64,000 nucleotides of DNA from Selaginella moellendorffii. Lineage: Eukaryota > Plantae > Lycopodiophyta. Below the pieces are notes generated by a model. The model saw nothing but the letters and a program-made list of their open reading frames with translations. It made no database searches and was not told where the DNA came from. Of this stretch, positions 1-64,000 are shown in pieces. The DNA lies in NCBI RefSeq assembly GCF_000143415.4, contig NW_003314299.1:1223502-1287501 (forward strand). The letters are read 5' to 3'. How positions within the stretch are numbered: the first letter of the stretch is position 1; the number at the start of each line of letters is the position of its first letter. Both the position numbers and the translations under genes were made by a program.

Positions 1-66
1 TTCTTAAATATTGTGAAGTTTAGTTTAGACTTACCGTTTGGGTTAGACTTGTGTAGTTCCTATTGA
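1..66 (+). CDS. 3' end of a further F-box gene copy, truncated by the window start
   Basis: Encodes ...LNIVKFSLDLPFGLDLCSSY*, identical to the C-terminus of the 6926-7933 protein. Confidence 0.85.
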   Translation, partial: FLNIVKFSLDLPFGLDLCSSY

Positions 67-606
67 TTTTCTTTTTCTCCTCCACACCTTCTGTCTTGTG
101 AGATATATTTTAAGGTGAAAGGTTGTTATGAAGGCAAATCATACACATTTCTAAATAATTTTCTGTGACACTGGAAACTCACTTCCACCATGACAGCCTG
201 CTGATCCAAGAGAGTTTTTTTTAACTGCCATTAAAAGGTGCTTGAAAGCTATTGTAGAAGAACCAGTTAACCTCTTATTATAGACAAAGTGGCCTGTCCA
301 ACAGCTTTTCGGATTGAGAAATTTTCGTTCCCACTATAAATCTCATCCAGGCCGAGCATTGAGCACAGAATAAGGCCCAGCACTGGAAATGGCGGTGCTA
401 TCCGAAGGAATAATTTTGCAAAACCTTTACTCCTAAAATGTTAGAAACATGGTGTTAAGAATAAATAGGACAAAGGAAAATAAATGTGAACGATAACATG
501 GATCATGGTCAATCTCCCTTGCGGGAGGCTTACTTCCAAGCCTCTTTAGCAGAAATTATGTCTTTTGAGTGGACAAGTTGTCAGAGTTTCGGTACAGTCC
601 TACCAT

Positions 607-843
607 TTAGATCTGTGATAGATGGTAATCAATCACGTCAATATATAGGCTAAAGAGGGCTGAGGAAAGCAGGCAGCCTTGCTTTAACCCAATGGTGTTG
701 GTGATTGAGCAAGGATAATGTTGTATAGTGCCTAGATTATATCTCGGGTGTCCCCCGATAAGCTTTGTCTTGGGACTGTATCCAAGGCTTTCTTGAAGTT
801 TACGAAGCAATATATCTGCTTGTGTGTGTGTGGTGCATAGCAA
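607..843 (-). mobile_element. Degenerate non-LTR (LINE) reverse transcriptase fragment
   Basis: IGLKQGCLLSSALFSLYID resembles the LINE RT motif G(L/V)xQGCPLSPxLF; short and with no intact ORF. Confidence 0.7.
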
Positions 844-1513
844 GTGATCCGCGCAATTGTATTATCGCCAGAAACCCGTCACACATTTCCCTTTCATTCT
901 CTTGCCCTTCTTTTCAGGAGCCATGCTCGCAATTTAAGAGAGAAGACAAAAAGCAAAAAACAAGAATCAAGAAATGAACTCAACATAAGACGCACCAATG
1001 GATGTGACATGTGATCTTATCATATGAGAATTCTTGCTTTCCGGGCCGGGCTGTGTCCAGGAGTTCTCGTGGATGCCCTGATGGATCTGTTGGAGGTGAT
1101 CAAGCTCTCGTGGGAGATGGTCAATCCTCTGAAAGCCAGGCCAGTTTCGAGGAGGCCTGCTGCTGCTCATGGCAACAAGGACTACGGCTACTACTACTGC
1201 TACAGTTGTTGACAGAATGACTCTCAGTGTGTTACGAAAAGGCTCTGCAGAGATTGGAAATGGGTGTGTCTCCCAAGCGTTGGAGCTCGAATCGCCCACG
1301 TCCGCCCGCACAACAAATCTCGTGTCCAACTTCTGAGCAAGACTACCATCTTTCAGATGTAGATTGATCTCTTTATTCAAGCCAGAACGAGGCCGGGGTT
1401 GGTGCGAGCATGCCAAGCGTATGCATTCTCTAGACAAAGCGATTGGCCGTACCGATCTCTCAAACGAGATCCAGAACAAGATCAGCAGCCGGATGTGGGA
1501 GGAGGTGGCCGGT

Positions 1514-2539
1514 TTACAGGCTGCAGCCACAAGGATGCTTGAGCTGCACCACAACCACCGTCTTGTTGTCTTCGACACTCATGGCTTGCATGCTATCACA
1601 GAAGAAGGCAAGTTGCATGGCCTGCCCAACACTAGATTCTTTCTCTACCAGCCAGTCGTGGATGCTGGGACAAATGCTCTCAACGCACTCCCGCGGCACA
1701 CCATCTGATGCCAGCACCAGAAACTCACAGCCCCCATCACGGCGGAGATCAATTTCCACAACGTCGGGAAGAGCCACTACCGCCTGCTCATCACGTCCCA
1801 AACCAGCGTTGCTCTTCCATCTAAAGTCTCCCAGAGATCGCGTCACCTGGAGCCCCATGGCGCCAACCTCGCCCCCAACGCTCACGCCATTCAGCTGGAT
1901 CCACTTGTTCTTCATGACGACCGCACCAGCTCTAGTCGCACGCTCGGCATCGTCCGGCCGCGACTGGACGTTATGATCGATCGTCACTGGCACCGCCTGG
2001 TTGTCCCGCCAGATGATGCAATAGCTATCGCCGGCGTGAGCGATAACGAGCTTGTCATCGCGGACCAAGACGGCCACTGCGGTCGTCCCGTGAGAGCCAG
2101 GCGACGTTCCCGTGATACTGTTCCAGGAGTACAAAGGCGATGTGTTTTCGCGCTCCAGCCTCTCCAGCTCCTCGGTTCCTGCCTTGGATTGCATCATTTC
2201 GTCCATCTTGAGGAAAACCTCGCGGAATCCAGAAGCAAAGTCGCCCTTTTTGTAGTGTGAACTGGCGACGAGGTGCCTGTGGAGATTCCGCGCGCAGAAG
2301 CGCGCCGCAGCGCAGCCGCCGTGGCCGTCAAAGACCGCAATGAAGGAGCTCTTGGCGTCCAGGTCGGGGATCACAGTGTAGACATCTTCCATCCTACGCT
2401 TGGCACCTTGAGTCGCTGCGGCACCCACCCTGATCCTGGAATTCTCCACCACCGCCTTGTGGACTCGATCTGGCTTCCAATTCCTGAACATGCCAAGCGG
2501 ATCATCATCGCGGGCAAGCCCAGCGCTTGCTCTCTTCAT
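1514..2539 (-). CDS. Intronless protein phosphatase 2C (PPM family), 341 aa
   Basis: Motifs RRMED, DGHGG, GTTA, AGDS, DH, TRSLGD, LASDG and EDNKT occur in order. Confidence 0.92.
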   Translation of the reverse strand: MKRASAGLARDDDPLGMFRNWKPDRVHKAVVENSRIRVGAAATQGAKRRMEDVYTVIPDLDAKSSFIAVFDGHGGCAAARFCARNLHRHLVASSHYKKGDFASGFREVFLKMDEMMQSKAGTEELERLERENTSPLYSWNSITGTSPGSHGTTAVAVLVRDDKLVIAHAGDSYCIIWRDNQAVPVTIDHNVQSRPDDAERATRAGAVVMKNKWIQLNGVSVGGEVGAMGLQVTRSLGDFRWKSNAGLGRDEQAVVALPDVVEIDLRRDGGCEFLVLASDGVPRECVESICPSIHDWLVEKESSVGQAMQLAFFCDSMQAMSVEDNKTVVVVQLKHPCGCSL

Positions 2540-2727
2540 GTCCTAAAACCCTAATGTCGGAATTTGGGAAAAGGGAAAGAGAGGGGATCTTGTGGCATAT
2601 TCTACCCCTCCAACAAATCAGGAGCTAAAGAAATAATAAAAGTGATTTGGATAATGTACCGTATAAACAATAGAACCAAGGGAATATACATAGGGCATAC
2701 TTATATATACCAATGCTTGAAAACATG

Positions 2728-3624
2728 CTAACCTTGAGAGAATGCACGCCTGCAAGCATTATTGGCGATCGCCAGGTTCCCTCTTCGTGCCTCGCGCATA
2801 AACGCTACCTCGAAGTGCCTCCTTGCAAGCTTTCCTCGGCGATCCTGTCCCCGTAGTGGCAAAACAAGCTCAAGGAGCTCCAAATCCCGTACGACTGCGT
2901 CCTCCAGCTCCACTGCCCCGATTCTTCCCCCGGGGAGGATCTCCTGGGTCACAGGCGTGCACATTCCAAAGTCTACAAGCCAGACCTTGTCGCCTGAGAG
3001 GTAGAGCTCGATGTCGCGAAACCTCACCCCGAGCGTGAATGCCATGTGTGCCATGACGGTTCCCAGCGCCGCAGCTACCTTGCGCCTGTCGAGCTCCGGG
3101 AAGACGCGTTCTGCAACCACACAAGAAACAATGGGCTTCATTAGTAGCGTGGCATTGTGGATTTTAAACGCAGGATCTTCGTCGAGGCTGTAGATCCAGC
3201 CGCGGTCCTTGATCTCCTCGGGAGATAGGGCATTTTGCCCCTCCAACATCCCGTCTACCAGCGCGGTGAGCTGCTCCTGCTGGATAGCCGGCATCTTCTC
3301 CATGACCATGCACGGTTTGTTGTGGAGCTCGCCCTGACACCTGAAAACCAAAGCGTGAATGTCCTCGTTCATGTGTGCAGTGCGCTCAAGAAGCGCCCTC
3401 CCACTGGGTGCAAAGGCAAACACTTTGGGGACACGCAAACAGGCCACGTCTGGGTAGTCACGACTTAACCTCTCGATTGCGTCCCTATACAAACCCATGG
3501 CGTGCACCTCCGCCTTGAGGTTCGCGTACGAGGTATTGTCTCCTATCAACCGCTTGATGGCGTACTCCCCACCAAAGATCAATCGCCCATTGTTTCCGCC
3601 ATCGCGCCCCGCCATCCACGCCAT
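2728..3624 (-). CDS. Intronless atypical protein-kinase-like protein (DUF3669-like), probable start 3624
   Basis: Gly-rich GGNNG, AIK, LKAE, LRVPKVF, MVMEKM, FRDIELYL and WLVDFG in kinase order. A TATA box at 3738-3747 and a CT-rich leader favour the ATG at 3624 over the one at 3765. Confidence 0.7.
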   Translation of the reverse strand: MAWMAGRDGGNNGRLIFGGEYAIKRLIGDNTSYANLKAEVHAMGLYRDAIERLSRDYPDVACLRVPKVFAFAPSGRALLERTAHMNEDIHALVFRCQGELHNKPCMVMEKMPAIQQEQLTALVDGMLEGQNALSPEEIKDRGWIYSLDEDPAFKIHNATLLMKPIVSCVVAERVFPELDRRKVAAALGTVMAHMAFTLGVRFRDIELYLSGDKVWLVDFGMCTPVTQEILPGGRIGAVELEDAVVRDLELLELVLPLRGQDRRGKLARRHFEVAFMREARRGNLAIANNACRRAFSQG

Positions 3625-3737
3625 CGCGACGCCAATCGAGCCGAGCGGAGGTGCCCTAGGGTAGCAAGCCGAGCGCTCAAGAAAAGAAGAAGAGAGCCTA
3701 GCAACGTGAGCGAGAGAGAGAGAGAGAGAGAGGAGGG

Positions 3738-4035
3738 TATATATATAGTAGAGAGATGGTCTCATTGTGCCACGTGGCAGGAGTACCGTTGGCCGTTGTT
3801 CTTTTGCTTGCCGATGTGGCGGATGCCTGCCAGGTGGGAAGCTGCGATTCGGTACTAGCGGGAGAAAGAGGAGGGCCTACATTGTGCCACGTGGCAGGAG
3901 TACCGTTGGTCGTTTTCTTTTGTGTAGAGCACGTTTAGGTTAAAGGGAGCTTGCCGATGTGGCAGATACGTTTAGGTTAACAGGGGCTTGCCGATGTGGC
4001 AGGTGTTTTGCCAGGTGGGACGCTGCGATTCGCTA
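3738..4035 (-). promoter_or_regulatory. Promoter of the kinase-like gene: TATA box, two palindromic G-boxes (TGCCACGTGGCA) and repeated modules
   Basis: tatatatata at 3738-3747; tgccacgtggca at 3768-3779 and 3885-3896; gcttgccgatgtggc occurs three times. Confidence 0.6.
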
Positions 4036-4399
4036 TTTGGGGCAGCACACCTTTAGCTTAATTTCTGCCTTTAGACATCACCTAGCCCTAACTGGACTAT
4101 AAGCGAGACTTCCATTCTTTCTTTCGGGCGTTTACTTCTTCACGCTTTTCAACGCCATCCAGCAACTTTTGGGTCGATCTGACAGTTGAAATCCGCAGAT
4201 ATGGCCCGACAAAACGTGTTGCTGTCTGATCATACTGGCTTTGAATTTGTCTTTGTTCTTAATCTTCTTAGCATGATCTAGGGGAGTTTCTGGCCCGTGG
4301 AGGAAAAACCCGTAGGCTACAGGCTTTCACGCAAAATTTAGAGAAAACAAAGCAAGAATCTTACATAATCCGGACTTGCGGACACTCATGTTGATTTGG

Positions 4400-5300
4400 A
4401 AAACGAGCAATGGCACCACGTTGAGCTGTTCTTCTTCTGTGAGTTTCGAGATTGGACGTAGTATTTCAAGCGACTTTCGTAACTTCAGCTCGTTTCGCTA
4501 TCGCAAACTCTGAAAGGTATATAAATCTAAATATATGTCGAAGAAGAGTGCTCTTTACATCTCCGAGAAGTGCATCGTTTATTTGTGGCTCCACATACCA
4601 GACATCGCAAACGACTACCCAGGACAACATCAGCTTCAGCTAAACGAAAAAAAAAACTGAAAGTCAATCGTGATGAAAAGTATAAACTTAGTGTGGACAA
4701 TTATCTTGTTTTACTTTGCAGACAGTGAAATCCAGTTCGAATACAATCTGCAAAATCGAGCGCAAGGAAATAAGAACTGCCTGGAGAAACTACGAAATCA
4801 AGAACCTGCTTGAACATCACATTGTCCGCCTTGTTCAGGCAAGTCCCCTCTGCAAAAATGAGCAAAATAGTGCTTTCCGGATCGCTTCCGTCCCTTCTGA
4901 AGCTTGGTTTTACTTTCCAGCTTGCTTTTCGTCTCAACTCCATTGCTACGCACAGCAATCCCCTGCGGATGATCGATCGCAGCCTTCCACTGCTTTTCTG
5001 GAAACTATCACAACTTAAAAGCGGTGTTACGCCACAGACTTTCACCTGAAGAAGACGGTTTCTTCCTCGCAGCGTACTAACCACGCTCCACTGCTTCCCC
5101 TGCTTCCTGAAAACGAGTACAGTGGGACTTGGGAAAATAACGAGAGAAAGGAGCTCCGGCAACGAGTTCCGTTACATGCCTTGTGACTGCCAGGCTCTCA
5201 TAAACAACAGTTGAGCTACCGTGAGACACACATACCTGTGGTTGCTTTCATTATAGTAGCCCGATGCACATCTTTACCAGAGTATCCTGTCCAAAAAAGA
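4400..5300 (-). pseudogene. Degenerate GPAT9-like (glycerol-3-phosphate acyltransferase) pseudogene
   Basis: LLIFAEGTCLNKADNVMFKQ, ELDFTVC, NKIIV and DVWYVEPQ match GPAT9 motifs (LLIFPEGTCVNN..VMFKK, ELDCTVC, NKIFV, VWYLEPQ) but are separated by stops and frameshifts; boundaries approximate. Confidence 0.65.
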
Positions 5301-6071
5301 AGGACAAGGAGATGAACAAAGTCGCTCAGACTCTGAGAATGCCAGCGAGAATGCGGCCATCGTTCCCCGTAGCGTTTTCATGCTATCCCGCCTGCAAAGC
5401 CGCCCCCATCCTTGAGAATCCCCCGGACCCGGACAGCAGCTTCCTGCCCAGCGAAAGAAAATGTTTGACGAATACCTGACGCTCTGCCAGCAGCTGGTCC
5501 TGCAAATCCTCCTCCACACGGAGCCGCGCCAGCGTGCGTGCGCAAGTCGTGAAGAAGTTACTGCACAGACCACAAACTGTCCTGCGCGACTCGCTCGGAC
5601 CGCTCGACTCCTGTATCCAGGTCAAGCCGTGCTCGTTAGTAAGCTCGCTACTCGCTTGAGATGTGTATCGCTAACACCGCCCCGTGGACATCGTTGAGGG
5701 AATTGAGCTGGGGCGAAACTTCTGGCAGCAGATGACACGAGCAGGACATCGTAAGAGAAGCAAGCCGATCATCACCTGAATGCTCTTACCATGTAGGCTG
5801 TAGAATCGGAGGTGACGTTCGTGCCAGAGGAGACTCAAACATGATCAAACCATCAGAGCAAGTTCCCCCAAACTTCTCCAAATCAAGTCACCTGAAAGGC
5901 GCAGCGGCCCGAGTTTGGGATCCGGTAACATGCTACATTTGCCAACACCTGGAATCTTCATGATGGAAACGCGATAGCCATCGATTTACCGTGACAGCCA
6001 GCCTGGAGCCGAGAAGCATGAATCCCTGGAGGGACAAGTAGAGGCGGTGCTGCAGCTCCCGGACCGATCGC

Positions 6072-6102
<31 letters not shown>

Positions 6103-6925
6103 CAGCACGATTAGGCATCTGGAGACGAAGATCTCCAGAGACCAGGGAAGAAGTGGCATATTGTTTTGCAGCCGCCCAAATGCGAACACCAAGCAAGAAT
6201 GTATGCTCGCTAACCTCGTCATTGATGCTTCTACACGTCTCAGCTATGGGGCTCTCACGAGCTTGTCATGTGATTACGAAAAGCTTTTGGCGTTGACTTA
6301 CAAGCAGAAAACACAATCGTTCTCGTCATGCTATAAATGTATAATCACCTATTTTATAGAGGATCATATTATTTGCACAAGATAGTACTGCCCTTCAAGT
6401 TATCAATTTCAGAACTGAACAAACAAAAGCGATAAGAAGCAACATTCCAGACTGGCAACAACATCAATGATACTTCAGGGAGAATCAACTCACTCTGTCT
6501 CATTTTTACCTGTTGAGGTTGCATTTCCTGCAAGATCATCATAGGGTTATCACTTTGTTCATTGTGCCCATTGTCTTAGTGGCTCCTTTCATAGCACCAG
6601 CAACAGAAAGGTATTGACATACATCGCCTAAACAACAACACTGGGCTAGAAAAACTTCCTACAAGTTCAATAGGAAAAAGGGAGCCAAAGAAAAATCTCT
6701 GTCACTTGAGCTCGACTGCCCTGGAACTTTTGAATGTGCCGCCACAATCTGATCAAATGCTGTCCGAAGTTCGTCGTTGCGCTGAAAGTCGATTCCTGAA
6801 AAACAAAAAACAATTTTTCTGAGCACTGCCTTCTTTCGTGGACATGAGATCGCTTCCACGTGTCGTTCGTGTCGACTTTCTTTTAGGCTTTTGGCTGGCT
6901 GACGTAATATGGGTTAGGGCTGGTG

Positions 6926-7933
6926 ATGGAGCACGTAGATATCCTTTTGAAGCTTCCTGGGCCGAGTCTCTTGAGAGCCAGAGCTGTTTGCAAGGCTTGG
7001 AAAGAAGTAATTGATTCTCCATGGTTTTCAAACCGCTACAGGGATCCATCGCCCTACATATTATTGCCATCGCCAAACCAAGAGGGCTTGCCCTTGTGTA
7101 ACATATGCCACTTGGTTCTGGGTAAGTGGTTCAAGTTGGAATTTCCATCTACGTATATCCAGTCGGTCTCTCAGTCCGGGCTGGTGCTGGTCCGGGAAGG
7201 CAGAGTTTTTTGGGTGGGGAATCCATTCTTCAATAAGTGGAAACGGTATAGCTTAGAATTGCCATATGCGAAATTTGATCATGAGCTTGCAACTCTAGCG
7301 GATGATGAGCAGGGCTATCGAGTAGTATTTCGGGTGCGTAGGTTTATGCAAACAGCAGTCCTCTACTCTTGGAAGTCAGAGTGGCTCGTCACAGAGGAAC
7401 GTAAGGAGGATATCAAAATGGAGGATTTTGCGGATTTTGTCACATCCTCTTCCACTGTTTGTGGCAACATCATCCATTCCATCGGGTCCAAAAACAAAGT
7501 GGCACTACTAAGTTGTCGTGTAGACAATGGCAAGGTTCTTTCGCTCCGCTACTTGAAGCTGGGATCTGAAGTACTTGAAGGGCGTTTTAAGCTCTTTGGT
7601 TGGGATGGCAAGCTCTACTTGCTGGGAGAAAATGACAGTCACTTATTTGGACTGTTTGAAATAAGAGGAGAGAATGTAGTTCTGATAAGCTGGGCACCAG
7701 AAAGCATTTCTACAAAATTTCCCTTCGTAAGGTCGGCAAGCATCTACAACAATACTATCTACTGCATTTTTCAAGTGAAGCTAGCAATGCTAGTAACTTA
7801 CAACCTCAGTAAACATGGTTCGTGGCAGGTGGTACCACTTCCAGAACCATTACCTCCGTGCATTGGAATCTTAAATATTGTGAAGTTTAGTTTAGACTTA
7901 CCGTTTGGGTTAGACTTGTGTAGTTCCTATTGA
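6926..7933 (+). CDS. Intronless F-box protein (copy A)
   Basis: N-terminal ILLKLPGPSLLRARAVCKAWKEVI F-box, then SGLVLV...WVGNPF..KW typical of F-box-associated beta-propeller regions. Confidence 0.88.
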   Translation: MEHVDILLKLPGPSLLRARAVCKAWKEVIDSPWFSNRYRDPSPYILLPSPNQEGLPLCNICHLVLGKWFKLEFPSTYIQSVSQSGLVLVREGRVFWVGNPFFNKWKRYSLELPYAKFDHELATLADDEQGYRVVFRVRRFMQTAVLYSWKSEWLVTEERKEDIKMEDFADFVTSSSTVCGNIIHSIGSKNKVALLSCRVDNGKVLSLRYLKLGSEVLEGRFKLFGWDGKLYLLGENDSHLFGLFEIRGENVVLISWAPESISTKFPFVRSASIYNNTIYCIFQVKLAMLVTYNLSKHGSWQVVPLPEPLPPCIGILNIVKFSLDLPFGLDLCSSY

Positions 7934-8473
7934 TTTTCTTTTTCTCCTCCACACCTTCTGTCTTGTGAGATATATTTTAAGGTGAAAGGTTGTTATGAAG
8001 GCAAATCATACACATTTCTAAATAATTTTCTGTGACACTGGAAACTCACTTCCACCATGACAGCCTGCTGATCCAAGAGAGTTTTTTTTAACTGCCATTA
8101 AAAGGTGCTTGAAAGCTATTGTAGAAGAACCAGTTAACCTCTTATTATAGACAAAGTGGCCTGTCCAACAGCTTTTCGGATTGAGAAATTTTCGTTCCCA
8201 CTATAAATCTCATCCAGGCCGAGCATTGAGCACAGAATAAGGCCCAGCACTGGAAATGGCGGTGCTATCCGAAGGAATAATTTTGCAAAACCTTTACTCC
8301 TAAAATGTTAGAAACATGGTGTTAAGAATAAATAGGACAAAGGAAAATAAATGTGAACGATAACATGGATCATGGTCAATCTCCCTTGCGGGAGGCTTAC
8401 TTCCAAGCCTCTTTAGCAGAAATTATGTCTTTTGAGTGGACAAGTTGTCAGAGTTTCGGTACAGTCCTACCAT

Positions 8474-8710
8474 TTAGATCTGTGATAGATGGTAATCAAT
8501 CACGTCAATATATAGGCTAAAGAGGGCTGAGGAAAGCAGGCAGCCTTGCTTTAACCCAATGGTGTTGGTGATTGAGCAAGGATAATGTTGTATAGTGCCT
8601 AGATTATATCTCGGGTGTCCCCCGATAAGCTTTGTCTTGGGACTGTATCCAAGGCTTTCTTGAAGTTTACGAAGCAATATATCTGCTTGTGTGTGTGTGG
8701 TGCATAGCAA
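8474..8710 (-). mobile_element. LINE RT fragment (second copy)
   Basis: Identical to 607-843. Confidence 0.7.
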
Positions 8711-9380
8711 GTGATCCGCGCAATTGTATTATCGCCAGAAACCCGTCACACATTTCCCTTTCATTCTCTTGCCCTTCTTTTCAGGAGCCATGCTCGCAAT
8801 TTAAGAGAGAAGACAAAAAGCAAAAAACAAGAATCAAGAAATGAACTCAACATAAGACGCACCAATGGATGTGACATGTGATCTTATCATATGAGAATTC
8901 TTGCTTTCCGGGCCGGGCTGTGTCCAGGAGTTCTCGTGGATGCCCTGATGGATCTGTTGGAGGTGATCAAGCTCTCGTGGGAGATGGTCAATCCTCTGAA
9001 AGCCAGGCCAGTTTCGAGGAGGCCTGCTGCTGCTCATGGCAACAAGGACTACGGCTACTACTACTGCTACAGTTGTTGACAGAATGACTCTCAGTGTGTT
9101 ACGAAAAGGCTCTGCAGAGATTGGAAATGGGTGTGTCTCCCAAGCGTTGGAGCTCGAATCGCCCACGTCCGCCCGCACAACAAATCTCGTGTCCAACTTC
9201 TGAGCAAGACTACCATCTTTCAGATGTAGATTGATCTCTTTATTCAAGCCAGAACGAGGCCGGGGTTGGTGCGAGCATGCCAAGCGTATGCATTCTCTAG
9301 ACAAAGCGATTGGCCGTACCGATCTCTCAAACGAGATCCAGAACAAGATCAGCAGCCGGATGTGGGAGGAGGTGGCCGGT

Positions 9381-10406
9381 TTACAGGCTGCAGCCACAAG
9401 GATGCTTGAGCTGCACCACAACCACCGTCTTGTTGTCTTCGACACTCATGGCTTGCATGCTATCACAGAAGAAGGCAAGTTGCATGGCCTGCCCAACACT
9501 AGATTCTTTCTCTACCAGCCAGTCGTGGATGCTGGGACAAATGCTCTCAACGCACTCCCGCGGCACACCATCTGATGCCAGCACCAGAAACTCACAGCCC
9601 CCATCACGGCGGAGATCAATTTCCACAACGTCGGGAAGAGCCACTACCGCCTGCTCATCACGTCCCAAACCAGCGTTGCTCTTCCATCTAAAGTCTCCCA
9701 GAGATCGCGTCACCTGGAGCCCCATGGCGCCAACCTCGCCCCCAACGCTCACGCCATTCAGCTGGATCCACTTGTTCTTCATGACGACCGCACCAGCTCT
9801 AGTCGCACGCTCGGCATCGTCCGGCCGCGACTGGACGTTATGATCGATCGTCACTGGCACCGCCTGGTTGTCCCGCCAGATGATGCAATAGCTATCGCCG
9901 GCGTGAGCGATAACGAGCTTGTCATCGCGGACCAAGACGGCCACTGCGGTCGTCCCGTGAGAGCCAGGCGACGTTCCCGTGATACTGTTCCAGGAGTACA
10001 AAGGCGATGTGTTTTCGCGCTCCAGCCTCTCCAGCTCCTCGGTTCCTGCCTTGGATTGCATCATTTCGTCCATCTTGAGGAAAACCTCGCGGAATCCAGA
10101 AGCAAAGTCGCCCTTTTTGTAGTGTGAACTGGCGACGAGGTGCCTGTGGAGATTCCGCGCGCAGAAGCGCGCCGCAGCGCAGCCGCCGTGGCCGTCAAAG
10201 ACCGCAATGAAGGAGCTCTTGGCGTCCAGGTCGGGGATCACAGTGTAGACATCTTCCATCCTACGCTTGGCACCTTGAGTCGCTGCGGCACCCACCCTGA
10301 TCCTGGAATTCTCCACCACCGCCTTGTGGACTCGATCTGGCTTCCAATTCCTGAACATGCCAAGCGGATCATCATCGCGGGCAAGCCCAGCGCTTGCTCT
10401 CTTCAT
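9381..10406 (-). CDS. Intronless PP2C (second copy)
   Basis: Protein identical to that of 1514-2539. Confidence 0.92.
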   Translation of the reverse strand: MKRASAGLARDDDPLGMFRNWKPDRVHKAVVENSRIRVGAAATQGAKRRMEDVYTVIPDLDAKSSFIAVFDGHGGCAAARFCARNLHRHLVASSHYKKGDFASGFREVFLKMDEMMQSKAGTEELERLERENTSPLYSWNSITGTSPGSHGTTAVAVLVRDDKLVIAHAGDSYCIIWRDNQAVPVTIDHNVQSRPDDAERATRAGAVVMKNKWIQLNGVSVGGEVGAMGLQVTRSLGDFRWKSNAGLGRDEQAVVALPDVVEIDLRRDGGCEFLVLASDGVPRECVESICPSIHDWLVEKESSVGQAMQLAFFCDSMQAMSVEDNKTVVVVQLKHPCGCSL

Positions 10407-10594
10407 GTCCTAAAACCCTAATGTCGGAATTTGGGAAAAGGGAAAGAGAGGGGATCTTGTGGCATATTCTACCCCTCCAACAAATCAGGAGCTAAAGAAA
10501 TAATAAAAGTGATTTGGATAATGTACCGTATAAACAATAGAACCAAGGGAATATACATAGGGCATACTTATATATACCAATGCTTGAAAACATG

Positions 10595-11491
10595 CTAACC
10601 TTGAGAGAATGCACGCCTGCAAGCATTATTGGCGATCGCCAGGTTCCCTCTTCGTGCCTCGCGCATAAACGCTACCTCGAAGTGCCTCCTTGCAAGCTTT
10701 CCTCGGCGATCCTGTCCCCGTAGTGGCAAAACAAGCTCAAGGAGCTCCAAATCCCGTACGACTGCGTCCTCCAGCTCCACTGCCCCGATTCTTCCCCCGG
10801 GGAGGATCTCCTGGGTCACAGGCGTGCACATTCCAAAGTCTACAAGCCAGACCTTGTCGCCTGAGAGGTAGAGCTCGATGTCGCGAAACCTCACCCCGAG
10901 CGTGAATGCCATGTGTGCCATGACGGTTCCCAGCGCCGCAGCTACCTTGCGCCTGTCGAGCTCCGGGAAGACGCGTTCTGCAACCACACAAGAAACAATG
11001 GGCTTCATTAGTAGCGTGGCATTGTGGATTTTAAACGCAGGATCTTCGTCGAGGCTGTAGATCCAGCCGCGGTCCTTGATCTCCTCGGGAGATAGGGCAT
11101 TTTGCCCCTCCAACATCCCGTCTACCAGCGCGGTGAGCTGCTCCTGCTGGATAGCCGGCATCTTCTCCATGACCATGCACGGTTTGTTGTGGAGCTCGCC
11201 CTGACACCTGAAAACCAAAGCGTGAATGTCCTCGTTCATGTGTGCAGTGCGCTCAAGAAGCGCCCTCCCACTGGGTGCAAAGGCAAACACTTTGGGGACA
11301 CGCAAACAGGCCACGTCTGGGTAGTCACGACTTAACCTCTCGATTGCGTCCCTATACAAACCCATGGCGTGCACCTCCGCCTTGAGGTTCGCGTACGAGG
11401 TATTGTCTCCTATCAACCGCTTGATGGCGTACTCCCCACCAAAGATCAATCGCCCATTGTTTCCGCCATCGCGCCCCGCCATCCACGCCAT
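10595..11491 (-). CDS. Atypical kinase-like protein (second copy)
   Basis: Identical to 2728-3624. Confidence 0.7.
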   Translation of the reverse strand: MAWMAGRDGGNNGRLIFGGEYAIKRLIGDNTSYANLKAEVHAMGLYRDAIERLSRDYPDVACLRVPKVFAFAPSGRALLERTAHMNEDIHALVFRCQGELHNKPCMVMEKMPAIQQEQLTALVDGMLEGQNALSPEEIKDRGWIYSLDEDPAFKIHNATLLMKPIVSCVVAERVFPELDRRKVAAALGTVMAHMAFTLGVRFRDIELYLSGDKVWLVDFGMCTPVTQEILPGGRIGAVELEDAVVRDLELLELVLPLRGQDRRGKLARRHFEVAFMREARRGNLAIANNACRRAFSQG

Positions 11492-12266
11492 CGCGACGCC
11501 AATCGAGCCGAGCGGAGGTGCCCTAGGGTAGCAAGCCGAGCGCTCAAGAAAAGAAGAAGAGAGCCTAGCAACGTGAGCGAGAGAGAGAGAGAGAGAGAGG
11601 AGGGTATATATATAGTAGAGAGATGGTCTCATTGTGCCACGTGGCAGGAGTACCGTTGGCCGTTGTTCTTTTGCTTGCCGATGTGGCGGATGCCTGCCAG
11701 GTGGGAAGCTGCGATTCGGTACTAGCGGGAGAAAGAGGAGGGCCTACATTGTGCCACGTGGCAGGAGTACCGTTGGTCGTTTTCTTTTGTGTAGAGCACG
11801 TTTAGGTTAAAGGGAGCTTGCCGATGTGGCAGATACGTTTAGGTTAACAGGGGCTTGCCGATGTGGCAGGTGTTTTGCCAGGTGGGACGCTGCGATTCGC
11901 TATTTGGGGCAGCACACCTTTAGCTTAATTTCTGCCTTTAGACATCACCTAGCCCTAACTGGACTATAAGCGAGACTTCCATTCTTTCTTTCGGGCGTTT
12001 ACTTCTTCACGCTTTTCAACGCCATCCAGCAACTTTTGGGTCGATCTGACAGTTGAAATCCGCAGATATGGCCCGACAAAACGTGTTGCTGTCTGATCAT
12101 ACTGGCTTTGAATTTGTCTTTGTTCTTAATCTTCTTAGCATGATCTAGGGGAGTTTCTGGCCCGTGGAGGAAAAACCCGTAGGCTACAGGCTTTCACGCA
12201 AAATTTAGAGAAAACAAAGCAAGAATCTTACATAATCCGGACTTGCGGACACTCATGTTGATTTGG

Positions 12267-13167
12267 AAAACGAGCAATGGCACCACGTTGAGCTGTTCTT
12301 CTTCTGTGAGTTTCGAGATTGGACGTAGTATTTCAAGCGACTTTCGTAACTTCAGCTCGTTTCGCTATCGCAAACTCTGAAAGGTATATAAATCTAAATA
12401 TATGTCGAAGAAGAGTGCTCTTTACATCTCCGAGAAGTGCATCGTTTATTTGTGGCTCCACATACCAGACATCGCAAACGACTACCCAGGACAACATCAG
12501 CTTCAGCTAAACGAAAAAAAAAACTGAAAGTCAATCGTGATGAAAAGTATAAACTTAGTGTGGACAATTATCTTGTTTTACTTTGCAGACAGTGAAATCC
12601 AGTTCGAATACAATCTGCAAAATCGAGCGCAAGGAAATAAGAACTGCCTGGAGAAACTACGAAATCAAGAACCTGCTTGAACATCACATTGTCCGCCTTG
12701 TTCAGGCAAGTCCCCTCTGCAAAAATGAGCAAAATAGTGCTTTCCGGATCGCTTCCGTCCCTTCTGAAGCTTGGTTTTACTTTCCAGCTTGCTTTTCGTC
12801 TCAACTCCATTGCTACGCACAGCAATCCCCTGCGGATGATCGATCGCAGCCTTCCACTGCTTTTCTGGAAACTATCACAACTTAAAAGCGGTGTTACGCC
12901 ACAGACTTTCACCTGAAGAAGACGGTTTCTTCCTCGCAGCGTACTAACCACGCTCCACTGCTTCCCCTGCTTCCTGAAAACGAGTACAGTGGGACTTGGG
13001 AAAATAACGAGAGAAAGGAGCTCCGGCAACGAGTTCCGTTACATGCCTTGTGACTGCCAGGCTCTCATAAACAACAGTTGAGCTACCGTGAGACACACAT
13101 ACCTGTGGTTGCTTTCATTATAGTAGCCCGATGCACATCTTTACCAGAGTATCCTGTCCAAAAAAGA
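12267..13167 (-). pseudogene. GPAT9-like pseudogene (second copy)
   Basis: Duplicate of 4400-5300. Confidence 0.65.
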
Positions 13168-13933
13168 AGGACAAGGAGATGAACAAAGTCGCTCAGACTC
13201 TGAGAATGCCAGCGAGAATGCGGCCATCGTTCCCCGTAGCGTTTTCATGCTATCCCGCCTGCAAAGCCGCCCCCATCCTTGAGAACCCCGGACCCGGACA
13301 GCAGCTTCCTGCCCAGCGAAAGAAAATGTTTGACGAATACCTGACGCTCTGCCAGCAGCTGGTCCTGCAAATCCTCCTCCACACGGAGCCGCGCCAGCGT
13401 GCGTGCGCAAGTCGTGAAGAAGTTACTGCACAGACCACAAACTGTCCTGCGCGACTCGCTCGGACCGCTCGACTCCTGTATCCAGGTCAAGCCGTGCTCG
13501 TTAGTAAGCTCGCTACTCGCTTGAGATGTGTATCGCTAACACCGCCCCGTGGACATCGTTGAGGGAATTGAGCTGGGGCAAAACTTCTGGCAGCAGATGA
13601 CACGAGCAGGACATCGTAAGAGAAGCAAGCCGATCATCACCTGAATGCTCTTACCATGTAGGCTGTAGAATCGGAGGTGACGTTCGTGCCAGAGGAGACC
13701 ACATGATCAAACCATCAGAGCAAGTTCCCCCAAACTTCTCCAAATCAAGTCACCTGAAAGGCGCAGCGGCCCGAGTTTGGGATCCGGTAACATGCTACAT
13801 TTGCCAACACCTGGAATCTTCATGATGGAAACGCGATAGCCATCGATTTACTGTGACAGCCAGCCTGGAGCCGAGAAGCATGAATCCCTGGAGGGACAAG
13901 TAGAGGCGGTGCTGCAGCTCCCGGACCGATCGC

Positions 13934-13964
<31 letters not shown>

Positions 13965-14779
13965 CAGCACGATTAGGCATCTGGAGACGAAGATCTCCAG
14001 AGACCAGGGAAGAAGTGGCATATTGTTTTGCAGCCGCCCAAATGCGAACACCAAGCAAGAATGTATGCTCGCTAACCTCGTCATTGATGCTTCTACACGT
14101 CTCAGCTATGGGGCTCTCACGAGCTTGTCATGTGATTACGAAAAGCTTTTGGCGTTGACTTACAAGCAGAAAACACAATCGTTCTCGTCATGCTATAAAT
14201 GTATAATCACCTATTTTATAGAGGATCATATTATTTGCACAAGATAGTACTGCCCTTCAAGTTATCAATTTCAGAACTGAACAAACAAAAGCGATAAGAA
14301 GCAACATTCCAGACTGGCAACAACATCAATGATACTTCAGGGAGAATCAACTCACTCTATCTCATTTTTACCTGTTGAGGTTGCATTTCCTGCAAGATCA
14401 TCATAGGGTTATCACTTTGTTCATTGTGCCCATTGTCTTAGTGGCTCCTTTCATAGCACCAGCAACAGAAAGGTATTGACATACATCGCCTAAACAACAA
14501 CACTGGGCTAGAAAAACTTCCTACAAGTTCAATAGGAAAAAGGGAGCCAAAGAAAAATCTCTGTCACTTGAGCTCGACTGCCCTGGAACTTTTGAATGTG
14601 CCGCCACAATCTGATCAAATGCTGTCCGAAGTTCGTCGTTGCGCTGAAAGTCGATTCCTGAAAAACAAAAAACAATTTTTCTGAGCACTGCCTTCTTTCG
14701 TGGACATGAGATCGCTTCCACGTGTCGTTCGTGTCGACTTTCTTTTAGGCTTTTGACGTAATATGGGTTAGGGCTGGTG

Positions 14780-15787
14780 ATGGAGCACGTAGATATCCTT
14801 TTGAAGCTTCCTGGCCCGAGTCTCTTGAGAGCCAGAGCTGTTTGCAAGGCTTGGAAAGAAGTAATTGATTCTCCATGGTTTTCAAACCGCTACAGGGATC
14901 CATCGCCCTACATATTATTGCCATCGCCAAACCAAGAGGGCTTGCCCTTGTGTAACATATGCCACTTGGTTCTGGGTAAGTGGTTCAAGTTGGAATTTCC
15001 ATCTACGTATATCCAGTCGGTCTCTCAGTCCGGGCTGGTGCTGGTCCGGGAAGGCAGAGTTTTTTGGGTGGGGAATCCATTCTTCAATAAGTGGAAACGG
15101 TATAGCTTAGAATTGCCATATGCGAAATTTGATCATGAGCTTGCAACTCTAGCGGATGATGAGCAGGGCTATCGAGTAGTATTTCGGGTGCGTAGGTTTA
15201 TGCAAACAGCAGTCCTCTACTCTTGGAAGTCAGAGTGGCTCGTCACAGAGGAACGTAAGGAGGATATCAAAATGGAGGATTTTGCGGAATTTGTCACATC
15301 CTCTTCCACTGTTTGTGGCAACATCATCCATTCCATTGGGTCCAAAAACAAAGTGGCACTACTAAGTTGTCGTGTAGACAATGGCAAGGTTCTTTCGCTC
15401 TGCTACTTGAAGCTGGGATCTGAAGTACTTGAAGGGCGTTTTAAGCTCTTTGGTTGGGATGGCAAGCTCTACTTGCTGGGAGAAAATGACAGTCACTTAT
15501 TTGGACTCTTTGAAATAAGAGGAGAGAATGTAGTTCTGATAAGCTGGGCGCCAGAAAGCATTTCTACAAAATTTCCCTTCGTAAGGTCGGCAAGCATCTA
15601 CAACAATACTATCTACTGCATTTTTCAAGTGAAGCTAGCAATGCTAGTAACTTACAACCTCAGTAAACATGGTTCGTGGCAGGTGGTATCACTTCCAGAA
15701 CCATTGCCTCCGTGCATTGGAATCTTAAATATTGTGAAGTTTAGTTTAGACTTACCGTTTGGGTTAGACTTGTGTAGTTCCTATTGA
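14780..15787 (+). CDS. Intronless F-box protein (copy B)
   Basis: Differs from copy A by 3 amino acids (D>E, R>C, P>S). Confidence 0.88.
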   Translation: MEHVDILLKLPGPSLLRARAVCKAWKEVIDSPWFSNRYRDPSPYILLPSPNQEGLPLCNICHLVLGKWFKLEFPSTYIQSVSQSGLVLVREGRVFWVGNPFFNKWKRYSLELPYAKFDHELATLADDEQGYRVVFRVRRFMQTAVLYSWKSEWLVTEERKEDIKMEDFAEFVTSSSTVCGNIIHSIGSKNKVALLSCRVDNGKVLSLCYLKLGSEVLEGRFKLFGWDGKLYLLGENDSHLFGLFEIRGENVVLISWAPESISTKFPFVRSASIYNNTIYCIFQVKLAMLVTYNLSKHGSWQVVSLPEPLPPCIGILNIVKFSLDLPFGLDLCSSY

Positions 15788-16339
15788 TTTTCTTTTTCTC
15801 CTCCACACCTTCTGTCTTGTGAGATATAGTTTAAGGTGAAAGGTTGTTATGAAGGCAAATCATACACATTTCTAAATAATTTTCAGTGACACCGGAAAGT
15901 CACTTCCACCATGACAGCCTAAGAAAGTTTTTTTAACTGCCATTAAAAGGTGCTTGAAAGCTATTGTAGAAGAACCTATTATAGACATCGGATTGAGAAA
16001 TTTTAGTAAAAATGAACTAAAAGAAGAAATGGAAAAAACTACAAGATCTTATAACCCAAAAGCATAAATATATTCACCATATTTAATTAGCCCAAAATCC
16101 CTAGTTTAAACACAGTGGTTCTACATTAATATTAATAAATGGCATTATAGCCATACATACACACAGGATCAATCACAGGACACACAAAGCATTGGAAAAG
16201 GTCAAAAGTTATCTGGGAGCCGAAATGCAGCACCAGCGCCACACTGTAGACAGAGCTTTTACTTTTAGAAAATCTCAATATACAGAATTTTTAAAGAATC
16301 AGGAAGATGCATGCGGAGCTATGCCCAAATATGAAAACT

Positions 16340-18241
16340 CTACTCTTGCAGGTTTTGAGGGATGAGGCTTTGCAGGAACTCTAGGAACTCTAGGACGTGC
16401 TGAGGCGAATCAAGGCAGCAGAGTTCTCCGTCATCGTTTCTCCGAAACCAGGTGCGTCTGATCACGTCCACTACGTCTTGTATGACAACTGCAACAAAAA
16501 GAGAAAACCAAGCATAACTTATAGCATGCGCTGGGAGATTGATAATCACTCACGTCGCGTGCCTGCATCTGTAGCCTCTGTGTCTGCCAAAGTGAACGAA
16601 TGTGAGGATGGCTACAGAGACTTAACCATAAACGCTACCTTGGGACGCACCAGAGTCTTCCTCGTTGTTTATATCTGCACCTAAGATATAAGCATGCCAC
16701 ATACTGAACGAAAAAGACCGAAACAAACCATTGTTCGCAGTAGCCTCGGCAGGATCGATACTTCCTTGGCGTGCTTGTTCGGACAAAGATGACTCTTCCA
16801 CCCTGTTTATATCTGCAACTAGAACCTAAGTATGTCACGAACTCCACAAAACAAATCGAGACAAACCATTGTTCGCAGTAGTCTCGGTTCTGGACGCACC
16901 AGAGTCTTCCACTGTGTTTACATCTGCAAGTAAGGCATAAGCATGTCACATAATCAACGAGACAAACCATTGCTCGCAGTAGTCTCGGGTGGATCGATAG
17001 TTCTGGACGCACCAGAGTCTTCCACTGTGTTTACATCTGCAAGTAAGACATAAGCATGTCACATAATCAACGAGACAAACCGAAACCGAGACAAACCATT
17101 GCTCGCAGTAGTCTCGGCTGGTTTGATAGTTCTGGACGCATCAGAGTCTTCCACTGTGTTTACATCTGCAAGTAAGACATAAGCATGTCACAAACTCAAC
17201 GAGACAAACCGAAACAGAGACAAACCATTGCTCGCAGTAGTCTCGGCTGGATTGATAGTTCTGGACGCACCAGAGTCTTCCACTGTGTTTACATCTGCAA
17301 GTAAGACATAAGCATGTCACAAACTCAACGAGACAAACCGAAACCGAGACAAACCATTGCTCGCAGTACTCTCGGGTGGATCGATAGTTCTGGACGCATC
17401 AGAATCTTCCACTGTGTTTACATCTGCAAGTAAGACATAAGCATGTCACATACTCAACGAGACAAACCGAAACTAACCATTGCATGGCTTAGACTCGACA
17501 GGAACGATAGTTTCTACAAACAAACAACAAGATGATTCAGAGAAGACGCGATGAACAAAAGCAAAGAGAAAAGAATACAGAAGAGAAATGATATACCTCC
17601 ATCGATGGTAGCTCTTGCAACCTCGCTAGAAGCTGGTGAATCCACGGACTCTGGACAAAAACAACACAACGCGTCAGGGATTCAAATAATCTATTCACGA
17701 AACCACAAACATCACATACCGGCTCCTTGATTTCCTTCCACCGTAAAAAGCATAAGCGAGCAATCGATCATCATACCTCCATCGGAGCTGGAGCTAGGTC
17801 CAGAAGACGACGCATGCGCATCACTTGATCCAGAAGAGGCTAGAGGAGAATCTACACGATGCAAAGGCGTCAGATCGAGACGAGGAATCAGAAGATTCAC
17901 ACGAGAGGACGCATGATCTACACCTCCTGGACGAAAGATTACGAGATATTTCTTGTCATCGCGCGACTTACCAGCGCCATCGCTCTCGTCGGAAGTGTCT
18001 GCGGCAAGAAATTTCCAAAATACGTGAGATACAAGCACAGATCGATGAGAATTTCACTGACCGGTGCGCGTCTGGCACAAATCGACCGAAGTGTTGCAGC
18101 TCCCGCCGCAATCGTTAGCGCTCCCTGCAAGAACACCAGAGATCTTCGAAAATCCAGACAAGGCGAGGCACTACCAATGCAGCGCCAAGCGAAGGAGAAG
18201 AGCAGCACAAGCGCAACCCAGGAAACCCTATAAGACGCCAT
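16340..18241 (-). CDS. Predicted secreted Ser/Thr/Asp-rich orphan protein encoded by a micro-exon gene (~325-330 aa, 16-17 exons)
   Basis: Exons 18241-18175 (signal peptide MASYRVSWVALVLLFSFAWRCIG), 18124-18062, 17998-17972, 17926-17903, 17851-17777, (17734-17720, uncertain), 17650-17597, 17513-17478, 17423-17355, 17294-17226, 17165-17097, 17036-16968, 16923-16867, 16812-16729, 16674-16639, 16583-16554 and 16488-16340. All have AG/GT boundaries and join into one stop-free frame. TATATAAA at 18281-18274. Confidence 0.75.
16639..17477 (-). repeat. Tandem array of exon+intron units with a 129-bp period
   Basis: Unit tctggacgcaccagagtcttccactgtgtttacatctgcaagtaag... recurs; exon ends at 17355, 17226, 17097 and 16968, plus three diverged copies. 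Confidence 0.95.
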
Positions 18242-18532
18242 TCTCTTTGCGACGTTCTTCAGCGGAAGGGTCCTTTATATAGCGCTGGGATGAGCGGGAA
18301 AAATCCGAAATCAAAATGATCCAGGAATATGCTAATCGCCGACGTGGCATTTGCGAAACAGGAAGAAGGGATGAGTTAAGCTAGCTTTTCTACCGGAGGA
18401 ACGATCTTACCTCAGATAAATTCTTCGTCTACGCATTCTCGCCAATGCCGGAGCTCGATCCTTCGTGCCCATCGCTTGCTGTTAAACCCTAAAATAACAA
18501 TAGGGGAGAGGAGATTAATTTCGGGCTAGGTC

Positions 18533-19428
18533 ATGGCGCCCGCCAAGCCAGGCGATGCGGCATTCGCGAATGTGGATCATGTGGTGAGCTGCTAAATCTT
18601 GGATCTAGAAATTCGTGGAGCGCTCACTGTGTCTTTGTGGTTTTTTCTCGATTCTGTCCATCCTGGATCAAGAATGCAGAGCTTTTCACTCTCACCTATG
18701 GCGCCATGGTCCGGCAGCTCCTCACGGACTTCGAAGACGTGGAGGAAGTGAACAAGCAGCTCGACACCATGTAAGGCCCGAGCATTTCTCTTTTTTCTTT
18801 TTTTGTTTTCATCCCCTTCTTCGTTTGCTAGCATTGATAAGAATTTCTGTGTGTTTCTTTCTCTCTATCAGGGGATACAACATTGGAATTCGCTTGATCG
18901 ACGACTTTCTCTCCAAAGCCAACGTCACAAGGTGCTCAGAGTTTCGAGAGACCGCAGATGTCATTGCCAAGGTTCCTGGTGTTCACAACTCTCGAAACTT
19001 TGATCGCTGGACTCTAAATTTTTTTTCCTTCGATCTCTTTCGTGGGCAGATTGGATTTAAGATGTTCTTGGGAGTGACTGCCACCGTCTCCAACTGGAAC
19101 GCCGATTTCACCGAGTGCAGCTTGGTTCTCGATGACAATCCCCTCGTGGATTTTGTGGAGCTCCCGGAGACTTGCCAGGGCCTCTACTACTGCAACGTCT
19201 TGTGTGGAGTGATCCGCGGAGCTCTAGAAATGGTAAACAAAAGCTATGCTTTTCCTTTCCAGCCTCGTATTAAGTGTCTTCTTTCTTCGCTTGTTCTCCT
19301 CGCAGGTATCCATGAGAACCGAAGTAAAATGGGCGCGGGACATGCTTCGTGGGGACGATGCGTACGAATTGAGGCTAAAGCTCATCGAGCATGTCGCGGA
19401 AGAGTATCCGTACAAGGATGACGATTAA
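18533..19428 (+). CDS. BET3: TRAPP complex subunit BET3/TRAPPC3 (spliced)
   Basis: NAELFTLTYGAMVRQLL, GYNIGIRLIDDFL, DNPLVDFVELP, YCNVLCGVIRGALEMV, EEYPYKDDD*. Confidence 0.95.
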
Positions 19429-19646
19429 ACATGCGTTCAATGTGTTTAATGGATCATGTGGTTCGATTTAAACAACTTGAATTAAGAAAAGCAAAGGAAA
19501 AACTATTTAATCAATCTCCGCATGTTATACACAAAATCAACTCTTTCAATAGGAGCGGTGCCATGCAAATATAATCTTCACAATGGAATCTTCTTATATA
19601 TGTAACGTTTACCTTGAGCTAGGGCGAGTTATTAGGGTTCTTGGAA

Positions 19647-19968
19647 ATGGAGGACGAGGAGCGTCAAAACATGGAGCGCTTCAGCACGGAGGGCGATTTC
19701 GTGGATGGTGAGTGGATCGACGGTGAGTTCTACTACCGGAGCCGCCGGAAGAGGCGGGGGCAGACCAAGGAGGAGGCGCTCTACGGCTACCAGTCGTCAG
19801 GGTCGGATTCGGATGGAGGAGGAGGAGGAAGAAGGGGCAGGAAGAAGCGGCGGGGCGGGATAATCGTCGAGGACAAGTCGAGCAAGCCCGTGAATTTCGT
19901 GTCGGCGAGCGTCCAGGACGTGGGCACTGAGAATCAGGCATCGTCGTCCTCTAGGAAAGAGATGGAGG

Positions 19969-19999
<31 letters not shown>

Positions 20000-22487
20000 G
20001 CCTGGCGCCGGGCTGGGATTTCGAGCTAGTAGCCGGGATAGAGGAAGCGATGAGGGCGATGAGCGAGGTGGTGTTGGGCTTGGCTTTCAAAGGGGAGGGA
20101 TTGGTTTCCAGGCTGATGGCGATGAGCCTGGTGGTGCTGGAACTGGTTTCCAGAGGGGAGGAATTGGTTTCCAGGCTAGCAACGAAGAGGGCGATGATCA
20201 GGCTAGGAACGAAGATGGAATTGGAGGACGAGGTGGACTTGGTTTCCAGAGAGGAGGAATTGGTTTCCAGGCTAGAAGTGAAGATGGTGATGGACGAGGT
20301 GGCGTGGGGCTTGGTTTTCAAAGGGGAGGAATTGGCTTCCAGGCTAGAAACGGGGATGCCGATGGACGAGCTGGTGTGGGACTGGGTTTCCAAGGTAATG
20401 GAGCTGCGAGTGCCGGGGACGATGACGATGGGGATCTGGAGCTGCCGAGTGCTCTGGGAAAGAAGATCCAAGAGAAAGTCCGGCAGAAGACAAAGAAGAA
20501 ACCCGGAGGCCCAGCTTCTAGTACCTCTGTTGAGTATGTCTGGCAGAAGCACACCAGCGAATTTACCAACAAGATGATGTCGAAGATGGGATTAACTGGT
20601 GGTACCGGCTTGGGAAAGAACTTGCAAGGCAGGGTGGCGGCGATTGAAGTGAAGTTGAGGCCCAAGAACATGGGGATGGGATACAATGACTTTCAGGAGG
20701 TGACGACGGGTCGTGATGATCCAGCAGCAGCGACAGAAAGCGAAGAAGTGGCCCATAGGTCGAGAGCAAACGAGCAGCTCTGGATGAAGAAGAACAAAAA
20801 GAAGGCAAAAACTTTCGTTTCAGCCGAGGAGCTCTTGTCACGGCAGCAGGGAAGAACAGTTGGCAAGGTTTTGGACATGACGGGGCCACAGGTGCGCGTT
20901 GTCACGGACATGAAGGACCTCAACGCCGAGAGAATGGTTGTCGAGGAGGACGACACCCCCATGCCGGAGCTCCAGCACAACTTGAAGCTCCTGGTAGATC
21001 TCGTTGCTTCGGACATCCAGCAGTACGACTCCAGGCTCAGGCACGACAAGCAAACCATCGCCATCCTTGAGAAGGACCGGGACCGGCTGCAGAAGGAGCT
21101 GGAGCTCCAGAGCAGGAGCCTCGAGGTGATGCACTCGATCACTTCCGCCATCGAAGGTGTCCAGCAAGAAGCTGCGTCGCGGAGGCTAACTCTAGACGGC
21201 CTGCTCAAAACCTTCGCCAAGCTCAAGGCCGAGTTCCCGGAGGAGTACAAGCTCTGGAACCTTTCAGCTCTGGTGCTGTCTCACGCGGCACCGAGGATCA
21301 CGTCTCACTTCCAAGCATGGCAGCCGCTCCTCCAGCCGTCCCGAGGTGTCGACGTTCTCCTTCCGTGGATGGAACTCCTCCAGGAGCAGGAGGAGGAGGC
21401 GATCTTCACCGAGGTGGACTCTTCTCCGTATACTCGCCTGGTGATGGAAACGGTGCTGCCGCATATCAACCGTGCGGTGATCAACTGGGAAGCTCGAGAG
21501 CCGGAGCCGCTCCTCCGGGTGCTCGAGGTGTGGGAGAAGCTCCTCCCAGCGTCGGTGTTCCAGAGCGTGCTGGACAGCTGCGTGATGCCCAAGCTGCGAG
21601 CTCAGGTGGAGGCGTGGGATCCATTGCAGGACACGGTCCCGGTTCACCACTGGGTGCATCCCTGGCTGCCGCTCCTCGGCTCGAGGATGGACCCGGTGTG
21701 CGATACCATCCGGTGGAAGCTAAACAGCGTGCTGCAAGCCTGGGATCCCAGTGACGTTTCGGCCTACTTGATGCTCTCGCCGTGGCACTCGGTGTTTGAT
21801 GCGGCGAGCTGGGAGCAGCTCCTGGCACGGAACATCGTCCCGAAGCTAAAGGTGGCGCTCGAGCAGCTGGAGATCAACCCGGCACAGCAGCGGCTGGAGC
21901 CTTTCTCGTGGGTGATGGCCTGGGCTCCGGTGATGCCGCTCCGTCTCATGATCCGGATGCTGGAGGAGAAGTTCTTCCCGAAGTGGCACCACGCGCTGTT
22001 CGCATGGCTGGGATCCAACCCGGACTTTGACGAGGTGACGCAGTGGTACCAGGGGTGGAAGTCGGTGCTGCCGGCGGAGCTGCTGGCCAACGATCGCGTA
22101 AGGTGGCAGCTCAACGGGGCGCTGGAGATGATGAACCAGGCGGTGGAGGGGGCGCCGCTGGTGATGCGCGACGCGGAGCAGTGGCAGCAGCAGTTTGTGG
22201 AGAAGAAGTTCGCGGCGGTGGCGGTGGCGGTGGCGGAGGCGGAGGCAGAGATGAGCTTGAAGGAGGTGGTGGAGAGCTTCGCGCAGGAGAAGGACGTCCA
22301 GTTCTTGCCAAAGCCGGGGCGGCTGCACCAGGGGCTCCAGGTTTATGGATTTGGATCGGTGAGTATCGCGGTGGACAATCACAAGCAGGCAGTCTTGGCT
22401 CAGGCTGGGCAGAAGTGGACGTCCGTGTCGCTGGAGCAGCTGCTCGAGATCCACCATGCTCGAAAGGGTGGCAAGTGGAACTCTTGA
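19647..22487 (+). CDS. STIPL1: Septin/tuftelin-interacting protein (TFIP11/NTR1/STIPL), G-patch spliceosome disassembly factor; single exon
   Basis: DGEWIDGEFYY..QTKEEALYG, G-patch KMG..G.GLGKNLQG, PMPELQHNL, GCFC region, VQFLPKPGR..GLQVYGFG. Confidence 0.93.
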
Positions 22488-22737
22488 GCGATTGACAAGA
22501 TCGACAGGTTTCGAAGAAGAGGAGATTGACAAGATCGAAAGTTTTCGAAGAAGAAGAGCTCTTGAGCGATTGACAAGATCGAAAGGTTTCGAAGAAGAGT
22601 GTGCGAAAAGATTTCGTAGAAGAGCTCTTGGGCGATTGACAAGATGGAAAGATTTCGAAGAAGAAGCGCTCTTGGGCGATTGAAGAGCTCTTGGGTGACA
22701 ACCAAGATCGAAAGTTTTCGAAGAAGAGCTCTTCGAA
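22481..22737. repeat. Degenerate ~40-bp tandem repeat
   Basis: ctcttg(a/g)gcgattgacaagatcgaaagttttcgaagaaga recurs about 5-6 times immediately after the STIPL stop codon. Confidence 0.8.
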
Positions 22738-22843
22738 AGAATTTTTTAACTAAACTTTGACCTTTAACTTTGCCCTTGGATTAAATTTGAGTTAACTTAG
22801 GTCACCTAGGAGTGTTCTTCCTTTTCTCTTTGGCCCGGTGGCC

Positions 22844-25800
22844 ATGGCTGCCTCGCTCTCGCGGAATTCGTCCGGCCGGGCGGCAGCAGGATTATTGCCC
22901 TATCCAGCCAAGTTCCACGTCGCGGCGGCCTACGCGGGCTTCTCAGCTGACGACGACGACTACGAGAATGTGGCTCTCCCGCTCGGATCGCTCTTCACGC
23001 CAGAGATGGCGCTGCTCTTGTATGGGCTCTATATGCAGGTATGGATCTTCGCCATGCTGGATCGGCAGCTAGATCGCTTGCCCTGGAAATATTTCGGTGT
23101 AATCCTCTGGAATTTTGGGATCCAGGCCACGGTCGGGCCGTGTACAGCTGCGAAGCCTCGGATGTGGAATACCCAGGAGCATTTCAAATGGAAGAGGTAT
23201 AGCTTGAATTTGGAGAGAGTTGGGCTTTAACGTTTCCTTTAGTTGGAGCGAGTTTAAAGAGTTGCCATCAATTGAAGCTATGCGGCTCTTCGTTAGAACC
23301 TTGGAAGTAAGTGTTTCGATGTTTTTTCGAGAGTTTCCATCGATTTTCCTTTGCAGGAACAAGATCCAGACTGGTATTTCAAGTCGCAAGGGAGCGAAGT
23401 TGAGGCAATTGGCGAAATGGTAAGAACGCTTTACATGTTTTTCGTTTTTGTGTTAGGAACTTTAACTCTGCTGCATTCTTTCAGCCTGTGCAAGACAATG
23501 ATTTAAATCCAAGTCTTCAAGAGGAGGACATCCCCGCTGTAAACAATTCTCCTCCATCTCCCCCGCTGCCATCAGCAAATGGTGGGATCGGCACGGAGGT
23601 GAAAATGGAAGAAAACGATGTCGAGTGCTCCACTATTATGGAGATTGATGTTCGCAACGAATGGCTTTCACCTCTGGTATCTGGACGACGACCAGCAGCT
23701 CGCTATCAGGTTTGTCTTTCATATGTGGGAAACTAGATCAAGAACGCTATAAACTTTGGTCTTTGCGCAGCATGCAGCAGCGGTTGTACACGATAAGATG
23801 TTCGTGATTGGAGGGAACCACAATGGCCGGTACTTGAACGATGTCCAGGTATGTAGATTTTCGCTCACTAATAACTGATGTTGGAATTTTCGTCATAGGT
23901 TCTCGATCTAAGAACGCTCACCTGGTCCAAAGTTGAGCAAAAGCTCCCAACGTCTCCTTTGTCGTCGTCCATGCCTCCGATCCCTTCAAATCAGATTTTG
24001 TCACCCTGTGCCGGTCATAGCCTGGTAATTTTTCTAGCTTTATACTTTCATCTTACATTCTTCCTGAGTGTTTTTCCAGATTCGGAAGAACAGGATGCTG
24101 TTTGTTGTGGGTGGCCACTCGAAAAACTCCCCCGACTCTGTCTCAGGTTAATGTAATGCAGAGGAACTTTGAGATCCATCTCACTTCAGTGCTCTCTATC
24201 TCCAGTTCATGCTTTTGATACGGAGACTTTCACTTGGTCGCTTTTCCCAACGTATGGACAAGCTCCGGTACGTGTGACATACGGTATCACGACAAGATTG
24301 ACCATTCGCTGTTTGTGGTGCTCAGATCGCGAGAAGGGGCCAGTCCGTTTCACTGATCGGATCCAACTTAGTCATGTTTGGTGGAGAAGACTCCAAAAGG
24401 CGTTTGCTCAATGACCTCAACATCTTTGATCTGGAAACAATGACATGGGAAGCTGTCGATGCAATGTAAGTCGTTTGGTCTTGCTTGTTTGTATCTATAT
24501 CCTTCACTTTCAGAGGACCGCCTCCATCTCCTCGTGCCGACCACGCTGCAGCGGTCTATGCTGGTCACTACCTATACATATTTGGGGGTGGCTCACATTC
24601 CAGCTGCTTCAGTGACTTGCATGTTCTGAACTTGAAAACGGTAGGCTTGATGCATTGCTCCTTTGAACTTATGGATTCGTGACTTCAGATGGAATGGTCC
24701 CGCAAAGAGACTGAGTATACACCCACGCCTCGTGCAGGCCATGCTGGCGCAACAGTTGGTGATTTGTGGTACATTGTTGGTGGAGGGGACAATAAATCTG
24801 GTAAGTGTATCGTCCATTTTATGTTTGTTTTAACTTCTCCTGTACCATGTCCTATACCAGGGATTTCCGAAACGATTGTACTGAACATGAAAACGCTTGA
24901 CTGGTCACTTGTAACTTCTGTGCCTGCACGGACGTATATCGCATGCGAGGTATGACATTTTGATTGTCCTTGCCGGCCTTTTTCCGATTTTATTGGTCAT
25001 TTTCTGTCCTGCCTAGGGATTGAGTCTCGTCTCCGCGTGTTTGAATGGCGAAGAAACTTTAATAGCCTTTGGTGGCTACAACGGAAAATACAGCAATGAG
25101 GTTTGTTGTTTTTTTCTTTTTTGAGACTGTGACTTGTATTGAGGTGGAAGCTTTCAGATGCATGTCCTGAAGACGGGCATAAGCCAATCAAAGGCGTCTC
25201 CAGCTCCAAGTTTTGGTGGCAGCCATTTTACGGAGGTTGGAGAATCTGCAGACGTGCCCGAGAGCTCAATAATTTCGAAGGAACCAGTAGATCATCAGCC
25301 TACGCCTACGGTATCATGTTTTTACGCGTCTCCATGTTATTTACTGTTTCTCTTTTCTTTCCAGGAGAATGGCGGCTACAACACTCCAAAGTTGCTGGAG
25401 CTTAAACGGGAGCTTGAGGTGGCTCTAACGTCATGCCAAGACGAAAATAACAAGCTAAAGAGCGAGCTGTCGATCACTACGAACGATCTCTCCATGGTCT
25501 TTCTTCGTTTTGTGCACGAAACGTTAGTTCTACAATTTCTCTTTACTGTGCAGGAGTTGCAGTCAGTTCGGGGCCAGTTCGTGGCCGAGCAAACGAGATG
25601 CTTCAAATTGGAGGTAAAGTCAGCCTGCAAGAGAAACCTGTCCCGTAACCTTGCATTTTCTTTCTCCAGGTCGAAGTCGCAGAGCTGAGGCAAAAGCTCC
25701 AGTCCATGGAGGCGTTGCAAAAGGAGGTGGATTTGCTACGACGGCAAAAGGCTGCCTCGGACCAAGTCGCGGCCCAGCTCGTCCAGCAGAAGCAAAACGC

Positions 25801-25867
25801 CTCTGGAGGTATGTGGTCGTGGCTCGCAGGGACTCCCGGCGAGGGAGGCAAAGTTTTAGATTCCTGA
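22844..25867 (+). CDS. ACBP4: Acyl-CoA-binding protein with kelch repeats (class IV, ACBP4/5-like), multi-exon
   Basis: YPAKFHVAAAY, LLLYGLYMQATVGPC, kelch motifs (GGNHNGRYLND, PSPRADHAA, PRAGHAG), coiled coil, GMWSWLAG. Confidence 0.92.
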
Positions 25868-27857
25868 AAGAAAGCTTAGCTGCACGAAGGAGAGAAAACT
25901 TAAAAACCGTGACGATGAGAAGTGGAAAAAGAAGCTCGGCTTCGAGATTTTGTGGTAATGCGAGGTAATGGTTTTTTCCAAGCTCTAGATCGTGTTAACT
26001 CGTTAGATTCCAGGCCGTTTTATAAAGATATTAATCGGTATTTTTTAGCGAAGCCATTGAACGCTGTGTAACATTGGCGGTACAGCAAATAAATTTTCAT
26101 TCCTTTCGTGCTGAGAAATGTCAAAGCTGAAATATTAGATCAAATATATGCTAAGTTGATTATTACTTTTGTTTAGTCCTATTATTGTTTTTATTATTAT
26201 AATATTGGACCTTAAAGGTCCAAAAATTTAATAATTGGTTCTTATACGGCATCGTAGCCGTACACCATCGTTGGCCTCCATATAAAAATTCCAAAGAGTG
26301 CAAGCTAGCGAGCCATTGAAAGGTGTGTATCATCCATCGGCCATGGAAAAGTGAAAAGAAACTCCTATCATTCCTTTGGATCTTTCGTGCTACAGCGAAG
26401 AACGCAAACTCTCTTGGCATGATCTTTGTCTCGTATCATTGGCTCTTTTCATGCGGATGCTCGAAACTTTAATAGCCTTTGCTGGCTACAACGGAAAATA
26501 CAGCAATGAGGTTTGTTGTTTTTTTCTTTTTTGAGACTGTGACTTGTATTGAGGTGGAAGCTTTCAGATGCATGTCCTGAAGACGGGCATAAGCCAATCA
26601 AAGGCGTCTCCAGCTCCAAGTTTTGGTGGCAGCCATTTTACGGAGGTTGGAGAATCTGCAGACGTGCCCGAGAGCTCAATAATTTCGAAGGAACCAGTAG
26701 ATCATCAGCCTACGCCTACGGTATCATGTTTTTACGCGTCTCCATGTTATTTACTGTTTCTCTTTTCTTTCCAGGAGAATGGCGGCTACAACACTCCAAA
26801 GTTGCTGGAGCTTAAACGGGAGCTTGAGGTGGCTCTAACGTCATGCCAAGACGAAAATAACAAGCTAAAGAGCGAGCTGTCGATCACTACGAACGATCTC
26901 TCCATGGTCTTTCTTCGTTTTGTGCACGAAACGTTAGTTCTACAATTTCTCTTTACTGTGCAGGAGTTGCAGTCAGTTCGGGGCCAGTTCGTGGCCGAGC
27001 AAACGAGATGCTTCAAATTGGAGGTAAAGTCAGCCTGCAAGAGAAACCTGTCCCGTAACCTTGCATTTTCTTTCTCCAGGTCGAAGTCGCAGAGCTGAGG
27101 CAAAAGCTCCAGTCCATGGAGGCGTTGCAAAAGGAGGTGGATTTGCTACGACGGCAAAAGGCTGCCTCGGACCAAGTCGCGGCCCAGCTCGTCCAGCAGA
27201 AGCAAAACGCCTCTGGAGGTATGTGGTCGTGGCTCGCAGGGACTCCCGGCGAGGGAGGCAAAGTTTTAGATTCCTGAAAGAAAGCTTAGCTGCACGAAGG
27301 AGAGAAAACTTAAAAACCGTGACGATGAGAAGTGGAAAAAGAAGCTCGGCTTCGAGATTTTGTGGTAATGCGAGGTAATGGTTTTTTCCAAGCTCTAGAT
27401 CGTGTTAACTCGTTAGATTCCAGGCCGTTTTATAAAGATATTAATCGGTATTTTTTAGCGAAGCCATTGAACGCTGTGTAACATTGGCGGTACAGCAAAT
27501 AAATTTTCATTCCTTTCGTGCTGAGAAATGTCAAAGCTGAAATATTAGATCAAATATATGCTAAGTTGATTATTACTTTTGTTTAGTCCTATTATTGTTT
27601 TTATTATTATAATATTGGACCTTAAAGGTCCAAAAATTTAATAATTGGTTCTTATACGGCATCGTAGCCGTACACCATCGTTGGCCTCCATATAAAAATT
27701 CCAAAGAGTGCAAGCTAGCGAGCCATTGAAAGGTGTGTATCATCCATCGCCCATGGAAAAGTGAAAAGAAACTCCTATCATTCCTTTGGATCTTTCGTGC
27801 TACAGCGAAGAACGCAAACTCTCTTGGCATGATCTTTGTCTCGTATCATTGGCTCTT
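25053..27857. repeat. 1410-bp-offset tandem duplication (25053-26447 and 26463-27857)
   Basis: Identical ORFs at +1410; only 2 substitutions seen; 15-nt filler at 26448-26462. Confidence 0.95.
26463..27277 (+). pseudogene. Promoterless duplicate of the last ACBP4 exons
   Basis: Begins in mid-exon and carries the coiled-coil and C-terminal exons only. Confidence 0.75.
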
Positions 27858-28269
27858 CGGAGAATTTGCGATTAGTTTAAAGGTAAAAAGCTCTTTAGTG
27901 CCTTGCTTTTGGCAGTTGTGTGTTCGAATCTCACCCGATTTAAATAGTTGGGCCACGTTTCGGTGATTTGGGCCACCGGCCGGCCGTCCGTACTGGCGAT
28001 TATAAAGCTCCCATGGCTATGGCGATCGTGAGGTTTCTTTCGTAATAAAGGAGACGCCGCGGCTGCGCCTTTTCCCTCTCGGTGGTAATGCGTCGCCTTT
28101 TCGGCGGTGTCAGCGCCTTGCGCGTGTTCTTGAAATAGCAGCGGCGATCGATCGATCGAGCATCGGCCGGCATTGGTGAAGCGCGGAAGAATCCCTGGCG
28201 CTCCTGCATTTCGCGTTCTCGCATTGCTCGATCCCTCGGTGAGAGATTCTTGCGCGCGCGATCGATATT

Positions 28270-29476
28270 ATGGCCGCGGTGGAGAATGGCGGCGACGGCC
28301 GATTGGACAGCGCGGTGTTTGGCGGATGCGCGCCGTGTCGATTGCCGTGGAGGAGCCGCGTGCCAGCGGATCACTCCGGGAGCGTGCTCCAGCACTTGCG
28401 GCACCAGCAAGATTGCAGCACCAGCAGCGATTTCCCCAGCTCCAGATCGGTGTCGGCCGTCGCCAAGGTCTTCTCGGTCCAGAGGAGTCGATTGAAATTC
28501 GAGTCTGGCAAGAATCTCATCTTTCTATGTAAGTACTCATTTCCATTTCCTTGGCTTGCTGTGTAGTAGGGTTAAAATATGCTGTGTCCTTTCTTTCTTT
28601 ACAGACGAGCCCGGTAAGCAAGTCGCGAGCGCCGTGAAAATAAAGAATGTGAGTCGATCGCCTGTCGCATTTAAGGTACCTGGGCATCACACTTTTGCTC
28701 CTCTCTCTCGGCCGCTCACTCAAACGTTTTTCCCTGTTTGGTTTTTTCTCGCAGTTCCAGACGACAGCGCCCAAAAGCTGTTTCATGTGCCCCCCAAATG
28801 GCGTTATCATGCCCAACGAGACAATCGTCGCTAAAGGTGATAAGCCTTGATAGATTATACCATTTGGGAAAATCCAAAGTCTCTGAGCTATCGTGCTACA
28901 GTTGTAAAATATGTCGAGGTTCCCGAGGGGCCGCAGCAGCACCCAAGGAAGCTCAAAGACAAATTCCGGATTGTTAGTCTCAAAGTGAAGGAGGGAGTGG
29001 AGTACACCCCAGAACTGGTACGTTTTATATGCATGTTTTACTGGCTGGCTAACCATCTGGATGTGAGAAGTTCGACGAGCAAAAGGATCTTGTGGCGGTG
29101 GAGAGAGTCTTGAGAGTGGTTTTCTTGGACCCGCAAACAGCATCGCCGGTCTGTATCGATTTTATCTTAAGATTGTTTTTATCTCCAGCGACTCACCGTT
29201 TGTCTTCAAGGCGGAGCTGGAGAAACAACAGAAGCGCTTGGCCGAGGCTGACGCTGCACAAGAGGCCCGAAAAAAGCCTCAAAATGATCGATCCCATAAA
29301 GGAGGTGCTGTGCAGGGATTTGTGATTGATGAATGGGTATGCAGCTTCCTTCGTCACATTATCGCTCACAAATTAACTGTTCTTCTCTTCTCTTGTTTTT
29401 TCTTTTCGTTTTGTAGAAGGAGCGCCGCGAAAAGTATCTAGCTAAGCAGCAAGCCGAAGCTCAGGATTCCTACTAA
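28270..29476 (+). CDS. Vesicle-associated protein 4-type (VAP/PVA4, MSP domain), spliced
   Basis: EPGKQVASAVKIKNVSRSPVAFKFQTTAPKSCFM.PP, KDKFRIVSLKV, VIDEWKERREKYLA. Confidence 0.9.
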
Positions 29477-30665
29477 AACTTAAAGGTCTGGACATCAACC
29501 TCTTCCTGTCGTCAAAGCCGAATCGGTTGCTCAAGTTTGTAGCAGTAGTGGGCTTGAGAGAGCTTTGAGTCGAGTTTTCCTTTACTACTGGGAGCAGCTT
29601 TGAAGCTAAGCCCAGAAGCAATGTGTCAGATCCCGAGAGGCGAGGAAACTGTGTCCAGCTAGGCTCTCAACATCATCTCCGCTTGCAAGTCAATGGGTGG
29701 TGGTTACTAGTGTTGTTTTCTATGGCCTGCTTATCTGTTGAAAGAGAGAGAGGAGAGAGAGAGAGAAGGGGTCGTCTAGCTCCGCTAGTTGTCGCAGCAA
29801 ACGAACGAACGTGGTCTCGAGATAAATCACAAAACAATGGGGGTGCGGATGTCCCTGTCGAAAGTGTCTTGTGTGTGGGTGTGAGATGAACGAGCTGAGT
29901 AATGCTCGATGCATGTTGTGTTTGTGGAGTTCTTTTTCTTAAGTTTCCATAGTTTCTCAGGGGCTAGGCTTTGTTTATGAAGTTTCATTTGTACGTGCTT
30001 GTGTGTTTGTGTTTTGATGTGTGTGTGTGTGTGTGGTGTTGTTTGCAGGGATGATTTTCAATTTCACATGGAAGTTACGCACACTTGGTGGTTAGCCTGT
30101 TGACGTCTGTTCACGCGAACGGAGACGCCAGGTCTGTTGACTTAACGGAGATTCTGGCGTTGCTGCAAGAATTCAGGTACATGGCATACGATTGAAAATC
30201 TGGGAGTGCGTATTTATAAATATTTCTGGTGTTGCTTCTGTGTGGGGTTTTGCTTTGCTGTGGCGGATTTACCCGTATGTATGGCCGATTGATTGATTGA
30301 TATGTCCAGAGTGGTAGGAGTTCTGGCGTGGGATTATAATTATCTATGCATTTTCTTTTATATCCAACAGGCATGGATATATATTTTGTATGCCCCTCCT
30401 ACTCCCTCTTTCTTCTTCTCTCTCTCTCTTTCTCTCTCTCCTGGCCGTGTGTGCATGCCGCTTAGCTATTAGTAATCCAGATCCTGCGCTGCTTCCGGTG
30501 ATGACGATGATGGCTGTGGCTGTGCTTGCGTGGTTTACAAAGCAGTGAAGTACTCATAAGACTTTATATTGTAGATCTGCGTCCAGGCCAGGAAAAGCAA
30601 GTTATTTGGGTTCTCGGTCCCGTGTCTTCTACACCGGCGGCAGGAGGTGTACATGTAGTCCAGGA

Positions 30666-32701
30666 ATGAGGATCAGGAAGCGTCCCTCCTCGGGACCGCA
30701 AAAGCAGCGTTTGATTCAGCAGCTGCCGGCGACTTACAAGTACGTTTTTTCAACGGGTTGGTTGTTGAAGAGAGCATATGAAGAGCATGACAAGCAGCAA
30801 AGTACGGGGGTGTTAGATTCAAGGTGTAGCAGGCTTCCTGAAGAACGGGGATTGTCGCTTCATGGTGGATTGTGGCAGTCCAAAGCAGGGTACAGGGACG
30901 ATGGAGTAGCAAACACGTCGTTACAATGTTGCAGGTGTGAACAACAAGAAAAGAGCTCGGGTGTAGGCAGGGAATGCAAGCAGCCTCCGCAGCAGCAGCA
31001 CCCAATTGGTGAGGAGGCAATTGGGGAGGAGCCGCGAACGCCACCTCCTTTCTGCGGCGAGAAGCCAGCCTTGGCACGGCAAAGGTCCGAGCATGAACTT
31101 CATCCGGGGCCGGTCGTGGACGAGAAGTTTTGCTCCTGTGGGAAAGACCAGCAGAGGCAGAAGCGGAAGCAGCAGACGAAGAAACCAATTCAGGACTTGG
31201 TCAAAGGGGAATCTTCGGGCTCAGGACGGAAGAGAACGAGAACCCGCGTGGTGGAGCAGCACCAGCAGCAGGAGGCGGCGAGTGAAGATGACCATGGCCT
31301 TCTGCGTGCTTCTTCGAGACTACGGGTAAGACGCGTACATGCCATTTTCCTGCTTTAGTGCTCGCTGCTTTTTCTGCGTTTGTGTTTGCATTGAATATTG
31401 CGTTGCATTCCTTGCATAGGTAGCCTTCCTTTCACAGGGTAGTTGTTTTTCTGGTTGCTGGTTGCTGCTGGTGTTAAGAGGCCACTGACCAATATTAGAA
31501 GACGGGTGCGCTAGATACTTTTAATGCCTGAAGCATAAGTTAAGCAAGCTGAAACACCGGATTGAATAGTCTTGCATCGCATGGGTGCCGTCAATTCCGC
31601 GTGTTCTCTTTTCAAGCTTGCCGCTGAATTCTCCATCGAGACTAGATGGCCATTGTCGTCTAGCAGAGAATGCCTGCTTGATTTGTATAGAAGAACTTCT
31701 GGCTGTTGCATGAGAGTGGGGCTGGATATTCTTTCCCAAAAGCTGACTGTGACATTGAATGATCTCCTTTGTGTGCTGCCATGTCTGTGTCTGGTGGCGC
31801 AGGATACAGCTGAATCAAGCGGGCGCTCTTCACATGATAATTGTGGTCCTCAACAAAGGTAATGCGTTGCATGCAACGCTCCCACTTCTGGTTAAGCGCT
31901 AACCAAGCGAATTTTTGGTTTTCTTTTGCATTTGCGAGCAGCAGGCTCAAAGCTGGTGGTGGAGCCTCGCTTGGTGGTATTTGTTTGTTTTTGCTCCTAT
32001 GCATCCAACAGCACTAGCACTTTTTGTTCGCAGGGGAGTCGTACTTGCGAGAGCTGGGCAAGATGGACCCGCTTCGCCGAGCACTGCACACGGTGGTGTC
32101 GGAGGCTGGCATCGCGGGGCTCACAGCTCGAGAAGCGGCGGACAGGATCTCGAGGCGGGGGTTGCTATCCGAGGCAGACATTCCCAGGTCCGTCAAGATG
32201 GCCAAGGTGATGAGGGACAGCCCATACTTGCTGGAGCTGACACGGGGTAGCAAGTTCGTGCTGTGGAGCACATTCCTCGAGGAGTCCTCCAGAAAGGCCG
32301 GCTTTTTCCACAGTGGTGGTGCTGGTGCTGGTGGTGATAACCGAGCTCCGCCAGCCACCGTCACCGCCAAGGCGAGAAGAAGAGCACAGGCTCTCTACGC
32401 AGCTCCTCCTGCAGCAGCAGCAGCAGCAGCAGTGCTAGTCGCAAGCTCCGGGGAAGAACAACAAGCGGGAAACCAGGATGATCGGTACCGAGCAGTAAAT
32501 GGTGTGAGCTTTTATAAAGCTCAAGTTCACAGGGAAGATCACGCTTGTACGAGCGTAGTACGGCAGGAGGTTGGTGGTGGTGATCTGAGGGAAGCGATTG
32601 GAATTCGGCAAGATCACAGAGAAGTTCTTGGGAAGGAAGTGGTGAAGCGGCAGTTCTTCGACTTGAACCTAGCTCCGCAAGAACAGGAGGAAGAAATGTG
32701 A
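30666..32701 (+). CDS. HARE-HTH-like winged-helix protein with C-terminal EAR motif (4 exons)
   Basis: Exons 30666-31325, ~31803-31858, ~31945-31976 and 32034-32701 join in phase 0/2/1. ALHTVVSEAGIAGLTAREAADRISRRGL resembles the RLT/HB1 HARE-HTH; FFDLNLAP lies at the C-terminus. Confidence 0.65.
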
Positions 32702-33024
32702 GAACTTTGAGGCCAGGGAGCAAAGAATTGCTTGGGGATTCCAATCGATGGATTGGGCGAAAGAAAAAAGGTGTGATCGATCGATCGATTCGATCGATCC
32801 ATTATTTTTTCATTCCTCTTTCTTTTAACTTTATATAGACTGTCGGTTCGTCCGACGTGGCAAGCGCCCATTGGCTGTTCAAAGGACGCCCGAAAGGAAA
32901 GAGGAAGCACAAAAGGAGGGTTTGATTTTTTAGGGTTGAGACAGGCAGCTAGGGTTTGGTGGTTTGTTGTGTCCGCAGCCGATTCGACTCGAGTCTTCTC
33001 TTCTCCCCGCCGGCAGTAGCGAAT

Positions 33025-33798
33025 ATGAGTGGCAAGCAGCCCGCGGCGAAGAGCTCCTTCAAGCAGGAGCATGATCTCGGTGAGAGGAAATTTGCCCCAA
33101 AAACGGTTTTTTGGGTGTGCTTGATTGTGGCTTTTGTTTCGATTGCGCAGATCCTTTTGATTGATTTGTCGCTTACTGTTTCATAGCATGGAATTCGTTC
33201 TCACCCTTTTTGTTTTGCTCTCTCGCTCGCAGAGAAGAGAAAGGCCGAGGCTGCTAGGATTAGGGAGAAGTACCCAGAGAGAATTCCGGTAAATAACTGT
33301 CCTATAAAGGATGGATTTTTCGTTTGATCTTTCTGGCTGGATGTTCTAAAGTTCGCTCGTTCTTTTCTCCAGGTGATTGTTGAGAAGGCCGAGAGGAGTG
33401 ACATCCCAAACATTGACAAGAAAAAGTGAGTTTTTATCCTTGTTTGTTTTGTCCCTTTTCTCGTTCGCGAGCTGACCGAAAGGTGCAGGTATCTAGTTCC
33501 AGCCGACTTGACGGTTGGGCAGTTTGTCTACGTGATCCGCAAGCGGATTAAGCTCAGCGCCGAGAAGGCGATCTTCATCTTTGTAAATAACGTTCTCCCT
33601 CCCACTGGTACGTTTCTTGCCCGCGACCCCTTACATCTTCCAGGCGTTGTCCTGAAGCTAAAGACTTGGTTCTTTTTTCCATTTTTTCTTTCCTGTGCAG
33701 CCGGAATCATGTCTGCAATCTACGACGAGCACAAAGACGAGGACGGTTTTCTGTACGTTACATACAGTGGCGAGAACACGTTCGGCCTCTCGCTATGA
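33025..33798 (+). CDS. ATG8: Autophagy-related protein 8
   Basis: [33 protein letters not shown]...[20 protein letters not shown]...YSGENTFG. Confidence 0.97.
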
Positions 33799-34831
33799 AG
33801 GAAGAATTCCCGAAAAAAAAAAAAGGAAAGAGAAGATGATCCCCATCCACAACAGCCGGCAATCACACACTTCGCGCCACCACACCTCCTTTCACGTCTA
33901 AGAAGAAGCTGTACATTTGCTAAAAGGGTCACTATTGCTGCTGTTTAGAACAGGGTCAGTCTGTCCAGGTCTTGATCTCCTTTTCTTTCTGTTTAGGTGG
34001 GCTTTTCATGTACATATAGTTTGGAACTTGAAAACTCTTCTCTTTTTGAGTTCCAGCCAGGTCACTGCCACTCTGGCGGGGGATATGCTCCGACGTGGCG
34101 TGCCCTAACCTGAGTATGGAATATTTCTAAAATTATCTCCTTGGGAAGTTTCATACATATTGGATGATCCAATTGTGTTATACAGTTTTGACAGGGGAAA
34201 CTCACACACACACACACACACACCCACACATCAATCACATGTTGCTGTTAGAACTGTTGCACGAATCACAAGGCGGACCTGGGAAAAAGCATGCATTCTC
34301 CACCCTCTTTTTTTTCCTCTTGTCACTCACAAGGAGAGTGGTGCTTTTGTGCTTATATAAAGCTTTTCAGTGGCTACACTTGCTTAGCTAGGAACCCACT
34401 TTACTAAATCTCCTCTACAGTGCAATAAGTTTTTAAGATGGTAGTTTTAAGGGCTAATCTGATTTTTTTCTAAAAGCATTTTCTTTTCTCTACTCCTTCC
34501 TGGGAGAAAAAAAAGGGGGTCGAGGGGGGAGAAATGCCTTGTCATGCAAGGGAGCATATACCTTCTTGCATTTCCAAGGATATGCTGGGCCTGCTGTGCC
34601 CCCCTACCCCATTGTCTTTGCAATTTGAGGGCTCTCACTCACAGCCGGTTTTGGTGGTGTAGTTCTCTCTCTCTTCTTTTTTTTTCCTGGTTTGCCTGCT
34701 GGTTTGCCTGTTGCTTTGTGTGGGAGGAGCAGTGACTAAGTGAGCAGCTACCTAGCAGGAGCAAAAAAAAAAAAAGAAAGAGTCAAGAGGAGAAGAAAAG
34801 TGAGAGGAAAAATAACAGGAGGGCAGCAAAG

Positions 34832-36324
34832 ATGAGAATAAGGAAGCACCTGTCCGCTGTTCATCTTCCTGCAGTTGCCAATCCCATCTTGAGGTCGAAA
34901 ATCACTGCAGCGGCAAAGCCAGCAGCAGCAGCAGCGCCGGTGGTCACTGCAGCTCTAGCTCCTGGTAACTTTCCTGGATGCAAAGATGAGAAAGAAGAAG
35001 AAGAACAAGGAGAGAAATCCTTGCCTGGAAATCGAGGAGTGGTCCCGGCGAGAGCTCCAGCGCTTGTAGGGCTTGTAGCAGTCGAGGAGGAAGTCGGGGA
35101 TAAGGTAGCAGCAGCAGCAGCGGTAGCAGCGGTGGAAGGAAAAGGCCGGGGCTTGGTTGCCGAGGTTTGTAGCAGCATTCGGACGAGCAGCAAGAACCAA
35201 GACGAGGCCGCCGCTATGGTGCTGCTGCAGTCGAGCTCGTTGCAGCAGTTCCCGGATCTCTCGTTGCCCATGACTCCGGCGGTCTCGCTCCCCACCAGGC
35301 CAAAGAGGACAAAGCCCCGGAGCTGCAGTGCGGCTAGTCCCAGCTTTGTTTGTCCTCCGCCGCCTCCTCCTCCACCTCGTCCGGGCCTCGAGCAGCAGCA
35401 ACTCCAACTCGCCCCAGAGATGGCTTGCATGCAGCAGCAGCAACAGCAGCTCCTCCGAGATCACGGCGGCGGCGAGCTCGACGATGACGACTCAAGTCCC
35501 AAGTCAGTGAAGGTAACTTGTAGAGAAAAATTCTTTCCTTCTCCTGTGTCTGTGCCTCATGTCCCTGGAATGCCCCCGCGCTGATCCAATTCCTGGTATA
35601 CTTTCTTTCCTGAGTTTGCTGCTGCTCTAAGTTGCTTCTCCACCTAATTGTCGCCTGGAGCTCCACCAAACCATTCAACCCAATTCCTTCTTTCCCAAGC
35701 GAGCCATTGTTTGCTGACACCAATTCTTTTCTCTTTGCCTTTTCTCCATTTCTGTGGCCTGCAGGTAACTTCGGATCTTATCGACGTTTCATCGCCTCCG
35801 AGGTACGTTGTAACTTCTTCAGGTTCTTTTCGTTGCCGAGCTGATGGTCGCAATTGTAATTGCAGGGAAGCACCACCACTGCAGCAGGAAGCAGCAGCAG
35901 CAGCAGCGGTAGCAGGAGATACCGACACCGGTGAGTGGAAACGACTTTGCCTTTAGTTTTTGTCGATCGATATCCTGCTGAATTCTTCTTTTCTTTCACA
36001 GTGGTGGTTAGTGGAGCACTAATAGAGCAGAGAAGAAGTACCAGGAGGCCGAGGAGTAGAAGCGCTAGCTTGAGGAACCTACAAGAGCTGGAGGACGACG
36101 GAGAGGCGAACGAAGGTAGCCAGTGCCGGCGAATGGACGGCAAAGGATGGAGGTGCCACCGCACGACTCAGCCCGACTACTCGCTCTGCGACTATCACCT
36201 GGACAAATTCCGAGAAACCAATCAGCGAAAGCTTAGGAACGCAGCGACAGCTCAGGAAGCAACAAGGAGACGCAGCCGAGTGAAGAGGAAACCCGTGAAA
36301 GCTCGATCACTCATGTCGATCTGA
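34832..36324 (+). CDS. WRC zinc-finger domain protein (no QLQ seen), spliced
   Basis: CRRMDGKGWRC...SLCDYH WRC motif; N-terminal MRIRK; C-terminal VKARSLMSI. Confidence 0.82.
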
Positions 36325-36441
36325 GAGTCGAGAGAGTCATGACAAGGCATGACTTGGAAGTCACTCAAACAAAAAGCCTGAGGGAAAACAAGCACTCAAG
36401 CGGAAAGAGGAGCTTGGAGCAGTTTCACAGTACCCGGTTTT

Positions 36442-37505
36442 TCAGTGCTGGTTGCTCCTCCTCCGCTTCCGACACCTCATCTCCGCCTTGAGAGGCGTGC
36501 CTTTCCTCCTCTTGCTTGGTGCTGGATTCTGCATGTCGTTAGGATTGCAAGCGGACGCTACCATGGGCCTCCGTCTCAGCGCAGCTGTTCTGCATTCCCT
36601 CCTCAGGAACGTGCTCCATAAAATAAACCTCCCGCCAGCTTCTATGAAATAGGCGTTCTTTCGCATAGCTCTTGCAACTTGCACCGAAAGTGGGACGTCC
36701 TCGGGCTCAAAGAGTTTCAATAGCCCCTGCTGTAACACCTTCCTTCCTGCCTCACGGACTGTTAAGCCCGTATCTCCAGCTTCAGAGACCATTGTATAAA
36801 GCGCATGTGCAAGCGAGCTGGAGGTGGAGCTGTCTACAAAAAGCAAAGGACGGGTTTTGAGTTTGTTGAAGCATAGCGAGCCCGAAGCAACCAAAAGTAC
36901 CTTCTATGGTGGCGCTTGCATCCCGACTTTCTCCATTCCTGGAAAAGATGGAGCACACAAGTTAAGTTTGGTAGTCTGCACTGATTTCGACCCCGGGTCC
37001 GTACCTCCTTCGATCCTCGGCCTCCGCAATTTTATCCTGCAGCGGATAAGCGGAGCGTAAGGATTCGTTTGATCCTCGAGATTCGAAAGTACTTACGAGT
37101 AGACTTGCCTCGGTGGCGATTTGAGCCATTGGAAAACTTCGATTGCGTTGCTCTTCAAGTTCGAGAGGGCGTATGAGAAGGCGGGGGCTCCTACGTCTGT
37201 TGTCGCTTGACGAGGACCTTTCTACGCAGTGTTCAAGCTTACTGGACTTCTCGTCTGCCGGATCTTTATTCCGGCCCTCGTCCGAGTTCTTTGTCACAAC
37301 ACATTCATCTTTCCGCTGCCTACTATTCCCTCGCTCTTTGACGAGCGGACAAATTTGCATCTCGGGCCCATCACCTCCTTCCACTACCTGCAAAAGTTCG
37401 AAACAACCCTGTTGTGAGAAACCAAGAAAAAGTGTACCAGGAAACAGCTCTACACCTTACCTCTGCTTCTTTTTGCCTCAGCAGCGACGATAGCAGAGAG
37501 CCCAT
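36442..37505 (-). CDS. Second HARE-HTH-like protein (4 exons predicted; start uncertain)
   Basis: ALYTMVSEAGDTGLTVREAGRKVLQQGLL...VARAMRKNAYFIE.GGRFILWSTFL aligns with the 32034-32701 exon; same intron phases (0/2/1); basic NLS-like C-terminus. Confidence 0.65.
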
Positions 37506-37666
37506 TACCACAATTGCCCGTTCTGAGCAAAGAGAATGAACGAGAACGACTAGTCTGATAAGATAATCAGCAGCATTTGGGCATATAACTGTAAAGCTAA
37601 TGTATATGTCAATTCTTCTTGGCGCGCTCAAGGCAATAACCGTACTGGTACGACAGAAGAACCACT

Positions 37667-39253
37667 TCAAACCTTCGTCACGCGTTTGCGCACCGAATAC
37701 GTAGTCACGCCATCGTGGAAGCCCGTCTCCAGTTTTTGAAGCTTCACGAGTATCAGGAGGCATGCCTTCTGGATTTGCGGTTCTGCATAAGTTAAACCCA
37801 CGATCATCCAAATGAGAAGTGACGAGGCTTAAGCTTACCGTACGCCAGAGACAACAGATCATCTGGTTTCAGCGCTTTTACGTCATCTGTGGGCTTCCCA
37901 CATAGGCTGTCAGTCTTTAGGGAGAACAGATTGTTCAGCTTAGAAACAAACTCATTGAGTAGCTGAACAGAAAAGACCACTTCAAGATAATGCCAGCTGA
38001 AAACTAATAGCACATTACCTCTATGGAGACCTGCCACTTGAGCCACGATGGCGCAGCGTTAAATTCTTCAGAGGCCACAGGCTCCAGAAGGCCAGTACTC
38101 GACCCTGTACAAAAGATTAGAGAGGAAAAAATGTTGTTACGGAGAAACTAACGTACCGTTACAGTTAAGCGGCTGCTTATCGACAAGATCATCGGCAGAG
38201 CCGAGCTCAAGCTCTCGTAGGCTCCTTCAAAACAAAAGATATAAAATTGATCTCATTCGCAATGAACAGTAAAAAGTACCTAGAAGAACTGTTTCGAGAG
38301 ACTTGTTCTTTAGATGGTTCTGTTACTAAGTGGTGTACAGCCGAATCCGTGTCAACAATGTGAGCAGTATCTGCATCATGAACTGTATCAATGGTAGAAA
38401 CAAGAATCAAATACTTGACGATATACCTGCGTCAGGGACGGAGAGAGCAGCAAGACTGGACGCTGACAAACCGAGATCCTTCAAGCTAAGGGACTCCAGA
38501 TACCTGTACTCTAGTTAAGATCAACTTACAAAGAAGAGCCAGTCCTATTTTTTTTTGGTTTGGATACGAAGAACCAGTGTGATCACGCCTTTTGTCAAGC
38601 GTGGCAGACACTCCTTCTCTTTGGACCTCTAGATAAGCCTCCTTGATATCTTGCCTGGCTTTGGCTTCGTAGCTTTCTTCCGCAAGAGAGAAGTCATCAC
38701 CTTGAACAGTTACTTCTGTGACAGCCTGAGAAAAATTCAAGGCAACAAGTTGAAAACTCGTAGAAGACTAGGAAAATCTAAGCAATCGAGCAGCTCCTTC
38801 TGTCTATCAAAGCATACTCACAAGGAATAAAAAAACACCACAAGAACTCAAGAAGGCAAAAGAGAAAGCATACCTCTTGCGATTGCTTGTAGCCATGCCG
38901 TTCAAGCTCCATCTCTAGCAGGCGATTGGTGTCCTCGTTTTTCTTGTACACCTCGTTGCAATGGCCGAGTAGCTCGTGGAAAGAAATAGTGCCCATTGTC
39001 ACTGCCTTGAGAGTTTCTAGTCGAGCAGTCACCGATAGAACCCTGTCGTTGAGCTGATCCACAAACCTAGCAGCGGCTCCTGGACGAAGAAGAACCTAGA
39101 GAAAGCGTCCAGGAGAGATTGCTTACCAGATTCTTCCGGCGCTGTTACTCGGCCAATGCTGGTGTGCAGGCTTGTGCATTGCGTCTCCAGACGCGAGCAA
39201 AATCCCCGGAGCTCCGCGCAGAAAAACGAGACGAGGCGCGGGCAGTCATCCAT
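37667..39253 (-). CDS. SKA3: Spindle and kinetochore-associated protein 3 (SKA3)-like, multi-exon
   Basis: FCAELRGFCSRL, TISFHELLGHCNEVYKKN..GY, last exon KACLLILVKLQKL..TTYSV. Confidence 0.75.
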
Positions 39254-39299
39254 GGCTGGATCGCGAGAAATATTTTAAATCAAAACCCTAACCCTCTAA

Positions 39300-40440
39300 A
39301 ATGTTAAACCTAATATTCCAAAACTACTTGAGTTTTAGTAAAACCTAAAGTTTAAAACTTTACATTTTAAATAAAATTCTGTGAGAAATTTTTTTCCATT
39401 AAATTACAGTTTGTTAAAAAAAATATTAATCTAACATTTGCTTCAAAACTTTTAAAACCATTAAATAAATCTATGGCACTAATATTATTAATGCTAAATA
39501 ATATATTATTACATTAAAAATATTCATTAAAATACATTTTACATTTCAATCAATCATGCTAGTTCCACCAAAACCCTTTGGCATAAACTTTAATGTATGT
39601 TTTTTTACTCTATGGGAGAATATAAAATTTTAACATATATGTATATATTTAATAGTTATTAAAGATTAATTTATAATAAAGTTAAAGTGTTTTTGTTGAA
39701 CAACTTTAATATAATAAATATATTTTATTATGCTTCAACATTCTTTTACAATCATATTTAATAATAATCATTACGACTAAAATCTATAATAGTCTAAAAT
39801 ACATTTGTCTAAAATTTATATTATTTTATTACTATTATAATTTTAGTTAATTAATTTATATTATATTTTTTTTATTAGAGTTTGAAAGTGATGTCTACTA
39901 TCATATGTATTAAAAATGATCACTATTAACTTAAATAATAGGAATTTCTTAGGTTATAAAAATAATAAATTTAATTCAAAAAAATAGACATGATTCAAAT
40001 TTAGGAAAATAATGTATAAACTGCAATTTTCTAAAAGTTTATTTGAAAAATATTATATAGTATTTTCCATCAGAGTTTGAAAGTGATGTTATGAAGTTCT
40101 ATGCGCTCATAATGTTTAACATCATATGCATTAAAAATAATCACTAGTAACTTAAATAATATGAATTTTTGGATTGTAAAAATAATAAATTTAATTCAAA
40201 CAAATATACATAATTCAAATTTAAAAAAATATATATATAAACTACATAATAAATATTTAATTGAACAGTTATATGTTATTTAACTTACAAATTTGATATT
40301 GTCAATAAGTCACAAATCTTTAATGTATGATCTCCATGGAAAGCAGATCTTTTAAGCTGGCACTTCAAAGAATTACCAAATTCATTCTATTTGAGTTCTA
40401 ATATGCACATAAAATAATCTTCCTTTATCTTTTCATCATC
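39300..40440. other. Very AT-rich intergenic island with an internal diverged direct repeat (~39877-40025 and ~40072-40245)
   Basis: Abrupt change in base composition; agagtttgaaagtgatgt...aataataaatttaattcaaa occurs twice. Confidence 0.7.
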
Positions 40441-40498
40441 ATCACGGTTCTTCTCCCATCAGGTCTGCAATTCCATCATCCATTAATTCCAAATGCAA

Positions 40499-42613
40499 TC
40501 AAGCATCTAGAAGAACACTTACGGAAGTTCGATAAGGTATGCTTCTCAGCTTGGTGGCCGCAACCGATGGATCCAACGCCAGCCCAGCGGCAGTTGATCC
40601 TGTTAATCCTGCTTGCCTCTGGTAGAAGCTCGCAGCCGCAGCAGCAACATTCTGGATGTCTGTCCATGCGCCAGCGCCTTGAGCTCCCAGCAATCCCGCC
40701 ATGCCAAATGCTCCAGCGGCAGCCTACGCGTTCATCACAAGTTTAGCATAGGAAAAGTAAGAAAAAGACACTAGAACTGCTTAACAAAGTACCTGTTGCT
40801 GGAGAAGCAGAAGCTGCAAAGCCGGGTCAAGCTGGCCCATGCTAAACGGCAGTCCTCCTGTGGCCACGATCATTTCACTGCAACAGAGACAGAGAGAGTT
40901 CCAAAGAATACAACTTCGAAGAAGAAACACTTAAAAAAGTTTGAAACTTACCTCTTGGTGGCTCGGAAAAGCTCGATGTAGCGGGAGCCAATGTTGTTGC
41001 GGTGGCGTTCCATGGCCCGCTGTGCCTCCTTGGAAGAGATAAACTCCACAAACGCCTCCCCCGTCGGACGGTCTGTAGCTCCAATCACGACGTAGATTCC
41101 ATTTGGGACGATCCTGTAGCCTTGGAAAAACTCCGTAATCTCTCTGGGTCCGGAATTGTATGGAAGACCCCGCATCTTAATGCACACGTCCTCCGAAATG
41201 TCTCCTATAGCTCCAGGCCCCGGCGATTGTACTGCTCCTAAGTTTAAAGCCCCTACTCCTTGCATTCCATATCCTCCCAACATACCAGGAATCTAAGACC
41301 ACAGAAAAATTAGTTTTTTCTTTCAGAAAAACAAGACTCAACTTACTTGGCCGAGAGATCCAACTGGTGACATGTTACCAACACCAGCGAACCACAGCTT
41401 TTGTTGAACTGAAGTCATCATCTCCCCTTTTGTACTTTTGAAAAGCTCCACATAACGCTGAAATGGACACGAAGGCGTCAAAAGGCGATAAGGAAAAACG
41501 TAAAACGATAACCGGAAAACAAACTTACCGAGCCCATCGGCTCTCTGTGGAGCTGCATCGCTCGAGCGGCTGTTTCTTCGTTAATAAACTCCACAAATGC
41601 CTGTAGTGGCCAGATTTGAAGAGAAAAAACTGAGAGCCATTAAACGGTAGGTCCAAAAAGGCTCACTTCACCAGTTGGTCGGCCATCAGCATGTGTACAC
41701 AGGAAAATCCCATCCGGAGCAACTTGCATTCCCTTAAAGAAGGCCATGATATCGGCCGATGTGCAGCTGAAACCAGCAAGAATAAACGTGAGGACAAGCA
41801 GGGAGAATTGTTACTGCTCAACTCACCTGTAAGGCATTCCTCTCATGCGCACAACCCCCGTGAAACGCATGTCGGGATTACCAGCCATGCCAGGAATCCC
41901 AGTCCCTTGCAAGCCTGCCGCTCCATAGGCGCCGGAACTCCCTCGGCCGGCCATTCTCATAGCTCCCTGTTGAAACAAACATTAGCTAAGAATTCGCCAT
42001 TTCGAGAGCAAAAAACCTGCATGTCTGCTGGATGGCCCTTGAAAACTTCTATGTAGCGGCTTCCAATGTGTTGCCTGCGTCAAAGATCTTATTTGATATC
42101 GGGGTGACACAAATCACAAACCTGTTTCTTTCGAGGGATTTATTAGCCAGCTCAGCGGTTGCAAACTGGACATAAGCTTGGCCAGTGGACCTCCCTGAGA
42201 AACCAAAACTTAGCAAACAAACAAAGCAAGCTTGGGTGTTTGTTACCTTGAAAGTTGACACAGATAACGATTCCATCAGGCCCGAGGTCCAGACCCCGAA
42301 AAAACTCTTTAATATCAACCTCCGTGGCACTGAAAGGAAGTCCCCGGAGTCGAACAACATTGCTTCGCTTCCTGACACACGCAAGTTTCACGGGTGAGGC
42401 CTCAGAGTGTTTGTTTACCGGAGAAAGTAAAAACAAAGTTAAAAATCTCCTCCATTTCCCGGTTCCACGATCATAAGTTCTTTGAGCAGAAAGAGCAAGC
42501 AAAGAGCTCAGTAGTAGCAGCAGCGCAAGTAGCAGTGGAGCAATCAACACAAGTAGCACTCACAATTCATCATCGAGAGCACTTCCTCCCACCAGCCCTC
42601 CTAATCCCGCCAT
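40499..42613 (-). CDS. hnRNP F/H/ESRP-like RNA-binding protein with three quasi-RRMs (5' structure uncertain)
   Basis: VVRLRGLPFSA, VVRMRGMPYS and IKMRGLPYNS, each followed by G(E/Q)A(F/Y)V(E/Q)F and GxRY(I/V)E(L/V)F. Confidence 0.85.
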
Positions 42614-43952
42614 GGTCCAAATCCAAACCAATGTGCTGCAGTTAAATGCATGTCAAGAGAGAGGCAGCAGCATCACCCAGGAATTCTTCTTTCGGGAGCC
42701 CAGGCCCATAGTTCTTCCTTAACTTCTTACGTAAAGAACGAAAGAGAGAAAATAAAATAAAATAAAGGAGCGAGAGAGACAAAAAGAAAGAGATGGGAAA
42801 AACAATCGAAAGAAAGAAATATGCCAGGAAAAAAATTCAAGCAATCTCAAAGTAACCTTCAATCGATCGATCGCCCGCGCTCGTCGCCCAGGGCGCACAG
42901 CGAGAGAGAAATCCCTGGAGCAGCAGCAATGAGAAAACGCGGGGATGGAAAAACCCTAACCGCAAAATTCGCCGCAGGGAGGAGATTCTAGCGACGCAAT
43001 GCGGCAGCGCCGGCGATCCGATCGATCCAGCTCGAGCTCGGCGCTGGAAACTCACACTGGCGCGCGGCGCTGGCGGCGACGATCATCCTCCAAATCCCCC
43101 GGACGGGAAGAAAATACCACCGAAGAATATTCTCGGACAATGTCGGGACTCGCCACGTGGACGAGAACCCCAGATATAGTCTCCTTTAGGGTTTCGCAAT
43201 AACGAGAAATAGTGCCACGTGGGTGAAATGTGTACGTCCGTTGCGCAGATGCTATTTTGCCCGCGTGGCGGGGGTCATAACTCAAATTTCATCTCTCTTC
43301 TTCAATTTGACCTCTCCCTCGGTATTGACTACAGTAAGAATGCGGCAACACAAAACGCCATAGCCAAACCATCACAGGCAACAAACCCTTGTTTCTTCCT
43401 CTTTCTTTCGCGTTTCCTAGGAGGACGGCGGCGGCGCGGCGAGCTCGGGGAGCTCGAGCAGGCATCAAATCGATTGGCACTCGTCGGCAGGAGCTCTCGC
43501 GGCAGCAACGGCGGCGCCGCCGCCTTAACGGCGCCGCTGCATTCATCGGCTCTCCAATCCGGCCGGCGCTCCCGGCTCTGGATCGCGGCATTAGGTGCGG
43601 CGGCGAGGCGTCACAGATGGTACGCTTGGAGCTAGGGTGAGATTTTTGCCGCTTTCGCCATTGCTCGCGGCAGGACGGGGCATGCGGTAGAGCGCGTCAT
43701 TGCACCGGCCGGTGCGGTGGGTTCTTTTCCAGAAGGTGAGCTATTCTCCTTTCTTCTTGCTTTTCTCGTTGATTGCGCTATGGCGCACTTTTGGGGGTTT
43801 TGGAGAATCGATTGCATTTGCGGCATTCATTGTGTGAGTTTTTTGTGAGATCGTGATGCAAGGTTGGAGTCCTTTGCTTGCTTGTTGCATTCCATTTTTG
43901 CTGTTGTTGCTGTTCTAAATCCTGTTTTTTTTTCTCTTTTGTTCTTGTAGGT

Positions 43953-45382
43953 ATGTTTAAGAATCAGCTCCAAGAGCTTGCTCAGAGGAGCTGCTTCAAT
44001 CTTCCTGCGTATTCGTGTATAAGAGAGGGCCCCGACCATGCCCCTCGATTTAAGGCCACTGTGAATTTCAACGGGGAGGTTTTTGAGAGCCCAACATACT
44101 TCAGCACACTGCGGCATGCCGAGCATGCTGCTGCTGAGGTTGCTCTCAATACTCTATCTCGGCGAGGGCCTCCACAATCGTTGGCTGCGAGGATTCTGGT
44201 AAAAGAATGATTTTGTCTGTGTTGTGAGATCTTAATACTATTTGTGCTTTTGTTTTTTAGGATGAGACTGGAGTATACAAGAATCTCCTGCAAGAGACTG
44301 CCCAGAGGGCTGGTGTTCCATTGCCTATTTACACCACGGTGCGCTCGGGGCCCGGGCACTTGCCGGTTTTTACTTGCACAGTGGGGGTAGGGGGTATGAT
44401 TTTTACTGGAGAAGCTGCGAAAACGAAAAAGCAAGCAGAGAAGAACGCGGCCATGACCGCATGGAGCTCTCTCAAACAATGTAAGTTCTTTGATGTCGAG
44501 AACGCGTGTTTGATGATTGAGAGTTTGTTTTTCACAGACGCGAAGCAAGGTGGAACGTCAGCAACTTTATTGGAGTCGGAAGTGACCGAAGAACAGGAGC
44601 AGAATTTTGTAGCGCGTGCATTAGCTAGAGCTCACGGCAAAGACGAGAGGAGCGTGCTGCTCGCCCAGCAGTCGACGCCATCGAGGACGAGATTGCTACC
44701 GGGAGGTGGTCACAGCGGGCAGTATCATCCCGGGAGTTGGCTCCTCGACGCCAACTCGGAGACGTCCCAGTCTCACAGGTTTATGCACAGCTCTCAACAC
44801 CACAGCAACGGCATGGTTCTTGGGAATGGTCACTCGTACCGCTCCTTACCGCGACGAATGCCACCAGGGGCAGGGACTTCTCGTGACGTTCCTGGCATCG
44901 TTCCCAGCCGGAGCATGGCAGGAAACATGCCAAGGGTGATCCCAACGCAGCTGCGAAGCATTCCTACGGTCATTCGCAGGGACAGACATGACATAAGTGT
45001 GCCTCTGGAAGAGCACCAGAGGGACGAGGACGAATGGCTTAGAGGTGGCAGCAGCGAAAGCAAACAGGATGATCGCAGGGAGCTTAGAGACTCGGAGGCG
45101 AGCAGCTCCAGCTTCAGCTCAATGTGGTCGAATCCATCGTCGTCTCACTCTCGTTCGCCGTGGTGGGGGATGTCTTCTCCGGCTTCTTCAGGATTCGACG
45201 GCATGCCGGGGCCGCCTTACCGTGCCGGCTATGGAATGGCTCAGCCTGTGAGGATTCGCTCGGTGGTGGCTGTGAGTGCCGCGCCGCCTCCTCGGCGTCC
45301 CGAGCCGCGAGTCGAGAACGAGAGTGATTCCAACGATGGTGAAGCGGCTACTCGTCAAGTGCTGAGCCAGCTGAGTTTGTGA
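43953..45382 (+). CDS. DRB2: Double-stranded RNA-binding protein, DRB2/3/5 type
   Basis: MFKNQLQELAQRSCFNLPAYSCIREGPDHAPRFKA; second dsRBM DETGVYKNLLQETAQRAG. Confidence 0.92.
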
Positions 45383-45764
45383 GATGGACAAAGGCAACGA
45401 AGATGGCGATCGATCGATCAATGCGACGAAGACGAAGGAGACCAAAGAAGCAGTGGAAGAGGAGGAAGAACAGAGGAACTCTGGGATTGAGGAAGAGGAT
45501 CAAAGAGGCTGGAAGGACGAACGAAGCTATATCTTAAACGAGGACGACTTGGATGGAGAATGAGGTTGGTGTTTTTGTCTTCTTTTTTTCTCTTTTTTTT
45601 TTCCTTGATTTGCATTCATTATATAAATTATGGGAAAATTTTCAAAGGCCTTGCGCTAGGGCAATTAAAAACGTTTCTAGGGTTTTTGGAAGCGCTCTCG
45701 CTCACGACGATCGCCGGTGTCTCGCGGCTCGCTCCCTGCGCTGCGCTGCGCTGCCAATCGCGCC

Positions 45765-47116
45765 ATGCCTAGGTAAGATCGGCGCCTGTTCTTTCCAGTT
45801 CCGAGATGGATTCGATCGATTTGCTCCGTGTGATAGATACTACTGCGATTACTGTGATACTTATCTCACGCACGACTCGGTAAGGCTGGAGAGCTTGTTC
45901 TTCTTTCTTGCTGACCTACATTTTGTGTGCAGCCGTCGGTGAGGAAGCAACACAATGCGGGGTACAAACACAAGGTAAGGATTATCAAAATTTGTAGAGG
46001 AATGACGTCCTTTCTATCTTTCAGTGCTTATAGTGTTTTTTAGTTCCACTCCTTTCTAGGATTTAAATGCTTTTTTTTCTATCTTTTGTTTGCTTTTTTT
46101 TCTATCTTGCGTTCACTCAATTCTTATAATGTTTTAGTTCCACTCCTTTCTAGTTTTCGTTTTCTTCATTCTGTGATCTTTTTAGTTCTGGCTCCGTTTT
46201 TGTGATGAATTTTGATGTTCGATTTCATTTTAGTGTGTTCTTGTTCATGTTCGGTTTCGTGGTAGTGTGTTCTTGCGTTTTCGTTTCAGTTTTTTATTGC
46301 TTTCTGCTAGTTTTTATAGTTCTCAAGCTTGACGTTTTTTTTTATCTTGTCTTTCCAGGCGAACGTCAGAGCTTACTACCAACAGTTCGAGGAGCAACAG
46401 ACCCAAAGCATCATCGACCAGAAAGTCAAGGAGCACCAACACATGGCCGCCTTCCAGGGATTCAAGCAGATGGTGCCAGTGCTCTCACGGCCAGGCATGG
46501 GACTGCCGGGCTCGTCTCCGGCACCAATGATACAACCAATGCGTCCGCCAGTGATGCATCCTGGTGCACCAGGTGGAGGTGAGCAAAAACTTCTCCATTC
46601 ATTCCAATTCCCCTTTTCTCTTGTCTCGTCTTTGTTTGTTTCTTCACAGCCAGAGTCTGCAAGTCCTTACAGTCCCTCTAGTCTTTTCTGCGGAAGCATT
46701 TGACTGACATGCAAGCGTTTTTTTCTTTTTCTTTGTGCCTTTTTTTCGCAGGCTATCCTCCTGGCCCCGGTGGATTCCGGCCCCCAGTAGCACCAGTTCC
46801 TGGCAACACGCAACCAAACGGCGTTTACAGACCTCAAATGACACCACCGGGTGCTCCAGGTCGACCACCACCCGGTTCCACAGCTCCAAACGGTATGCCT
46901 TCTTCCGGTGGTGGCTACTCCCAGCAGCCAGTGGTACCTGGTCAATCCGGCGGCGGCGGCGGCGGTGGTGGTGGTGGTGGTGGCGGCTATGGTGGCTACG
47001 GTGGTTATTCACAGCCACCACCGGGTCCCGGCTATGGTTCGCAGCCTCCTCCTCCTCGACCAGGTATGTCCTCTGGCTATGGTTACTCTCAACCTCCTCC
47101 AGGCAGCGGAGATTGA
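45765..47116 (+). CDS. U1C: U1 snRNP protein C
   Basis: [35 protein letters not shown] followed by a Pro/Gly-rich tail. Confidence 0.96.
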
Positions 47117-48556
47117 CAAACCAAGTTCCGCGATCTCGATCTCTCCGAGGGAAGTTCTCTTTTTCCTTGTTCTCAGCTCTACTTTTCGTCCCTTAAATGC
47201 GTTTTCTATGGCTTTAATACTATTGTGGTGGTGGGATTTAGCAGCAGCTAGATCGAACATGGCATGAATTTGTGGGACGAGAGCCGTGAATCAAAACGTG
47301 TTGTTCTTCCTCTATTTTTTTTCGCTCGCCGTTTGTTTTGGTTCTTCCAAGCCAGGGACGAAGGAAAGGACAGATTACTTGGGCGCGAGAGGCATCTGTA
47401 CGTGTGGCAACTAGCTATGTGCTCAAAACGCGTATGGAGGCGATAGAGTGGTGTGTGCAATTCGCAAAACACGAGCACTTTTCGTCCGGTTAAAGATCGC
47501 GCCGCCCGCGTTGTCCACGTGTCCTACGGACAGAATATTTATAAGAAGATTCCTGGAGATGCATCATGGGGTTAAATGTCATGGCCATCATGTTTTTATT
47601 TTATGACCCATTCGATGGAGTCATACTTTAATCTGAAATCATTGTCTTTCAAAAGTCTTCAGTTCTCAACAACGCACAAAAACACTTGCATTTTTTTTTC
47701 CATCATCAGTCTCATGTTTCAAGAGGGTGCATGACATAATCTGAGGTGTTATCATTGAAAACTATAATTTACTTCCAGATCTTAAATCATATCCCAGAAA
47801 CAAATATAAAATCGTAATCTATTATCACTACTCCACCATGAAAAGTAAGTCACTAAAGGCTGACCTGAATCAGAAGATGAATGAACAGCATGACATGACA
47901 TGTCATGAACTCATACTATGGCCATTGTATGTATATAAAAAGTACATAAGTTAATCAATCAATAGAAGTACGACACGTGGACTACGTGCGGACGTGCGCG
48001 GCGGGGGCAGTGTCCCAAAGAGAGCGAGGTAGCTTTGTTTCTTCCTGGGCATTACTTTATCATTTTTGCTTTACCTCCGCGTGGTAAAAAGCGGTGAAAG
48101 GGTTAAACCGTTCTCCCACTGCTTTGCATTTTTGTGTGTGTGGGGAGTAGTGTGTCCTTGTAACACAGTAGCGCCTCTCCCCGGCTAGGGTTTAGTGAAG
48201 CGCGCTGCCAAGAGGAAGAAGCGGAGGAGTAAGCAAGGGCGCGGCGCTAGCTCGCCACTCCATCTCGCGAATCTATCTATCCGCGCGACGAATGGTGTGC
48301 CGAAATCCGGTAGGGTGGGAGCAGCAGCAGTGATTCTCGCATCGGCGCCCTGGCTGGGAGATTTCGGGCGGCGGATGGGAATTCCGTGGCGCTGAATCCA
48401 TTGGATCGGCCACGGATCAGGTGGATCGGCAGGACAAGACTTGTTCTAGAGCCGCGGCAGTGGCGGCAATTTCTTGCTCTTGGTCCGATCTGCCAGAGCT
48501 GACGGGGTTTCCAATGCGTTGCTGAGAGTGGTACGGAAGGCCGTAGTTCGGAGAAA

Positions 48557-50459
48557 ATGGGATGTATATTTTGCTTTGGAGGAGGCAAGCAGCAAGAGAG
48601 CCGGGTTGGAAGCAAGCCTGGAGCTCGGACGGCTCAACAGGCACCTGGGATCGTGGAGAAGGAGAAGTCTCTGGCAAAAATTCCCTCCGGTAAGATCGCT
48701 GGATGCCTAATTTTTGTTCAAGTTTTGGATGCCAGATCTCATGTCTACGTTTCTGGCTTTTCTTCCGTTTTTTTGCTACTATAGATAAGGTGAAGCCGGC
48801 AGCTTCTTTGGATCGCAAGAAGGAAAATGCACCTGGAGATTCCACTCCAGCCATTGCTGCTCAGACTTTCACGTTTCGAGAGCTTGCAGCAGCCACGAAG
48901 AACTTCAAGGCCGAGTGTCTCTTAGGTGAGGGTGGTTTTGGGCGAGTGTACAAAGGACGACTGGAGAATTCGGGACAGGTTTGTGGATTGGTTTTGTAGA
49001 GCGGTTTTCTTATACGTTTGTTGTTGTGAATTCAGGTAGTCGCTGTGAAGCAGCTGGATAGAAACGGATTGCAAGGCAATCGAGAGTTTTTGGTCGAGGT
49101 TTTAATGCTGAGTTTGCTTCACCATCCAAACTTGGTCAACCTCATTGGATACTGTGCAGACGGTGATCAGAGATTGCTAGTTTACGAGTTTATGCCGCTC
49201 GGGTGTTTGGAGGATCACTTGCATGGTACGATACTTTCTCTTCGTCTTGACGGGCTTACCTTCCTCTTGCTTTTGCTAGATATTCCCCCGGAGAAAGCCC
49301 CGCTCGACTGGAACACGCGCATGAAGATCGCGGCTGGTGCTGCGATGGGTCTAGAATATCTGCACGACAAGGCCAATCCGCCGGTGATTTACAGGGACTT
49401 CAAGTCATCCAACATTCTTCTTGACAACAATTTCCACCCAAAGCTCTCCGACTTCGGGCTTGCAAAGCTCGGCCCTGTCGGTGACAAGACGCACGTCTCA
49501 ACGAGAGTTATGGGGACTTACGGCTATTGTGCACCAGAGTATGCGATGACGGGACAGTTGACATTAAAGTCGGACGTATACAGTTTTGGAGTCGTGCTAC
49601 TAGAGCTTATAACAGGTAGAAAGGCGATCGACAACTCAAGACCAGCTGGAGAGCACAATCTTGTGGCCTGGGTACGCAGCTTTGCTACTTTTAGTACTGA
49701 CGATGTGGCAAAGCTTGTTCTGACCGTTGTTTTGTTTTCATCCAGGCAAGGCCCCTGTTCAAAGACCGGAGAAAGTTCCCGTCTATGTCGGATCCGCTGT
49801 TGCAAGGCAGATATCCAATGCGCGGCCTGTATCAGGCTCTGGCAGTCGCTGCGATGTGCCTCCAGGAGCAAGCGGCCACGAGACCACTGATCGCCGACGT
49901 AGTCACCGCTCTAAACTATCTCGCCAGCCAGACATACGACCCCGGCGTTCATCCTCTCTCTAACAGCAGGCTGACGCCACCCTCGTCTAGAGAGAAGCGG
50001 GAGAAGGACAAAGAGAAAGAGAGGAAGCTGTCACTCGCAACTCCTGCTGCTGCTGCTGCTGCTGCTGGTGATGATCGCGGCAAGAACAATGGCGTGCATT
50101 CTCCGAGCGTCACAGCCAAATCGTCCGCAAAGTCATCTCCAAACGTCCGTGTGAAAGACGAGGACAGTCCCAGGAACTTACTGGAGGAAGCCAAGCTGCA
50201 CGATAGCAGCAAGCAGCGAGAGGCGGACGACTGGGAGATGTACGACAGGAACTCGATGAGCCCCAGCCGCACCAACAAGATCTTCAAGGAAGGATTCAAG
50301 ATCTTGGATCACGACCGGGAGAGAGCGGTGGCGGAAGCAAGGATCTGGGGGGAGAGCTACAGGGAAAGGAAGCGAGGCAACACACAGGGTGGTGGTGGCG
50401 GCGGCGGCGGCAGTGGTGGTGGCAGTGGTGGTGGTGGTGGTGGTGGCACCGATTGCTAG
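48557..50459 (+). CDS. Receptor-like cytoplasmic kinase, RLCK-VII (PBS1/PBL27-like)
   Basis: MGC..C acylation motif, [49 protein letters not shown]. Confidence 0.95.
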
Positions 50460-50585
50460 AGCGAGAAGAGCAGAACGAGCGAATTTTGTCCTCTGAGCTG
50501 ATGCCTCACGAGCAGGCCAGGTTTTAAAATTTACATTTCTCTCCCTCTCGCTGTTACAGTGATCTTTTCTTTTTTGTTCTTGTTG

Positions 50586-50690
50586 TATAGCTTCCAGAGC
50601 TCTTCTAAGTTCTCCGAGCGGCTATAGCTTCCAGAGCTCTTCCAAGTCCTCCGAGCGGCTATAGCTTCCAGAGCTCTTCCAAGTTCTCGG
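50586..50690. repeat. ~37-bp tandem repeat, about 3 copies, between convergent genes
   Basis: tatagcttccagagctcttc(c/t)aagt(t/c)ctc occurs three times. Confidence 0.85.
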
Positions 50691-50696
50691 CTACTT

Positions 50697-52635
50697 TCAG
50701 TGGTGCCAGGGAAAGCCGGACGTGAACTGGGCCTCGAGCTTCTCGTTGGTCTCGTACAGGATGCTGTCCTCGATCTTATAGTCGGGCTTGAGATCGTCCA
50801 GTCCCTCGAGCATGAAGTCGGCCTCGTCGATCACTTGGTGGAAGTCGATGGGTGGCGGCGGGGGTTGCAGAACCGGGACCACGATTCGAGGCTGGTGATT
50901 GAGAGCTTGCGGCGATGACGATGACACGATGCTGCCACTGGGGGATTTCTTAAACTTGAGCTTGACGACGCCCGCGCGGCTACTAGGAGCTCTCTCCGTC
51001 TCGACTTTCGTCCGCTTCCTCTGGTGGATTTCTTCCAAGCTGTCTCTCCGCGTGGACGAGGATTTGTCGCCGCTTCTCGAGAACCTGGAACGAGGAAAAA
51101 GAAAAAGAAAAAAAGCATGAGTTTCTTTCTCCATGCTCGAAGTCGATCGATCGCTGCTGTGAGAAAAAGTGAGCTTTGTTTTTTACCTCTCGCGGAGTAT
51201 CTTGAACGCTTCCTTCGTGGCATACGGCTGGCCTGTCTTGGGATCTTTGTACCTGCGCAAAGACGCAAAAAACAAAACACCAGATTTTTGTCCCAGTTTT
51301 CGCTTGTCCTTGCAAAGAAGAGAAAAAATGACTCACCTGGCTGGCTGGCCTGTTACAACGCATAAAGCTTTCTCGGGATCTGGCGTAGAAAAAAAGAAAA
51401 GGAAAAAACAAGAGAGAAAGTGAGAATCGAGGGTGAAAACGAGAAAGAATGAGAAAGGAGAGTGATTCGTTTACACGGCTTTGCTTTGGAGTTAATGGCG
51501 CTAGGAAGCGTGCTCACTTTGGTGAACTCCAATATATTGTATCCTGAAAGTGTGAGAGCGTTAAACAAAGACGATCTTTGAAAATGCTCGAGATTGCAGT
51601 ACCGCCTTTGGAAATGAATCTGACTTGAGGACCATTGTACACCGTTTTCTGTATGATTGCCTTCTTCTTAACCTCTTCTTCTCGAGCGAGCATGCGTTCC
51701 AGAGACTGTAAATTGATAACCTCTGCGTTCGTAATGAATGAGTCGAGAAAAAAACATGGAGTGAATGTACCTGTTTGAGCTGCCTCGAGAAGCATGTCTT
51801 CCTGAGACATCTTCTTCTCTTCTTCCCGTTTTCTCTTCACTGGCTGGATAGAACAGCGAAAACGAAAAAAGCAAAAGATCAGGCAAGACGAGAGAAGTCT
51901 TGCATGAAAACTGAAATCGTACCTTGGGTGTGGTTTGCAAAGCTGCTTTGGCGGCTCTCTCAGCTTGCCTCGCCACAACGGACACTCTCGTGGATTTTCT
52001 GATGATCCTCTCGCTTTCTCCATCGCCATCCTCCTGATCACTCGGCCGGGGCGGTGCCTTTTTCTTTGGCTTCGGCTTGTCTGTGCGTGCAACGTTTTTC
52101 AGTAGAAAGCTGACGCTCTTTTTCTTCTTGTCCGCCCCGGGCTTCTTGTAGGGAAACTTTCTCTTCTTTTTGACAACCTCTCTATAAAATGGAAAAGAAA
52201 AGAAAAAAACGCTAAGAACTTTTCTTCGAAAAGAGAAAGAGTGAGAGAGCTTACTTTTCTTCTTTAACTTCGTTTTCGGATTCAGGTCCCTGCAAAAAAC
52301 TCATACCAATATCACACGAAAAATAAAAAGCAAAGAATGCGAACCTCGTCTTGATCAAAGTCACTGTCGAATTCATCAACCTCTTCTGCCTCTTCCTGAT
52401 ATTCCTTATCATTGTTTTCCTGCGAAGAAGCAAAAATTAAACGCTCTAGAGCACAATGTAGCAGTGATCATCACCTCCTTGAACGCTTCCTGGCCCCAAA
52501 ACGAGTTATCCGCCTCAACCTCATCATCCAGCAGCTTCGTGAGCCTAGAAATCCGATAAAAAATCGGGCAAATCTTCCCAAAAACCCCCACCTCTTCCCT
52601 CGCGTCGCCCGCGCCGAGCGCGGCAATTCCTCCAT
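50697..52635 (-). CDS. SWC2: SWR1 complex subunit 2 (YL1/Vps72)
   Basis: RSARATRGKR, FWGQEAFKE, DEFDSDF, MSQEDMLLEAAQTE, C.VTGQPARYKDPKTGQPYAT. Confidence 0.92.
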
Positions 52636-53327
52636 AGCTCAAAATCCCAACAAGAGCCCTAGATGCAACGCATATTCTCCACCGAAAGTCCACTTACCAG
52701 AATATCCTCCGGACCTTCCGTGCGGCAGACATACGTTAGCATATTCTCCCAAAGCTAATCTTAGCCGCTTGTGATTGGCCACCGCAAGATAAAGACGCCG
52801 CACGCGGCAGGAAAACCGCATCTGCGGCGCCGCACGATCGGACGCACGCCACGAACTGGCGGCAAAAAGCCAACTGTGCGTTTGCTCCACACACATTCTC
52901 CCTCTCTTCTTCTCTCACATACATTCTTGTTTGCCACAGAGCTTTCGGGGAGTATCCCTCTCTTGGCTATGGCGCAGGGTTAGGGTAAGAGGCAGTGTAG
53001 GTCTTCGCGTCTTCGCGTCTTGGCGCCTTTGGCGGCTCTGGTGCTGGCGCTTTCGCGGATTAGCTTCTTCCTCGCGACGCGAATCAGAGGCGCTGGTGAC
53101 CGGCGCTGCGTTTGCGTGTGATTCCAGGTGAGAGCGCCAGATCGATCGCTAGGGTTTGAATCTTCCGAGAGTGACAACAGAGCTCTCGGCAGTTATTAGG
53201 TTCTAGATCGTTTCGCGGAGCTTGGAATATCGTTCTAACGTTTTTGTGTTCTAGGATGCGCCCAAGGCAGCTAGAGTTCTAGCGAGCTCGGCTTTGGGTC
53301 GTTTTTTTTTTTACTTCTTCTTGCGCA

Positions 53328-54737
53328 ATGGCTGCTGAGGGGCACATTCACGCTCATCACCAAAATGTGCACAGTATGCACGTCGACGACACGGATGAGG
53401 TGGGAGAAGAGATCGAGGGGGTAAACCATCTCCATCCTCACTCTCATATGCATATGCACGAAGACCACGGGCTCCACGATCACCACCACGACATTGAGAT
53501 CGAGGACCAAGACGACGAGGAGCAAGATGGCGAGGGCCTGGACGAGGCGGAGATGCATTCCGATGGTGGTCACCCCGTAGAGCCTCCGGCGGCTCTCACC
53601 GGACGGTCTCATGCCACGACCCAGCTCACGCTCTCGTACCAAGGAGAAGTTTATGTCTTCGATACAGTTGCTCCAGAGAAGGTACTGTTTTTTGCTGCTC
53701 TTCATTCGTTCTCGTGGTCTCCTGGTGTCATGATCAACTAAAAACTTGATTTTGATCTTCGGTTTTGGCAGGTCCAAGAGGTGTTGCTACTGCTGGGAGG
53801 CCGGGAGATACAGTCGAGCCTCCCTGGAGCGAGCATGCCCGGGCACCACTATGGGAAGGTAATGCCACTGTTCTCGTATGTATATTCGAACCAAGTGTCA
53901 ATATCTCTGGGCTTACAGATCGCTTGGAATGAAAACAGGGCCTTTCGGAACTCCCGTCGCGAATGAACATGCCGCAGAGAATCACGGCGCTCACGAGGTT
54001 CCGGGAGAAGCGGAAGGAGCGCTGCTATGACAAGAAGATCCGCTACACTGTTCGCAAGGAAGTTGCACAGAGGTATTGAGTGTGCGGTGGAACTGTTGTG
54101 CTTTGCCTTTCATCAATTAATACCAATCTCTTCTTGTTTTTTGTGTCTCTTTTCTCGGCAGAATGCATCGGAAGAAGGGTCAGTTCGCGTCCTCCAAGGT
54201 ACTCCAGGAGGAAGCGGCAGCCAAAGCTAATGGAAGCAGTCCTCCAACACCTGGACAACCCACTCCACCGGGTGGTGCTCCTCAACCAGAAATCCTGTAA
54301 GTCATCTGGCCTTTTGCAACTTAGTTTCCTCATCTTTTCCTTTCTTTGTTCTGTCTCTAGATGCACACATTGTGGCACTGGTGAGCGATCGACACCGATG
54401 ATGAGACGAGGCCCCTCTGGACCGAGGACCTTGTGCAATGCCTGCGGATTAATGTGGGCCAATAAGGTAGACACCCGAGTTCTCTCTATAATCCCGGTTT
54501 CGCTCTTAAAAACTCAAAAGCCGTTTCAGGGTGTCTTGAGGGACCTCTCCAAAAACGCACAAGCACCAGGCTCCGTTCTCCAGATTCCCACTCTTACACA
54601 AGTAAGCTCTCGAAAGCTCCTCCAAGGTTTCCATTTTTCTCTTAAGTTTTCCTCTCGAAGTTTCCATTTTTCTCTCTTCTAACTTCTCCTTGTTGTAACA
54701 GAGTGAATCAGAAGGCCACAAACCTGACCCAGCCTGA
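53328..54737 (+). CDS. ZML: ZIM-like GATA transcription factor (tify + CCT + GATA zinc finger)
   Basis: [13 protein letters not shown]; [24 protein letters not shown]; CTHC...[18 protein letters not shown]. Confidence 0.93.
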
Positions 54738-55001
54738 GATACAAAGCATTGTTCTAAAGCGAGAATAAGAACTCCATACAAAGCAAAGGAACGAGAAGAG
54801 GTGGGTGATTCGCTGTTTGATGCAATATTGTACACGAATGTGTTCATAGAAGCATACTTAAAATTATAGATTCTCCTGTTCTTGCTGTAACTTGTTGCCA
54901 TGAAACCAAATGTACTAACATGGAAAAAGTCAGTTTCCATGGTATCGATTGTAAAAATCCTTGATACAACCTTATTGGAGTTGGAATCGAAGCGATTTGT
55001 T

Positions 55002-55949
55002 TTACGGCGTTGTGGTGGTCTCAGTCTCTGGCCCAGACTTGAGATCGAACTTTTCCTGGAGTAGCGTGAGAACTTCTGCCAGAGATCTCACCTTGAAAGT
55101 GGGGCGTTGGAGCAAAGACAGATGCGAGACGATGTATTTGTCGTCTTGATCTAAGAGACAAGTCGCTGTTCCAGCCTTGTTGCCACAAACAATCTACAAG
55201 AACTTATGAAATTCAGAAGCAATAGATCGAAATCGAGAACTTACATCATCTTTTGGATGGTCTCCAACCATGAGAACTTCGTGCGGGGAAACTCCCCATG
55301 CGCTACAGATGTGGAGGAGCGGGGCCGGATTTGGTTTGTATGGACGGAATTCTCTGCTTAGAGCTGGGCTAAAGTGTGGTTTCTGCGAGGAAGTGAGTAA
55401 TTAGCTACGATCGAAGAGAGAAAAGGATAGAGTACCTCGAATCTGGCATGGAAGTAATCGACAGCAGCCTTGACGTTGCGAGTGATCAATCCCCTCCTGC
55501 GATTTACTGCTCAAAAACTTAGGGAAGAACTAACAAGCTTCACGTTACTTACTTGAGCTTCTTCTCGTCGATGAAGTCACACAGCTCCTTCGCTCCTACA
55601 CACACAAGAACAGAGAACTGAAATTTCCCGAATTGGAGCTTGTCCAAGCCAAATTCCAAATCCAAATCTGTGAGCGCTTACCAGGCATGAATTGGAGCTT
55701 GTCCAATCCCTCCTTCTCGTACTCGGCAATCGTCGCATAGGCGCGCTGCTGCTCCTCCGGGCTCCACTGCTCAATCTCGTGCAAAATATCGATCGCCTTG
55801 TCCGAGCTCGGCTGATGCCGGCTCCCCAGCACCGCCCTGTACAGCGCCGGGAAATCGATCACTGGAATCGTGAGAGTGCCGTCCATATCGAAGACGACGC
55901 CGCGCAGTGTCCCGCGCAATGCGGGCAGCGCCATAGCCGAAATTCGCAT
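55002..55949 (-). CDS. HAD-superfamily hydrolase
   Basis: VVFDMDGTLT, GLITRN, YKPNPAP, LMVGD..KDD. Confidence 0.9.
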
Positions 55950-56077
55950 AAACCCTAAGCTCTGTTTTCTAGGGTTTTTATGGGCCTCTTCTTTTTAGGG
56001 TTCTAACGATCCAAGATTTGGTGGTATTCCATTTCGAAATGTAGCCGGCCGGCGCGGCTCCCGCCAAATCGCCGTCC

Positions 56078-56120
56078 AATCGCCGCAATCCACGTGCCTC
56101 CTTTCAATGTGGGCGGGAAA
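56078..56120. promoter_or_regulatory. E2F-type sites upstream of RNR1
   Basis: gcgggaaa (TTTCCCGC on the - strand) at 56113-56120, and tcccgccaaa near 56079. Confidence 0.6.
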
Positions 56121-56327
56121 ATATCGCAACGAGGAAGCTTTTCGGCTATAGGGTTTTATACCGTGTGGCGGTTTAGGAGGGAGCGTTACTTGGAGGCGCT
56201 CAATCGATTCCTCCGCGAGCTTGCTAGCCTTGCTCATTTCGGTCCCGCTGCTCGTCCGAGAATTCCCAGGTGAGATTTCTAGTGTCGGCGGCTTCGATCT
56301 GTTGCTAAGCCTTGCAAATCCAGGAAA

Positions 56328-59300
56328 ATGTATGTCATCAAGAGGGATGGGAAGCAAGAGGCCGTGCATTTCGACAAGATCACCGCCCGGCTCAAGAAGC
56401 TGAGCTATTCCCTCAATCCCGACTACTGTGATCCCGTGATTGTGGCACAGAAAGTATGCGCTGGGGTTTACAAGGGTGTTACTACCAGTCAGCTGGACGA
56501 ATTGGCTGCCGAGACTGCGGCTTCCATGACTACAAGTCATCCTGACTATGCAATTGTAAGCTAGAAGCTTTTTCTCGTTTGTTCTGCAAGCCTTTTTCTT
56601 TGTCAGTTTACTTATAGTTTTCACAGCTTGCTGCCAGGATTGTTGTCTCGAATCTTCACAAGAAAACTAAAAAGTCCTTCTCAGAGACGTAAGTTTTCTT
56701 CGAGAAGTTCTCTATTGTCTAACCAAAGCTGGGCTATCAGTGTGAAGGAGATGTACAGCCACGTTGACGAGAGGTCTGGACTGAAAGCTCCTCTCATTGC
56801 TAATGATGTCTACGATATCATTATGAAAGTGAGTATTCCCGTCATTGGTTCTCCTTTTCTGTTCTCATCAGTTTCTCTTTCTCTTTTCGTCCAGAACGCG
56901 GCGAAGCTTGATAGCGAAATCATCTATGACAGGGATTTCGACTATGACTACTTTGGATTCAAGACGCTCGAAAGATCATACCTCTTGAAAGTGAACGGGA
57001 GAGTCGTCGAGCGGCCTCAACACATGCTCATGCGAGTATCTGTAGGCATACACAAGGAGGACATTGAAGCTGCAATCAAGACGTACCATCTCATGTCTCA
57101 GCGTTGGTTTACCCATGCCTCACCAACACTGTTTAATGCTGGGACTCCTCGGCCTCAGGTTGGTTGCTTCGTGATTCTCCTTTTGTAGTTTACTTCTCAC
57201 TGTGACTTCTACAGCTTAGTAGCTGCTTCCTCCTCTGCATGAAGGAGGATAGCATTGAAGGCATTTATGATACCCTGAAGGAGTGTGCAGTAATCAGCAA
57301 GTCAGCCGGGGGTATCGGCCTCTCTGTCCATAATATTCGCGCCACTAACAGTTATATCCGTGGAACGAACGGCACGTCGAACGGGATTGTTCCCATGCTT
57401 CGAGTGTTCAATGATACCGCTCGCTATGTCGATCAAGGGGGAGGCAAGAGGAAAGGTATCATGTACAGCTTTTCAACATTTATAATCATCATTATTACTT
57501 TTGTTTCGTTTTTTACCACATGCAGGAGCTTTTGCGATCTATTTGGAACCGTGGCATGCAGATGTGTTTGATTGGCTTGATCTTAAGAAAAACCACGGGA
57601 AGGTAGTGTCTTTTTGTGCTGCAATTCATTTTTAGTTTCTTGCATCAACGTACAGGAGGAGAACCGTGCCCGTGATTTGTTCTATGGCCTCTGGATTCCT
57701 GACCTTTTCATGGAACGAGTTAGGAGCAATAGCGATTGGTCTCTGTTCTGTCCGAACGAGGCTCCTGGATTGGCTGACTGCTGGGGTGAGGAGTTTGAAA
57801 GCTTGTACACGAGATATGAAAGGGAGGTCAGTCTCCTTGCTCTACTTCTTTTATGAGCTTAATTTTTGCGGTGTTTATCAGGGGAGAGCTAAACGTTCCT
57901 TATCAGCTCAGAAACTTTGGTTTGCAATTTTGGAATCTCAGATGGAAACTGGCAATCCGTACATGGTTTTTAAGGTGTGAAGTCAAGGAGTGTCTTCTTA
58001 TTTCTGATGCTTTTTTCCGTTTCAGGATACTTGTAACAGGAAGAGCAATCAACAAAATCTGGGGACTATCAAGTGCTCAAATCTCTGCACTGAGATTGTG
58101 GAATATACCAGTCCCTCTGAGACAGCCGTGTGTAACCTTGCATCCATTGCGTTACCTCGGTTTGTTCGTGAACAAGGAATAAACTCGGAAACGAAACTGG
58201 TCGGTAGCAAGGGATGCAAAAATAGAGTTTTTGATTTCCACAAACTGGCTGAGGTAACACAGCTTTCATCATTCTCTAACATCAACTTGGAGATTGTTTC
58301 CAGGTGACAACAGTAGTGACTGAAAACTTAAACAAGATTATTGACATCAACTACTACCCAGTTGACACAGCAAAGCGCTCAAATCTTCGACATCGTCCAA
58401 TTGGGATTGGTGTCCAAGGATTAGCTGACGCATTTATTCTCCTTGGGCTCCCATTCGACTCCGAAGAGGTACAACGTTTTTTTCTTGTGGCCGTCTTACG
58501 TTTTCTCTTTTACAGGCTCGTGATCTGAACAAAGACATTTTTGAGACGATCTATTATCATGCCATGAAAACGTCAAGCGTTCTGGCAGAATTATATGGAG
58601 TTTATGAAACATATCCTGGAAGTCCAGTCAGTAAGGTTCGGGTAGTGAGTATTATCTTTTTCTGTATCAATGCTTTGTCTTTCCAGGGAGTCTTTCAACC
58701 AGATATGTGGAACGTTATACCCTCTGGTCGTTGGGATTGGCCAGCCTTGAAGGAAATGGTCGCCCGCCATGGAGTACGCAATTCCTTACTTGTTGCTCCA
58801 ATGCCGACAGCATCAACAAGCCAAATTCTTGGAAACAACGAGTGTTTTGAGCCTTATACATCCAATATTTACACTCGACGCGTTCTAAGGTATGCCTTCT
58901 TTCTGTATCAGCTGTGATACTTATGTTGCCTGCTACAGTGGTGAATTTGTTGTGGTTAACAAGCATTTGCTGAACGATTTGACCGATTTGGGAATATGGA
59001 CACCGGATCTGAAGAACAAAGTAATGGCTTATAATGGCTCCATTCAGAGCATCGAAGGGATACCGGACGACCTTAAACAAATATACAGGTTTGTTTGTGG
59101 ACAAGTTTTTATTCTTTCTGAACCAAGTCAATCAGGACTGTATGGGAGATCAAGCAACGGACGATCGTTGATATGGCTGTGGAACGCGGAGCATACATTG
59201 ACCAAAGCCAAAGCCTGAACATTCATATGGAGCAGCCCACAACGACCAAATTGACTTCACTACACTTCCACGCATGGTCAGGGGTAAGGACAGTCAGCAT

Positions 59301-59565
59301 ATTAGCGTTTTCTATGCCTGTCTTCAACGAAATTAATTTCAGGGCCTAAAGACTGGTATGTACTATCTACGATCGCAAGCTGCTGCGGACGCTATCAAGT
59401 TCACTGTCGATACGGCCTCGTTAAAGGTAGGATTCTATTTTCTACGGTTTTATCTAACCTTATCTTCTGTACCAGAGTCCTGCAAAGGCAACCGACGAAG
59501 AGCTATTAGCGCAGATGGTCTGCTCACTCGAGAATCGTGAGAACTGCTTAGCGTGTGGTAGCTAG
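56328..59565 (+). CDS. RNR1: Ribonucleoside-diphosphate reductase large subunit
   Basis: [11 protein letters not shown] cone, [37 protein letters not shown]-terminal CLACGS*. Confidence 0.98.
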
Positions 59566-60045
59566 GTGCATGGTTAGAATGTGTTTTACGCTACGTAGGC
59601 CAGCAGAGCTCTAACTTAGTGCTCAGTAATCTACACTCGAAGGCCTGTATATGATATTTGAGGTAAGAAATCCTGTTCCGAATTTTTGGGATCCATTTTG
59701 GGTGTGAGCGTTGACGCCAGTTACAGGTGACTAGAAAGAAGAAACTGATGCGTTTATTCTTATAAAACTGTCCTCTTTGGGGTTTTAATCGCTCTATTTC
59801 ACGCAGCGTAGCTCAGCGGTCATCGTCTCTGTGGGTGTGAACAGTAATAACCTTGATCGGCCTCTCTGTGAGTATACTTACGTCTTTCAATTTTCGTTTC
59901 TCATCTAGTTTCTTAAGCAGCGACGAAGATGCGATTACTGGATCTGTCGGCCGTGAGGTACGCCCAGCGACTGACAGTAGGACATAGATCTGTCTGGTTA
60001 ATTTCTCCGTGGAGAGTTTAGATCTCTCTCACACTCATCAGAAAG

Positions 60046-61904
60046 ATGGAAGGCTTGAGCAGAAGTGAGCCTTCAGATTCAAGGGGGTTTACACAGGATA
60101 CAGGCCTCCTGGTGAACGATGGCTCGAAGCAGACAAGCACGTATCAGCTGTTGTCGACTAGCACAGAATCAGGGAAGCATTTTTATCGATACGTTGTTTG
60201 GTGCGCCCTTTTGGCATCTCTGAATTCTGTGCTACTTGGATATGGTATGTGTTTTGTTTCTTTACTTAGCATTGAGTTTTAACTTTGTGTCTTCCAGACA
60301 TTGGTATCATGAGCGGAGCAGTCTTGTTCATAAAGGAGGATCTGAAAATTCATGAGCTACAGGAAGAGGTTCTGGTAGGCTCGCTAAACTTGATATCTTT
60401 AGTCGGCGGAGTTTTAGCAGGCAGGCTTTCGGACTCCATTGGCCGAAAGAAAACAATGGCAATAGCTTCCGTCATATTCTTTCTCGGAGCAGGGGTGATG
60501 GGGCTGGCTCCAAATTTTGGTATCTTGCTGGGTGGTCGTATAGTGGCAGGGATAGGAGTAGGATTCGGGCTTATGATAGCACCAGTCTACACTGCAGAGT
60601 TGGCACCAGCAGCAAGCAGGGGTGCTTTGGTTTCGTTTCCAGAGATTTTTATCAACGTGGGAATACTACTGGGATACATTGTCAGCTACTTACTGTCGGG
60701 ATTGTCTGCGGGACTCAGCTGGAGGCTGATGCTCGGGGCAGGATGCATCCCAGCGATCGTTCTGGCTGTTGGTGTTCTTTTCATGCCAGAATCACCGAGG
60801 TGGCTCGTCATGCAAAGCAGAATACCCGAGGCGGAAGTGGTCCTTCTCAAGACCTCGAGAAGCAAGCAGGAAGCGGATGAAAGGCTGGCGGATATAATGG
60901 CAGCCGCGAAGCTCAACCAGCAAGCCGGCAAGAGCCAAGGCGAAGGAGTCTGGAACGAGCTTCTGTGGCCGGTTCCATCCGTGAGAAGGATGGTCATCGT
61001 GGCCTTGGGTATCCAGTTCTTCCAGCAAGCCTCAGGGATCGACGCTCTCGTATACTACAGCCCAGCGGTCTTTAACCAGGCCGGGATCACAAGCAAAGCA
61101 GGAGTTCTGGGAACCACAGTGGCAGTAGGATTCACCAAGACGGCTTTCATTCTCGTGGCAACATCTTTGCTAGATAAAGTCGGCCGGAGGCCACTGCTTC
61201 TCGCGAGCAGCGTCGGGATGGCGGCATCACTGGCGACAGTGGCTCTCGGCTTTGTCTTCTACGACAGTTCCATGGATCCGAGCAAGCATCGCCACCTTCC
61301 AGTCCAGTCCACAGCTAAATCCCCCGGAGGAAGCTCGGACGTAGCTCTAGCTCTGATCATTACCGCCATTTGCGTGTTCATGGCTTCCTTCTCGGTGGGA
61401 TTCGGGCCGATCAACATGGTTCTAAACTCCGAGGTGTTTCCTCTCAGGCTCCGAGCTCAAGCCGTGAGCCTGGGACTGCTCGTCAACCGGCTGGTTAGCG
61501 GCACCATCGGGCTTACGTTCTTGAGCATCTCCGAGGCACTGTCACTGGCCGGGACGTTCTTTCTCTTCGCGGGCATCGCGGCAGCGTCGGTGGTGTTCAT
61601 CTACTTTCTGGTTCCCGAGACCAAAGGGAAGAGTTTGGAGGAGATCGCTGGGATGTTTGAGCGGGAGGGGATGCTCGCTGGATCGCCAGAGCTTGTGGAG
61701 CTTTCTTCATCCGCGGCGGTGGCGGGAGGCCAATCTTTCAAGTACGAGGACGTGGGGAGTGCTCCTCACGAGCACTTGGAAGTGGAGGGTAGCCATGAAG
61801 AAGGTGGTGGGCGGCTTGGGCAGCAAGGAATGTATGATGAAGAATCTCACAAGAAGCTGCTAGCTAAAGTCAAGTTGATTGCTGCGAAACAGGGCAATGT
61901 TTGA
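60046..61904 (+). CDS. Polyol/monosaccharide transporter (MFS sugar porter, PLT/PMT type), 2 exons
   Basis: LLGYDIGIMSGA, SDSIGRK, APVYTAEL, MPESPRWL, QFFQQASGID, PETKGKSLEE. Confidence 0.93.
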
Positions 61905-62481
61905 ACCAAGTGTTTGGGATGATTCAGAATATGGGTGTTTTTATTTTAACTAAATTGTTAAATGAAATTCAAGTTTTGTGTTGATAAATTGTCGGCCAGG
62001 ATTCCAAAGACGTTTTCATAAAAGATATAACAAATCAAAAGGTAATTGTGTGCAATTTAAAAGGTGTAAATAAAAGTATTGTCGGGATTTATTATCACAT
62101 GTCATATACGACTGACATGCGGTTAGGGTTTGACTAGACTTCCATGCACGACCTCCCAACATTGACGGGAACACAACCACGGCAGCAAGTATTATGGAAC
62201 CAGAGGGAATTGCTCATTGAAGTAACACAGATGGAAACATATAGCAAGTGCTTGAATGGCAATTTCCCTTCTCTCCCAAAAGTCCCATGGAAACATATAG
62301 CAAATGCTTGAATGACAACTTCCCTTTTCTTCCAGAAAGTGTCATGTTAAACGACACCCATACTAAAGGGGAAGAAGATGAAAACCCCATCTTTACCGGG
62401 CAACTATCTATCTATTTATATTTACATAATCCCCAGTTTTATTAAAGTAGCTTATAGACATACACACTAGTGCATTTCATT

Positions 62482-63939
62482 TCATGCTCGCTTCTTGAGC
62501 TCGGTGAAAGGATAGACCGAAGAGGTACCGCTGATGAACGCATCCCCAAGCTTGAACGAATCGTAGTGCAGGAAGAAATCCGCAAACAAGATCCTCGTAA
62601 CCAACACCACAAAGTTCTTCCCGGGGCACTGCTTGTTGTCCACGCTGGGCGAGCCCGTCTCGGGGCCATTCGACCAGAAAACATGCTCCAGCAGGCGCTG
62701 CCCCTCCTCCCCCATGAACCTCCGAGGCTTGAACTTCTCGGGCTCCTCAAACACCACCGGGTCGCGCGTCACCAGCGGCTGGTACCCGTACAGCATCTCC
62801 CCGGCCTTGATCTTGAACGCCTCGACGTGCGTCTCAAGGACAAAGTCCACCTTGGCCTTGCCGTACTGCGACTGTACCGGGGGCTCGATGCGCAGCACCT
62901 CGTACACCGTGGACTGCAGCAGCGGCATGGCGCCCAGTGCCGCGGCGTCCACGCCGCCGCGGCCCACGGCACGCCGCACCTCCTCCCGCAGCTCCGCCTG
63001 CAGGTCAAACTCGTCAAAGTCGCTCACATTCTTGAACAGCGCGGGCCACAGAATGGTCAACCCCCCGAAGGTGTTGAAACATATGAAGAAGACGAGGTTG
63101 TGCAGGGCCTCGTCGGGCTCGATACCGTGCGGCACCGCGAGTGACACCGCGCGCTCCCCGTTGGCCTTAAAGAAGCGCACGATCTTCTGGTACTCGGGCG
63201 CCACGATGATGAAAGGTATGGGCGCGGTGTGGAGCAACGGCTCCTGGATCACGGCGGGCAGGCCCGCGTTGAGCACCGGCGCGATCTGCGGCGCGATCCA
63301 CAGCTTGATCCCGGTCTCGGTGAGCGCATTCCCCTCGGTTGCATCCTTGTCCAGCACCGTCTTGGTCAGGAAACGGAGCGCGATCTTCCCCAGCACAGGG
63401 TTGAGCTCCGGTGGATCATCCGGGAGCAGCCCCGAGACAAGTCCGCCCAGCAGCCTCCCGGACTTCTTCGGCTTGTTGAGCTCGGCGTCCCACTCGGCAT
63501 ATCCGGCAGCCGCTGCCGCACGGAGCTCCGGGATCCAACGGTCGTGGTTGCTGCTGAGGATGTCCATGCAGTACGACTTGAGCTGCGCATGCTTGGGCTC
63601 CTCCTGTCCGAGATAGGACAGCACGCGGTAGCCGCCCGTGAATCCGGTGCTCGGGACGTAGGTGCCGGTGAACACATCCTTCTTGCTCACCTTGGTGAGA
63701 TCGAACAGGACAGGGAAGCTCTTCTGATCCAGCAGCGCAATGACTTTGGAATCGGGGAAGAAAGGTGGCCCGGGGGGCATGTTGACGCGGAAGACGGTGC
63801 TCCCGTACTCGTCCCTCCGCTTCTCGAAGAAATTCTTGCCGTAGAAACGGTCCAGCCGATCCAGCACGGAGCCGAGTATGGGTGCGCCATATTCACCAGG
63901 CACGTCGCGCTTCACCTCCAGGTTCCTGTCGTTGCTCAT
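62482..63939 (-). CDS. CYP74 cytochrome P450, allene oxide synthase-like
   Basis: STVFRVNMPPGP, DVFTGTY, YRVLSYL, CFNTFGG, EVLRIEPPV, WSNGPET, NKQCPGK. Confidence 0.95.
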   Translation of the reverse strand: MSNDRNLEVKRDVPGEYGAPILGSVLDRLDRFYGKNFFEKRRDEYGSTVFRVNMPPGPPFFPDSKVIALLDQKSFPVLFDLTKVSKKDVFTGTYVPSTGFTGGYRVLSYLGQEEPKHAQLKSYCMDILSSNHDRWIPELRAAAAAGYAEWDAELNKPKKSGRLLGGLVSGLLPDDPPELNPVLGKIALRFLTKTVLDKDATEGNALTETGIKLWIAPQIAPVLNAGLPAVIQEPLLHTAPIPFIIVAPEYQKIVRFFKANGERAVSLAVPHGIEPDEALHNLVFFICFNTFGGLTILWPALFKNVSDFDEFDLQAELREEVRRAVGRGGVDAAALGAMPLLQSTVYEVLRIEPPVQSQYGKAKVDFVLETHVEAFKIKAGEMLYGYQPLVTRDPVVFEEPEKFKPRRFMGEEGQRLLEHVFWSNGPETGSPSVDNKQCPGKNFVVLVTRILFADFFLHYDSFKLGDAFISGTSSVYPFTELKKRA

Positions 63940-64000
63940 CACTGCAATTGATGCAAAGAAGTGAAGTGTGAGCTGCTAAGAACACACTACTTGAGTACAA

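Follow-up and report, generated by a model that had tools for sequence, protein, structure and literature searches.

The minimal kinase families RIO, Kdo/WaaP/WaaY, YrbL and APH/choline kinase are among the described systems to which the locus considered here can most closely be compared. They share with its product the format of a stand-alone protein of about 300 amino acids, a beta3 lysine, an alphaC glutamate, a catalytic aspartate and a DFG-type aspartate, and like it they feature a short helical tail after the DFG motif instead of an activation segment with its APE motif. In families of the APH, RIO and Kdo type, the two aspartates are separated by about 18 residues. Plant protein kinases (PF00069/PF07714) likewise present a Gly-rich loop, an AIK lysine, a glutamate, an RD and a DFG motif in canonical order, but add HRDxKxxN, APE and a substrate lobe of normal length (alphaF to alphaI). 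A putative consensus of fungal proteins labelled DUF3669 is the pattern D.RDVEFVL...W.LDF..C. The published literature on DUF3669 deals only with a vertebrate oligomerisation domain of KRAB zinc-finger proteins, and the Pfam model of that name includes fungal sequences of low homology (PMC6923878), which makes DUF3669 a weak label. A further system of comparison comes from the spikemoss Selaginella moellendorffii itself. As described by Maumus et al. (2014, PMC4083422), its EFJ10148 family comprises 23 copies of unknown function, some of them unannotated, and has homologues elsewhere only in one chlorovirus (NE-JV-2) and in a few fungi.

The gene described in the following was found in a stretch of 64,000 nucleotides of S. 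moellendorffii DNA (contig NW_003314299.1, positions 1,223,502 to 1,287,501), referred to as the window, in which all positions without a further prefix are counted. It occupies 2728-3624 on the minus strand (scaffold GL377603.1) and consists of 298 codons and a stop, as seen from the listing of open reading frames (ORFs) with their translations, a transcript contig and conservation in a paralogue. The ORF is absent from the called genes of assembly GCA_000143415.2, and its product was not found by exact look-up in a collection of 15 billion proteins. Codon periodicity (GC3 of 0.68 vs. GC2 of 0.41), a 32%-identical paralogue and the gap-free transcript contig mark it as more than a chance ORF: it is a genuine, intact, duplicated, unannotated and intronless gene of S. 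moellendorffii. In the reading preferred here, to which we assign a probability of roughly 0.6, this genuine gene encodes a small, stand-alone protein of the protein kinase-like (PKL) superfamily, belonging to a fast-evolving, species-private family with remote kin among fungal proteins labelled DUF3669.

Transcription was surveyed over 4,601 nt in four sequencing runs, i.e., X1 and the three stranded RNA-seq runs X13-X15. In X1, an ungapped and mismatch-free contig at 2634-3599 with a depth of 65 lies over the kinase-like ORF, while a separate contig at 1386-2549 with a depth of 13 belongs to the adjacent gene for a PP2C phosphatase. The stretch 3610-5630 carries no coverage in this run, so that X1 behaves as RNA and is transcriptome-like, and the gap-free contig supports the intronless reading of the kinase-like gene. 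The three stranded runs contain no read on 2686-4379, which includes the whole kinase-like ORF, and cover the PP2C gene (1514-2539) at up to about 5x as well as a spliced gene at 4132-5837. The kinase-like gene is transcribed in some conditions, unspliced and separately from the PP2C gene. Its transcript occurs in the runs coded X1, X2 and X6-X11. A fused kinase-PP2C transcript is ruled out by the separate contigs, the five-fold difference in depth and the presence of PP2C reads without kinase-like reads.

At its downstream side, the transcript includes a probable 3' UTR at 2634-2727 (minus strand; X1 contig, depth 65), whose end is as good as the contig end only. At the other side, the contig ends at 3599, which is 25 nt short of the ATG at 3622-3624. 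A putative 5' UTR with core promoter was assigned by sequence reading to 3625-3747 on the minus strand, where no read maps; it contains a TATATATATA run (3738-3747) and, after it, a (CT)n tract (about 3712-3731). Run and tract fit the form of 298 amino acids, as does the good context of the ATG at 3622-3624, with a G at -3 and a G at +4. An upstream in-frame ATG (3763-3765) would lengthen the ORF to 345 amino acids. This longer form is unlikely because its ATG lies upstream of the TATA run, and its signal-peptide-like start corresponds to the translated TATA and CT repeat.

The first-pass annotation had described an intronless ORF of about 298 amino acids with a series of kinase-like motifs, and all of these are present in the translation: GGNNG at residues 9-13, AIK at 22-24 with Lys24, Glu39 within LKAEVHA, LRVPK at 63-67, MEKMP at 108-112, VAAALGTVMAHM..GVRFRDIELYL at 183-209 with Arg203-Asp204, and VWLVDFGMC at 214-222 with Asp218. 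The annotation had missed the minus strand, the identical second copy, the absence of the gene from the called genes and the adjacent PP2C gene. On the minus strand, the codons of Lys24, Asp204 and Asp218 (the latter within DFG) are located at 3553-3555, 3013-3015 and 2971-2973, respectively. The helix preceding the catalytic loop reads VAAALGTVMAHMAF and leads into GVRFRDIELYL with Asp204. Neither HRDxKxxN nor APE occurs in the translation, and RFRDIELYL holds no Lys or Asn. As the same annotation had stated, the protein is unlike plant protein kinases, with no match to PF00069 or PF07714 in Pfam, whereas a receptor-type kinase ORF in the same window, taken for comparison, reached Pfam values of 1e-32 to 5e-36. 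The substrate lobe of normal length formed by alphaF to alphaI is likewise missing.

Judged by these motifs, Lys24 of the AIK motif together with Glu39 would hold and position ATP, Asp204 in RFRD would act as the catalytic base and Asp218 of the DFG motif would bind magnesium. Asp204 and Asp218 are 14 residues apart, with no Asn at the fifth position after Asp204; Glu206, which is a Gln in the paralogue, may replace the missing Asn as a metal ligand. The missing metal-binding Asn and the short catalytic loop mean that the protein may bind ATP without phosphotransfer or may do neither, and an active phosphotransferase is considered possible but somewhat less probable than an inactive protein. 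The distance from the hinge to the catalytic loop comprises about 93 residues, and the 80 residues following the DFG are mostly helical and contain no activation segment. Strand and hinge motifs of the VPKV and MEKMP type as well as a long spacing between hinge and catalytic loop are reminiscent of APH/choline kinases. By analogy, the layout recalls APH/choline kinase, RIO and Kdo proteins more closely than plant protein kinases, although it departs from these minimal families, too, since none of their sequence models matches, the HxDxxxxN (Brenner) motif with its Asn is lacking and the two aspartates lie 14 residues apart. In this reading, the protein is a very divergent variant within the kinase-like superfamily; the finding is a modest one.

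A phmmer search of 1.84 billion representative proteins with the kinase-like protein yielded three matches. Two of them are S. moellendorffii proteins, EFJ26715 (5.9e-17) and EFJ27001 (1.9e-12); the third is a mucin and was dismissed as noise. Searches by protein word index, started from the query as well as from the family alignment, brought up no relatives beyond the two Selaginella models, and profile searches with the alignment of query and paralogue added nothing further. Likewise, three related-locus scans of viral contigs and one of metagenome contigs revealed no related locus. The RD...W.LDF..C motif, turned into two degenerate DNA patterns on the basis of the putative consensus D.RDVEFVL...W.LDF..C, had no match in viral contigs.

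EFJ26715 and EFJ27001 are models at L004:8001-9825 and L005:8001-9167, and the sequences L004 (GL377584.1) and L005 (GL377583.1) represent two haplotypes of one paralogous locus. The paralogue matches the query with 2.7e-29 in tblastn and conserves all five core positions. It is frameshifted in both haplotypes, with different frameshifts and indels or deletions in each, and the L005 haplotype additionally contains about 220 bp inserted in inverted orientation. The two protein entries are therefore models drawn around a pseudogene, and the 39-nt "intron" of EFJ26715 is homologous coding sequence. For comparison, the paralogue was taken from both haplotypes as separate pieces, none of them joined, which gave an identity to the query of 32% overall and 32-43% by pieces. 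Lys24, Glu39, Arg203-Asp204, Asp218-Phe-Gly, the VP.V.AFAP strand and the VM..P hinge are kept, as is Arg201, the residue that, according to the first-pass annotation, would replace the first Asp of the fungal pattern. RFRDIELYL-SGDKV-WLVDFGMC of the query stands opposite RFRDVQLHL-SGRSI-WILDFGLC of the paralogue. With its sole paralogue decaying in both haplotypes, the family is dispensable, at least at that locus. Taken together with the search results, the sequences look like a fast-evolving gene family private to S. moellendorffii, and the earlier suggestion of a lineage-restricted family is supported, as the only relatives among 1.84 billion representatives are those of this species.

The resemblance to fungal DUF3669 proteins, noted in the first-pass annotation, is supported only indirectly. 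For membership in PF12417, a score of at least 22 bits (the gathering cut-off) was demanded in hmmscan, and both query and paralogue remained outside the family. The query had no match even at E<=10, neither as a whole nor as C-terminal pieces, while the paralogue attained 16.9-19.3 bits (E=0.001-0.006) over positions 1-60 of the 66 positions of this short and heterogeneous model, beginning exactly at W-I-L-D-F-G. The likeness is carried by the feature neighbourhoods of the ESM Atlas, which are a lead-grade test and whose taxon rows, as the tool warns, are no sign of gene transfer. The closest neighbours of the query are Ascomycota PF12417 clusters of similar length (329-478 aa), which score 0.95-0.96 and have 208-210 of 256 features in common with it (209 of 256 at 0.96); PF12417 accounts for 11 of the 30 best clusters and for all ten best matches bearing a family name. 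Unnamed Nucleocytoviricota clusters also appear, at 0.95. A remote kinship of the Selaginella family to fungal proteins labelled DUF3669 thus receives indirect support from these comparisons of sequence features, with the 0.96 neighbours and the paralogue value of E=0.001 speaking for it.

The window contains this gene twice within a tandem repeat with a unit of 7.9 kb. On the minus strand, unit 1 (2-8131) harbors the PP2C, the kinase-like and the spliced gene (the latter at 4132-5837), and on the plus strand an F-box ORF at 6923-7933. Unit 2 (7869-15976) is 99.5% identical to 2-8131 and encodes a second kinase-like copy (10595-11491, minus strand) identical to the first in 298 of 298 residues and a second PP2C (9381-10406, minus strand), whose protein is identical as well. 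The first 5,418 nt of the unit, which take in both the PP2C and the kinase-like gene along with part of the spliced gene, do not differ between the copies, and all 22 differences (16 substitutions and 6 indels) fall within 5419-8131, i.e., the last 2.7 kb. This uneven identity suggests gene conversion, duplication in two steps or an effect of the assembly. Variants of copy 2 (5715 A; deletions at 5835 and 5837) occur in RNA reads from independent plants, which means that both versions exist in other plants.

Further observations concern the surroundings. The gene at 4132-5837 (minus strand) is expressed, belongs to no Pfam family and has four GT..AG introns of 48-68 nt that are confirmed by reads; a second junction from 5722 to 5809, with 11 other letters between, probably stems from the other tandem copy or an allele. 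Another tandem duplication within the window involves 25053-26447 and 26463-27857 (1,395 bp, 99.86% identity). The neighbouring genes encode an F-box, a G-patch/GCFC and a dsRNA-binding protein as well as a sugar transporter, a P450 and a receptor kinase. An F-box ORF element without introns, about 1 kb long, lies at 6912-7937 (plus strand) and 14766-15790 of the window, and the same element recurs at L004:10076-11071, 12210-13200 and 17076-17574 and at L005:10742-11764. Copies at the two loci are 81-87% identical in DNA, and the PP2C gene (70%) and the kinase-like gene are far less similar. With its low GC content (0.45) and low CpG o/e (0.56), this element resembles a family that was amplified recently and may be methylated.

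The PP2C gene at 1514-2539 (minus strand) is annotated, transcribed, intronless and divergent and encodes 341 amino acids. It is located 190 bp downstream of the kinase-like gene on the same strand. Its assignment is clear, as PF00481 matches with 6.8e-37 and 128 bits against a cut-off of 20.3, and the RRMED, DGHGG, GDS, SDG and DN motifs are readable. The protein falls into a cluster of S. moellendorffii named "probable protein phosphatase 2C 21", and beyond Selaginella, identity to the nearest relatives drops to 30-38%. At the paralogous locus in L004 and L005, a 61%-identical PP2C, intact with 353 amino acids in both haplotypes, lies head-to-head with the decayed kinase-like gene at a distance of 214-300 bp. 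Both loci have common short flanking stretches and the F-box element in the same order, and these collinear flanks indicate that the adjacency of the kinase-like gene and the PP2C gene is not convergent but was passed on once through duplication of the block. The PP2C gene is an inherited neighbour that was copied jointly with the kinase-like gene, and each of the two has its own transcript. An additional PP2C copy at L003:6017-6999 (GL377645.1) is 90% identical (91% in DNA), has no kinase-like gene within 6 kb and may have arisen from an intronless gene by RNA-mediated duplication (retrocopy), or be the source of such a retrocopy, because homology is confined to the coding sequence without any flank. 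Besides, a PP2C fragment at L004:11279-11609, which matches residues 189-303 of the window PP2C with 45-70% identity, is located within or next to an annotated F-box model and hints at further rearranged copies of the block.

Whether the protein has a kinase-like fold has to be weighed against the view that it is no kinase at all, or that the locus is a transcribed, functionless young ORF with coincidental or relict motifs. This view draws on sequence and structure searches. Pfam and NCBIfam gave no match for the query. No sequence match to RIO, Kdo, YrbL or APH/choline kinase (PF01636) emerged from Pfam, NCBIfam or the PDB, and searches of PDB sequences, started from the single protein as well as from a profile, returned only a chance integrase match (E=1.6). 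AlphaFold models of the query are poor, with a pLDDT of 33 from the single sequence and of 42 (pTM of 0.34) from an alignment of six rows, and almost the entire model lies below a pLDDT of 60. Foldseek against the PDB gave no significant fold match for either model (best E=0.54), and the Atlas shape search reached a TM of at most 0.30. At this confidence, the kinase fold is inferred, and the AlphaFold and Foldseek check proposed by the first-pass annotation did not demonstrate it. Among the weak matches listed for the alignment-based model, about 22 of 46 are protein kinases; those of the single-sequence model form a random assortment, in which the 40S-RIOK3 complex entry at rank 11 is the only protein-kinase structure. 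The silence of the gene in the three stranded RNA runs, the pseudogene state of the paralogue and the missing annotation would also suit a functionless ORF. Nevertheless, Lys24, Glu39, Asp204 and Asp218 are invariant between query and paralogue, and all five core positions are kept in kinase-like order and spacing at 32% identity, the PF12417 match of the paralogue (E=0.001) starts exactly at the DFG strand, and two independent Atlas queries both reach kinase-related families. The second of these, a paralogue piece without the N-lobe strands, has neighbours only in kinase-clan families, which are the minimal families named above (YrbL, RIO1, WaaY/ABC1, APH and Kdo at 0.89-0.92, with APH at 0.90 and RIO, Kdo and YrbL at 0.89-0.91). 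Both AlphaFold models, although of low confidence, place a helix (180-197) ahead of a beta hairpin (205-218), which terminates at the DFG. This follows the order of alphaE, catalytic loop and beta7-8 in kinases. Moreover, the ORF is intact in both tandem copies and shows strong codon periodicity. On balance, a kinase-like fold is judged probable from the sequence, and a non-kinase or functionless ORF unlikely. Of the fold proposed earlier, the core residues, their spacing and the kinase-clan neighbours of the paralogue were thus borne out, while a significant structural match was not obtained.

The possible horizontal acquisition raised in the first-pass annotation and the idea of a kinase-phosphatase pair concern the origin and the role of the gene. 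An acquisition from a fungus or a giant virus would be in line with the nearest Atlas clusters, which belong to Ascomycota (DUF3669) and Nucleocytoviricota, with the intronless structure, and with the EFJ10148 family, which shows the same taxon pattern of fungi and a giant virus, is partly unannotated and is a candidate member of the same superfamily. EFJ10148 is not among the phmmer matches of the query in the 1.84 billion representatives, so that any link to the kinase-like family would be remote. Among these representatives, no foreign protein was found at E=0.001, and the viral and metagenome contigs were blank; with no alignable foreign homologue, no tree can be built. GC, GC3 and CpG o/e of the kinase-like gene match those of the adjacent PP2C gene, the neighbourhood consists of ordinary plant genes and has neither a viral nor a transposon context, the 32%-identical, decayed paralogous locus attests to a long residence in the genome, and the Atlas taxon rows are not to be taken as signs of transfer. 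The window with its ordinary plant genes also rules out a giant-virus island. A recent import from a fungus or virus finds no support, and horizontal acquisition in general is regarded as highly improbable. As to the role, the kinase-like gene and the PP2C gene might form a working module, i.e., a writer-eraser or poison-antidote pair, in which a conditional kinase-like protein is countered by the phosphatase. The two genes adjoin at two paralogous loci; the PP2C gene is expressed in all four runs and the kinase-like gene only in X1, there with the five-fold higher contig depth; at the paralogous locus, decay of the kinase-like gene beside an intact PP2C is the order expected for a poison and its antidote; and the perfect tandem identity of 5.4 kb extends from the start of the unit through both genes into the spliced gene. 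Yet this adjacency goes back to a single, inherited block duplication and not to repeated origins, the 90%-identical PP2C at L003 does without a kinase-like neighbour, the transcripts are separate and uncoupled, and the decay of one neighbour equally fits an unconstrained gene. A working pair is hence improbable. An extended form, according to which the block would be a species-private poison-antidote or immune phospho-switch, copied as a block, held identical in tandem by gene conversion, decaying kinase-first and being one case of a wider pairing in this genome between orphan kinase-fold genes and phosphatases whose folds are unrelated, is very improbable indeed. The reading as a species-private PKL-superfamily protein, with the PP2C as its inherited neighbour, is retained.

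Two deposited proteins of S. moellendorffii, EFJ26715 and EFJ27001, are artefactual models over a pseudogene. If both the fold and the activity proved true, an unannotated, species-private branch would be added to the kinase-like set of plants. Its catalytic loop would be unusual, being shortened and devoid of the metal-binding Asn, and the branch would connect a family of this spikemoss with the fungal "DUF3669" proteins, which are uncharacterised.

Follow-up and report, generated by a model that had tools for sequence, protein, structure and literature searches.

The minus strand between positions 16340 and 18241 of the 64,000-nt stretch of Selaginella moellendorffii DNA analysed here (contig NW_003314299.1, hereafter the window) carries LOC9658980, a real, annotated and uncharacterised orphan gene for which RefSeq holds ten isoform models (X1–X10). 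Its isoform proteins are XP_024539439–48, and all nine that were retrieved could be placed exactly on the window. A sequence-only reading of this DNA had presented the gene as hidden, wrongly, as RefSeq already annotates it; the spliced minus-strand gene that it proposed has been borne out by stranded junction reads in two runs, by contigs and by RefSeq and JGI models. All 17 of its proposed exon segments (E1–E17) were found at the lengths given, bordered by AG and GT and in phase 1, and they join into the stop-free frame that it had announced, of 330 amino acids. Exon segments have a higher G+C and a lower T content than most introns. The RefSeq models carry 13 of the 16 proposed introns, and every intron in the nine mapped isoforms is in phase 1. 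The list of micro-exons did not survive whole: its 75- and 15-nt exons belong to one 132-nt exon and its 24-nt exon is unsupported, for reasons given below. A TATA-like box does lie before the ATG, as claimed (Table 1), but RNA represented in the contigs of another study (X1) reaches at least to 18302, beyond the box, which is therefore not the sole start.

Table 1. Features of LOC9658980 in the window. Read counts are given for two runs (first + second); X1 contig denotes an assembled contig of study X1.
Feature	Position	Strand	Evidence and remarks
TATA-like box	18274..18281	-	40 nt above ATG; sequence
Exon 1, coding part, 67 nt, signal-peptide-like	18175..18241	-	joint E1|E2 in 6+1 reads; hydropathy
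Exon 2, 63 nt, phase 1-1, three Cys	18062..18124	-	joint E2|E3 in 7+4 reads and X1 contig; all RefSeq models
Stop-free alternatively spliced block, 279 nt	17720..17998	-	database models, read depth
Exon 3, 27 nt, 5′ part of 279-nt block	17972..17998	-	X1 contig stops at its donor; donor in allele models P0010, P0011
132-nt exon (75 + 42 'intron' + 15)	17720..17851	-	depth 12 at 17761, unbroken contig, all 16 models
Exon of 54 nt, phase 1-1	17597..17650	-	reads, RefSeq
36-nt exon, truncated repeat-family member	17478..17513	-	joint E7|E8 in 7+1 reads; similarity to repeat exons z 2.4-4.6
Tandem array of homologous intron+exon units, 129-bp period	16639..17477	-	self-comparison, RefSeq, read joints
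Array exons of 69 nt	17423-17355, 17294-17226, 17165-17097, 17036-16968	-	
Array exons of 57, 84 and 36 nt	16923-16867 (57 nt), 16812-16729 (84 nt), 16674-16639 (36 nt)	-	
Alternative acceptors in array	16911, 16818	-	RefSeq models
Exon of 30 nt, phase 1-1	16554..16583	-	joints E15|E16 in 6+6 and E16|E17 in 5+4 reads
Last coding exon, 149 nt, 48-aa tail, Cys-Cys pair, predicted helix	16340..16488	-	reads, structure model
3′ UTR	to about 16237	-	

RNA evidence across 16000–19500 came from two stranded raw runs (X18 and X19) and from the contigs of study X1. LOC9658980 is transcribed from the minus strand at a low level (about 53 and 25 reads, each of 9.2 million, as estimated from depth), roughly 1/15–1/20 of that of a neighbouring gene arranged head-to-head with it. 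Eight of the proposed joints are backed by stranded reads, all in phase 1. Besides the joints in Table 1, that from 17720 to E7 was seen in 4+0 reads and a contig, that between 69-nt repeat exons in 4+4, that from an E12-like exon to E14 in 5+3 and that from E14 to E15 in 7+2 reads, and three further joints are less well supported. An artefactual gene model, in which AG/GT pairs were read into a non-coding tandem repeat, could draw on the fact that introns 4 and 5 as originally proposed were indeed read into coding sequence; it is refuted by the spliced stranded reads of two raw runs, alongside which stand the contigs of a third study and independent JGI and RefSeq models, and we consider it exceedingly improbable. 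The head-to-head neighbour (18436–19440, plus strand) encodes 184 amino acids, has four introns in phases 0, 2, 0 and 0, and is, we presume, similar to BET3/TRAPPC3; a minor acceptor at 18679, 7 nt downstream, is used in about 4–5% of its reads and shifts the frame. Minus-strand reads across 18340–18690 overlap the 5′ end of this neighbour, with a depth of up to 2.8 in X19, and may represent either LOC9658980 transcripts that start inside the neighbouring gene or antisense RNA.

Full-length database-protein and N-terminal queries matched LOC9658980 and LOC9644991 / SELMODRAFT_423843 only, the latter on a separate scaffold with 92–94% identity to LOC9658980 in aligned columns. The S. moellendorffii assembly is known to contain two haplotypes and, because between one third and one half of the reads in single samples carry LOC9644991 letters, we read LOC9644991 as the second haplotype (allele) of LOC9658980. 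When the last exon was used as query against all representatives, the sole genuine match was P0001 (XP_024539445.1, isoform X7 of LOC9658980); P0002 and P0003 were rejected as chance matches, unrelated in sequence and inflated by repeats. Outside S. moellendorffii, no homologue was found among 1.8 billion representatives and 5.8 billion clusters, leaving one locus with two alleles, an orphan status to be read against the thin sampling of lycophyte proteins. Pfam returned no family for single exons or for P0001, in keeping with the earlier failure to recognise one; the ESM Atlas gave no match at or above 0.8 and structural similarity reached a TM of at most 0.41. A metagenome scan yielded no relative of the protein, a length-limited protein search with the last exon, uninformative by design, returned nothing, and none of the papers searched names LOC9658980 or LOC9644991. 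The automatic names 'dentin sialophosphoprotein' and 'mediator subunit 26' attached to these loci reflect low-complexity matches.

The proposed exon list and the data part company in the block 17998–17720, which most models treat as one exon of 279 nt. Introns 3, 4 and 5 had been drawn here with lengths of 45, 51 and 42 nt; as all three are multiples of three and free of stops, the letters alone could not decide between intron and coding sequence. The 42-nt 'intron 5' (17776–17735) is retained in 16 of 16 database models and, because its read depth is that of an exon (12 at 17761 in X18) and an X1 contig (17720–17852) runs through it without a break, the flanking 75- and 15-nt segments form one exon of 132 nt. 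None of the 16 models splices from the donor proposed for intron 4 (17902), and the 24-nt exon as drawn is therefore unsupported. Internal splices of the block that keep the frame, all in phase 1, remove 45 nt (isoform X2 of the allele), 72 nt (X6, and X3 of the allele) or 120 nt (a JGI model of the allele). Depth across 17872–17971 is about 1–2, against 7–12 on exons (X18), and this part is mostly spliced out or is different on the other allele. In-frame alternative splicing within the block is likely, and the block is exitron-like in that stop-free introns with lengths of 3n lie inside an annotated coding exon and are alternatively spliced, according to the database models and, in part, to depth. 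As in plant exitrons (PMC10985678), these internal introns fall in a disordered region; in contrast to them, the spliced forms here seem to outweigh the retained form (X18). On the other haplotype, allele proteins P0008–P0010, P0016 and P0018 carry a different, shorter peptide at the position of 17852–17902, where an extra small exon of the allele is possible. A loose end of an X1 contig before 17851 was considered as a new exon of the LOC9658980 allele and rejected, as it equals coding sequence of the second allele.

RefSeq lists at least 10 isoforms for LOC9658980 and 6 for LOC9644991. Some leave out exon 9, exon 14 or exons 11 and 12 together, and the models further include three internal splices and two alternative acceptors; every one of these events is in frame. 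Such a list would fit programmed diversification in the manner of micro-exon genes (MEGs) or tropoelastin, in which phase is kept uniform so that splicing gives a ladder of secreted variants, for instance against microbes or for tuning of the wall; the sequence-only reading had gone as far as to suppose that any subset of exons could be skipped, giving a combinatorial set. Further points in favour of this explanation are the three weakly supported read joints, an excess of non-synonymous differences among the repeats (five columns, against one synonymous) and a gap in X19, where coverage of 17638–17871 (the 132- and 54-nt exons) is near zero against up to 12 reads in X18. This gap (naive binomial 0.004; Fisher's test on joints p = 0.09; post hoc, on about a dozen fragments) is either sampling noise or a real skip, and gives a hint in favour of the latter.

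Against this stands the difference in repeat content between the two haplotypes, the allele LOC9644991 having four long repeats but lacking the 57-nt exon. The only raw-read candidate for a skip, the joint E12|E14 (16968 to 16812), was rejected as a skip of exon 13: it is explained by the allele without the 57-nt exon, and its frequency matches that of second-allele letters in exons 12 and 14. A Thr-to-Leu change of the allele is visible at 17027–8 in 4 of 11 and 2 of 7 reads. The joint E11|E13 of an X1 contig was also dismissed, being part of an assembled contig within near-identical repeats. Once haplotypes are allowed for, no allele-independent skip is present in the raw reads of the two runs (about 53 and 25 reads). 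The RefSeq skip isoforms are likewise located in near-identical repeats; their novel junction peptides recur partly or wholly in the ordinary, constitutive protein of the other allele (nine k-mers for X3 and X4, four for X5 and 7/7 for X4 of the allele), and several may be products of cross-mapping between alleles. This doubt weighs less on three other events: the exitron-like block, a 6-nt tandem acceptor (16818) present in models of both alleles, and the omission of the 84-nt exon in X7. Skipping among near-identical repeats would alter length more than sequence, the gene is single, without a family and expressed far below its neighbour, and multi-exon skipping is rare in S. moellendorffii (59 two-exon and 24 three-exon events; PMC5310277). 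Modest in-frame isoform variation is likely, whereas a combinatorial ladder of isoforms from LOC9658980 is unproven and free skipping of any exon subset finds no support; programmed diversification strikes us as unlikely. A variable-surface-protein class, marked by a regulated in-frame ladder from one allele, by fast amino-acid change and by LOC9658980 being one of several unrelated all-phase-1 Selaginella orphans, is a distinctly doubtful proposition. A regulated skip ladder, if true, would be unusual for plants, in which intron retention is the prevailing form of alternative splicing and several exons are seldom skipped together, and would provide a testable model of splicing-based variation in a wall or surface protein. 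The locus also carries a caution that RefSeq isoform lists for repeat-exon genes in a heterozygous assembly can be inflated.

Much of the uniform phase has a simpler source. Introns 8–14 are mutually homologous, as are exons 8–15, and in the array of 129-bp period they are tandem copies of one exon-plus-intron unit, adjacent homologous exons being accompanied by homologous introns in the same phase. Because seven introns were copied in tandem, about eight phase-1 introns are independent rather than 16. Against the plant background of 22% phase-1 introns, the chance that eight independent introns all fall in phase 1 is about 5e-6; at a background of 50% it is about 0.004, and the uniformity is beyond chance. 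Of the G letters in the CDS, half occupy codon position 1, and G is the last letter in 12 of 13 exons; the composition of an acidic protein therefore favours phase 1. Older duplications that are no longer visible, or selection for skippability, may have added to the uniform phase. The idea that the introns have a palindrome or a stable hairpin in common was also considered and rejected, intron folds being weak.

The architecture had been said to define the schistosome MEGs. As described in the two reviews whose definition we used (PMC8293314, PMC4015677), MEGs are built mainly of exons of ≤36 nt, which make up as much as 75% of the CDS, and comprise 72 genes in many families with sequenced skip variants. 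LOC9658980 resembles them in its signal-peptide-like start, its small symmetric internal exons (all introns in phase 1 across nine isoforms and the read joints), its orphan, putatively secreted product and the possibility of in-frame isoforms. In contrast, it is one locus with matches only in S. moellendorffii, it has no sequence relation to MEGs, whose skipping has been sequenced, and its four or five exons of ≤36 nt make up 13–15% of the CDS; because this share is so far below 75%, LOC9658980 is not a MEG. Nor is the architecture specific to MEGs, since tropoelastin and disordered proteins built from duplicated symmetric exons have it too, so that its status as a defining MEG character is unsupported. 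In tropoelastin all splice sites are of phase 1:1 and replicated exons are separated by short introns (PMC12554196), in a secreted, disordered, low-complexity protein; the two are not homologous, and tropoelastin is hydrophobic, lysine cross-linked and proven to be extensively spliced, whereas the LOC9658980 protein is acidic and its extensive splicing unproven. Human disordered proteins are assembled preferentially from symmetric exons by tandem duplication, and calpastatin, tau and the secretory calcium-binding phosphoproteins share this mechanism and exon symmetry with LOC9658980 (PMC3632108), but are animal proteins of known function rather than a plant orphan. In its workings LOC9658980 is closer to a disordered gene of tropoelastin type, on a small scale, or of repeat-exon type than to a MEG. 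Its product is not a hydroxyproline-rich wall protein such as an AGP or extensin, which are Pro-rich with Ala/Ser/Thr-Pro or Ser-Pro repeats; it has 4% Pro and no Pfam match.

The protein itself has the acidic, Ser/Thr-rich body that was first described (S+T 24%, D+E 18%, K+R 5%, Pro 4%), with one N-glycosylation sequon and Cys clustered at both ends. A mucin-like glycoprotein, as first supposed, would bear dense O-glycosylation along a Ser/Thr-rich stalk; Ser and Thr here amount to 24% only. Hydropathy marks residues 1–22 as hydrophobic, in agreement with the proposed signal-peptide start, and the product is probably secreted. A single-sequence structure model is of low confidence throughout, with helix at the termini only and 272 of 332 residues at pLDDT <50; the mean pLDDT of 43, weak evidence of disorder by itself when no alignment is used, is joined by a second prediction (0.44) and by composition in pointing to a mostly disordered product. 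Allele letters in the reads change six codons and leave one silent, while two coding variants of the neighbouring gene are both silent; in these small numbers, as in the repeat columns (5 non-synonymous, 1 synonymous), there is no sign of purifying selection on the amino-acid sequence. Exon lengths change only by multiples of three, and an intact frame of 315–378 amino acids is preserved on either haplotype. An intact frame and the bulk properties of the protein (length, charge and disorder) would then count for more than its sequence, as expected of an apoplastic spacer or matrix protein.

An orphan gene of recent origin and close to neutral, transcribed from a bidirectional promoter that belongs to the housekeeping gene next to it and with little or no protein function, its repeats and weak splice sites drifting, would account for the missing homologues, for the relaxed amino-acid sequence and for low expression at a head-to-head distance of some 200 bp from a strongly expressed gene. 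Neither the intact frame and signal-peptide-like start of both haplotypes nor length changes confined to multiples of three would be expected of it, and orphan status may equally stem from poor lycophyte sampling and fast divergence; we regard this explanation as quite unlikely. The reading that we hold to be probable is that LOC9658980 is a gene specific to the S. moellendorffii lineage, encoding a loosely constrained, secreted and disordered protein, very acidic, rich in Ser, Thr, Asp and Glu and with short Cys-bearing ends, that has grown by duplication of class 1-1 exons. Unequal crossing-over would copy a class 1-1 exon together with its intron, extending the body of the protein while each copy inherits phase 1, and the G-starting codons of an acidic protein would bias the remaining introns to the same phase. 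Changes that break the frame would be purged and the amino-acid sequence only loosely constrained. Variation in length would be mostly genomic, through copy number between alleles, supplemented by modest in-frame splicing (the exitron-like block, tandem acceptors and occasional skips) that is tolerated rather than programmed. The product, perhaps cross-linked by the Cys at its ends, could serve in the apoplast as an O-glycosylated or cation-binding spacer or as a gel-like matrix protein; we know of no animal-type GalNAc O-glycosylation in plants. So understood, LOC9658980 offers a clean plant example of a disordered, probably secreted orphan protein grown exon by exon, with a copy number unlike between the haplotypes of one plant.

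Tandem duplication is also found elsewhere in the window. Positions 2–8131 and 7869–15976 form a near-perfect 7.87-kb tandem duplication (99.5%), either recent or an assembly artefact, whose ORFs we take to be PP2C-like, kinase-like and F-box-like. A 1.4-kb tandem duplication inside a gene (25053–26447 and 26463–27857), with 99.9% identity, is possibly an assembly artefact. Between these lies an intronless ORF of 948 amino acids (19641–22487, plus strand), presumably similar to the TFIP11/G-patch splicing factor, with Gly-rich repeats of 21–72 bp at 20051–20393.
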